NCBI GenBank assembly: GCA_964035545.1
Contig: OZ037770.1
Location: 4,868,662 to 4,932,661 of the forward strand
Reading direction: 5' to 3'
Source: Bugula neritina
Taxonomy: Eukaryota > Animalia > Bryozoa
Length of the DNA: 64,000 nucleotides
Made by a program: the position numbers and the translations under genes. This document shows, piece by piece, positions 1 through 64,000 of the stretch. Position 1 is the first letter of the stretch. Every line of letters begins with the position of its first letter. Below the pieces are notes generated by a model that ran no database searches, was not told the DNA's origin, and saw nothing but the letters and a program-made list of their open reading frames with translations.

Positions 1-505
1 TTGGACTGGATGGTCCGGTCCCGAAGTGATTTGTTGGGAACTCACTTTAGCTCGGTAGAATTGTTTGGCCAAGATATAGGCCTCACCTTCATGCAGTGCA
101 TTCTCTATCGTAGTCACCCCTCTTGCATGAAGCTGGTGGTGGAAACCCAAATCATTGAGGGACTGTACAAAGGCGTCATAGGTGTAGTGTTCCCGGTGTG
201 TTTCTGGCAAGTTGCTGTATGCGATCTGTGCCAGTCTCTTCACTAGGGTAGCATGATCCTGTAGTGGTGTGCGCGCTTCTTAGTGCAACCTTTGTAAACG
301 GGCCCTGGCGTCCACAGCGGAGATGCCGAAACGGGCCCGCAGCGCAGCAAAGATCCCGTTTACACTGGATCCCAGTCCGTACGACTTCGCTTGCTTCATC
401 AGCGCCGTCCGTAGTTGAATCAGGGGTACTCGTGGTGGCCATCGAGTGATGGCCATGACTTCGTTGAATTCTCGAATAAATTGTTCAACATCTTGTAGGC
501 CCGTA
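1..505 (-). mobile_element. Degenerate Ty3/gypsy-like retrotransposon gag (capsid) fragment
   Basis: GC-richer island. The minus-strand translation (frame not in the ORF track) reads QDVEQ..REFNEVMAITRWPPRVPLIQLRTALMKQAKSYG...IFAALRARFG...ARARLQRLH*EARTPLQDHATLVKRLAQIAYSNLPE...DAFVQSLNDLGFHHQLHARGVTTIENALHEGEAY. This fits a retrotransposon gag pattern, with one stop and one frameshift. It runs off the window start. Confidence 0.65.
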
Positions 506-1079
506 ACATACTACACTTCCCACTACAACATTATATATTTTTATAGTAACACAGTTTCTTATTATTGTCTAATAAGTAAGAAAACTACTTTCTTATATTT
601 ATAATGACATCACATTGCAACATAATTGACTCAATCAACCGTATTGTGTAAAGCTCATTAGTAAAAAGTCACTTAGTAGATTATATAGTATGTTTGATTT
701 AGGTAATTCAAGTTTTACTTTTAATTATTTTGAAATAAAAGATCTGCTTTTATATTGTAAACCGAAGATGACAAAAAAAATTATTAAATATTGCAACTTT
801 TTTTTTCATGCTCTCCTTTGGTTATTTATCTCCAATTCTCAGTGTAATAGAAGCCAATTTTTATCTTATTCCTGTTCTCAAACAGCCTGTTAATATATTG
901 TTTCATAATTAATTTACAATTCTAAATTACGAATCAACTGGCCTTTAAAGGTGCAACATGTTCCTGCAAGCCGATGACTTTCCAGAATTGTATTCTCTCA
1001 TAGTGAAATAATTCACAACTTCTATTTCCTGTCTAGAAACTATAATACATTTATTAGGGTAATTAGTGAGAGGTTGTGG

Positions 1080-1444
1080 CAGAAGTATTTTATTTTACTT
1101 GAAATTACTTTAATGCTTTGCGTAGATGTTTCAGAGCTGTACTGTGTTCCTATTTGATGATAAATTGCATGTATTATGGCACATAAAACAATATTCCTTA
1201 TAATGATAACATCCATATAGTAGAATATCAGTGTGAACAGTTACTCAGTGATCAGAAGTGTCAGAAGTATTTTATTTTCACTTCACATTACTTTAATGCC
1301 TTATGCAGATGCCACAGAGCTGTAGCCTACCGTGTTCCTATTTGCTGATAACTGTGTTGTGGCACATACTAGGAATTTTCTACTCTGTGGTATAAAATAT
1401 TATTCCTTCTGGTAGAATACCAGTGTGAACAGTTACTCAGTTAT
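1080..1444. repeat. Diverged tandem duplication, unit of about 180 bp
   Basis: The block CAGAAGTATTTTATTTT...GTAGAATA(T/C)CAGTGTGAACAGTTACTCAGT occurs twice in succession. Confidence 0.8.
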
Positions 1445-1865
1445 CTGCCATATAAAAAAAGATGATAGTATTACATGTAGGTTGTTTTTTTATGACAGTA
1501 CTTAGTACAAATGTAGCACTTTTTTTACCAAATATATACTTACAATTATACTGTTATATTATATATCTTTATAAAATAGTTAAAATGTTATGAATCATAT
1601 ATAATATGATACTCGTACATAATTGTAACTTAGACATACTTGTTTTCTTTCCTTAATTAATGTACTAATTCAAGGTATTGTATATAAACTTGTTATAGTA
1701 ACTGCAACTTAGTACTATATTATGTGTAATTATTGTTATACTAATATTGGGTATCTTTATGAAAACTATTATATCAATTACCTGTATAGCTAGGTCTAAT
1801 AATAGAAATCTTATATATTAATAGAATACAGAGATTAAAGAAGTTACAGAAACTCACAATTTCAG

Positions 1866-3827
1866 AGAATAACTTCACCAGTCTACCTTCTTCAGTGTGT
1901 GCATTGAGTAATCTGCACACATTGGATATAGGCAGCAACAGATCCATGACAGCCTTGAACCCTGAGATACTACAGCTAACACATCTTGAGTTCTTCTATA
2001 GAAATGGATGTGATGCTCTTACATCTCCTCCACTAGAAGTCTGTGAAAGAGGACTCGATGCTGTGCGACAATACTACACAGACTTGGCTAAAGGTGCAGG
2101 TAGAAACCTTCCATTTGCTACAATAGTGGTGTTGGGGAACACCATGGCAGGTAAAACCAGTCTAATCAGAACATTACAGAGCACTGACAAGAAGAGAGTT
2201 CTGACTGACAGAAGTCCTAATGCAGAGTATGATGAGACCACAAAAGTGTTCAATGTGGAAGAGGTGGAGGTAGATGGTACAACTCTTCGTCTCATAGATA
2301 TGGGAGGCCAGGAGGTCTACCATATCACGTACCATTTGACACTGAGACAGAATTGTGTACCAGTAGTTGTAGTCAACATGGAGCAGCATGATCAGATTTC
2401 AAATGAGTCTACAGATAAAGAGGCTGTAAGAAAGTTGGCCTTTGACTTCATGTCTCACCTCTATCTCGCTCATCCAACTCTTGGTCCGCCTAAGCTTGTC
2501 TTCACACACAAGGATAAGTTTCCGAGGGAAGTTTTCCAACAGCTTCGAAGAAATTTTCTTGAAGTGTCTGAGCAGTTTTGCAGAAATATTCTTGAAGAAG
2601 AGAAAAGTTTAGAAGGTGACTTTGCTCGAATTCAACATTTCACTGCATCAAACGGAAAAGTGTTCTCCAATGACAACATATATGAAGTTGGGAAATTTGA
2701 TGAGTACAAGATATTTGAATCAATTAAAAAATCTCTTCTTCAAAGTTGCCAACACTTTGTAAAGCCACTTCCGAAGGTCTGGGAGGATGTCAACAACAAC
2801 ATTTTGTCCTTACATGCTTCACATAACACCTTTGATGAAGTATTGGCTGTGATAAACGAGAAGCAGGATAACATTGAAGCAAAGCAGTTGGATACGATTA
2901 TCATGTACATGCATGATTGTGGCAAAGTTCTCTGGTATAAACATATTGATGCACTCAGGCCACACATATTTCACAAGATCACAGAAATAACCAAGCTACT
3001 CTGTGTCTTGTATCATCATGATTCGGACGTCTGGCAAAATAGAGTTGATCAGTTCAAACCATATTTTTCAATGGAAGGAGTGAGGATTGAAAAACAAGAA
3101 TTTGAAGAGTTTGTGAATTCCTTTAGAATCAATGGCTTGATGACAAAATCTCTTCTTGAATATTTGATCAGAAAAGAAACTTCGTTCACTGGTGATAATG
3201 ATGTCGGAATTGCTGTTTGCTTGCTCAGAACATTCCGTTTGTTGTATGGCCCTTTGAATAATGATTCTGAAGAGTCTTACTTCATAATCCCTCAGTTTGC
3301 CAAAGAAACTTACAGCCTCTCCTACACCCTACCAAAGGAGCTACTGCTTCATACTGAGACGCAGTTTAATGGTCTGGCATTGCCGCAGCATGTCTACCAT
3401 CAGATGACGGTTGGTTTGCTGGAACTTTTTGCTGACGATTCTGCTACAATAACGGTGAAGAAAAATGGAGCCAATGTCTATCAAGATAAAATGTACACAC
3501 AGCTGATACATGACTATGAATCTAGGAGAGTTTTACTCTACACGTCATCTGATGCAAGCATTATTACCAAAGCGTGGGAAAAACTCATTTCAGCCAACAA
3601 CAACATTCTCAGACATGTCATGGAAACTTGGACTGCTAGTCGTCCAGTTACTGCCTCCATCTGTGCTCACTGCTTACTGCTAGGTGCTCCGTGCCCTAAA
3701 AAGTCTATTCATCCTAAATGGTGTTTTCGCTCCTTGAAGAAGCCTTCACCGGTTGTCAAGAAGTGCAGCGGATCTTCAACAATCTTGTGCAATAGTGAGG
3801 AGATCCCAAGAGCTCTGATTTTCCCAT
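1866..3827 (+). CDS. Exon: last LRRs + Roc GTPase + COR domain
   Basis: LRR NNFTSLPSSVCALSNLHTLDIGSN; LRR-Roc linker LTSPPLEVCERGLDAVRQYY; P-loop GNTMAGKTS; G3 DMGGQEVY; G4 THKD; COR-type motifs LPKVW and YMHDCGKVLWY; CAHC near the end. Acceptor ttcag at 1861-1865, donor GTATGT at 3828. Confidence 0.93.
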
Positions 3828-6800
3828 GTATGTATCACTAATAGTGTTTATTACTATGTTTTTATAAATTGAAAACTTTGCCTACTACATAAATGATTTT
3901 CATTACTGCAAACTCTAAACAAAACCTGCTAAATTTTTTTAAATTTGAAAATATTCAAAGAAAAGCCATTATGTCTCGTGCAGTATTATTCTCGTAGTGG
4001 TTCTGCCGCAACTTATATTTTAGCCACCATATAAGTTGATTACAGTATATACATAATAATATGTGAGCTGCTCATAGTATATGTAGACTGGGTACATTAT
4101 ATGTAATATGTGAGCTGGTTGCAGTATATGTAGGCTGGACTGTTTTATTCAGGTGAGGCGTTGTCTGAGAAAGAAACCGATGAGCTCGTGAAGCTATTGA
4201 CTCAACTCAAACTTCGTAAACGACAGAATGATGCAATCAGAATTGGTATATCTCTATGATACTCACTTTATCAAAATCAGCGATCTATCAATGTAGAATT
4301 TTATTTACATTGAATAGAAATGTTTTTAAAATGTTTTTTTTTTGTCAAGCGATCAAGGAAATGGCAAATTTGCATTTCTTCTAATTTTCAAATCCTGGTA
4401 TTAGCCAGTCAAATCATGTGATTGCAGATGATGATGGTGATCTGAGTGATCTCTCTGATGATGATGACAATCTGTATCCTGATGAAGAGAATGAGGAAAA
4501 CGTGAAGTTTATCCAACCCAACCTAAAGACTACTAGAAACCTCAAGATTAAGAATCTCTTCTCAAATGCTGAAATGGTTGGTGTATTGGTTTAGGGTCAT
4601 AGTTCCCGCCATTTAATCATATTTTCACCTTATTCTTTGGATTCTCATGTTTGTATAACCTATACTTAGACAGAAAATTACAAACACGTGCATCTGTATC
4701 AAAATGACACTATTTACTGTTAGCTCTATTATTAGGCCATGTCTGCCTTAAACATGTTCAACTAGACGTACAAATATGTTAACTATTACTATCATTCATT
4801 ACAGTGTTTAGTATGCTATTCTAAGTCTATTTGTATCCAGGTGTTCAATATGACCAGAAAGAGAGGAAAAGCTCTAATAATAAACAACAAGAACTTTGTT
4901 GAAAGACCAGATTTATGCAGGGAAAGTTCAGATGCTGATGTTGAGAACATGTCTGTCATGTTGAAGTCTCTCAAGTTTGATGTTGAGACACACACAGACC
5001 TGACAGCAGAGGTATGATATTATTGTTGGACTGAAAGCAACTGTATTCAAGCGTAGTCTAGCGTTCAGTTTATCGAAATGAAACTTGACACTTGTTTTGT
5101 CAAACCTTAAAAATTGAAGCAATCATATATGTGACTATTATTTCAGTTTATCAATATCAAAAAATAAGGAGTGTATAGAAAACCCAAAGGATGTTTGCTG
5201 CTGGTCACAGTTTTCATAACTTTGTACCAATTATTAAACATATTTATTTTTAAAATTGCAGGAAATGTTGTCTGTCGTGAGGTCTGAGATAAGAAGAGAG
5301 AAAAACAATGGCCTGGGTTGTGAAATACTGGTTGTTATGACTCATGGTGGAGAAGATACCTGTATCTACGGAACTGACCTTGAGAAGGTCAACCTTACAG
5401 GCTTTTATGATTTGCTCGCTCCGTTGAGTCTGAAGCCTAAACCCACAGTTGTCATCCTAGAAGCTTGCAGTGGAGGTAATCACCCGTTAACTAAATAACA
5501 GTATTTGTCTCGTTTAGTGGAGTAGTTTCAGTAGCCAAAACATATCTTTGACTCAGCCATTAAAATTGAATTTATTGATTGTTTTCTCTTTATTTGAATT
5601 TTTTTATAAATCTCAATATTTCTGTTGCAGTAAAAATTGAGGTGAATCCAGACAGATCAGGTCTTGCAGCAGCTCAAGAAGAAGAAACTGAAGCTGTCCC
5701 TTCTACACATTCTGAATCTGATGATGATATTGTATATCCTGAAACACCCAGTGTAATAAGACCCATCAGACCTGACTTACCGCCAGCACCTAGAATAGAA
5801 GAGCGGTGGACCAGACTAGATGTTGATAATCTTCTTGTTCTAAAGAGTAACGTCTGCTGTAGGTGTATACTAAATAGTGATTGGCTAGTTTTACATGTGC
5901 ACAATCGCAGTTATTCAGGATGTTGTCTCTCCTTAATCCAATCTTTTAGACTTGTCTTTAAAAGAGGTATAACTAAACCAGTATATATTTTCCTAGAATG
6001 TTGTTTAGAGACATAAAAAAACTGCCTATGCACAACATACTTTGCATCTGTTTAGTATCTCGTAATTAGACATAAAACAAATCAAAGCCAATTATAAGGC
6101 AAAAGACCATAATACTGTACTATCATTGGATAGTTCTTCATCAATAAACAGGTAGTCGCCAGTGGTGGATATGAACCCCTCCTAGATGTTTCTCGTACTT
6201 CTTCCTCAAAAAACATTTTCATTAAGCCAAAAAGAAATAACAATACACCTTTTTAGTAGACACTTTTTAATTTCTGACTGATATTTCACCTTATTTCCAA
6301 TTATAATTAACTTTTAACCGCCACTTTTCTTTGTAGTAATTCCTACCCTTTAGACTGTGTACTTTGAAATGAGTCTGTTTTACTCGTTACATAAAGTATA
6401 GTTGCACTGGCTACAGGTTGACACAAAAGCAAGCCTATCTTGATAAAATCATGCGCAAATGTAGAAACTACCGAGGAGTTTGTTCCTCATAATTAGAAAT
6501 TGACAACTTATTTTTAATCCGTTTAAAAGCATCTGGTTAGGGAAGCATAATATGCCGTGTTCAATTTGTTATTCTAGCATTAACAATAACAGAATGCAAT
6601 AATTATAAGTTTATGAAAGTAATTTGTTTTCTTTCTAATTACAAATATAATATTTTAGTATATATTGTAAATTTATAAGGCTTGCATTAGGAATAACGCA
6701 GCTAAAACATCATTTTCCTTAAAGTCTTAAAAATATATAAGTATAACATAATACACTATGCCAATAAACTTATTAAAGTACCAAGCAAGCTTAGCTAGTT

Positions 6801-9800
6801 TAAGAAAAATTACACTAGGTAAATTCCCATTATTTATAGAATGCTTGCTGATATTAGCTTTTGATGTAATTAAAGTAAATTATTATTTATCTTTCTAGCT
6901 AAGGATTTCTTGCCCTAAGTTTTGCTTTTATGCATGGAGAAATGTCGTAACAAACGAGTTAAATTTTTATAGCACATAAAAATGTAATCTATAAGTCGAA
7001 GATATTTAAACTTAGCCATTAACTCATTTTAATTAGCAATGTAGCCTAAATCTAATACAATACAAAATATATACCAGTATATATAATATATTTTTACCAT
7101 GCTGTTAATTACAGTATTTGTAAAACAAATTTTATGCTCATTAATTAAATGCAACAAATATTTATAAAATACTAATAATGTTGAATAAATAAATTCAATA
7201 ATTCCTTTTCTATTTAAATGGCTGCATAATTTCTTGCAAGGTTGTATAAAGGAGTTGTGGCCTACAACTTATTATGTGTTCAATTGCCACATATGTCTTA
7301 GGAAGAAGAAAACTCCCCAAAAATTGTTGGTTTGAAAATTCTAGTATAATCAAAATCACTTAATATATGTCTTTGAAATGCATTTTGCCACTCTGCAAAA
7401 TTGCAGGAACAAATATTGCATGAAGTAATAAATGATTTATGAAGTAATTAACAAACCAATGTAAAAACTGTTGTTGTATATAGAACACAACATATTGATT
7501 TTCTTCAATTTCCACATCAAATCTATATATTCAATTATATCTAACCAATGCTAATAAACTAAACATGCATGCATACAAATATTTGCATCATATGCAAGTA
7601 ATATTAGCTAATTAGCAACTATAGCATTTTTGTCATTATCTTTATTGCTTGCATATGTCTAAGTATTATTAAAATAAGGTTTTTATTTGCAACTTTGCAC
7701 CACAAATTACATAAAATCTAAAAACTTGAGTTGTGACATGCATTAGGGCTACCTATACACAAATAGACCTTCATAAAACTCTCAATGATTTTATTCAACT
7801 CATGTATGCAAAAGTTTTGCATTAAAACAATTCTTCTAAATCACCCTAGAGCAGAAAATTATTACAAAAACAGCTTCTCATATATAATCTTTCTCCAGAT
7901 TAATTTTTTTCCTGTATTTAAACTAACTTAGCAAGTGAAGATTGTGATATCACTCAGGTAATCACATATATATTATTCATAGCTGTAATACTTTAGCAAT
8001 GAATAGATCATGTTTAATTTCCACTCTACCTAGCAGTTTTTCAGAATTATAGAGCTATGTATATCGTGAAATTGGAATAGCCTAATAGTTTTACATGTGT
8101 TTATAGCTAGACAAATTAACTTAAAAAGCTTACAATAATTAGATGATATTTGCATTCTTTTGAAGGTTATGGTGAAGCTACTGCAAAACTGGCCATTAGT
8201 TTAGCATAATATGCAATGCCACGCAAAAGCATGCCAAACAAGCAATGTTTATTTACCTTACCAGTGCAATTTTATCACCTTAAACACAAAAGCAAGTATA
8301 AAATACACATCCATATTAGATTAACTGTCAAGTTAAAAAAAGACAACATATATTCATGAGCTGGTTCTGTTTGCACAAGTACAATTTAGACCAGCTTATT
8401 ATTTAGATTGCCACAAAAATATGACGTAAAATATGTCTTTAATCATTATTTTGATATTCACTGGTTGAAGATATTTTTTATATCCTAATATGTAAATATT
8501 GTACATAAATCTTAAAAATTAACTAGGTGAATAAGGAAAACTGCTAATTTTATGAAACTGTTATGTTAATAAAGACAATGGCTATCAACAAATCCCACCA
8601 GACCACAAACTAATTGTAAATACTAAAGCAATTATATAGTGCTATGTGTTGATCTAGCCTAGTCAATACACCACAAATATGTATTATGACATACCACATT
8701 TTAAGTACTGGGTTACCATTTATTCTAATGGGTATTTGTTTAAACTGTTATATACAGCTTTTTGCACTACCAATATACAAGCCAGTTGTTATTCTGTCAC
8801 TTTTTATCTACATCTCTTTTTAATGCCAGTTACTTGTTAGCTTCAGTACAAACAGCTAAACATTCTACTCTACAGCCAATCTTACTGTTAACTCTTGTTT
8901 AACAATATTACAAGAATCTAAAAATTTGAGTGTGTTTTAAGTATAATATTCTATCATTATAACTTTTAAATGAAACAATAATATGATAAATGCATTATAA
9001 CTTTCTGAAAAGTTTTTTTGCAAAGTATATGTTTTTGGAAAATAGTTTTACAACATTTGCTAGGAGCGTTATATTTATTCCTATCTAAAATAATTTTGTT
9101 TGAACTGCTATGTTTGTAATCATGTAATCAGAAGTAAAGCATCAGTAAAATGAGTATAAGTAGAAGCTTGACAGCTACATTAGGCATTGCTACATAGTAC
9201 ATAAATATATGGCCGTATTAAATACTTAGCTGCATTCACAGATAAATGCATGGCTTGGAATTACAATACCATGAATACATTATTTATTTAGCTGGGTAAC
9301 TATACAATTATGCCAAAGTGAAAAGCTTTTGGTTATTAATGCCTGAAATGTCTAACAATCTACTTGGGAGACCACCTTGTTGTTACAGAGTGAATGAGTT
9401 ATTTGTTTGGCATTTGGATGATGGCACAAAGAAAGGCTATTTGGTTTGTTACTTGAGACTAGTAGCAAACTGCTACAGTCATAGCATCTTAGAAGATTTT
9501 GCATCACTTGCTAGAATTGTACATTATTTTAATGTAGCTATTGAAATTAATATCGCACTGAAAACACAGTATTGCAAAATCTTAAGCTGTACATAATTAT
9601 ATTATGCATCAAAAAGTACTTCTGCTATTCGACTATCCCAGGTTTATTTTAAACTAGCACTGCCAAAGTGCCTTGACTCTATTACAGTGTTTACTAGCTA
9701 ATTTTGTTCTTCTCAATAGTGAAATAGATCTATTGCAAGAAATTAATGACTAGATATAACAATAATGATTTTTAGGCAAGACTTACGCATCTATATTGCT

Positions 9801-12800
9801 CATCTGCTAGCTTGAAATACCCCTCTCCTTGGACTAATCTCGGGCTTTTCATTGTTGTTTAAACAGTTTTTAAACTCCTATTTCAATAAATCATTACCAA
9901 CACTGCCGGCATGTATTAATATTCATTAGTGCCATCAATGCACTGTGGAGACAGCACCTGATGTTCTGTATATTACATTATAGTACAGAGATACTAAATC
10001 CAAAACATCTAAAATAATTGATGCTTCTACCAGATTTTTAGCACACCTATAATATGTATTCCTGTAGTAAATATTAATAAGATGTTTTAACTGATAGTTT
10101 TTATGCCATTATAATAGTTTGATACTATAACTACAACTTGAAACTCTTTAACAGCACATTGGTTAGTAATATTGCTTCTTGATATTTAATTGCTGGTTCA
10201 CAAACTATCAATAATAGGGATGCATATCAAAACTTGACTGCATTCATAATATGATTTTAATGCTAGGTAATGACTAAGCGTGTCTGGCTGATATGAGGTG
10301 ACTATTTTGTACACTGTTTAACAACATCAGCTTTTTGGGTTCATTTAAAGCATCTGCAAATCTGTATTATACATAATTACTGTTAGGGCCAATTAATTAA
10401 ATTGTTAACCCTGAAATGCTTTTTACACTGTAATACTAAGTAGTAAAATACATGTATATATATATAAACTGATTGTAATTTATACATAACATTGTACATT
10501 TAAAAAAAATCACAAAATACATAATTTATTAGCTAAATTTCAAGGCGTTTTGTAGGTAGTGGGTTAATGTCAATAAAGTAGAATCCGGGAAGTTGAGTAG
10601 CTTTATTCAAGAGGAAGGCTCTCCAACAGTTCTACCAAAGCCTAAATAACATGTATAAAATAAAGGTTATATGCACAATTTTTTTTCCAAAACAGCCTGC
10701 AACTGTTTTGCTATTGCATATGCCCTATGCCATTCATCAAGTAGAACAATTTTAACCAGGATATCTAGAAAAGTTGACACAAGGGCTTTATAAACTATGT
10801 AACAGTAAAACTGTGAGTAGAAATTAATTGACACTAATGAATAATGCTTTAGGTGCTAGCAACAACCATAAAAGAAAAGTTATATGACAAACAAATAGAA
10901 AAAGCACTAAACAAATCAACAGCATTATATACAATTGGGGCACATACATGAAAACAGCAGCTAGTGTCATTTTCTTAAGACAGCACTATTTTAGGTATAA
11001 ATTTAAGAAGTATTAGAAAATGCAGAAATTTACTGCAATTGGTTCATTTTATTTAAGTTAGTACATACTGAAGATCTCAAGTTTTTGCTAATGAACATGA
11101 GTTTTGGCCCGAAACTAAAAAAATATCAATAAATACACCTAAATAATCAAGGCTCTTTTTAATTTTCTTTGATTTCCTATGCTTTTTTTCTAATTACAGC
11201 AACTTCTGACTGGGGATCGCCACGGTTAGTTTGTAACAGTAGGCAATCCAAATGAAATGAATAAATAGGAAAAAACATGAGAAATCATGCACAATTAAGA
11301 AGAACCTTGATTATTTAGGTGTATTTCTTGATGTCTCACTAATTTTAAGCAAAAAGCATTGTTCATTAGCAGCTAAAATGTAAAAATGGCTAAAAACTGC
11401 AGATTTCCAGTGTGTACTAAATTAAATAAAAGGACTCAATCACCTTTGCAACATAATTCAATAATTGCATGGTCAAGCAGAATAAACTACAATTAACAGC
11501 AACAACAGTGTAATAGTTGCGTAGAAAAGTTGTACTGCAAAAAACTAAAAGAATGCAAAATCTATAAATGTGTGCTACCAAGTAAATGCTGAACAGACAT
11601 CATGAAATAGTGTACGAAATACAAACTATTAAACTTACCTGTTGATCTAATGCAGCCAAAACCTTAAGCTTGGAGTAGTGGAATGGTGCTGTTCGATGTT
11701 GATATGCTACAAGTAGCTAAGATGACTCAAATTCTTGCCTTTAGGAGTAAGAGGCCTCAGCTCAGTTTCAACAAAACTTCCAATAATCTCAACGGATGCG
11801 CTCAATTAGGAGCCACAACAAAGCACACCCATGTCATTTTAGTAAACTCTAAAAAATGAACGGAAATAAAACTGTTAGAGAGTAAACAGAGAAACATATA
11901 GTGATGGGGGAAAAACCTGTCAGCAAAGGTTATATACACTCATAGCCGTAACACGAAGAAAAAGATAATGAATAACAACCTATTCAAGATGACACAAGAA
12001 ACCAAACAAATTTCTTTGACTAAAAAATATAATTAAATACTATATTACTTGGCAAAAAATATTTGTTTTGAACAACGTATTATTGGGAAGAATTGCCAGT
12101 GTCTTAAATTTTGAGATTAAAATTTCTGCCTTATAGCGGAAATAGAGAGGCAATCAATAGTGTACAAAACATGTTTTCAGTCATTGGCTGTTGACTAAAT
12201 TGACAAAGTTAAAGAAAGCTTCCATATCATTATTTATTTTGTTCTCAAGTGTGTGGTTACAGTTTCATGAGTCAGAAATATAATTATTTGAGTTATGAAA
12301 TCAAATGTAGTCAAAAGAGTGTCATACAATTTAAAATGTAGTAATAGAGCTTTGACAATAATTTCTTCTGCTAAGTAAAACAGGTACCATTATGTGCTAC
12401 TTATCTTTTAGAGATGAACATCAAGGATGTTGAAAACAAAATAGTTGTAAATTACAGCAAATACCTTTCTACTTACCTAACCAGAGAAAATAAGTTTTCA
12501 ACCTTGCATGCACTCAGCTGGTTTTCAATGTTTGGATCAGTGACATCTTTATAACTGATAGCAGCATTATGTGATAGCTTTAGGAATTGTTACCTTAAAT
12601 CTAAATTATATAGAACAAGAAGTGCAAAAATATGGCATTAGTACTCATTGCACAATACACACTTGCTAGAGTAGCTAATCTAGCATCACATTAATTTAAG
12701 AAAGACAAAATTTTATTACTGTTCACAAATGATGAATATTAAAATTTGAATAATTAGACAAATTAACAATGATATTGATGTTAGTTCAAACATTACTAAT

Positions 12801-15800
12801 GGTAAACACCAAAATACTAATAGGAATAGTCATGTTAACATCAATTAGAAAAGTAAAGATAATTTGAAAATGAGACAGTTTATAGGTCTAACGCTTATAG
12901 TTGACAAGCAATTACAGGGCAGTCATATTGATGTAGGCTACCCTCAAAATGTAGCACTTTAAAAATATTAAAAAGACAGCACATATAAGAACATAATCTT
13001 AAAAATAGGCATATGTGACACCTATATTTTGATTAACAAAGAAATCTTCTTTACTTTATTAATCTAGCTCATACAATGGTATTCTGTCTTAGTATGTTAT
13101 TTTAATACTTGAAATCTAATCAGCTACAGAAAAGTACTTCAATTCAAAGGCCTTCATAATTATTCTTTAGTTTGCTATTTAAATAGACAGTAAGGTTGAT
13201 GAATAAAATAAAAGTTAGTAAAGTAAAAACTAAATAAATTGAGAATAATATCTCCACTCTAAGGTTATAATCCTTATAAATTAACATTTTATTACTCCTG
13301 TTATCCTTAGGTATAGTTGTTAGCAATTTAACTATGAGCTCAAAGCCAAATGTCAGTATCAGCATCCCCATTACATTGACTAAGACTGACTTCATAACCC
13401 TCAAGCTGTGGCACTCAATTTCTATAAGTAGTAACTAATAACAAATATAAAATTATTTATTTGCTACTGATAGTGATAATAATAATAATTAAAAATAATA
13501 ATATGATCCATTAAAATAGAACTAATAAAGCCAACGACGTTAATGGTATGTCTAACTAAACATGGCATGTCTCGTCTGGCAGTGGGTATGTGGAGGGCCA
13601 GGCAACCTACGGCCGTCAACCCGTTAATGGCACAACTAAAAGAAGATACTCAAGAGAAGACAACAAAGTTGTCATGAAATGCTGCTTCAAAAGTACACCC
13701 AAATTGAGAGGTTATAGAAAAACAATGTATGAGCTCTGTAGACCCGGATCAAAGAATTATTTAAAAAGAATGTGCAAACGCTGGAAAACAGAGGAGAGTT
13801 TAACATCAGCGAATAGAGACTAGCGGATTAAGCAAGAACTATGAAGAAACACAAGCATTTTATGGAAGAAGAACTCCATAAGATTGAAGAAGGAACCTTG
13901 CAAGAACTAGGCACATCAATTGGTGAAGAAGATAATGAAGAGCTAAATTTGCAAATAGAGGATGTTATAGCACAACATGAGATAGCATATAAATCAGCCA
14001 TGAGAATTTTAAGAGTACCTAGTTCAGAGGTAGAAAAAGTGTTAGTAGAAAAATTATAAATGAGCATAACAAACTATCTAATGATCGACTAACACTAAGA
14101 GCCCTTAGGCACATTGAGAGGGTCAAATTACTACAGGCAGTAAAACAGATTAATGATGTGCTAAACTGTGTTGAGATTATTAATACCATTGAGCTTAATA
14201 ACACCACCATGGCTTGTGCGAAAAATAGTAACAGAACAAGTGTGTAACAAAAAGGAAAAAGAAAAACTGACAATGTACAAGTATGGAAAATACGACTGCA
14301 GAAGAAATAAAAAGAAATTAGATCAGACTTAAGTAAAATAGCAGAGTGAAAAAGTAGAGCTTACAATGATTCATTGAGAAGAATGGTTGAAGAAAAATAT
14401 AGGATAAAGAACAAAGAGTGTGGTGTAGTGATTGAAAAACTGAAGCAAAACCTGAGAGCTGTAAGCCAGAAGATAAACAGATATACAGAATGAGTTGATC
14501 AATATAATCAGAACACAATGTTTACAATGATAAGCGTTTTTATCAAGAATTACGAGGAAATGAATACGTACATCTAAAGAGGCACCTGACAAGGAAATCA
14601 AAAGCATTCTGATAAAATATATGGGGTCAGCCAACTAAAAATAATACCAATGCAGAATGACTAAATAAAGTTAGCAACAAATTGGAGCATATGTAAAGAC
14701 AAGGAAATTAGATCTTAGAAACGATGCAAACAACTGGAATAGCAATTAATGTCATAAGGTTGATAAGAAAAAGCATGAAACCTGGAAAACGCAACTGAAA
14801 TACCTGGAAGAAAAGATAGGAGAAATAAAGATTAAACTAAGAATTTTCCAAGGAGACTCTTTATCTCTATCCCTTTTCTCCAACTACCGATTCGCATGAC
14901 AGAAGCGGCTCAATGATGCAAATTTCGACGAGACAGAAAACAAACCATCTCCTATATGTGGATGACCTGAAGGTAAATAGGAAATCAAAGTGGGAACTGG
15001 AAGCTTTGGTAAACACTGCCGGGATCTTCACAAGGAATATAGAAATGAAATTTGGATTGAAAAATGTGCCACACTGGTTATGAGAAAAGGAAAGAAAATT
15101 AAGGACACAGGAATCAGTTTGCCTGATGAACAGGTAATCAAAGATCTGGGTGAGAAGCCGTATAAATATCTAGGAGTTCTTGAGATTGATGGAATACAAA
15201 TATATGAAATGAAAAATAAGATCAAGGAGTACTACAAACAAATAAGAAAAGTTCTGGATTCAAAACTGAATGGTGAGAACACAATCAAAGCAATAAACAC
15301 ATGGGCAGTAACAGCAGTGCATTACACAGCTAGAATACTTGACTGAACTGTTTCATGAGCTAAAAAATATAGACTGAAAGACAAGGAAGCTAATGACAAC
15401 AAACCGTGCACCCTATCCGAGAGCAGATGTAGGCAGGCTGTATTTTAGCAGAAGGGAAGGCGGTAGAAGAATGTTGTCAACTGAAAAATGCATAAAGATT
15501 GAAAACTGCAGCATGTCAGACTACATAAATATAACATAGACTGATAGAAACACCACACTGAATACCTTCCTAAAAGACAGAACAGCGGTAGAACTAAATA
15601 ATGATAAAGTGATAGAAAGAACTGATGAGTGTAAAGAAAAGCTTCACATGGTCAATACATCAAAATGGTGGAAGACATGAAAGCATTTTCCTGGAACTGG
15701 TTGAAGTATGGTTGGCTGAAAAAGGAAACAGAAGGACTGCTGACAGCTGCGCAAAATCAACTATTCACTACTAGAAATTATAAAGTGGCTATGATGAGAG

Positions 15801-17569
15801 AACAGGGTAGCAAGAAATGTGGAATGTGTAACGCAAGAGACAAAACTTCGATGCACGTATTGAGTGAGTTTGAGAAGGTAGCAGAAGGAGAATATAAGAA
15901 AAAACACAACCTTTTGGCATTGATAATTTCAATAGTAGTTGTGTGAACTTCGTGGGTTTCAGAAAAGTAAGAATTGGTACGGCCATCAAGCAGAATAAGT
16001 ACTGGAAAATGATAATGTGAAAACCTTGTAAGATTTTAACATACACACTGACGTAGTCATCAAAGTTAGGAGACCCGATATATTAGTAGTTGACAAGCAT
16101 AATGCTGAAACAACGATAATTGATATCACAGTCCCTGTTAACTACAGAGTAAAAGAAAAAAATTCGAAAAGTTAGGAAAATATCAGAATTTAGCACTAGA
16201 ATAAACCCGCCTTTGGAAAACATCAAAAAAGTCATCCCGTTGTAACTGGAGCCTTTGGAGCTTTATACAAGATTGTAGACTGGCTGACACTACTTGGAGT
16301 AGCTGAAAACAAATGCTCATTAATTCAGCAGACACCCTTACTAGGATCAGGATAAGCTCACATCCTGAGGAAAGTTCTAGCCATTTCAGCCTAGTATAAC
16401 TAGGCTAATGGTAAAAGGTTACACCAGCTAAAAAACTACGGTCAATCAACAATAATAATAATAATAGTGCAGTTGGTTCTATTATTAGATTAGCATATCG
16501 ATTATGACTTTTCGATTGCCACCCTGATACTATGAGTAAAATGTACAAGCATACGTGAAAGTATAGATATGATCATAAGTATAAAAATAGGTATAAGTAT
16601 AAATATAAATATAGGTACAAGTATAAAACGAATGATTATATTATTAATAATATTAGTCAGTGATACCTATAACCGTAATGGTTTTTAGACTTACAGTTAT
16701 CATTAACATTAGCTGAGTAATATGATTAGTTAAAATAATGGTATTATTATTATATCATAGTTATAAGTTATAACTCTAGTCTCTAAAGAGCAACAGCAAG
16801 TGTAATTGGGATATTCATATTAAATTTCATATTCACATAGTGAAATGTTTATGTTATGAACTAATTTATTCCTTCAACATTTAACTATAAAAATGATTAA
16901 CACTAACTTTGACCAGCAGTATTACTAAAAGAAGCGTATTACAAATATAAGATAATAAAATTCTAGTAGTAGGACTAATAGTATTACTAGGTCCAGTATT
17001 ATTCTTGTTATCTTATTCATCATTCATGAGTTATCAAATTTAAAATTACTACTTATTAGCATCAGCATATAAAAAGTAAGATCATTAGGAATAATTATCA
17101 TGAGGTATGATCTATGATTTGCATTGTCCATATATAGTTTAATATCAATATGATATATTATTATTGCTGATAGTCTATGTTATAGTTAAATTTATACTTA
17201 TCTTTACAGTTACCTATAGTAGCACTTATTAGTTATTTGTGGTAGCCAAACTAATGTTTAATATTAATAAATTAAACTGAGTATCATAAAAGTGTTACTA
17301 AGAATTTTAATTATAATCGTAATGGTGATCATATTACTTTATTATAATTATTATATTTTATCATTAATGCTAAACTGAGTTAATGTATATACTTTGAGTT
17401 TTACTATTACTCATTATATTTACACTTATAGTAAAACTAAATATGTAAAAGTTATACTGATACTATTATTATTCGTATTTCATTAGACTTACATCTAAGA
17501 TCGCAGTCCTATTACTACTACCACTGATACTAGTACTACAACTAGTACTAGTACTGCTACTAGTACTAG

Positions 17570-17601
<32 letters not shown>

Positions 17602-20600
17602 ATAGTACTGTTACTACTACTACTACTAGTACTACTACTAGGTCTACTACTGTACCAGTACAACTACAAACTTTGAAAATAACTGCAAGAAAGGTATGAC
17701 TTACTCTTTTTCTTAGTCTTACTGTGACTCTCAGTCGTAACGGTAATGTAAAATAAAATTGTGAACTGTAAAGTTAAACCCAAGGCTGAAATTTATTTAA
17801 TTAAATTTAGACAATCTGAATCATTGGCTCAATCCTTGAGTTTGACTATTACTATTATTATTAGTGTTACTATTGTGATTATCATTGGCATTATGCCATT
17901 ATGATTATCATTATGATTGTAATTGTGGTAATTCTAACATTAACTATAATCATAAATTAAAAGGTAATGATTAATGATAATTATTTTCATTTTGTAACCA
18001 TAATGATAATCATAATGATGTAAATTTTGATGTAAAACCAAAATACTAAAACTAAAAGTAAAAGTTATAAAATTAAATGATAAAATATTATAATGATAAT
18101 TATTATATTTATTATATTATTATTGAATATATTATTTCATTAGAAAATAGGTTGCAGCTTAGCATGATTAAAATTCAGTAAAAATTAGTTTACCAACAGC
18201 AAACATGCATGCGTCTTGTCAACATTCAATTCGTAGTGTCATAGCGAAGCCAGATTACTGGTAGTACGACTACTAGAACTACTACTACTAGTGATGGATT
18301 ACAGATCCTTGGCGATTTTAGCTGTGAGTGACCTTCACCTCACATTCTCGTCATGTGCGCGGCATTAGACTAAGTAGAGGGTGTGAAGCACTGAGCTGGA
18401 AAAGAAAGAATATATTTTAATTATAGGTAATACTAATAGTAATATAATTTATGGTAATATATAGGTAATATTATTGAGTTCATTGGTATGGAGTATAGAC
18501 CTATCACTGATAGTATCAGTATCAACTACCACTTACGTACTACTTCAACTTATAACTTACCTTCAACTCAAACTCAAACTGAAACTGCTTGGAATCATTT
18601 GTCTTTGATCATATTGGCATTGTCATTGTGATTGTAATAACTATTAATATTTTTAGTTCAACATCAATGCCGAACATATTGTAACAACTAATAAGATAAT
18701 CATAAGGTTGATATATTTTGCTAATACTAATACTAATAGTTATAGTAATAGTTATACTTATAGTAATTCAGTGTCACTCTCACTCTGGTGGAGTGAGACT
18801 CAGACTTAGAGTTAGAGACAGAGTGAGTCCGAGTAAGTCTGAGTGTTGGTAATAGTAATAGTCATATAAATTTAAATTATATTTACTTATTTCTAGCAAT
18901 CACAATGGCAATAGTTATAGTAACTTTCACTTACTCTTAAATCATTGAACCTGAACTGAAAGTAAAATTAAGCATTATCATTATGATTATCATTATGATT
19001 ATACCTATGATTTTATTATGTTTAAATTAAAAATCAATATCATGATAATATCATAGTGATAGACATATTATTGATAAATGATAATATAAAAGTAATTTGA
19101 TAAATTATACATTTATTTTGAATTAAGGTGATACTGATGCTAGACCGGTACTGAAAGTGATAGTAATACTAATAGTAATAGTAATAGTCATATAAATTTA
19201 AGTTATATTTACTCATTACCGGCAATCACAATGGCAATAGTAACTTAAACTGTAACAGTAATGGTATGGGTATGTTTGAAATTGTCACTATCAGTATTGC
19301 TATGAATCAAAATATAATGCTATCATACCAATAATTTAAAATAATATTACAAAGCTTCAGTAGCAACTTTTACTTGTACCAGTTTGGAATTTTGAATTAT
19401 ACATATTCTTAGTTAAAGTCTTCAAGTTTATTGTCAAAATGAACTTGAAATTAAAGACTTAGTAGTAAAAATTAAACTAAGACTGACTGTAAGTGACTAA
19501 GATTAAAAATAAGTAATTTTAAATATCGATTTAGTATTTTTCTTACTCTTTGTCTTAAAATTGACTTTTATTTTGCACCTACTCCTGGTCAATGATTCTT
19601 TTTTCTATTTATATTACTATTGCTATTAGTATAATTGACTTAAATTTAATAATAGATATGATTATATCTTTATAAATGTGATATTTGATTTTATGAATAG
19701 TAATTCGAAAACTCTTTGGTATTATTTATTTTTGATCATTGTAGTTATTATCATTATATTTGTATAATAATTATGATTATCAAATTCAATATCGATATTT
19801 GTATTATGGTATGGATATCTGCCTCCATCCCATGTTCTGTTTTGCAGTGCCTTTTTACATTCACGTCTAGGTTCACATTGCGATGGTCATACTGATAGCA
19901 CTTGGGGACAGTGATGAGCATAATGATTATCACTAATATTAGGATTATCGTTATTAGGATTTAGAATAATTTAATAAACAAGCAACTTAAAACAAATGTT
20001 TTTACTAATATACATATTAATTACTAATATAAATATACTACTATGAATATTATAATTATTATACTTTACAATTCAAAGTAAGATAATCATAATACGAACT
20101 GGTAAAACTAAATATAAAGTAAATGTAATAATACTAATAGTAGTTATCCATTCCCCTTTGGTTTCACATACTAATAATTGGAAACCTCTGTCCTAATATT
20201 ATTTCTATTAATATTGCTCAAAATTTGATCCCTATTTAATTTTATAGTTCACTCACCAGCTACATAATTTTATTAAAATACATGTGGTATTGGTTATAGT
20301 ACTAGTGAAACTTGAAGTTGAATAGCATGCTTATTACTCACTGCTCTTTGCTTACATTATTAGGGTTACTCTTTAGTCTTAGAGATACCCTAACATAAAC
20401 TTGAAAGCTGGAGGTAGTACTAGTCTAGTGCTGTGTTAATCCTACACTGTTGACTTATCAACACTGTGACTATAATTATGACTCCTAAGTCAAAGTCATT
20501 TTCATATAGTAGTAATCACTATGACAGACTGAAAGTCAGGAAGACTAAATATAATGGTAAAGTGTGTAAGAATAAATCATACTTAATCAATTACTTTTAG

Positions 20601-23600
20601 TTTTGTTACCAGTGTTGGGTCAACTTTCAGAATAAAGAATAAATATAATTATAAAGATAAATGGATAAAAATTCCAATCATGGTTTAATGTGCCTATTTT
20701 AAGCTGTTAATTTAATTACTATAAGTGCTCAAAATACAACTTTTGATTTTCATAATTATGTTTTAATTTAATACAGATACCATAGTATCATATACAGTAG
20801 AATCAGTTGTATCTTATTTAATAATGAAGTAACTTATTGGAGCTTTCACAGTTATTAATTATTTACTTGTTAGTCTTTGAACTAGGACAATGTTTGAAAC
20901 TTGAAGTAGAATGAAGTTTGATTTCAGTTACCGCAATGGTATCTGCAGTCACAATAGGAATACGCATATAACTATGTTTATATTTGTGAAAAATATATAG
21001 TCAAAACTAGATAAGGTAATAGTAATTATAATTGGTTTCACTTTTAATATATTCCTATAAACTGGAAAATAGACAGAAGCATTTAATCATGAAAGTAAAC
21101 CTAGTGGAAGTAAATCAATTCACTAAGTATAGTAAAATATTTACTATTCAGTAAGTTTATTTACTTTAGTTAATTGTACTTGATTATTTCTGTCGGTTTT
21201 TCAGTTGATTTTTTTACCTTTTGCTATAGCATATCAAACTACCACAAAGTCATGCTTCCGTATTACAATTATAAACATAGTGTTACTGTGTAATGTTATA
21301 GTAATGCAATAGTAATATTTGGATCATTGTAAGTATTTCTGTTGTTGTACTGATTGATAAATATTTTTTAGCTTGCATGGATATTTGCAACGATCAAGAT
21401 GTCATTTGAACCTGGACTGGAATAAAGATGGCAAATCGAGAAGCTAGCTACAATTATTCTGCAGAAAGAAACTTGGTAAGCAAAAATAAGCTGCAGCAGT
21501 AAGCAATATGACGATGAACTTTGCTTGATTTTGATTGACCTTAAAATATCTGGTCACCTTTCACCAACGTGGTCCTGCGCGGGTGGCGGGTGACCTTAAA
21601 ATGTCTGTTGCACGTAAAATAAATTTTGTGACAGTCAAAAGTATGCTGATCTTTTTCGTATTTCAGTGCATCAGTGTCTTAGCTTAAGAGCTGAACCCAA
21701 CAATTATGATCTAAAGCTGTTTTTTACTAGAAAGTGATTTTACTGTCTTTCTGATTATTCTTGGTTTTTCAGCTTGATGAATTGAATAAATGGATTTGAG
21801 TTCGGGTATTATGTAATGGATGAAAGAAATTTTTCTTAAATTTGTACTGAGCAATTTTTGCTATTGCTATGATGTTTAGTGATAAAATTGCACCCTTAAT
21901 AACCCTGAAAACTTTCATTACTAGCATTTGTTTATGTTCATTTTTAGGAAATTAAAATGAAGACACAACTCACCGATGCTATCTCACTGTGCCTGCATGC
22001 AGTTTATCTAAAAAGGTACTCCTATTAGCTGGCTCTTGCCCAATACCTGGTTGTCTCTGTAACTATTTTTTGCTCGCAGATGAGTTTTTTGAACTTGACA
22101 TTTTATTGATTTTGAAAGTTATAGTGAGCTTTGAACTTGCTAGCATCGTTTTTAAAGACTTGCTGCAGTTTTTATCAACATTTTTTCAGTCAATGGTGTT
22201 AGTTTGGAAGCTCTCTCACTCCTCTCTCTGTCTCTTTCTCCCACACCTTCCACTCAACCTCTCTCTCTTTCTCCCCCTCTCTCCCACCCTCCCTCTCTCC
22301 CACCCTCCCTCTCTCCCACCCTCTGTCTCTCCCACCTTCTCTCTCTCCCACTCTCCGTCTCTCCCACCTTCTCTCTCTCCTAACCTTTCTCTCTTCCCTT
22401 TTCCACTATCTCTCTGACTCTCTCCCTTTCTCTCTTCTACCCCATCTCTCTTCCATCCTCTCTCCTAACCTTTCTCTCCCACCCCCCCTCTCCCACTCTC
22501 TTTCTCTCTCTAGTTTGCATGGCTTTACCCAATTTTGGTTTATTTTTTTATTTTGTTTCAGAGTATCCAAAAGGAAAGCTAAAATTTATTTAATATATAT
22601 TATACAAACTTGAGCTTTACATATAATATCAAATAAATGCTGTGTTTTGTTAAAACAATGTTTGCAACTTTGTAGTATATTCAAATTCATAAATTATTTG
22701 TAGAGTCACACAACAAGACACTACTCTGACACACTCACAAGTTGCCACTGATCCAGCAGTATAGATGATTGTTTTCTCCACTGGCTATGCTGTCACGCTT
22801 TACTGTTGTGGTGTTTGAAACAAACCAATTGTTTGCCTACGCAGATTAGGGTGAGAAAAAAAGTGAGAAATGAAAGCTGTTTTTAATACCAACTACACTT
22901 AGTTTTTATTGAATGAAAAACAAAGTGAAATCATTAGTTATCCGTTAAATGACTAAATCATTGTTTATAAAGATGAAACACAAATAATCTTATAATATGC
23001 TAATGAAATTTGGCTTTCAAATAGCTTTTTTCTGTATATTTGTTGAGGAAGTTTATCTTCAACAAAACTTCGTAGCTGTTGAATATGTGGAGAGTGTTTT
23101 ATATTGCATAAATTTATAGAGTAAAAGGTTCTCATCAAACTTTTACAACTTAGCTCATCTACGGTTTAAAAGTGTGAGTCACCCTTCACACTAGAGTTTT
23201 ATAAAGTTTTAATGAATGTGCAGTATTTTATAAAATATTGTGTGTCTCGTAAATTTAGCTATTTCTACCTTTTCAGTGAGATTGGAGTAAACACACCTCA
23301 AAATTCACATCTGGTATCACATTGATTTATCGCAAGTCAAAGTACACCTACTAACTCTTCCTTCCTTAATACCTGCTTGATTTTGCACTTCTACTCATTT
23401 CATATACCTAACATTTCTCTTGCAGATGAATTACATCTTTTAAGTTGTAAAAGCCTTAAATAGCATGAAATTAATGAGGTTTAAACCGTGGCCACACTAA
23501 CTATTGATGCGTTTATTGATGGGTTAAATTACACGAAAATATTGTCTCTTTCTTTTTAGTTTCACCTAAAGTATTACATACTATTGATGGAGGCTTTGCT

Positions 23601-26600
23601 GAAGTTTTTGGGTGATGATTTGTCAATAATTTTCCAGAGAAGATGATGCCACGGTGGCTGGCATCATTATGCAGTTTCCAAATTTCTTTCGGCTTTGCTC
23701 TAGTGAAAATGTTGGAAAACAATCAACAAAAAGGTTTGTACCATAAACGAAGTTATTGTGTGCGTGTTGTCAAAGCATAAAGTGTGCTGGAAATTTTTGG
23801 GTTTCTGTTGAGATGCGTTTTTGCTTTTCCTGCATGAAAAAAGTTCCAGTTTCAGTTAATATCACTAGCGGAGTGCCCACCTATATTTTAAATCATATTG
23901 ATGCATAAGTTCTTTTTGTAATATTAAAAGTATAACTTGCTTAATTGCTATTCAATGCCCTTTGAAGTTTCCAACTGTAATTAATTAGTTGATTTGGCAG
24001 CATAGTATCGATGATTGATGAAGGCAGCCGATATAATTATAAGCATAAATATCTATATCTACATGAAGATGTCATTCCCAATGATTGTTATTCTGAAATC
24101 AGCTGATTAAGTTATCACAAACTAAACATTTTGACCAGCGGCTTGCAATGCAACTCGGTGAAATTTCAGACCTAGATAAATTGAATTTCTTACTGAAAAT
24201 CGTGAAGGTATTAAAGTTTAAAGTGAAAGTTTAAAGGGTCATCTCTCTGCGAATTCTAATAGCATGGTGCCAATTAGACTTGAAAAAATTTCAAGGCACT
24301 ACAAAGCACTAAGCCCATTCTTACAAGTAGTTTCAAAGTGCACTGGAATTTCAGTTTACTTGTCATTGTATAGAATCCTGATCTACACTATATAGCATTC
24401 ACTATTGCCTGCTTCTTCTAAGCATCTATAATGTATTCACTACAGTTTGCTTTGAGAAGTGAATTTCTACTTGGTATTTTTTCCTTATCGTTCTGTTGTT
24501 TGCCAGTAGTCTTAATTTAATGGATTTTCCCTTTTCAAAAGTGGTTGTGACAATCAAAACACATCATGCAGCCTGCAACTACACAATCAGTCAGTAATTT
24601 CTTCCATTAAAGTAGCTCTTCTGGTTACTCTTGCTCACCTAAAAGCCTGAGCCTCATTCAAATTGCAATTTTTTAGAGTTGTTAGTTTTTCATGCAGTCT
24701 TTCATTTTTTTTTTGTTAGGCACAAAATTAGTATTCACTAGACCTAATCTTTCATCTGCATGTATGCCTATTGTTTGTTCATTAAAAAAAAACCTCTGCT
24801 GAGTATTGAACTAATAATGAAAATAAATTCCCTAAACTAAAAGTAGCAGTGTGATTTTGGTATTACAATTAGTTGTTAGCATAGAGTCAAGTTATTGACA
24901 GGAATTTTCAAATTGAAATGAATGAATTTCATTGTAAGTCAGCAAGATTTAGTCTAAGTAAACATAGCATTACATCGTGTTTTATTTAGCATTTGCAGAA
25001 GGCAACATATATTTTAAGGATTATTGTAAATTTAAATGTAATTTTAAGTACTTTCCATGTTTGTTATTGTAGATGGTCTTGTTCTTTGGGATGGATGTGA
25101 CAACTCCTTGTGTCAAGCTTAACTGATTGACTACTGAATCCCAATCATATGTTTTGCCAAAAAATGTGAAAATGGAGTGCATGTCTACTTTATTTGAGAA
25201 AATATTAAAAATACTTTTGAAACTTCATCTAGCCAAACAATACAACAGTTTCATTTCATTAAAAAATATCATTTGCACAAAAATGTATTATGTAATCAAA
25301 CAATTTCTAGAAAAAAAGTGCTTTCCTCCAGTTTTGCTAATGAACTACATTTTTCATTATATGCTTGTCTTTATAATTTTATTAATTGTTTTTTCTGGTG
25401 AGTCAATTAAAGTCAATTCAACTTAATTTCAAGCTAAAATATTCACATTTTTAGGTCTGCGTTTGCAAACATTGTTGTGTTACTTTACTTTTTATATTTT
25501 TTGAAATAAATATCTTTTTAGCTTGTGCCTATTCATGATTAGAATAGTATAATAATATTTAACTTTTCTTCAATTTCAATAGATGAAAATGTTGATCAGT
25601 TGGAGTATTCAGTTTAGCTGAATTTTACTTGCTTCTGCGAAAACAATCTTTTGGAGTTGTCTGCCCTCTCTAGGTAATTTTTTGACCTATGGTCAACGCA
25701 ATAATTATAACTTTTTAAAGATGCTTGTGAACCTAACAATATAGCATAACTATCAAACCACATTATTCAATATCTGCATAAAATTTAGCCGATAAGCTGC
25801 CACCCAATGAGCTTGAAAAGATATTAGAATTCTAGCTCAGTGCTGCCATCAATGTAGATATTTATAATGATATAAAGCCAAAACTCATTATTTATAATGA
25901 TATAAAGCCAAAACTCATTATTTATAATGATATAAAGCCAAAACTCAATATTGCATGAAATTATCTAACCATTCCTGACAAAGAATCGAGATAATAACTC
26001 CAAAGTTGGTCAGTTGAAACCACAGCAATAATACTTTAATCCTTATAATTGTCAGGTTTAATTTTATACCAAGCACCAATAAGTATATATCACTATGACA
26101 ACACAGCCTAAGCACCTCCAATGCAAAAAATTTAGTATTGTGGTGCTGCAAATCCTCCAGTTACAAATGAGTAGAGCTTTCATGATTATTGGTCTACCAT
26201 GATGTTTATTTAGTTTTAAGGACTAGCATAAATGCTATTATATGTGGGAGGTATTTGAAAAGCTTCCAACTCCATCTTCAACTACGGGCTATTATAATTA
26301 TGCCGATAAACGAGATACTACACTCAGACTGCCCTGTTATAGTACTATGATTGGCTACTGCAAAATTTTTGCCGATAGACAACATTTAATTATGATGTAA
26401 TGTATCTCGTATTGGTACATAAGTGTTATGTCTGAGGACGAGATACTGTGAAATTATGCCCTGAACTAAACACTGCTCAGAATTTTAAAATATACTGAGC
26501 TTGCTCTGAATACATTATGCATTTGGCTGCATTCAATCTTATTATAGCATCAAAGAGACATCCTGAGTATGGATCTCCTATGATTAGAGCTCTAGTATCT

Positions 26601-27229
26601 TCAATCTACAAACATGCCTGTCACCGTGATCTCTACACCATCTTTCAGCAAGTGAGTGAAGAACTAAAGTATTTTTTGCCATTTTAACGTTTATACAAGA
26701 AAGTATTACTAATTGTAGCATCTCCTTCATTGTCACGTTCAAAGAAAGAAAAGATTTGGTCCTTTCTTAGTATAAGAGAATGCCATTCAGCGCTTTCCTT
26801 GTTTGAATCGTGGAGTTTAGTCTGTGTTTTTACAGTTTCTTTAGAGTACTGGCTCAGTACTATATATTGATAGTTTCTCTCCTTTTTTAATATGTTCTTG
26901 TAGTCTGCTAATAACTAGTCCACTTTATCAAATGACATTACTGTAGCGGACAACTCCAAAGGTTTTACTACTCCGATGCATTAATGTAGGATAAAATATT
27001 CTAACAGCTGGGAGTTGTACCTTATTACTTTTAGTAGTGAATTGATGAACAATCTTACTAGTCATTACTTACTCTACAGGTACAGACTAAATTAGTGAAG
27101 AAACTGTATCCAGATGAAGATTCAGAAAGGAGCAGAAATTTGGTTGTAATCTGGAAGACTCTTCCTCCCCGTAAAAGACTTTACCTGTTTCCTGGCTTTG
27201 ATGGGTTGAGTATAGAGGACAACTCCTAA
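1866..27229 (+). CDS. LRR-Roc-COR-caspase fusion protein (ROCO GTPase with C-terminal caspase/peptidase C14 domain); 8 exons in window, 5' end missing
   Basis: Exons 1866-3827, 4153-4245, 4428-4576, 4841-5011, 5262-5475, 5631-5858 (or 5864), 26548-26651 and 27080-27229 all have GT-AG borders and compatible phases. They sum to 3071 nt (2 nt plus 1023 codons including TAA) with no internal stop. Roc and caspase motifs appear in the correct order. Confidence 0.88.
4153..4245 (+). CDS. Exon: post-COR helical linker
   Basis: ttcag|GT GAG GCG... reads (C)EALSEKETDELVKLLTQLKLRKRQNDAIRI; phase 1 at both ends; donor GTATA at 4246. Confidence 0.8.
4428..4576 (+). CDS. Exon: acidic linker preceding the caspase domain
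   Basis: ttgcag|AT GAT GAT... reads DDDGDLSDLSDDDDNLYPDEENEENVKFIQPNLKTTRNLKIKNLFSNAEM; donor GTTGGT at 4577. Confidence 0.8.
4841..5011 (+). CDS. Exon: start of caspase large (p20) subunit
   Basis: VFNMTRKRGKALIINNKNFVERPDLCRESSDADVENMSVMLKSLKFDVETHTDLTAE matches the caspase pattern M..xRGxALIINNxxF...R....D.......L.F.V....DLT. Confidence 0.92.
5262..5475 (+). CDS. Exon: caspase catalytic core
   Basis: EMLSVVRSE...ILVVMTHGGEDTCIYGTD...KPKPTVVILEACSG contains the His motif THG (canonical SHG) and the Cys motif EACSG (canonical QACRG). Confidence 0.92.
5631..5858 (+). CDS. Exon: inter-subunit linker and start of caspase small (p10) subunit
   Basis: VKIEVNPDRSG...SESDDDIVYPETP...DVDNLLVLKSNVC corresponds to the DxLxxxST strand. 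The phase-1 donor is either GTAGGT at 5859 or GTATAC at 5865. Confidence 0.8.
11036..11440. repeat. Degenerate foldback/MITE-like inverted repeat inside the giant element (also at about 36653-37055)
   Basis: AAATACACCTAAATAATCAAGG (about 11131) is inverted as CCTTGATTATTTAGGTGTATTT (about 11305); GCTAATGAACA/TGTTCATTAGC and TTAGTACA/TGTACTAA are outer arm matches. Confidence 0.7.
13500..16465 (+). mobile_element. Degenerate non-LTR retrotransposon with restriction-like endonuclease (R4/Dong-like), copy 1
   Basis: Frameshifted motifs IFQGDSLS, HLLYVDDLK, KCA, YKYLG, KAINTWAV, GGR, ETEGLLTAAQ, CxxC..H, DFNIHTD..RPDI...IIDI..P, KYQNLA. (AAT)n tail at 16451-16465 and (AAT)n upstream at about 13475-13503. 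Part of the RT is deleted. Confidence 0.85.
16470..21360. repeat. Long cryptic triplet-periodic (A-N-T) low-complexity tract including (ACT/AGT)n at 17510-17670
   Basis: Runs such as act act acc act gat act agt act and att act att att att agt gtt act att recur over several kb; no long ORF. Confidence 0.65.
22210..22512. repeat. CT-rich polypyrimidine/polypurine tract (also 48163-48468)
   Basis: About 300 bp of CTCTCCCACCCTC-like units. Confidence 0.9.
25858..25947. repeat. 30-bp tandem repeat x3 (x2 in copy 2 at about 51816-51878)
   Basis: Unit TATTTATAATGATATAAAGCCAAAACTCAT. Confidence 0.9.
26548..26651 (+). CDS. Exon: caspase small subunit (SWR/GSxFI-equivalent region)
   Basis: attatag|CA TCA AAG AGA... 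reads SSKRHPEYGSPMIRALVSSIYKHACHRDLYTIFQQ; donor GTGAGT at 26652. Confidence 0.85.
27080..27229 (+). CDS. Last exon: caspase C-terminus
   Basis: ctacag|VQTKLVKKLYPDEDSERSRNLVVIWKTLPPRKRLYLFPGFDGLSIEDNS*. TL...LYLFPG is a typical caspase terminal strand. Confidence 0.88.
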   Translation, partial: VQTKLVKKLYPDEDSERSRNLVVIWKTLPPRKRLYLFPGFDGLSIEDNS

Positions 27230-27719
27230 CTCAGTACATAACTTGAGTTTGTGCGAATGGGTAACGACTACTTGACAGTCAAATTATCTATCAACGATTT
27301 TTAACTTTTGTATCTTATTTTGAGTATAGAGCTATATACTGATAACATTTACTTCTGTAAATTAGCTTGTGATGTCCTTTTATATTGAATAATCATATTA
27401 TATGTTATTCTCTCCTGTCATTTTACAGGAATTATATAATCATTTCACTTGTGAGTTGGCGTGTTCTGCCTATACAGATTACTATGTTATAGTATTTAGT
27501 GTAATATGGTTGGCAGAGTATTTTAGGTCTTGTAAAACATTAACCATTCCTGCTTATATGGTTTTTACTTGGCCAAATTTGGTATCATTTATATTTTCAT
27601 GTGACACTAAGCACTGACTATGTTGTTTCATCCACATGTTCTAATGCCTATGCTAACATTATTATCATAATAACAGTAGCTTGCTAGTATATATCGAAGT
27701 TTGCTTTTTATATTTTATC

Positions 27720-27725
27720 AATAAA
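27720..27725 (+). terminator. Candidate polyadenylation signal of the ROCO-caspase gene
   Basis: AATAAA about 490 nt after the stop codon; the AT-rich context makes this weak evidence. Confidence 0.4.
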
Positions 27726-27940
27726 TTTATTCAAATATTTTATGTGAAAATTGTTTGTATGATTTCAAGTTCTGTAAAATTTCACTTCAATAATCTGTGA
27801 CTAAAGTAACGAGTCTATTATCTAAAAATTATATCCATGAAATCCTTCTTTTTTTTATCTGCGTCTGCAAACCAATCATTTCTCAAATAAGCTAATGAAA
27901 TGATAACATCGTTATTTATTAAATGCTATTCAGATATTTT

Positions 27941-30760
27941 GGGCAGATGGGGCTCAGTAGCCTGGAAGGTCAGCTTATCTAAGAGAAAAAAAACTCTGAT
28001 TTCAAACCTCTGCTGTTTTGCGGCGATACTCAACCAAAGGAAAGGCTTGGGGGTCAAACCCCAAAGATGAATCAGGATTTGGAGCCCTGAAGGTATTTCG
28101 TAGTTACTTAAAACCTTGTTCTGGCAGCTTCTGCGACGACGCTGGTGCCAAACTGTGACAGCGCTGCTGTTTCTTTAGATCCGCCAGCGATGTGGAGAGG
28201 TGGGACATGCTACATGGGCAAGAACCTTTCCTCCATGTTATCAATGCCCAGGTATACACTCGCACAGCATCTCACTGGAGAGAATACTCCATCTTCACTT
28301 TCTGTGTAGACACAAAACCAGGAGCAGCAGATACAGATTATAAGCTGTCTCTGTTGTGTAGAGCAAAGCACCAGGAGTCACGTCTATTGGTGGGAGAGGC
28401 TTTCAGATTTTATTGTACAGCTGCTGCCCGCCATAAGCTAGGCAGCTTCCAGCCAGTTACGTGCTCTTTCGCCACTGTCTTCTTTCCTCATTGGGTGCAT
28501 GGGAAATAGGAGACAACTGAACAGCAAACTGCAACAAAACAATGAAAACTAAAAGACCAGCTCCTATATATATTGGAATGTTGGAGCGTCTGTACCATGC
28601 TCACTGGTCTATGCATTAATTTACAGGCGTCAGAGACACCTAAAAAAATGCCATTATAAGCAACAAATTTAATAGATTAGGCGTCGACATTACTACCAGT
28701 TCAAGAAACGTGGTTAGCTCGTTATGGCACTCTAAAATAAGCACTACTGGTTTTATGGTAGGGGCGGAGTTCTAATTAACCAAGAGTGTACGGAGTTGGT
28801 TTTTCAGTGAGGGACAGCTTCTTTGATATGGTAGAGCCATGTATCAACAGCTTAGAGGGACATATGACATTTTGCCTCAACACTATCAGTGGCCCTGTCA
28901 ACCTTGACAGTGTATGTGCTCCAACACTATCCGCCACACCAGATGACAAGAACACGTTCTATAAAAATCTCACAACCATCACTAGGACCATCTCCAGCAC
29001 ACTACAATTAATCCTACTGGGGGATTCCAATGCCAAAGTGAGTGCTGATCACGACTCATCTCTCCTGCTTAAGACACTTTGGTGTTAGAAGATTGAATTA
29101 TAATGGTCAGATATTGCTTGAACTCAGTGCCCTCTACAACTTGTGCATTACCAACACTTATTTCAAAGCCAAGCCACAAAATTTTCTAGAGACACCCACG
29201 TTCCAACCAATCCCTATCAGACATAATGCCATCAGGAATGTCTTCCACACTCGCTCCTGTCACAGTGCAGACTGTGACACTGGCCACTTTCTTGCATGCT
29301 GCAAAATTAGGCTTCTACCAAAGCCATTTTACCATACAAAAAACTGGGCACTCTCGCATACATATTACTAACAAGTCATAACCTGACCTTGTGGATCAAT
29401 TTTCTGATGTTTTTTCAAGAATAATTCTTTCCCTCACAGCCTGGAAAATCTGCCACAGCAAAGTGATAGGCTCTGCAAAACTCAATGCGCATTGCAGCCT
29501 TGACCACTTTTGGTAAAAAGACATCAAAGTCACATGAATGGTTTGATGCAAAGTCAACTGAAATGACACCGATCATTGAAGCTTACCATGCTGCCTTGAC
29601 AGAATACAAACGATCACCTAGTGACCAAAAACCTTTGTGTTCTGAGGGCTGCCAGGAGTAAAACTACACAGAGCGCTAGGCATTACGTCAATGAGTACTG
29701 GTCTGAGCTTAAGGAGGGTATCCAAAATGCACCGCAACAGTTAACGTCAGAGCAATGTATGATGGCATCATGCAAGAAGGTAATAAGACCAATCTAGAGC
29801 AAGACGGCTCCTCTCAAACCTTCCACTAGGGAAGTCATCACTGACGAAGGAAAACAAATGGAGCAATGGGTAGAACACTACACCAACCTACACTCTCACC
29901 AGAATGTTGTATCTTCCTCTGTTCTTGATGCCGTTGAATGTATGTCCACTATTGATGATTTTGATGACGAAACCACTGCGCATTACCTTAATAACGCCAT
30001 TGATAGTTTGTCTTAGAGCAAGACACCTGGCAGTAATGCACTATCTTTTGATTACATCAAGTGCTGCAAAACTGATCTTTTGCATCCCCTGCATGTCAAT
30101 GCTGAGAAGAAGGTGCTGCGCCACGAGACTTGAGAGATGCAAACTTTACAAGAATGAGGGAGACAAAAAAGGTTTCTACAAATAAAGAGACATCTATCAT
30201 ACTACTCAGCATCATTGGCAAAGTATTTGCCGAAGTCATCCTGGCTCGCCTACAGATACTACTGAACGGGTCTACCCGAGTCGCAGTGTGGTTTCCGTGC
30301 CGCAATTGACATGATCTTCTCTTTGCGACAGCTCCAGGAAAAGTGTAAAGAGCAAAAGATGCCTTTCTGTGTTGCCTTTGTCAAATTGACAAAGGCTTTG
30401 TTCTGGTCAACAGAAAAGGGTTGCTAAAAATCCTTCCAAAGATCGTCTGCTTTTCAAAGCTGCAAAGCGTGATAGATTCTTTTCACAATAAGATGAAGGG
30501 GACAGCAATGTTTGACAGCAACCTTTCGGAACCCTCCGACATACGAAGTGGCGCCAAACAAGGCTGCATTCTTGCACCAACACTCTTTGGTGTCTTCTTT
30601 GCCACGCTCTTAAAGCGCGCTTTCGATAATACATCAGAAGGTATTTACCTACAAACTAAATTCAATAATAAACTTTTTAACTTTGCCTGACTCAGAGCCT
30701 CCAAAAAAGTTTTTCAAGTTGTCATCAAAGACATGCTTGGTTGCTCATGATGCTGCTTTG
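27941..30760 (+). mobile_element. Degenerate RTE-clade LINE (APE endonuclease + RT), 3'-truncated
   Basis: Frameshifted motifs QETWL, YGVGF, LGDSNAKV, NGQILLEL..NLCITNTYF, SADCDTGH, SQCGFR, DMIFSLRQLQEKCKEQ, SGAKQGCILAPTLFG; ends at the decayed ADD motif. Confidence 0.9.
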
Positions 30761-31727
30761 ATTTAAATCATTGCTTGCAATATAAGATTCAATGACTATA
30801 TGCCATGTGTTTTGTCGGTGAAACTTCAGGTTTAGGAGTTGTTTTCTTTCATAGCACTATAATTATACTATATCAACTAACTAGGCAAAACTCTGTGGAC
30901 ATAAAATCGAATGGACAACTAATTGAAAATCATTCAACACTCTTTGTTTAAAATATTATAATGCTGCTCACTAACACAGACTAACATGCATGATTGAATA
31001 ACTTTTTAACAGACATTGAGTGTTTTTTTTAAACAGTAAAAATCCTAGGTGGTATAAATTAGCAAATTGTTAAACCCCTTAAGGTATTCTGCAGTTATAA
31101 TCAACTATGACGAAGCCTACAGTTGAACTTAATTCTATTTCCTGTATTGTTCATCTAGAACCGAAACAGGCATATATGACAAGCTATGGAACTGTGTTTG
31201 AGGTAGGCAAGTGACCCCATGTCAATTGATACAACTTAAACTATCTTAAAACTCAATATACACTTATCTAGATATAAGAATGCTTGATAAACAAACCAAT
31301 ATGTCACAAAGATTACCAGATATGAATCAAAACCAGATAGTTTATCTCTCCAGGTCTGTTATTTTACCTTGTCTTCATGTTTGTAATGATTAGCTAAAGC
31401 ATCAGTTCCAATATATAACTTTTTTATTTATCAAATATTATTAAACTTGCGTTAATGTTGATGAAATTATATATATATATATTTCAATGTATAATAATGT
31501 TTGTGAGAATTAGTAAAAAAATACATAACGTGCAACTTTCTTGCAAAAATATAAATAGTTATTGCAGACAAAAAATGGATTCCAGTGCATATAAAAAATA
31601 TGTATATAGATCTTGTATATGCTTCGTATTTTCACAAATGATTATAATCTACACTATGTGTCCAATACCAAAATATGAACGTGGTCAAACAATAACAGAG
31701 TATTCTAAAAAAAACATTTTTAACTTT

Positions 31728-31891
31728 TCACCCCATAATCCTGTATTTTATTTCAGAGTTGAGGAGTTGTCGTTCTTGTCTAGAGTTGGCTATCAGAGAG
31801 GAATTTTCATGAGATCGTCTAGACAGATATGGCAAAGACTCGCTGATTTTACCAACAGCCACTGATTTATACACAGGATATCCCTTTCGAC
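31728..31891 (-). CDS. PRODH: PRODH-like last exon
   Basis: GRKGYPVYKSVAVGKISESLPYLSRRSHENSSLIANSRQERQLLNSEIKYRIMG*. Confidence 0.9.
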
Positions 31892-32391
31892 CTAAATACA
31901 ACAGGATATTGAGAATAAATATTGATTGACAAGCTTCTCGTATAATTCGATGGAAGTTGTCTTCTTTTTAAAGAATAGTTTTCCTGAAAGAGGTATATAT
32001 AGGTGGCTGAGTATTATAGGTTTAGATAGCCCTTAAGAGTTATTAACTACAGATGAAGGTATATTTAAACCGGTCAAGTTCCGTTAGGTTTTGAATTTTT
32101 ACTGAGTTTAAAACGGTGCGACTTTGAATTTTATTGATTCTCATTTGCATTGAAGAGTTTAAAGTTGATTTGTAACTTAACAAATTTTCCGGGTTTATAG
32201 TCACTAACCCTACAACAGTCCCAGATAGAAAACGTAAACTACAATTTTCTCTTTTATGTTGTAAAAGAAAATTATGACTGAGTACCCTTCTTCAACTCAG
32301 CAGTGGCCTTTGTATAAGATAGAAATGCTGTCTATATGCTTAATAAGCCTGTGCTTTAACCACTAGATCATGCTGCAATAGTTACACTTAC

Positions 32392-32480
32392 CTAGAGTAT
32401 ATGTTATGTGGTCACACATTCCATAAACCTGAGCAAGTATCACTTTCTTGTCTTCATTCAAAATACCATAACTTCTCATT
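32392..32480 (-). CDS. PRODH: PRODH-like exon
   Basis: RMRSYGILNEDKKVILAQVYGMCDHITYTLG; GT-AG borders with matching phases. Confidence 0.9.
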
Positions 32481-32669
32481 CTACATGAGAATATTATTAC
32501 TATAGCTATCTTAAGTTTATATAATACATTATGCATGTAAATGGATATAATGTATATGGGCATTGCATCCGAGAGGGATGGATTATGTAAAGTTGTTTAT
32601 AGTAATAAAACATTTGATCAGTTTCCACCACATAACCAGCTACAATTAAACTGGTAAAACTATATCTAC

Positions 32670-32892
32670 CTTTCTACAGCCTGTTTGATGGAGTCTTGGT
32701 TATGAGAAGCGAGAACAAATCTCATTTGTCTCCCCTGGTTGCTGTTATCACGGATCTTCTGCAGTAGCCAGTTGGCTGTAGAGTTGTATGAGTTATGTGT
32801 AGCCTGTATTCCATCGTGTATAGGACAAGGATGACCTTGACTTTTAGCTTCATTTTCCTCAGCTACCATGTACGCTCCCCTCACCAACTTAG
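32670..32892 (-). CDS. PRODH: PRODH-like exon
   Basis: AKLVRGAYMVAEE...FVLASHNQDSIKQAVER. Confidence 0.92.
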
Positions 32893-33504
32893 CTGAAATA
32901 TCAAACAAACAGTTTTTAGAACCTCAGCTTTCTGTTATATAAACAGCATGAAATTAAATAATTCTACATAATATACGTGTGAATCAGTCAAAAGGAAGAA
33001 AATAAACATTCCTAAGTAATTAAACAAACATAATATTGAACTATACTCATCTGTTGATAAAAGTTTTAAATTAGCTGCATTTTGTCAAAGTTTATATTAT
33101 GAACAAGCTCATTTTAATATAAGTCAAGTGTTTTGTTTTTTACAAGAACCCAACATTGTAGAATCATTAAAGCACAACTGGATGCGTCAATAACTTTAAA
33201 AATGCATTTTGAGTTATGCCAATCAGCCGAATAAAGGACATTGGAAGGTCACATGAATCCACAAAATAGAGTATAAATTGTAATAGATTATCTCAAATCA
33301 ATCTTTAATCTAATATACAATATGTTTGTGATTGTGAAGCAGAATACCCTATCAATTATTAATGTGTTTGCTAGTTCAACCTATTGGGAATTTTAATTAT
33401 TATTTATATACTTGGAAGTTGCCCTCTTACATTCTGGTGAAGGCCAGAATATAGACAACCCCGTATGCTAATCAGGTAATCAACTGGAAAACTGACTGAC
33501 TCAC

Positions 33505-33568
33505 CCCCATAGTGAAGGTTATTCTTCTCGGCAAAATTGAATTCCCACTGCAAGGCCTCAAATGACTT
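33505..33568 (-). CDS. PRODH: PRODH-like exon
   Basis: KSFEALQWEFNFAEKNNLHYG; acceptor ttgtag, donor GTGAGT; links YLK to AKLVRG in frame. Confidence 0.85.
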
Positions 33569-33811
33569 CTACAATGTGCAAGAAACAACCAACATAGTGT
33601 GCACACATGAAGACATCTTTGTAGAAAAAGTTATACATTTACCAAAAATATATTTACATGGAGAAACAAAAACACATCTTCTGCGCCTTGAGAACCAATT
33701 TGGAGCAAGTTTAAATGTTTATTAGAAAAAATAATGAAAGAAAGACAACTTTTGTTTGGTCCGTGAATCCACATTCTGAAACTTACTATCTGTAGATAAC
33801 AGCAGTCTAAC

Positions 33812-34863
33812 CTTGAGGTAGCATTGTGTTGTGTTCCAAACAACAGCCTCATGCCCACGACACACTACAGTCAAAACTCGACTGTGGCGGCCATTTTAAA
33901 GCTGCTCGGGCATACCTTCAACGTCACGTCTTACTTTTTGCTGGTCACACTACAGTTCACTACGAACGATGAAAGCTAACTGTCTCTAGTCTCGCAGTAA
34001 ACTTTTAAACCAATAGGAATGCTTTAAATCAGTTTCTGCAATATCCACAGTAACCAACAATTAAATTTAGCGCAATTTTTTGAGATTTACTAGCATAATT
34101 TAATAAGATTTTCTAGTTATTTTTATTCTAATTTACTAGCTTCAATTATTCAAAATTACTAGCTTTTTTTAACGAGATTACTTAGCTTTATTCAAGCTCA
34201 TTCACTAGCCTAAAGAACTAAATAGTACGCTAATACAATTCAACCAAATTAGAAAAACTAAATATGCAGATAAAATTCAGCAAAATGTATCTAATAAATA
34301 CTTATTGTCATGATTTATTGAAACTTTCATACATAACTTCATCATAATTATTTTAAAAGAAAAATAATATAATTTTTGAAGAACCAAATCAAATAATAAT
34401 GCTCGCTAGTAGCACGTAGAAAAAGTAAAAGCACTTAACCAATCAGGGTTTACCTTGCCAGTCAGTGATTGGCTAATTGCTCAACTTCAGCGATGACAGT
34501 TCGACATTTGGAACTTTCATCGCATCGCGAAAAACTGACAGTTGCGTTCAGAAATCAGACAGTTGTGACGTCACAGAGGTCATCGCTTAGCCTCGAAAAC
34601 GCGTTCAAGATGGTCGTTTTGACTGTAGTGTGGCAGCCCTATTAGTCCTATTACACACTAGACTGAGAGCCATGGCCAAAGCTGTGAGAGCCGGGTTCGT
34701 GTTGGTATACTCAGCGTCCACCATCAACACTGTATCTGTGGCAACAGCTTCCTGCCCCAGTTCACTGAGCAGAATTAGCCCCGACAGCAATTCTGGGACG
34801 ATGCCAGAAGCCCCAGGTATTTCCCCTAGCCACCTCAGGGTGTCTACAGGTACAGCCCATGTG
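33812..34863 (-). CDS. PRODH: PRODH-like exon interrupted by a MITE
   Basis: The 5' part reads TWAVPVDTLRW...VLMVDAEYTNTNPALTALAMALSLVCNRT and the 3' part reads EAVVWNTTQCYLK. Removing 33852-34644 restores the frame. Confidence 0.85.
33852..34641. mobile_element. PIF/Harbinger-like MITE (790 bp) inserted in a PRODH exon
   Basis: Perfect 17-bp inverted repeat CACACTACAGTCAAAAC (33861-33877 / 34616-34632), each 9 bp from the ends. Flanked by TCA / TTA (imperfect 3-bp TSD). Confidence 0.82.
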
Positions 34864-35039
34864 CTGTATAATGCAGTGGAAGTAGTTATAAATATCAGGA
34901 CAATTCTTAGTTAATATTTGGATTATTTAAAATGAGTCAACAAACTTATCTAATATGACAAAACCCACAGAAGTTTAGAGTCCTTATCCTAGATGGACGA
35001 GATATTTTAAATGCTGAGTAAAAACCTAAATTATTATGT

Positions 35040-35135
35040 AGCACAAGAGTAACAACACGCATGACCTTTACTGGAAATTGACCCCATCACCTTGGTGTTA
35101 CTAAGTCAGCAATCTAACCCCTAAACCGCTGCTGC
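35040..35135 (-). mobile_element. Degenerate tRNA-derived SINE-like head
   Basis: Minus strand GCAGCGGTTTAGGGGTTAGATTGCTGACTTAGTAACACCAAGGTGATGGGGTCAATTTCC resembles decayed Pol III A and B boxes. Confidence 0.45.
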
Positions 35136-38100
35136 TTCCTAACATATCTATAGGATAAGCAGAAGGTATAGTAATATGCAGATTTGGTGAAGATCAAATT
35201 TTTTGCAGACTGAGGTCTTTGAGCTTCACAATTGGCACGTTAAGTCTGCACTCCCAGGTTTATTTTAAACTAGCACTGCCAAAGTGCCTTGACTCTATTA
35301 CAGTGTTTACTAGCTAATTTTGTTCTTCTCAATAGTGAAATAGATCTATTGCAAGAAATTAATGACTAGATAAAACAATAATGATTTTTAGGCAAGACTT
35401 TCGCATCTATATTGCTCATCTGCTAGCTTGAAATACCCCTCTCCTTGGACTAATCTCAGGCTTTTCATTGTTGTTTAAACAGTTTTTAAACTCCTATTTC
35501 AATAAATCATTACCAACACTGCCTGCATGTATTAATATTCATTAGTGCCATCAATGCACTGTGGAGACAGCACCTGATGTTCTGTATATTACATTATAGT
35601 ACAGAGATACTAAATCCAAAACATCTAAAATAATTGATGCTTCTACCAGATTTTTAGCACACCTATAATATGTATTCCTGTAGTAAATATTAATAAGATG
35701 TTTTAACTGATAGTTTTTATGCCATTATAATAGTTTGATACTATAACTACAACTTGAAACTCTTTAACCAGCACATTGGTTAGTAATATTGCTTCTTGAT
35801 ATTTAATTGCTGGTTCACAAACTATCAATAATAGGGATGCATATCAAAACTTGACTGCATTCATAATATGATTTTAATGCTAGGTAATGACTAAGCATGT
35901 CTGGCTGATATGAGGTGACTATTTTGTACACTGTTTAACAACATCAGCTTTTTGGGTTCATTTAAAGCATCTGCAAATCTGTATTATACATAATTACTGT
36001 TAGGGCCAATTAATTAAATTGTTAACCCTGAAATGCTTTTTACACTGTAATACTAAGTAGTAAAAGATATGTATATATATAAACTGATTGTAACTTATAC
36101 ATAACATTGTACATTTAAAAAAAAATCACAAAATACATAAGTTATTAGCTAAATTTCAAGGCGTTTTGTAGGTAGTGGGTTAATGTCAATAAAGTAGAAT
36201 CCGGGAAGTTGAGTAGCTTTATTCAAGAGGAAGGCTCTCCAACAGTTCTACCAAAGCCTAAATAACATGTATAAAATAAAGGTTATATGCACAATTTTTT
36301 TTCCAAAACAGCCTGCAACTGTTTTGCTATTGCATATGCCCTATGCCATTCATCAAGTAGAACAATTTTAACCAGGATATCTAGAAAAGTTGACACAAGG
36401 GCTTTATAACTTATGTAACAGTAAAACTGTGAGTAGAAATTAATTGACACTAATGAATAATGCTTTAGGTGCTGGCAACAACCATAAAAGAAAAGTTATA
36501 TAACAAACAAATAGAAAAAGCACTAAACAAATCAACAGCATTATATACAATTCGGGCACATACATGAAAACAGCAGCTAGTCTCATTTTCTTAAGACAGC
36601 ACTATTTTAGGTATAAATTTAAGAAGTATTAGAAAATGCAGAAATTTACTGCAATTGGTTCATTTTATTTAAGTTAGTACATACTGAAGATCTCAAGTTT
36701 TTGCTAATGAACATGAGTTTTGGCCCGAAACTAAAAAATATCAATAAATACACCTAAATAATCAAGGCTCTTTTTAATTTTCTTTGATTTACTATGCTTT
36801 TTTTCTAATTACAGCAACTTCTGACTGGGGATCGCCACGGTTAGTTTGTAACAGTAGGCAATCCAAATGAAATGAATAAATAGGAAAAAACATGAGAAAT
36901 CATGCAAACTTAAGAAGAACCTTGATTATTTAGGTGTATTTCTTGATGTCTCACTAATTTTAAGCAAAAAGCATTGTTCATTAGCAGCTAAAATGTAAAA
37001 ATGGCTAAAAACTGCAGATTTCCAGTGTGTACTAAATTAAATAAAAGGACTCAATCACCTTTGCAACATAATTCAATAATTGCATGGTCAAGCAGAATAA
37101 ACTACAATTAACAGCAACAACAGTGTAATAGTTGCGTAGAAAAGTTGTACTGCAAAAAACTAAAAGAATGCAAAATCTATAAATGTGTGCTACCAAGTAA
37201 ATGCTGAACAGACATCATGAAATAGTGTACGAAATACAAACTATTAAACTTACCTGTTGATCTAATGCAGCCAAAACCTTAAGCTTGGAGTAGTGGAATG
37301 GTGCTGTTCGATGTTGATATGCTACAAGTAGCTAAGATGACTCAAATTCTTGCCTTTAGGAGTAAGAGACCTCAGCTCAGTTTCAACAAAACTTCCAATA
37401 ATCTCAACGGATGCGCTCAATTAGGAGCCACAACAAAGCACACCCATGTCATTTTAGTAAACTCTAAAAAATGAACGGAAATAAAACTGTTAGAGAGTAA
37501 ACAGAGAAACATATAGTGATGGGGGAAAAACCTGTCAGAAAAGGTTATATACACTCATAGTCATAACACGAAGAAAAAGATAATGAATAACAACCTATTC
37601 AAGATGACACAAGAAACCAAACAAATTTCTTTGACTAAAAAATATAATTAACTACTATATTACTTGGCAAAAAATATTTGTTTTGAACAACGTATTATTG
37701 GGAAGAATTGCCAGTGTCTTAAATTTTGAGATTAAAATTTCTGCCTTATAGCGGAAATAGAGAGGCAATCAATAGTGTACAAAACATGTTTTCAGTCATT
37801 GGCTGTTGACTAAATTGACAAAGTTAAAGAAAGCTTCCATATCATTATTTATTTTGTTCTCAAGTGTGTGGTTACAGTTTCATGAGTCAGAAATATAATT
37901 ATTTGAGATATGAAATCAAATGTAGTCAAAAGAGTGTCATACAATTTAAAATGTAGTAATAGAGCTTTGACAATAATTTCTTCTGCTAAGTAAAACAGGT
38001 ACCATTATGTGCTACTTATCTTTTAGAGATGAACATCAAGGATGTTGAAAACAAAATAGTTGTAAATTACAGCAAATACCTTTCTACTTACCTAACCAGA

Positions 38101-39114
38101 GAAAATAAGTTTTCAACCTTGCATGCACTCAGCTGGTTTTCAATGTTTGGATCAGTGACATCTTTATAACTGATAGCAGCATTATGTGATAGCTTTAGGA
38201 ATTGTTACCTTAAATCTAAATTATATAGAACAAGAAGTGCAAAAATATGGCATTAGTACTCATTGCACAATACACACTTGCTAGAGTAGCTAATCTAGCA
38301 TCACATTAATTTAAGAAAGACAAAATTTTATTACTGTTCACAAATGATGAATATTAAAATTTGAATAATTAGACAAATTAACAATGATATTGATGTTACT
38401 TCAAACATTACTAATGGTAAACACCAAAATACTAATAGGAATAGTCATGTTAACATCAATTAGAAAAGTAAAGATAATTTGAAAATGAGACAGTTTATAG
38501 GTCTAACTCTTATAGTTGACAAGCAATTACAGGGCAGTCATATTGATGAAGGCTACCCTCAAAATGTAGCACTTTAAAAATTTTAAAAAGACAGCACATA
38601 TAAGAACATAATCTTAAAAATAGGCATATGTGACACCTATATTTTGATTAACAAAGAAATCTTCTTTACTTTATTAATCTAGCTCATATAATGGTATTCT
38701 GTCTTAGTATGTTATTTTAATACTTGAAATCTAATCAGCTACAGAAAAGTACTTCAATTCAAAGGCCTTCATAATTATTCTTTAGTTTGCTATTTAAATA
38801 GACAGTAAGGTTGATGAATAAAATAAAAGTTAGTAAAGTAAAAACTAAATAAATTGAGAATAATATCTCCACTCTAAGGTTATAATCCTTATAAATTAAC
38901 ATTTTAATACTCCTGTTATCCTTAGGTATAGTTGTTAGCAATTTAACTATGAGCTCAAAGCCAAATGTCAGTATCAGCATCCCCATTACATTGACTAAGA
39001 CTGACTTTATAACCCTCAAGCAGTGGCACTCAATTTCTATAAGTAGTAACTAATAACAAATATAAAATTATTTATTTGCTACTGATAGTGATAATAATAA
39101 TAATTAAAAATAAT

Positions 39115-42080
39115 AATATGATCCATTAAAATAGAACTAATAAAGCCAACGACGTTGATGGTATGCTTAACTAAACATGGCATGTCTCGTCTGGCAGTGG
39201 GTATGTGAAGGGCCAGGCAACCTACGGTCTTCAACCCGTTACTGGCACAACTAGAAGAAGATACTCAAGAGAAGACAACAAAGTTGTCATGGAATGCTGC
39301 TTCAAAAGTACACCCAAATTGAGAGGTTATAGAAAAACAATGTATGAGCTCTGTAGACCCGGATCAAAGAATTATTTAAAAAGAATGTGCAAACGCTGGA
39401 AAACAGAGGAGAGTTTAACATCAGCGAATAGAGACTAGCGGATTAAGCAAGAACTATGAAGAAACACAAGCATTTTATGGAAGAAGAACTCCATAAGATT
39501 GAAGAAGGAACCTTGCAAGAACTAGGCACATCAATTGGTGAAGAAGATAATGAAGAGCTAAATTTGCAAATAGAGGATGTTATAGCACAACATGAGATAG
39601 CATATAAATCAGCCATGAGAATTTTAAGAGTACCTAGTTCAGAGGTAGAAAAAGTGTTAGTAGAAAAATTATAAATGAGCATAACAAACTATCTAATGAT
39701 CGACCAACACTAAGAGCCCTTAGGCACATTGAGAGGGTCAAATTACTACAGGCAGTAAAACAGATTAATGATGTGCTAAACTGTGTTGAGATTATTAATA
39801 CCATTGAGCTTAATAACACCACCATGGCTTGTGCGAAAAATAGTAACAGAACAAGTGTGTAACAAAAAGGAAAAAGAAAAACTGACAATGTACAAGTATG
39901 GAAAATACGACTGCAGAAGAAATAAAAAGAAATTAGATCAGACTTAAGTAAAATAGCAGAGTGAAAAAGTAGAGCTTACAATGATTCATTGAGAAGAATG
40001 GTTGAAGAAAAATATAGGATAAAGAACAAAGAGTGTGGTGTAGTGATTGAAAAACTGAAGCAAAACCTGAGAGCTGTAAGCCAGAAGATAAACAGATATA
40101 CAGAATGAGTTGATCAATATAATCAGAACACAATGTTTACAATGATAAGCGCTTTTATCAAGAATTACGAGGAAATGAATACGTACATCTAAAGAGGCAC
40201 CTGACAAGGAAATCAAAAGCATTCTGATAAAATGTATGGGGTCAGCCAACTAAAAATAATACCAATGCAGAATGACTAAATAAAGTTAGCAACAAATTGG
40301 AGCATATGTAAAGACAAGGAAATTAGATCTTAGAAACGATGCAAACAACTGGAATAGCAATTAATGTCATAAGGTTGATAAGAAAAAGCATGAAACCTGG
40401 AAAACACAACTGAAATACCTGGAAGAAAAGATAGGAGAAATAAAGATCAAACTAAGAATTTTCCAAGGAGACTCTTTATCTCTATCCCTTTTCTCCAACT
40501 ACCGATTCGCATGACAAAAGCGGCTCAATGATGCAAATTTCGACGAGACAGAAAACAAACCATCTCCTATATGTGGATGACCTGAAGGTAAATAGGAAAT
40601 CAAAGTGGGAACTGGAAGCTTTGGTAAACACTGCCGGGATCTTCACAAGGAATATAGAAATGAAATTTGGATTAAAAAATGTGCCACACTGGTTATGAGA
40701 AAGGGAAAGAAAATTAAGGACACAGGAATCAGTTTGCCTGATGAACAGGTAATCAAAGATCTGGGTGAGAAGCCGTATAAATATCTAGGAGTTCTTGAGA
40801 TTGATGGAATACAAATATATGAAATGAAAAATAAGATCAAGGAGTACTACAAACAAATAAGAAAAGTTCTGGATTCAAAACTGAATGGTGAGAACACAAT
40901 CAAAGCAATAAACACATGGGCAGTAACAGCAGTGCATTACACAGCTAGAATACTTGACTGAACTGTTTCATGAGCTAAAAAATATAGACTGAAAGACAAG
41001 GAAGCTAATGACAACAAACCGTGCACCCTATCCGAGAGCAGATGTAGGCAGGCTGTATTTTAGCAGAAGGGAAGGCGGTAGAAGAATGTTGTCAACTGAA
41101 AAATGCATAAAGATTGAAAACTGCAGCATGTCAGACTATATAAATATAACATAGACTGATAGAAACACCACACTGAATACCTTCCTAAAAGACAGAACAG
41201 CAGTAGAACTAAATAATGATAAAGTGATAGAAAGAACTGATGAGTGTAAAGAAAAGCTTCACGTGGTCAATACATCAAAATGGTGGAAGACATGAAAGCA
41301 TTTTCCTGGAACTGGTTGAAGTATGGTTGGCTGAAAAAGAAAACAGAAGGACTGCTGACAGCTGCGCAAAATCAACTATTCACTACTAGAAATTATAAAG
41401 TGGCTATGATGAGAGAACAGGGTAGCAAGAAGTGTGGAATGTGTAACGCAAGAGACAAAACTTCGATGCACGTATTGAGTGAGTTTGAGAAGGTAGCAGA
41501 AGGAGAATATAAGAAAAAACACAACCTTTTGGCATTGATAATTTCAATAGTAGTTGTGTGAAATTCGTGGGTTTCAGAAAAGTAAGAATTGGTACGGCCA
41601 TCAAGCAGAATAAGTACTGGAAAATGATAATGTGAAAACCTTGTAAGATTTTAACATACACACTGACGTAGTCATCAAAGTTAGGAGACCCGATATATTA
41701 GTAGTTGACAAGCATAATGCTGAAACAACGATAATTGATATCACAGTCCCTGTTAACTACAGAGTAAAAGAAGAAAATTCGAAAAGTTAGGAAAATATCA
41801 GAATTTAGCACTAGAATAAACCCGCCTTTGGAAAACATCAAAAAAGTCATCCCGTTGTAACTGGAGCCTTTGGAGCTTTATACAAGATTGTAGACTGGCT
41901 GACACTACTTGGAGTAGCTGAAAACAAATGCTCATTAATTCAGCAGACACCCTAACTAGGATCAGGATAAGCTCACATCCTGAGGAAAGTTCTAGCCATC
42001 TCAGCCTAGTATAACTAGGCCAATGGTAAAAGGTTACACCAGCTAAAAAACTACGGTCAATCAACAATAATAATAATAAT
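39115..42080 (+). mobile_element. Degenerate R4/Dong-like non-LTR retrotransposon, copy 2
   Basis: Near-identical to 13500-16465, with the same broken ORF pattern and (AAT)n tail. Confidence 0.85.
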
Positions 42081-42389
42081 AGTGCAGTTGGTTCTATTAT
42101 TAGATTAGCATATCGATTATGACTTTTCGATTGCCACCCTGATACTATGAGTAAAATGTACAAGCATACGTGAAAGTATAGATATGATCATAAGTATAAA
42201 AATAGGTATAAGTATAAATATAAATATAGGTACAAGTATAAAACGAATGATTATATTATTAATAATATTAGTCAGTGATACCTATAACCGTAATGGTTTT
42301 TAGACTTACAGTTATCATTAACATTAGCTGAGTAATATGATTAGTTAAAATAATGGTATTCATTATTATATCATAGTTATAAGTTATAA

Positions 42390-42732
42390 GCCTAGGGCCA
42401 CACGGCGCGTATTTTCGCATGCGAAAATTGAAATCACAAGTAGCAAAGGTGTCCACTGTGCGCGTTGAGAAAACCTTCGCACTCGTCGCTCTGCATTTTC
42501 AACGCAAGTGCGAATCGTCTCTGTCGTCATCACCTAATTGGCTGGTAGCTATTCAGCGAGCCCAATTTCTTTATTTAGTGCTAAATTCCAGTAAATTGCG
42601 TTTTATTAAAAGCGAGTGCGATTTAAAAATGAAAGCTTTATTTATCACGCATCACTGACGCTACAGTGGACACCTTTGCTACCCGTGATTTTAATTTTCG
42701 CATGCGAAAATACGCACAGTGTGGCCCTAGGC
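42390..42732. mobile_element. PIF/Harbinger (Tourist-like) MITE, 343 bp, private to copy 2
   Basis: About 70-bp TIRs starting GCCTAGGGCCACAC; TAA duplicated at 42387-42389 and 42733-42735; empty site visible in copy 1 at about 16771. Confidence 0.93.
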
Positions 42733-45700
42733 TAACTCTAGTCTCTAAAGAGCAACAGCAATAGTAATTGGGATATTCATATTAAATTTCATATTCACAT
42801 AGTGAAATGTTTATGTTATGAACTAATTTATTCCTTCAACATTTACCTATAAATATGATTAACACTAACTTTGACCAGCAGTATTACTAAAAGAAGCGTA
42901 TTACAAATATAAGATAATAAAATTCTAGTAGTAGGACTAATAGTATTACTAGGTCCAGTATTATTCTTGTTATCTTATTCATCATTCATGAGTTATCAAA
43001 TTTAAAATTACTACTTATTAGCATCAGCATATAAAAAGTAAGATCATTAGGAATAATTATCATGAGGTATGATCTATGATTTGCATTATCCATATATAGT
43101 TTAATATCAATATGATATATTATTATTGCTGATAGTCTATGTTATAGTTGAATTTATACTTATCTTTACAGTTACCTATAGTAGCACTTATTAGTTATTT
43201 GTGGTAGCCAAACTAATGTTTAATATTAATAAATTAAACTGAGTATCATAAAAGTGTTACTAAGAATTTTAATTATAATCGTAATGGTGATCATATTACT
43301 TTATTATAATTATTATATTTTATCATTAATGCTAAACTGAGTTAATGTATATACTTTGAGTTTTACTATTACTCATTATATTTACACTTATAGTAAAACT
43401 AAATATGTAAAAGTTATACTTATACTATTATTATTCGTATTTCATTAGACTTACATCTAAGATCGCAGTCCTATTACTACTACCACTGATACTAGTACTA
43501 CAACTAGTACTGCTACTAGTACTAGTACTACTACTACTACTACTAATGGTACTGTTACTACTACTACTACTACTAGTACTACTACTAGGTCTACTACTGT
43601 ACTAGTACAACTACAAACTTTGAAAATAACTGCAAGAAAGGTATGACTTACTCTTTTTCTTAGTCTTACTGTGACTCTCAGTCGTAATGTAAATAAAATT
43701 GTGAACTGTAAAGTTAAACCCAAGGCTGAAATTTATTTAATTAAATTTAGACAATCTGAATCATTGGCTCAATCCTTGAGTTTGACTATTACTATTATTA
43801 TTAGTGTTACGATTGTGATTATCATTGGCATTATGATTATGATTATCATTATGATTGTAATTGTGGTAATTCTAACATTAATTATAATCATAAATTAAAA
43901 GGTAATGATTAATGATAATTATTTTCATTTTGTAATCATAATGATAATCATAATGATGTAAATTTTGATGTAAAACCAAAATACTAAAACTAAAAGTAAA
44001 AGTTATAAAATTAAATGATAAAATATTATAATGATAATTATTATATTTATTATATTATTATTGAATATATTATTTCATTAGAAAATAGGTTGCAGCTTAG
44101 CATGATTAAAATTCAGTAAAAATTAGTTTACCAACAGCAAACATGCATGCGTCTTGTCAACATTCAGTTCGTAGTGTCATAGCGAAGCCAGATTACGACT
44201 ACTGGTAGTACGACTACTAGAACTACTACTACTAGTGATGGATTAGAGATCCTTGGCGATTTTAGCTGTGAGTGACCTTCACCTCACATTCTCGTCATGT
44301 GCGCGGCATTAGACTAAGTAGAGGGTATGAAGCACTGAGCTGGAAAAGAAAGAATATATTTTAATTATAGGTAATACTAATAGTAATATAATTTATGGTA
44401 ATATATAGGTAATATTATTGAGTTCATTGGTATGGAGTATAGACCTATCACTGATAGTATCAGTATCAACTACCACTTACGTACTACTTCAACTTATAAC
44501 TTACCTTCAACTCAAACTGAAACTGCTTGGAATCATTTGTCTTTGATCATATTGGCATTGTCATTGTGATTGTAATAACTATTAATATCTTTAGTTCAAC
44601 ATCAATGCCGAACATATTGTAATAACTAATAAGATAATCATAAGGTTGATATATTTTGCTAATACTAATAGTAATACTAATACTAATAGTTATAGTTATA
44701 GTAATTCAGTGTGAGTGAGTGTCACTTTCACTCTGGTGGAGTGAGACTCAGACTTAGAGTTAGAGACAGAGTGAGTCCGAGTAAGTCTGAGTGTTGGTAA
44801 TAGTAATGGTCATATAAATTTAAATTATATTTACTTATTTCTAGCAATCACAATGGCAATAGTTATACTTATAGTAACTTTCACTTACTCTTAAATCATT
44901 GAACCTGAACTAAAAGTAAAATTAAGCATTATGATTATCATTATGATTATACCTATGATTTTATTATGTTTAAATTAAAAATCAATATCATGATAATATC
45001 ATAGTGATAGACATATTATTGATAAATGATAATATAAAAGTAATTTGATAAATTATACATTGATTTTGAATTAAGGTGATACTGATACTAGACCGGTACT
45101 GAAAGTGATAGTAATACTAATAGTAATAGTAATAGTCATATAAATTTAAGTTATATTTACTCATTACCGGCAATCACAATTGCAATAGTAACTTAAACTG
45201 TAACAGTAATGGTATGGGTATATTTGAAATTGTCACTATCAGTATTGCTATGAATCAAAATATAATGCTATCATACCAATAATTTAAAATAATATTACAA
45301 AGCTTCAGTAGCAACTTTTACTTGTACCAGTTTGGAATTTTGAATTATACATATTCTTAGTTAAAGTCTTCAAGTTTATTGTCAAAATGAACTTGAAATT
45401 AAAGACTTAGTAGTAAAAATTAAACTAAGACTGACTGTAAGTGACTAAGATTAAAAATAAGTAATTTTAAATATCGATTTAGTATTTTTCTTACTCTTTG
45501 TCTTAAAATTGACTTTTATTTTGCACCTACTCCTGGTCAATGATTCTTTTTTCTATTTATATTACTATTGCTATTAGTATAATTGACTTAAATTTAATAA
45601 TAGATATGATTATATCTTTATAAATGTGATATTTGATTTTATGAATAGTAATTCGAAAACTCTTTGGTATTATTTATTTTTGATCATTGTAGTTATTATC

Positions 45701-48700
45701 ATTATATTTGTATAATAATTATGATTATCAAATTCAATATCGATATTTGTATTATGGTATGGATATCTGCCTACATCCCATGTTCTGTTTTGCAGTGCCT
45801 TTTTACATTCACGTCTAGGTTCACATTGCGATGGTCATACTGATAGCACTTGGGGACAGTGATGAGCATAATGATTATCACTAATATTAGGATTATCGTT
45901 ATTAGGATTTAGAATAATTTAATAAACAAGCAACTTAAAACAAATGTTTTTACTAATATACATATTAATTACTAATATAAATATACTACTATGAATATTA
46001 TAATTATTATACTTTACAATTCAAAGTAAGATAATCATAATACGAACTGGTAAAACTAAATATAAAGTAAATGTAATAATACTAATAGTAGTTATCCATT
46101 CCCCTTTGGTTTCACATACTAATAATTGGAAACCTCTGTCCTAATATTATTTCTATTAATATTGCTAAAAGTTTGATCCCTATTTAATTTTATAGTTCAC
46201 TCACCAGCTACATAATTTTATTAAAATCCATCTGGTATTGGTTATAGTACTAGTGAAACTTGAAGTTGAATAGCATGCTTATTACTCACTGCTCTTTGCT
46301 TACATTATTAGGGTTACTCTTTAGTCTCAGAGATACCCTAACATAAACTTGAAAGCTGGAGGTAGTACTAGTCTAGTGCTGTGTTAATCCTACACTGTTG
46401 ACTTATCAACACTGTGACTATAATTATGACTCCTAAGTCAAAGTCATTTTCATATAGTAGTAATCACTATGACAGACTGAAAGTCAGGAAGACTGAATAT
46501 AATGGTAAAGTGTGTAAGAATAAATCATACTTAATCAATTACTTTTAGTTTTGTTACCAGTGTTGGGTCAACTTTCAGAATAAAGAATAAATATAATTAT
46601 AAAGATAAATGGATAAAAATTCCAATCATGGTTTAATGTGCCTATTTTAAGCTGTTAATTTAATTACTATAATATAAGTGCTCAAAATACAACTTTTGAT
46701 TTTCATAATTATGTTTTAATTTAATACAGATACCATAGTATCATATACAGTAGAATCAGTTGTATCTTATTTAATAATGAAGTAACTTATTGGAGCTTTC
46801 ACAGTTATTAATTATTTACTTGTTAGTCTTTGAACTGGGACAATGTTTGAAACTTGAAGTAGAATGAAGTTTGATTTCAGTTACCGCAATGGTATCTGCA
46901 GTCACAATAGGAATGCGCATATAACTATGTTTATATTTGTGAAAAATATATAGTCAAAACTAGATAAGGTAATAGTAATTATAATTGGTTTCACTTTTAA
47001 TATATTCCTATAAACTGGAAAATAGACAGAAGCATTTAATCATGAAAGTAAACCTAGTGGAAGTAAATCAATTCACTAAGTATAGTAAAATATTTACTAT
47101 TCAGTAAGTTTATTTACTTTAGTTAATTGTACTTGATTATTTCTGTCGGTTTTTCAGTTGATTTTTCTACCTTTTGCTATAGCATATCAAACTACCACAA
47201 AGTCATGCTTCCGTATTACAATTATAAACATAGTGTTACTGTGTAATGTTATAGTAATGTAATAGTAATATTTGAATCATTGTAGGTATTTCTGTTGTTG
47301 TACTGATTGATAAATATTTTTTAGCTTGCATGGATATTTGCAACGATCAAGATGTCATTTGAACCTGGACTGGAATAAAGATGGCAAATCGAGAAGCTAG
47401 CTACAATTATTCTGCAGAAAGAAACTTGGTAAGCAAAAATAAGCTGCAGCAGTAAGCAATATGACGATGAACTTTGCTTGATTTTGATTGACCTTAAAAT
47501 ATCTGGTCACCTTTCACCAACGTGGTCCTGCGCGGGTGGCGGGTGACCTTAAAATGTCTGTTGCACGTAAAATAAATTTTGTGACAGTCAAAAGTATGCT
47601 GATCTTTTTCGTATTTCAGTGCATCGGTGTCTTAGCTTAAGAGCTGAACCCAACAATTATGATCTAAAGCTGTTTTTTACTAGAAAGTGATTTTACTGTC
47701 TTTCTGATTATTCTTGGTTTTTCAGCTTGATGAATTGAATAAATGGATTTGATTTCGGGTATTATGTAATGGATGAAAGAAATTTTTCTTAAATTTGTAC
47801 TGAGCAATTTTTGCTATTGCTATGATGTTTAGTGATAAAATTGCACCCTTAATAACCCTGAAAACTTTCATTACTAGCATTTGTTTATGTTCATTTTTAG
47901 GAAATTAAAATGAAGACACAACTCACCGATGCTATCTCACTGTGCCTGCATGCAGTTTATCTAAAAAGGTACTCCTATTAGCTGGCTCTTGCCCAATACC
48001 TGGTTGTCTCTGTAACTATTTTTTGCTCGCAGATGAGTTTTTTGAACTTGACATTTTATTGATTTTGAAAGTTATAGTGAGCTTTGAACTTGCTAGCATC
48101 GTTTTTAAAGACTTGCTGCAGTTTTTATCAACATTTTTTAAGTCAATGGTGTTAGTTTGGAAGCTCTCTCACTCCTCTCTCTGTCTCTTTCTCCCACACC
48201 TTCCACTCAACCTCTCTCTCTTTCTCCCCCTCTCTCCCACCCTCCCTCTCTCCCACCCTCCCTCTCTCCCACCCTCTGTCTCTCCCACCTTCTCCCTCTC
48301 TCTCCCACTCTCCATCTCTCCCACCTTCTCTCTCTCCTAACCTTTCTCTCTTCCCTTTTCCACTGTCTCTCTGACTCTCTCCCTTTCTCTCTTCTACCCC
48401 ATCTCTCTTCCATCCTCTCTCCTAACCTTTCTCTCCCACCCCCCTCTCCTACCCTCTTTCTCTCTCTAGTTTGCATGGCTTTACCCAATTTTGGTTTATT
48501 TTTTCATTTTGTTTCAGAGTATCCAAAAGGAAAGCTAAAATTTATTTAATATATATTATATCAACTTGAGCTTTACATATAATATCAAATAAATGCTGTG
48601 TTTTGTTAAAACAATGTTTGCAACTTTGTAGTATATTCAAATTCATAATTTATTTGTAGAGTCACACAACAAGACACTACTCTGACACACTCGCAAGTTG

Positions 48701-51700
48701 CCACTGATCCAGCAGTATAGATGATTGTTTTCTCCACTGGCTATGCTGTCACGCTTTACTGTTGTGGTGTTTGAAACAAACCAATTGTTTGCCTACGCAG
48801 ATTAGGGTGAGAAAAAAAGTGAGAAATGAAAGCTGTTTTTAATACCAACTACACTTAGTTTTTATTGAATGAAAAACAAAGTGAAATCATTAGTTATCCG
48901 TTAAATGACTATATCACTGTTTATAAAGATGAAACACAAATAATCTTATAATATGCTAATGAAATTTGGCTTTCAAATAGCTTTTTTCTGTATATTTGTT
49001 GAGGAAGTTTATCTTCAACAAAACTTCGTAGCTGTTGCATAAATTTATAGAGTAAAAGGTTTTCATCAAACTTTTACAACTTAGCTCATCTACGGTTTAA
49101 AAGTGTGAGTCACCCTTCACACTAGAGTTTTATAAAGTTTTTATGAATGTGCAGTATTTTATAAAATATTGTGTGTCTCGTAAATTTAGCTATTTCTACC
49201 TTTTCAGTGAGATTGGAGTAAACACACCTCAAAATTCACATCTGGTATCACATTGATTTATCGCAAGTCAAAGTACACCTACTAACTCTTCCTTCCTTAA
49301 TACCTGCTTGCTTTTGCACTTCTACTCATTTCATATACCTAACATTTCTCTTGCAGATGAATTACATCTTTTAAGTTGTAAAAGCCTTAAATAGCATGAA
49401 ATTAATGAGGTTTAAACCGTGGCCACACTAACTATTGATGCGTTTATTGATGGGTTAAATTACACGAAAATATTGTCTCTTTCTTTTTAGTTTCACCTAA
49501 AGTATTACATACTATTGATGGAGGCTTTGCTGAAGTTTTTGGGTGATGATTTGTCAATAATTTTCCAGAGAAGATGATGCCACGGTGGCTGGCATCATTA
49601 TGCAGTTTCCAAATATCTTTCGGCTTTGCTCTAGTGAAAATTTTGGAAAACAATCAACAAAAAGGTTTGTACCATAAACGAAGTTATTGTGTGCGTGTTG
49701 CCAAAGCATAAAGTGTGCTGGAAATTTTTAGGTTTCTGTTGAGATGCGTTTTTGCTTTTCCTGCATGAAAAAAGTTCCAGTTTCAGTTAATATCACTAGC
49801 AGAGTGCCCACCTATATTTTAAATCATATTGATGCATAAGTTCTTTTTGTAATATTAAAAGTATAACTTGCTTAATTGCTATTCAATGCCCTTTGAAGTT
49901 TCCAACTGTAATTAATTAGTTGATTTGGCAGCATAGTATCGATGATTGATGAAGGCAGCCGATATAATTATAAGCATAAATATCTATATCTACATGAAGA
50001 TGTCATTCCCAATGATTGTTATTCTGAAATCAGCTGATTAAGTTATCACAAACTAAACATTTTGACCAGCGGCTTGCAATGCAACTCGGTGAAATTTTAG
50101 ACCTAGATGAATTGAATTTCTTACTGAAAATCGTGAAGGTATTAAAGTTTAAAGTGAAAGTTTAAAGGGTCATCTCTCTGCGAATTCTAATAGCATGGTG
50201 CCAATTAGACTTGAAAAAATTTCAAGGCACTATAAAGCACTAAGCCCATTCTTACAAGTAGTTTCAAAGTGCACTGGAATTTCAGTTTACTTGTCATTGT
50301 ATAGAATCCTGATCTACACTATATAGCCTTCACTATTGCCTGCTTCTTCTAAGCATCTATAATGTATTAACTACAGTTTGCTTTGAGAAGTGAATTTCTA
50401 CTTGGTATTTTTTCCTTATCGTTCTGTTGTTTGCCAGTAGTCTTAATTTAATGGATTTTCCCTTTTCAAAAATGGTTGTGAGAATCAAAACGCATCATGC
50501 AGCCTGCAACTACACAATGAGTCAGTAATTTCTTCCATTAAAGTAGCTCTTCTGGTTACCCTTGCTCACCTAAAAGCCTGAGCCTCATTCAAATTGCAAG
50601 TTTTTAGAGTTGTTAATTTTTCATGCAATCTTTCATTTTTTTTTGTTAGGCACAAAATTAGTATTCACTAGACCTAATCTTTCATCTGCATGTATGCCTA
50701 TTGTTTGTTCATTAAAGAAAAACCTCTGCTGAATATTGAACTAATAATGAAAACGAATTCCCTAAACTAAAAGTAGCAGTGTGATTTTGGTATTACAATC
50801 AGTTGTTAGCATAGAGTCAAGTTATTGACAGGAATTTTCAAATTGAAATGAATGAATTTCATTGTAAGTCAGCAAGATTTAGTCTAAGTAAACATAGCAT
50901 TACATCATGTTCTTATTTAACATTGGTAGAAGGCAACATTCATTTTAAGGACTGTTGTAAACTTAAATGTAATTTTAGGTACTTTCCATGTTTGTTATTG
51001 TAGATGGTCTTGTTCTTTGGAATGGATGTGACAACTCCTTGTGTCAAACTTAACTGATTGACTACTGAATCCCAATCATGTTTTGCCAAAAAATGTGAAA
51101 ATGGAGTGCATGTCTACTTTATTTGAGAAAATATTAAAAATACTTTTGAAACTTCATCTAGCCAAACAATACAACAGTTTTATTTTATTAAAAAACATCA
51201 TTTGCCCAAAATGTATTATGTAATCGAACAATTTCTAGAAAAAAAGTGCTTTCCTCCAGTTTTGCTAATGAATTACATATTTCATTACATGCTTGTCTTT
51301 ATAATTTTAATAATTGTTTTTTCTGGTGAGTCAATTAAAGTCAATTCAACCTAGAAAAGTCTGAATTTCAGACTTAATTTCAAGCGAGAATATTCACATT
51401 TTTAGGTCTGCGTTTGCAAACATTGTTGTGTTACTTTACTTTTTATATTTTTTGAAATAAATATCTTTTTAGCTTGTGCCTATTCATGATTAGAATAGTA
51501 TACTAATATTTAACTTTTCTTCAATTTTAATAGATGAAAATGTTGATCAGTTGGAGTATTCAGTTTAGCTGAATTTTACTTGCTTCTGCGAAAACAATCT
51601 TTTGGAGTTGTCTACCCTCTCTTTAGGTATTTTTTTGACCTATGGTCAACGCAATAATTATAACTTTTTAAAGATGCTTGTGAACCTAACAATATAGCAC

Positions 51701-52399
51701 AACTATCAAACCACATTATTTATTCAATATCTGCATAAAATTTAGCCAATAATCTGCCACCCAATGAGCTTGAAAAGATATTAGAATTCTAGCTTAGTGC
51801 TGCCATCAATGTAGATATTTATAATGATATAAAGCCAAAACTCATTATTTATAATGATATAAAGCCAAAACTCATTATTGCATGAAATTATCTAACCATT
51901 CCTGACGAAGAATCGAGATAATAACTCCAAAGTTGGTCAGTTGAAACCACAGCAATAATACTTTAATCCTTATAATTATCAGGTTTAATTTTATACCAAG
52001 CCCCAATAAGTACATATCACTATGACAACACAGCCTAAGCACCTCCAATGCAAGAAATTTAGTATTGTGGTGCTACACATCCTCCAGTTACAAATGAGTA
52101 GAGCTTTCATGATTATTGGTCTACCATAATGTTTATTTAGCTGTAGGGACTAGCATAAATGCTATTATATGTGGGAGGTATTTGAAAAACTTCCAACTCC
52201 ATCTTCAACTACGGGCTATTATAATTATGCCGATAAACGAGATACTACACTCAGACTGCCCTGTTATAGTACTATGATTGGCTACTGCAAAATTTTTGCC
52301 GATAGACAACATTTATTTATGATGTAATGTATCTCGTATTGGCACATAAGTGTTATGTCTGAAGACGAGATACTGTGAAATTATGCCCTGATTCGTTTA

Positions 52400-52900
52400 G
52401 GTGACAGGGTTTGTTCATTTCCAACTCAATCGATGATTTCTTTTAATTTTTAACCCCCATGCTTAAATGTTTTGGTCATGCTCCCTTTCTCTCCAGTTTC
52501 ACACTGATGTAGCTGATCCCTTCTTGTTTTATTGTTCTCTGCTACATAGGTGCCCACACCATTTCAGCCTTCTTTTCCCCACATGGTTAATGCTTTTACT
52601 GCTGCCCTGTCTCAGATCTCCTCATTCCTTTTGTCCATAGATTTATCGCAACTCATCTTCATTGATCCTCTAGGTACTAGGAACTAGGTGCTGTCAGCGG
52701 CCACAATTTACTGCCATAAAATATTGCCAGTCAGATGCACATTTTCATATCAGCATTTTCAATTTTGTTGGAGCCTTCTTGCATTGCAACAAGCAAGCAA
52801 AATCTCTCAACTTACCTTATGCTTTTCTCTACCTCTGGTTCGGGTACCCCATTGTTATGTGTCACTTTAATGAAGCCCTCACCTCAACTTATTTACTTTG
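52400..52900 (-). mobile_element. Degenerate 3' fragment of an RTE-like LINE
   Basis: Minus-strand remnants CI*LAIFYGSKLWPLT, RNEEI*DRAAVK and RRLKWCGHLCSRE are typical of the RTE C-terminal region. Confidence 0.7.
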
Positions 52901-55900
52901 ACTGTTGAAACATTTTTTTTTACAGATCTAGAAGAAAGTGGCCATTTGAGTTTAAGTGCAGTTGCACTTTTACAAGAACACTTGCATAAGAAAAGAACAT
53001 TCTGCTATGTAATAGAGATGATTTGCAGTGACAGTTGCACTCTGATTGATATGATACTCATATATTATGGTTATGTTGTCATACTATCATTCTTCTTTAT
53101 TTTTATAATTTTTATTGCATTGAGCTAGGCTTGAGCTCTGTAATAAGCAAGCCTGCAATATATATATATATTATATTGGTTGACAAACAAATACCTCATC
53201 TTTCTCTCCCATAACCACAAGGACTATATTCTAGCATTGGTTTCTCAAACTTACACCTTAGTAATTAGTTACACAGCACAAAATTCTAGCTATAGGAGTA
53301 TTAATGAATTTTTCACTTGAGTGGTGAGGAAATAATACTAACCTGATACATTTCTAAATCTATGAACATTGCATGGCAAATTATCTGTAATGTATATAAT
53401 AGGTCTCAAAGACCAAAAAGCTACATTTATTATCTTTTATCCAATGCTAGCTAGTATTTTTAGACAGTTAACCACATCTTCTCTCCAACAATAACGACAT
53501 TAGGTTTTGCCTTTTTGTACACATAATGATCCATTTAAAAAACTTCAAATTATTTTCGCAAGCAGCAGCTTACACACACTTAGCTCCCATCATTATCATT
53601 GCATTGTACAATGAATGTCTCATTGCATAATAAGAATTTAAAAGTTACATAAACAGAAACCACAATAGCTGCAATTCCAAATAAGTCCCATAATGCCAGT
53701 AATGAAGAAATCAATGTCAACCATGGTCAATTTTGACCTAAATAACTACCAACTAAATAGTTAGCAGAGTAGTTACACAGGCCCTGTTCAATAACAAGTT
53801 TTTTGCTACATGTTTCAAGTTATTTCTCCATTATGAAAGTACTCTATTTAAAACAACTGCAAGGCTTCCCTACTGCCAAAGGCAAACAACTAATAAGAAC
53901 TATTACTGGTATTAACTATGCACACGTGCTATACTTTTATTAATTTTTGGATTGTGGCTCAGGTGCCAAATATTTAAACTTTGCATGCTTAGTTCTCTGT
54001 ACAGTTGCACAGCTCAATAGTAATCTAAAAATAAACTTTCTACTTCAATAGACTTCCTGTAACTTTGCTGCTACAGTGTAGTATTTAGTATACATTCTTT
54101 GTCTGCTAAAACTGATGTGCAAAGCAGCGGTTATGTTTTGAAAGAATAGCATTGTAATGTTTGTATCTGTTTACTAAAGCTATGCTTATAATATTATCCC
54201 ACGACGTATACCTGCTAGTAGCCTTATATTGTGGAATGTTATAGCGATGCAATTATGCTGTCAAAGTAATTATATTGTGGTTTTAAAAGTGCTATGTAAC
54301 TGTTGGGACATACTGTTTGTTTATCAAGTGGGTCAGTTAGCTTTGAGATTTCAGATAATAAAGTGTAGTGACAGTAAGAAAGTTGGTAGTAATTCATTGC
54401 AGTACTTATTTATACAACACAACAAGCATGATGTTTGGCACACCAGTTTGGCCCTTATAGAAATTCAAGAGGCCGGTGATTAGAATAGTAAACTAATTGC
54501 TACTGCAAGTGGAGAGTAGTGTGTCTCTGCCATGGCATAAAGTACTTCAGAGCAACTTCAAACATATCATAACGTCACAAAGTTATGCATTACAGGTTTA
54601 GCTGGCTGCTGGCCTTTTTGTCACAGTAACACGTTCTGTAAATGCATTCTGTTAATGCATTCCTGAACTACTTGTATAGTTAACTTGTCAACTCTGTGTC
54701 ATTAACCATTTCTTTCCATATAATATTTAGTGCCCTGTTGTGAACTGCAAATACATTTTCAAGACTGACAATATTATATTATACAAACTACAAAGATAAA
54801 GGGGATTTAGAAAACAGAAGAAAACAACACAACTATAGTAATATTTACAAAACAGATTACATAATTGCATGGTGCATTGTCATGCACATTACAAACTGCA
54901 TTATGTTAACCAACAATTTCGTAAACTCATCAGTAATAATTTTAGCTAGCTATGTAAATAGCTTGCATACACCACAGGATTTGTTCTACACCTGGCAATA
55001 CCATGGTAGGTCAACTGCTAGGACCATGGTTAGTGCAGCCACTATATAGAACTAGTATAACCAACCACTTTTCACTGTAGTACAGCCATAAGTTTGGTTT
55101 TCTTGGTATTATGTTAGAGTGCAAGTCTCAACTGATGCCATAAATTGCAATGTAAAAACTATTATGAATCAAGCAATATTTTGGTAAATATTGCCAAACT
55201 GTATAACAAGTCACAACGTTATTTTTATAACAATTAAGACTTCATATGAATTCCATCACTGATAGCTCAAACAGATGTAATGTCACAGCAACAAACAATA
55301 TAAAGGGGAACTTACTTCCTCTAATATACTTTTTAATCTTTTTTAAAAACACCGTGAATCTGTAACAACATGCAGACAAGCTTATAGAAAACCCCTTTTA
55401 GAAAATGTGGCTTAATAGTTCAATCCTTCAACTATTTTACTTTCATTTTATCTATTTATAAATAATTTCAATCCTTCGGCTTTATAATTTTTATTTTATA
55501 GCTTTCATAGACATTTTCATATTATATCCTGTATGTATTTTTATATATATATATATTTCATTCTTACACTATTACATCTTTACATTTTATTCTATGATTG
55601 TGTATATATATAATGCACATGGAGCTTATAGTAATAAAAAGTTTTAAATCAAATTTTATTGCACAGAACTTTTGTTCACTTTGCTCCGAACTATACTGAG
55701 CCTGTGCTACTATTAATTTTGCAATTCTTTGGCACTCCTCAGGCACATATTGAATTTAAATTTTTACATTAAGAAAATCAAGATGTGAAGCACAACTTAA
55801 AATATAACGCAAATAATATAGTGGTAATATAATATAGTATTATATAATAATATAATGATATTATACATGATATGCATTATATTTTTACATATTAATATCT

Positions 55901-55920
55901 ATTATTAATTTATGAATAAG

Positions 55921-56676
55921 CACAGGATAGTTAAGGGCAACCTTTTAGCTGCAACTGCCTTGCTGAGGTTTGCATTGTAATCATATAAGAATTCAGTACC
56001 AGTAAAATAAAATCTCACCTAATTGTGCTAGAGTCAAAATTTAAAAACTATGTTGTAGATCTTGTTTTTCCCCAGAGCAACTTTTTTGGAAATTTCAATT
56101 TTCATTTTTTTTGCAAAGTTATAGACAAAAAACTGCCCAATTTTGGCCAATTTTGCCAGAAAAGCTGACTTTTCAGTACCAGTAAAATATCTCAGCAGCA
56201 AAAGATGATATCTGAATAAAAATTGCACTGCTAGAATCCTGAGATATTTCTCCAGTGCAAGTTTTTTTAATTTGCCAATAACTCTGCTAGATTGCCCGTA
56301 AATTGGTGATTTATACACTGAAAATGCCATATTTTTTCATAAGAAACTAGCAGCGCGCAGTGCTTCACGCTTCAATGAGCAGTTAGGGATGAGAAGATAT
56401 TGGCGCGTACATGCTAATTATAGGCCTGCTAGCTGGCAGGCTATTATGAATAGCTCGCTTTGTACTTTGTTTATGTAGCACCCATAATGGAATGTTGATA
56501 GATAACGCAGCCCTAATGAAGGTTGCTGCTCATTGGCTGTAGTTTATTCTTAGGCTAAACAAATGCAAGTAGGTAACACGCATGCCACCCGCAGAGCAAT
56601 ATTATTCAAGAACCTGAACTACATTTTGAGAGAAATTTATGATATTCTTAGTGAGGATGCCCTTAACTATCCTGTG
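55921..56676. mobile_element. Non-autonomous TIR element (756 bp) with CAC termini, CACTA/CMC-like
   Basis: Perfect 19-bp TIR CACAGGATAGTTAAGGGCA (55921-55939 / 56658-56676); AG flanks both sides (possible 2-bp TSD). Confidence 0.85.
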
Positions 56677-57112
56677 AGCGCAATTAACCTGAGTTTTCAA
56701 AATGCACTTTTAATATTAATTTAGATCATTTCATGGTTTGCTGGGTAAACCTAAAATAAAGGCTGTATTTTTTCTTAAAAGAAGGAATGTTGAACTATAT
56801 TATGATAAATTACCTCTTATGCATCAGTATAATATTATATGAATAGCTGCAATGCTTCTCCTCAGGTGCCTGGTTGTGCCTTATAGTAATGTGCAATCTA
56901 CTTATTTTTAACTTTTGGGTTTATTCAAAACCATTAGCATCAGTAGCCATATGGCCATCAACCACAGAGTCATATAGGCTATAGTAAAAAAATTTGAAAC
57001 AAGATTGCTATGCACAGCTGGTAAACATACTGCTGAACTAATATAACCAGTTCCCATCCATAGCTGTATAAGTTTAAGTCATGATAGTTACTCACGTTGT
57101 GCATACCCTCAT

Positions 57113-57198
57113 CAGCGTGCGTTAGAGTGGCCTAGTGGTTAACAGGGTTATCAGTGGCACCGTAACCACAGGATTGATCGCCTTAGCGTAGTTTTTTT
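57113..57198 (+). mobile_element. tRNA-like / SINE-head remnant
   Basis: A-box-like GTGGCCTAGTGGTTAA, degenerate B-box GGATTGATCGCC, then a T-run; no clean cloverleaf. Confidence 0.4.
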
Positions 57199-59096
57199 GC
57201 CAAATTTTTATTCAAATTCTACACATCGGTATGTATAAACAATGAGAGCATAAATATGACTATAGCTGTAGACTTTATTTTACTTTTAAAATATTCTTTA
57301 ACAGGTGGACAGCATGAATGCATGCATGCCAATTAGATACTGAGCACTGGGCTAAACCTTAGGATTTAATAAGTAAAATATATAATTGAGAGCTGGTGCA
57401 ATAATCAAGAAAACCTGGGATCTGATATAGCAAATTAAGTTACATTCTTGCAATTTATTCTTTACCTACACTCCAAACTAAAATTTAATAAGCTTTTCAA
57501 TTACCACGCGTGCTAGAGGATGGATCATTATAGTCCGAAAATATTTTTCTAGTACACCCTGACTGGAACAAGTTGCTGTGCAAATTACACCATACTATAT
57601 TGTTACAGTAGAAGTAAAATAGATTTTAAAATTATTGGTACTTATATTGCACTGTTTTTCATAATCATACTTTACTAAGAATAGGAATTTATAAATAAAA
57701 CTTTCTTTGCCATCATTAGCCATCTTTGCGTGCATATATTATAATATATACTGGGCCGTATGCAATTTGGAATTTATGCTGAATATTTAATGCTGAGTTA
57801 TATAATTTATTCTGGACAGTAATGCAAAAAACAAAAAGCTTGAAAATATAAATAAAGCACTAGCAAAAAATTACTAATTACAATACAATACATGCCTATA
57901 GGCCTACAAAACAAAAGCAACAGTTTTATATTTTAATAAACAATCACTTTCGGACTAATTAATGGGTCTTCGGAATATTGACTAGTTACCCACATACTGT
58001 AAGTGACAAAAATTGTAGGCATGTATAGCTGCTATAACAGGTTATTTCTTCTTACAATAGTGAAATGTAATACATATGTGTATAGGCATATATTGGTGAT
58101 GCTCAGAAAAACAGATTGCACCTTTACGTTTAAGAGGCATTTTCTGGCAAGGTTGCTGCATTGATTAACTTTGTGTAAAAAACAATTTTTGCCATGTCTA
58201 AGGTGTACTCTAATATAATATTTTACCTACTTTTCTATTTGTACTGCATGCATAGACACTATGAAAAAGCATCATGCAGTCTCAATATGAACTTTTTACC
58301 AATTACAAATTGTTTTTATATATAGTTATACCTTTCACGGTACACTTTGTTGACAGCTTTTATAAGATTTTTAATAACATATTAGAAAAAAATAGAAATC
58401 AGGATAAAAAACAATAATTTATGAATATTGAGGTTTGATGGCTTAAGGAAATAAATATTAAGTTAACAGTAAAGAGATACAAACACCTATAGTACAGAAC
58501 TATATATACTATAGCTGCATGCTATCCATGCAACAGACTATAATATAAATTATTATAGGACTGAAATATTAAATTGTTTTATTTTAGCAACATAAATTAA
58601 TGACACATCCTGTATGCTAAGCGTTTAACAGTAAAATTGCGTTGGTTGTTCACACCAGCCTAATTGAGGAAAAAGATACCACACTCAATAAAAATTTACA
58701 TTATTAAAAAGAGGTTTATACTTGCAGTTTTGTATCCAAGATTGAGATTAATACATGAATCAGAAGCACTGCTGTAGTTTGCACAACAATTAGCAATAAC
58801 ACAACCGACAAAAGCTGGGAACATCTAGTGTATAAGCAGCTATAGATTATATATTATATATACAGAGATAATATGTAAAGCCAAGTCTGACAAATACGCA
58901 GAATTTATATCATAAGCTACATTGGCGTAAAGTAACTCACTTGGGGTTGAACTGACACAAACATCACTTTCCTAATATTAACTAAATTGGTTTTATTTAT
59001 ATACTTATACTTAAAATAATAGAAGTACAACAAATAGAAATTGCATAAGTCTGCTGCAGCATAAACTGCTTTCTTTCTATACATAAATATATAATG

Positions 59097-59384
59097 TTAT
59101 AAGTTGGCAACTACATTATAATAATTTACAAAATACTGCAAGTCGACTGAATAAAACATTGATAGAGAATGAACAGCTTTCTGCACTTTTGATTTGGAGT
59201 TGTCTCACTATTTCTTTCTTTCTTGAGATGATGGTATATATACCTATCATCTCCAGAAAGAAAGAAATAGTGAGACAACTCCAAATTAAAAGTGCAGAAA
59301 GCTGTTCATTCTCCACCAATGTTCTATTCATGCGGCTTGCAGTATTCAGTATAATATTACTATCATGTAGTTGTCAACTTATAA
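59097..59384. repeat. Long near-perfect palindrome (foldback element, about 290 bp)
   Basis: TTATAAGTTGGCAACTACA...GAATGAACAGCTTTCTGCACTTT...GGTATATATACC (centre)...AAAGTGCAGAAAGCTGTTCATTC...TGTAGTTGTCAACTTATAA. Confidence 0.92.
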
Positions 59385-60049
59385 ATTATATTTGAAAATT
59401 TGCATATAATTGAAATCAGGTGCAAGTCTGTCCAACAGTTTGAGGCACCATCATCAGTATGTGATGCTACAATCTAGTGATTTCAGTATAATATCTGTAT
59501 ATTATAGTATATAATGTAGCATAATATTACATGAGCAAAAGCATTAGACTGTTAACATGATTATGTAACAGCTACAAGGTTATGCTCAGAACAGAAAGAT
59601 GACTCAAAGTCTCAAACTCAGTTTATAGCGTGGTTTTGTCTGTATACACATTTTATTGATGCTATACTATATAAACTATTTAGAAGTACATAGGTTGCAT
59701 AAATATTATATCAAGATATACTTTTATTAGCAGAATATACTTTATTTTGCACAACATCATATTATAACAATTGATAGTATATGTTAACAACTTGAAAATT
59801 ACAATCGCAATTCATACAAACGAAGAATTTATTTTTCATTTTTTCACATTTGCATCAGTTATTTCAGCAAAATTCTTGAAACTATCTTTGTCTGTTATGC
59901 TTCGTACCTGCCACAACACCTAAAATAAACATCATATCTTTACAAAAATCACAGAGCCTATATAATTTGCAAAATATCTCAGCCTATCTTTATATTAAAT
60001 TGAATCATTTATAATTTCATTCAACTTCTATAATTGAGTGATTATAGAA

Positions 60050-61170
60050 TGTTAATATGATTATTATTGCAATTAAATTATTCTAATTTTATTGCAAATA
60101 CATGTTATGCTACACACAAGTAATACTTATACCGCTAGTGCTACCAATTTGCTAACTTAGAATAATAGCAACAGCAAGAATTAATATCTAGTAGCCTACA
60201 AAGACTGGTAGCAGTGCAACTACAAGCATTAAGTAAATGTAAATACTGTTAGTGTTACTAGGAGTTGTGGTGTAGTAATATATAGATTATTCATTATTGT
60301 GATATTTAATTTTGTGGCACGAACTCTAAGTAATAATTATGTAACTAAATCTAAAATCAATACTAATAATAATAAAAATACCAATAGCTTAAAGGATTGG
60401 TAATGACAATACTTAGGCAATTGAAGAGTAACAGATATAATAACTGTGAGTGCAAGTCGAATACTAATAGTAATAGAAAGTCAAAATAGCAGTATCACTA
60501 ACATTAACCACTTAGTACTAGTACTACTGCTAGCAGTGGTACTAATACTAAACCTAGTAAAAGTACTACTATGTCTACTGTTAACAGTGATTACCAATAC
60601 TGATAGTAATAGTAATACATAATCGTAATGATAATCAAGTTGAAACTTGTTGATATTAATAGTAATTGTAATACTATTACTATTAAAAATTTGAACTTGA
60701 TTATCATTATCATTATGATTATCATTATGTAATAGTATTACTACTATTACTAGTATTAGATAATTAGTATTACTATTAGTGATCACTGATCACTATTACT
60801 ATTAGTATTGGTACTACCTGTACTATTACTATTAGTATAAGTGTTACTATATTTTATACTGGTACGACTACTAATATAATTACTATTACTATTAGTATTA
60901 GTATTACAGTATGAGTATTAGTATTACTATTAGTACTAGTAGCAGCAGTAATAACAATTACAATATGAATATGAATAACACTAAAGTAATACTAATACCT
61001 CTACTATAACTTATACTTGTAGTTAATTACTTAATAGTAATACTAATAGTATTATTATTAATATTATTAATATTATATTTATTCATTATTGTTATAACTA
61101 TAAGTTAGTTAATAAGTATCAGTATGAATTATTGAATATAATTATATAGTTATACTAAATAGTCATAAAC
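60050..61170. repeat. Second triplet-periodic (A-N-T) low-complexity tract outside the giant element copies
   Basis: Runs of act/agt/att/aat triplets, e.g. 60721-60960. Confidence 0.65.
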
Positions 61171-63130
61171 CAGAGTCACCAATAGTAAGAATGCCATAAA
61201 CACTCACCTGATTTAAGTTTTAATGATTGGCAAGAACATCTCTTCATTTAATTTATTTGCGAAAAACTGGTACAAATTACATGAATGAGAAGGATTTTCA
61301 ATTTTTCAAATTGGGTCCTGATGTGTTATTATGCGTAGCGGATGCCTGCAATTAATATATTTAAAACCCGAAATAAAATATTTCTATACTATGATTCAAG
61401 TTTTTAAGAGAATAGGTTGACAAAATATTTGGGCCTCTTTGTGACAAATAAAATACTAATAGAGTTTATATTATAATCATTTTTTAATGACAAAAAGTTT
61501 TTTGAAAAGCTATTTTCGTTTTCACTTTTATCACAACACTTTACTTTTCGAAACTTTTCATGTATCGAATAGACAACTTCTAAGGAACATGCGCCATTTG
61601 CCCATGAAGTGAACTTCGAATTATAATAATGATTATTTACAAGTTTGATCAACCCACTACAAAGCTACGTCTTTTTATGAGTACATCTCGCAACATAAAT
61701 AAACGATAAAAATAATGGATAAAACGCAATCGAAAAATATATCAAAACCATTATACTTAAATCAATATTGATAAATAAAATTGTATCTAATTATAAATAA
61801 ATATATATAATATACAAAACATATAAATAATAATTATGATACATAATTATAACATATAAAATGTATATAATTTAGTATAATATATAATATATTGCGTTGG
61901 TATATAAAAATAAAAATATATTGTTATATATAATATGATAATTATAAATAAATAACATTATATATCAACGTAATATATATTTGGGCTATTTATATCGGTG
62001 CACATAACTTCCTAGAATATAAAAGTAATTTTAGGAGGTGCAACATAAAATGAGAGGACAACTATTTTTGAATTGAGTTTGTAAGACTAAATTCCTACTT
62101 GCTCATTATAGTTGTAATTGTGAAAAGCTGGTGCGAAGTCTACAAGGGGTGGATTGTTTTCAAATCAATGCATTTTAATTTATTATAAACATTTCATCTA
62201 AACCAAAAGATTTTAGTATTATCTTTATGATATGTAAGTATATAAACTATGTAGTTAAGAAATTGTACTTTTGAATACATATTGCTGCTAAAAATATGTG
62301 TATAGGCATCAACCCCCTTGATATCCACCACTAGTTGTTATTAGTACTTCAAGCTACTAGCAGTCTTTTAACCAATCGAATTGAATTGGTTATCACATGC
62401 AGCCAATCGAATCTGTACATATTAGCTCACCAGAGTAGGTGAACATTCGTGATCACTGCCACTCACTGACTCCCGTCGAGCCGTGATAGGACTTAAAATG
62501 TCCAGTAGAGGAATAGATATACTGGATGTGAAGCTTGCTATGTTAATTATAATCAGCAAAGTACTGAATCAGATCACATCTCAGATCAAGTCACAGTTCA
62601 AGACAATTATGGCAATGCATGACTTTATATAGTGTTTATTGAATTGAAAATACAGTGTAACCAATGAATTGCTCTAACAGCATTTATCACAGTTTCTATA
62701 AAAGTTTTTTTTGTAATCATAGTACCAAAAACTCAAGCAACAGATAGTTCAACTGCTTGCTATAAAGTTATTAAATAAAGTTTATTGATTCTATACTTTA
62801 TAAAACTTTATAAAACATATTACACCACATTACACCAAGAGGTCTAGTCGATAATTGCAATAATACGCACTTGCTCAAAACTTAACTCATTCCAGAACAT
62901 TTTTGAAGTCAAGTTGCATATAGTCAACACTCTAACTAAGTCCACAGGTGAGTTGAATAAAATCAGCTTGAATAAACTCTGAAAATTAGTAAGTCATTTA
63001 GTTGTCGCATGCATAAAGAAGGCAGACAACTTAAAAATAGTTCTTAGGTATTTCATGAACTACACATTGCTACGCTTCGGGCCGTCATATACCAACCCTC
63101 TAATCTACTTGAAAGAGAAAGGAAACTTAC

Positions 63131-63309
63131 TCGTCTATGGCCTCCATTACCATTAGAACAAATGTGCCACAGTTGGCTTTAGCCAGTTTATCAATATTAT
63201 ACCTAACATCGGCTATAGTCACACCCCCAACAAACTGGTCATAGAACAAAGGTTTTACAACGGCATAAGACAGTCTTTTACCCAGAATTCTCTGTGTCCT
63301 TTCAAATAT
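63131..63309 (-). CDS. PRODH: PRODH-like exon
   Basis: IFERTQRILGKRLSYAVVKPLFYDQFVGGVTIADVRYNIDKLAKANCGTFVLMVMEAID; acceptor ttacag, donor GTAAG. Confidence 0.9.
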
Positions 63310-63829
63310 CTGTAACAAAATAATTGCTGCTCAAGACTCTACAATTTTTTTCCAACTGAGACATAATATATGTACAGAACTAACAATATTCTATAACATT
63401 GTTCTACCTTCGTATTATGCCTGTTTAAATTACTGAGTGAAGCACATCACCAATTGATGTGATGGTAAAGGTAACTGATATTATTGACTTCCATAATATT
63501 GCTAAAGAATATTTTATTCACTTTTTTGTTTACTTTGTTTTCTATAAAATTGCATAATAATTGGCGAATTTCCAAGTCTTACTGGTTAAGAGTTGTATGC
63601 TCCTGCCACTTATCACAATATTATATTGAGTTATGAGAAGCACACTGAGACGTAAGTTATAATAAACTGTCATATCACATTGTGCATGAATTTTACAACT
63701 TCACTATAATAAGATAATGATGTGCAATATTATACAAAGTTGTGGTGTTTTGTAATACAATACCCTATATAGTTTACATAATAAGTTTCAAAAGTAACAT
63801 AAAGCGAGACTTAGTATGTAACACATAAC

Positions 63830-64000
63830 CTCTGCTGATCTGCTCACAAACGTCCTGTTGGAACAGACTCTGAAGACTGTGAGAGCTCTCACAATCTCCC
63901 ACAATGACTTCTCTTTGAAAGCTTGCTTGTGATCAGTGAAATCCAAATCTACAACTGGAGATGTCACTGTATCTTCTGCAACTGTTTCTTGGTTGATTAA
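63830..64000 (-). CDS. PRODH: PRODH-like N-terminal exon (partial)
   Basis: ...VVDLDFTDHKQAFKEKSLWEIVRALTVFRVCSNRTFVSRSAE matches the eukaryotic ProDH N-terminal F.D...AF..KS..E..RA..V...CS pattern. Confidence 0.88.

Follow-up and report, generated by a model that had tools for sequence, protein, structure and literature searches.

In Bugula neritina, LRRs, a Roc-COR GTPase core and a caspase p20+p10 domain are encoded in one chain. The gene lies in the 64,000-nucleotide stretch of DNA analysed here (the window), and its eight exons all have GT-AG borders (Table 1). When they were joined, the frame ran without a stop over 1022 codons, as checked within the window from position 1866. The first-pass annotation, which had been made from the sequence alone, had proposed that these exons fuse a ROCO open reading frame to a caspase. 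This is confirmed by the stop-free frame, by Pfam domains that follow one another in order and by exon joints in RNA.

Table 1. Exons of the fusion gene and the mobile element in its sixth intron (window coordinates)
Feature	Coordinates	Strand	Content
Exon 1, large	1825..3827	+	last three LRRs, Roc, COR-A, COR-B, Cys-rich tail
Exon 2, linker	4153..4245	+	helical in Watersipora model; RNA joint 3827>4153
Exon 3, acidic linker into caspase	4428..4576	+	29% D/E; candidate self-cleavage sites
Exon 4, caspase p20 exon 1	4841..5011	+	S1 arginine; Pfam PF00656 E 8e-10
Exon 5, caspase p20 exon 2	5262..5475	+	catalytic His (THG), Cys (EACSG); Pfam E 5e-5
Exon 6	5631..5858	+	inter-subunit linker (acidic, ESDD) and first p10 strand
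Exon 7, caspase p10	26548..26652	+	S1 arginine, GSxxI-type motif
Exon 8, last	27081..27229	+	final caspase strand (LYLFPG) and stop
Dispersed mobile element, intron 6	5979..26463	.	20,485 bp; 8-bp target duplication 5971-5978 = 26464-26471

Splicing was assessed with contigs from four public runs belonging to four studies; the runs are typed as RNA, which is supported by the near-zero depth over introns in the same contigs. The joint between 3827 and 4153 was found in two runs, that between 4245 and 4428 in three, that at about 4576 and 4841 in three and that between 5475 and 5631 in four. Positions 5011 and 5262 are bridged by loose contig ends, and in two runs loose ends at 5858 are identical to the opening 30 letters of the 26548 exon. 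The three junctions that had been singled out for checking (3827/4153, 4576/4841 and 5858/26548) are therefore all seen in RNA, the last as a loose end, but for the family and not for this allele. Since most contigs are 90-99% alike to the window and none covers the whole stretch, splicing and expression of the fusion are supported at family level, joint by joint, and not as a single molecule of this allele. The earlier annotation had also weighed transcripts that end after 3841, with the caspase exons transcribed separately. However, the read-through stop at 3841 is intronic, and a separate caspase gene was rejected because every Roc-COR locus has downstream caspase exons and the 3827-4153 joint is present in RNA. 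An artefact of gene prediction or assembly was ruled out by the RNA joints, by 92 colinear loci and by the presence of the arrangement in other species.

Two exon borders had to be revised. The large exon had been started at an acceptor at 1866, but this acceptor is private to the present copy and is not conserved in its paralogues, and RNA covers position 1857; the exon therefore starts at 1825 (phase 2) or at 1832. The donor of exon 6 had been given as 5858, with 5864 as an alternative. The latter would yield a canonical loop length, yet RNA uses 5858, and RNA contigs from other individuals carry a 2-nt deletion at 5862. A search of window positions 1-1800 revealed no LRR exon. At least 13 two-LRR exons of 46 codons each, spaced at about 570 bp, sit 7-16 kb before the window (150 of 687 candidates were scored). 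Because of these upstream exons, the protein is probably 1,650 amino acids or more in length with at least 29 LRRs; the joint that links them to 1825 is predicted. AATAAA-type signals occur 3′ of the last exon, at 27720 and 27918.

Domain and database searches were run exon by exon. In the large exon, Pfam recognized Roc (E 2e-7, above the cut-off), while COR-A (E 8e-5, below the cut-off) and the LRRs scored weakly. Peptidase_C14 was recovered on the exons at 4841, 5262 and 26548, with profile positions 1-49, 50-128 and 173-205 in order. Thus, of the profiles that the annotation had named, Roc and Peptidase_C14 were found by Pfam, and COR is backed by structure matches instead. An AlphaFold model of the large exon as a monomer (pLDDT 92.6) has LRRK1, C. 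tepidum Roco and LRRK2 as its best PDB matches, and it also matches isolated RocCOR and COR structures. Based on these matches, the predicted COR domain is secure despite its weak Pfam score. The NTPase is a Roc and not a STAND module (NACHT/NB-ARC), and it carries G1 (GNTMAGKT), G3 (DMGG) and G4 (THKD) motifs. In the Cys-rich tail that ends the large exon, a CxHC motif is invariant.

The caspase p20+p10 fold was assigned by Pfam exon by exon, and the model of a Watersipora homologue resembles caspase-3/6/7/8 (TM 0.80-0.86 by target). The His-Cys dyad (THG, ACSG) and both S1 arginines (exons at 4841 and 26548) are present, as placed through the homologue's alignment to caspase-3. The pentapeptide of this copy is EACSG, which departs from the QACxG pattern, and the loop that precedes the p10 arginine has two residues fewer than its counterpart in the Watersipora proteins. 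Because this S1 pocket is atypical, Asp-specific protease activity is rated as likely for this copy and no higher. A pentapeptide that lacks Arg resembles those of caspase-8/9. Neither the window exons nor the full-length Watersipora models gave a Pfam match to a CARD, DED or Death prodomain. In the full-length Watersipora model, the caspase is set behind a flexible linker with pLDDT below 50.

With moderate confidence, we propose that the protein acts as a single-chain cytosolic sensor-protease in which ligand-gated COR dimerization activates the caspase. The LRR face would bind a variable non-self or damage ligand, and binding would shift the nucleotide state of Roc together with the monomer-dimer equilibrium of COR. 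The Roco protein of C. tepidum is a monomer with GTP, and its nucleotide-free form dimerizes through COR-B (PMC6337361, PMC11052575). By analogy, a resting GTP-bound monomer that dimerizes after hydrolysis or release would be the best fit to induced proximity of caspases. The dimer would bring together two tethered caspase domains and activate them as initiator caspases are activated; the active caspase would then cleave itself in the acidic linkers and cause cell death or inflammatory processing with no need for CARD/DED adaptors. Such direct, adaptor-free activation had been suggested from the outset. The architecture, the GTPase, His and Cys motifs and the lack of a CARD, DED or Death domain speak for it, but the direction of dimerization is uncertain and the S1 pocket is atypical. 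Since GTP monomerizes the C. tepidum protein, activation may run opposite to a simple dimerize-on-activation model. Further, the change from Gln to Glu in the S1 pocket and the shorter loop may modify or reduce activity, and given the low-confidence linker, the modelled chain does not make a coupling of the caspase to COR geometry evident.

The reverse arrangement, in which Roc-COR and the LRRs hold the caspase off until GTP-driven opening, or cleavage of the linker by a pathogen or upstream protease, frees it to dimerize by itself, is on balance unlikely but has several points in its favor. GTP-bound C. tepidum Roco is the open, monomeric and 'active' form (PMC11052575), disordered Asp-rich linkers flank p20 on both sides, and the effector caspase-3 is the closest of the solved caspases by sequence. 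On the other hand, the pentapeptide lacks the effector-type Arg, and the logic of a receptor would be unchanged, with direction alone differing from the dimerization model that we prefer.

The last two exons had been noted to lie 20.7 kb away from the others. The distance stands, but the host intron accounts for only about 200 nt of it and the rest is one 20.5-kb transposon. The element ends in CAG...CTG with an imperfect terminal inverted repeat, and its target duplication is exact. Segments from its left end, its interior and its right end each occur at 37-39 other places in the genome with 94-100% identity. An 8-bp target duplication and a short terminal inverted repeat are hAT features; a match to the hAT transposase (PF05699), the sole domain sought, was not found inside the element. 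A 16.8-kb duplication in the window, considered as a gene duplication, is actually a second, truncated copy of the element at 35252-52391. In most paralogues, the p10 exon lies within about 0.5-2 kb of the catalytic exon, so the large gap is peculiar to this copy. Since no other p10 exon precedes the next paralogue, the exon at 26548, the sole candidate, was assigned to this gene.

An insertion of this size could have crippled the allele by stopping splicing to p10, which would leave a truncated, inactive product here and functional paralogues elsewhere. The element is young, as judged from its 94-100% identical copies, its left end itself appears in RNA contigs, and the RNA junction at 5858 could stem from a paralogue whose p10 exon (C6:4496797) is identical or from alleles that are free of the insertion. 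Nevertheless, the intron's donor, last 84 nt and acceptor are intact and all exons are stop-free, and we judge a crippled allele to be decidedly unlikely. This explanation is compatible with the other alternatives discussed here.

A search for paralogues, as the annotation had recommended, yielded at least 92 distinct Roc exons in the 216-Mb genome (68 + 9 + 6 + 9 from successive searches), clustered on contigs C6 and C1, and all are followed by caspase exons. At 91 of the 92 loci, a catalytic caspase exon follows on the same strand, no more than 16 kb downstream, and the remaining one has a p10 exon (coordinates were matched by hand). G1, G3 and G4 are retained in 27-28 of 28 paralogues, and stops are present in a few, as in birth-and-death families. 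EACSG occurs in 15 copies, this one included, and QACSG in 9 and in more with other Ser codons; HACSG, EVCSG and QACAG also occur. This variability, together with an Ile at the p10 S1 Arg position of paralogue L033, would suit a family in which many members, including this copy, do not trigger death but serve as decoys, as pseudocaspases or as caspases of altered specificity, either regulating in the manner of cFLIP or cutting at residues other than Asp. We find this very doubtful, since every paralogue read keeps its His and Cys and this copy has both S1 arginines.

Pairwise counts in 11 disjoint pairs of paralogues gave a pN/pS of 1.37 for the LRR concave face (12 codons, with the LRR register taken from the repeat consensus), compared to 0.55 in the remaining LRR codons and 0.21 in Roc-COR. 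The concave face differs from Roc-COR (Fisher p 1e-16), and its excess over neutrality is not significant (p 0.13). These counts indicate that the concave face is strongly relaxed or diversifying, which falls short of proven positive selection. Taken together, the large tandem expansion and the variable LRR face support a signature like that of immune receptors. Bryozoans are colonial, recycle their polypides and host symbionts. A role in colony self/non-self recognition, symbiont control or programmed polypide turnover, and not in pathogen sensing, is improbable: variable LRRs and copy-number expansion would also fit allorecognition, but the parts seen hold no signal peptide or evidence of a membrane location, and the same design is present in solitary amphioxus and in bacteria.

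The architecture extends to other organisms, as a check of its taxonomic range revealed. Watersipora subatra RefSeq proteins (XP_067932893, XP_067947674, XP_067948342 and others) combine LRRs, Roc-COR and a caspase on a single chain. They are the nearest annotated relatives, the conserved exons of the window align with them colinearly, their pentapeptide is QACSG, and a full-length model matches both Roco proteins and caspases. A further ENA contig, labelled bryozoan, has Roc exons and then caspase exons. Twelve of the Branchiostoma proteins retrieved share the domain order and have the pentapeptide QACRG, and close paralogues there carry GT4 glycosyltransferase, OTU or Death tails instead of the caspase. 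The Lingula relatives in the match list had no caspase match. In a tree of Roc-COR cores, from which vertebrate MFHAS1/LRRK are absent, the bryozoan cores group together as a separate long-branch clade, and amphioxus caspase-fused cores interleave with those bearing other effectors, also on long branches. A single clade of caspase-fused cores, as expected of a single origin, was rejected (LG+G4, p-AU 1.5e-48). We infer from these sequences that the bryozoan and amphioxus fusions arose independently or that effectors have been swapped in amphioxus.

The annotation had known of no functional study of this architecture. No functional study of an LRR-Roc-COR-caspase protein and no description from bryozoans was found in the literature searched, which did not include subscription journals, and the word 'caspase' is absent from a Roco review. 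However, the architecture is not unprecedented, as it was noted in silico in amphioxus in 2008 and in bacteria in 2021. Zhang et al. (2008, PMC2575513) listed amphioxus 'LRRs-caspase' hybrids and suggested that pathogen recognition is coupled directly to apoptosis; in the portion of that account available to us, Roc-COR is not mentioned and no test is given. The B. floridae protein C3XQ16, which could not be matched to a model of that paper, is an LRR-Roc-COR-caspase with the same order. The amphioxus caspases have QACRG where this copy has EACSG, and in Roc-COR they share about 22% identity with this copy. Bacterial LRR-AP-GTPase-COR proteins were predicted to combine rapidly evolving LRRs with any of at least 24 C-terminal effectors, among them a caspase (Kaur et al. 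2021, PMC8195603). These counter-invader proteins resemble the bryozoan family in their variable LRRs, their Roc-COR core and the effector at their C-terminus, and the interchangeable amphioxus tails (caspase, GT4, OTU, Death) parallel them (PMC8195603). In contrast, they are prokaryotic, with at most 11 paralogues and varied effectors (PMC8195603), whereas the bryozoan family comprises at least 92 spliced genes with a fixed p20/p10 caspase. Roco-TIR fusions have been described in Aplysia (PMC9334734).

MFHAS1/MASL1, LRRK1/2 and C. tepidum Roco have the LRR-Roc-COR fold in common with the bryozoan protein but lack the caspase; in LRRK a kinase occupies its place, and in vertebrates these genes are single-copy. 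The NLR inflammasome and the Apaf-1 apoptosome share with the proposed mechanism a repeat sensor, an NTPase switch and a caspase activated by proximity, and the lineage-specific expansion with a variable LRR face is also NLR-like. The bryozoan protein differs from them in its Ras-like Roc in place of a STAND ATPase, its N-terminal LRRs, its covalently attached caspase and its lack of a death-fold adaptor.

We tentatively suggest that in bryozoans a Roco GTPase, in place of a STAND ATPase, forms the core of a diversified repertoire of about 100 intracellular receptor genes with modular arrays of LRR exons, each with its own caspase and with varied S1 pockets, which would operate as an adaptor-free 'Roco inflammasome' with an origin separate from the amphioxus and bacterial versions. 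This would point to a third NTPase chassis for intracellular sensing in animals, besides NACHT and NB-ARC. If true, it would also allow the disputed monomer-dimer switch of Roc-COR, which governs LRRK2, to be read directly through proteolysis; because caspases report dimerization by self-cleavage, the signalling nucleotide state of Roc-COR would become directly testable. The recurrence of the same core with a caspase in bacteria, amphioxus and bryozoans suggests a convergent receptor design, and for specialists the surprise would lie in how large and how variable the bryozoan family is. Such proteins are mislabelled in databases: the Watersipora proteins are entered in RefSeq as 'MFHAS1 homolog'.

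Intron 6 of the fusion gene carries a large mobile element, and leucine-rich repeat (LRR) exons lie upstream (see table). The element is young and AT-rich, and about 40 or more copies that share 94-100% identity are dispersed in the genome. It is flanked by an 8-bp target duplication and has weak terminal repeats (CAG...CTG). These features resemble those of hAT transposons, but the element is very large, and a search within it for the hAT dimerisation domain (PF05699, the sole domain sought) gave no match. A decayed LINE-like stretch lies inside it at about 13.5-16.4 kb. RNA contigs from all four public runs include its left end.

Locations of the LRR exon array and the element copies
Feature	Location	Strand	Basis
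LRR exon array, at least 13 exons of 46 codons	G000:C6:4853001-4861676 (contig carrying the window), upstream of window
Dispersed element, 20.5 kb	window 5979-26463	.	8-bp target duplication, terminal repeats, dispersed copies
Second, truncated copy of the element	window 35252-52391

Only the truncated copy contains a 340-bp MITE-like insertion (window 42389-42733), which has 71-bp terminal inverted repeats with a 9-bp overlap.

The upstream LRR exons are near-identical and spaced about 570 bp apart. Similar arrays precede the paralogues, with 687 candidate exons genome-wide, 150 of which were scored. Such arrays would permit exon shuffling and copy-number change.

At the end of COR-B, a CxHC motif (window 3660-3672) is invariant, and another conserved Cys lies close to the exon end. 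Both are shared with amphioxus, and the cluster may bind zinc at the junction of COR and effector. The tails of Branchiostoma LRR-Roc-COR proteins (P0255, P0256 and P0259-P0277) are caspase, GT4 glycosyltransferase, OTU or Death domains, sometimes in combination, a variety that mirrors bacterial effector-swapping systems. A further contig (ENA ERZ20067936, 34% GC) has a 927-aa open frame at 4001-6784 that encodes Roc plus the first part of a caspase, and possibly represents another lineage with the fusion.

Decayed LINE-like fragments with a weak endonuclease match lie 3′ of the gene (window 28192-30306), the GC-richer stretch at window 1-510 is probably another repeat, and the intron 5′ of the Roc exon holds a tandem pair of degenerate ~185-bp copies that are 75% identical (window 1076-1445).
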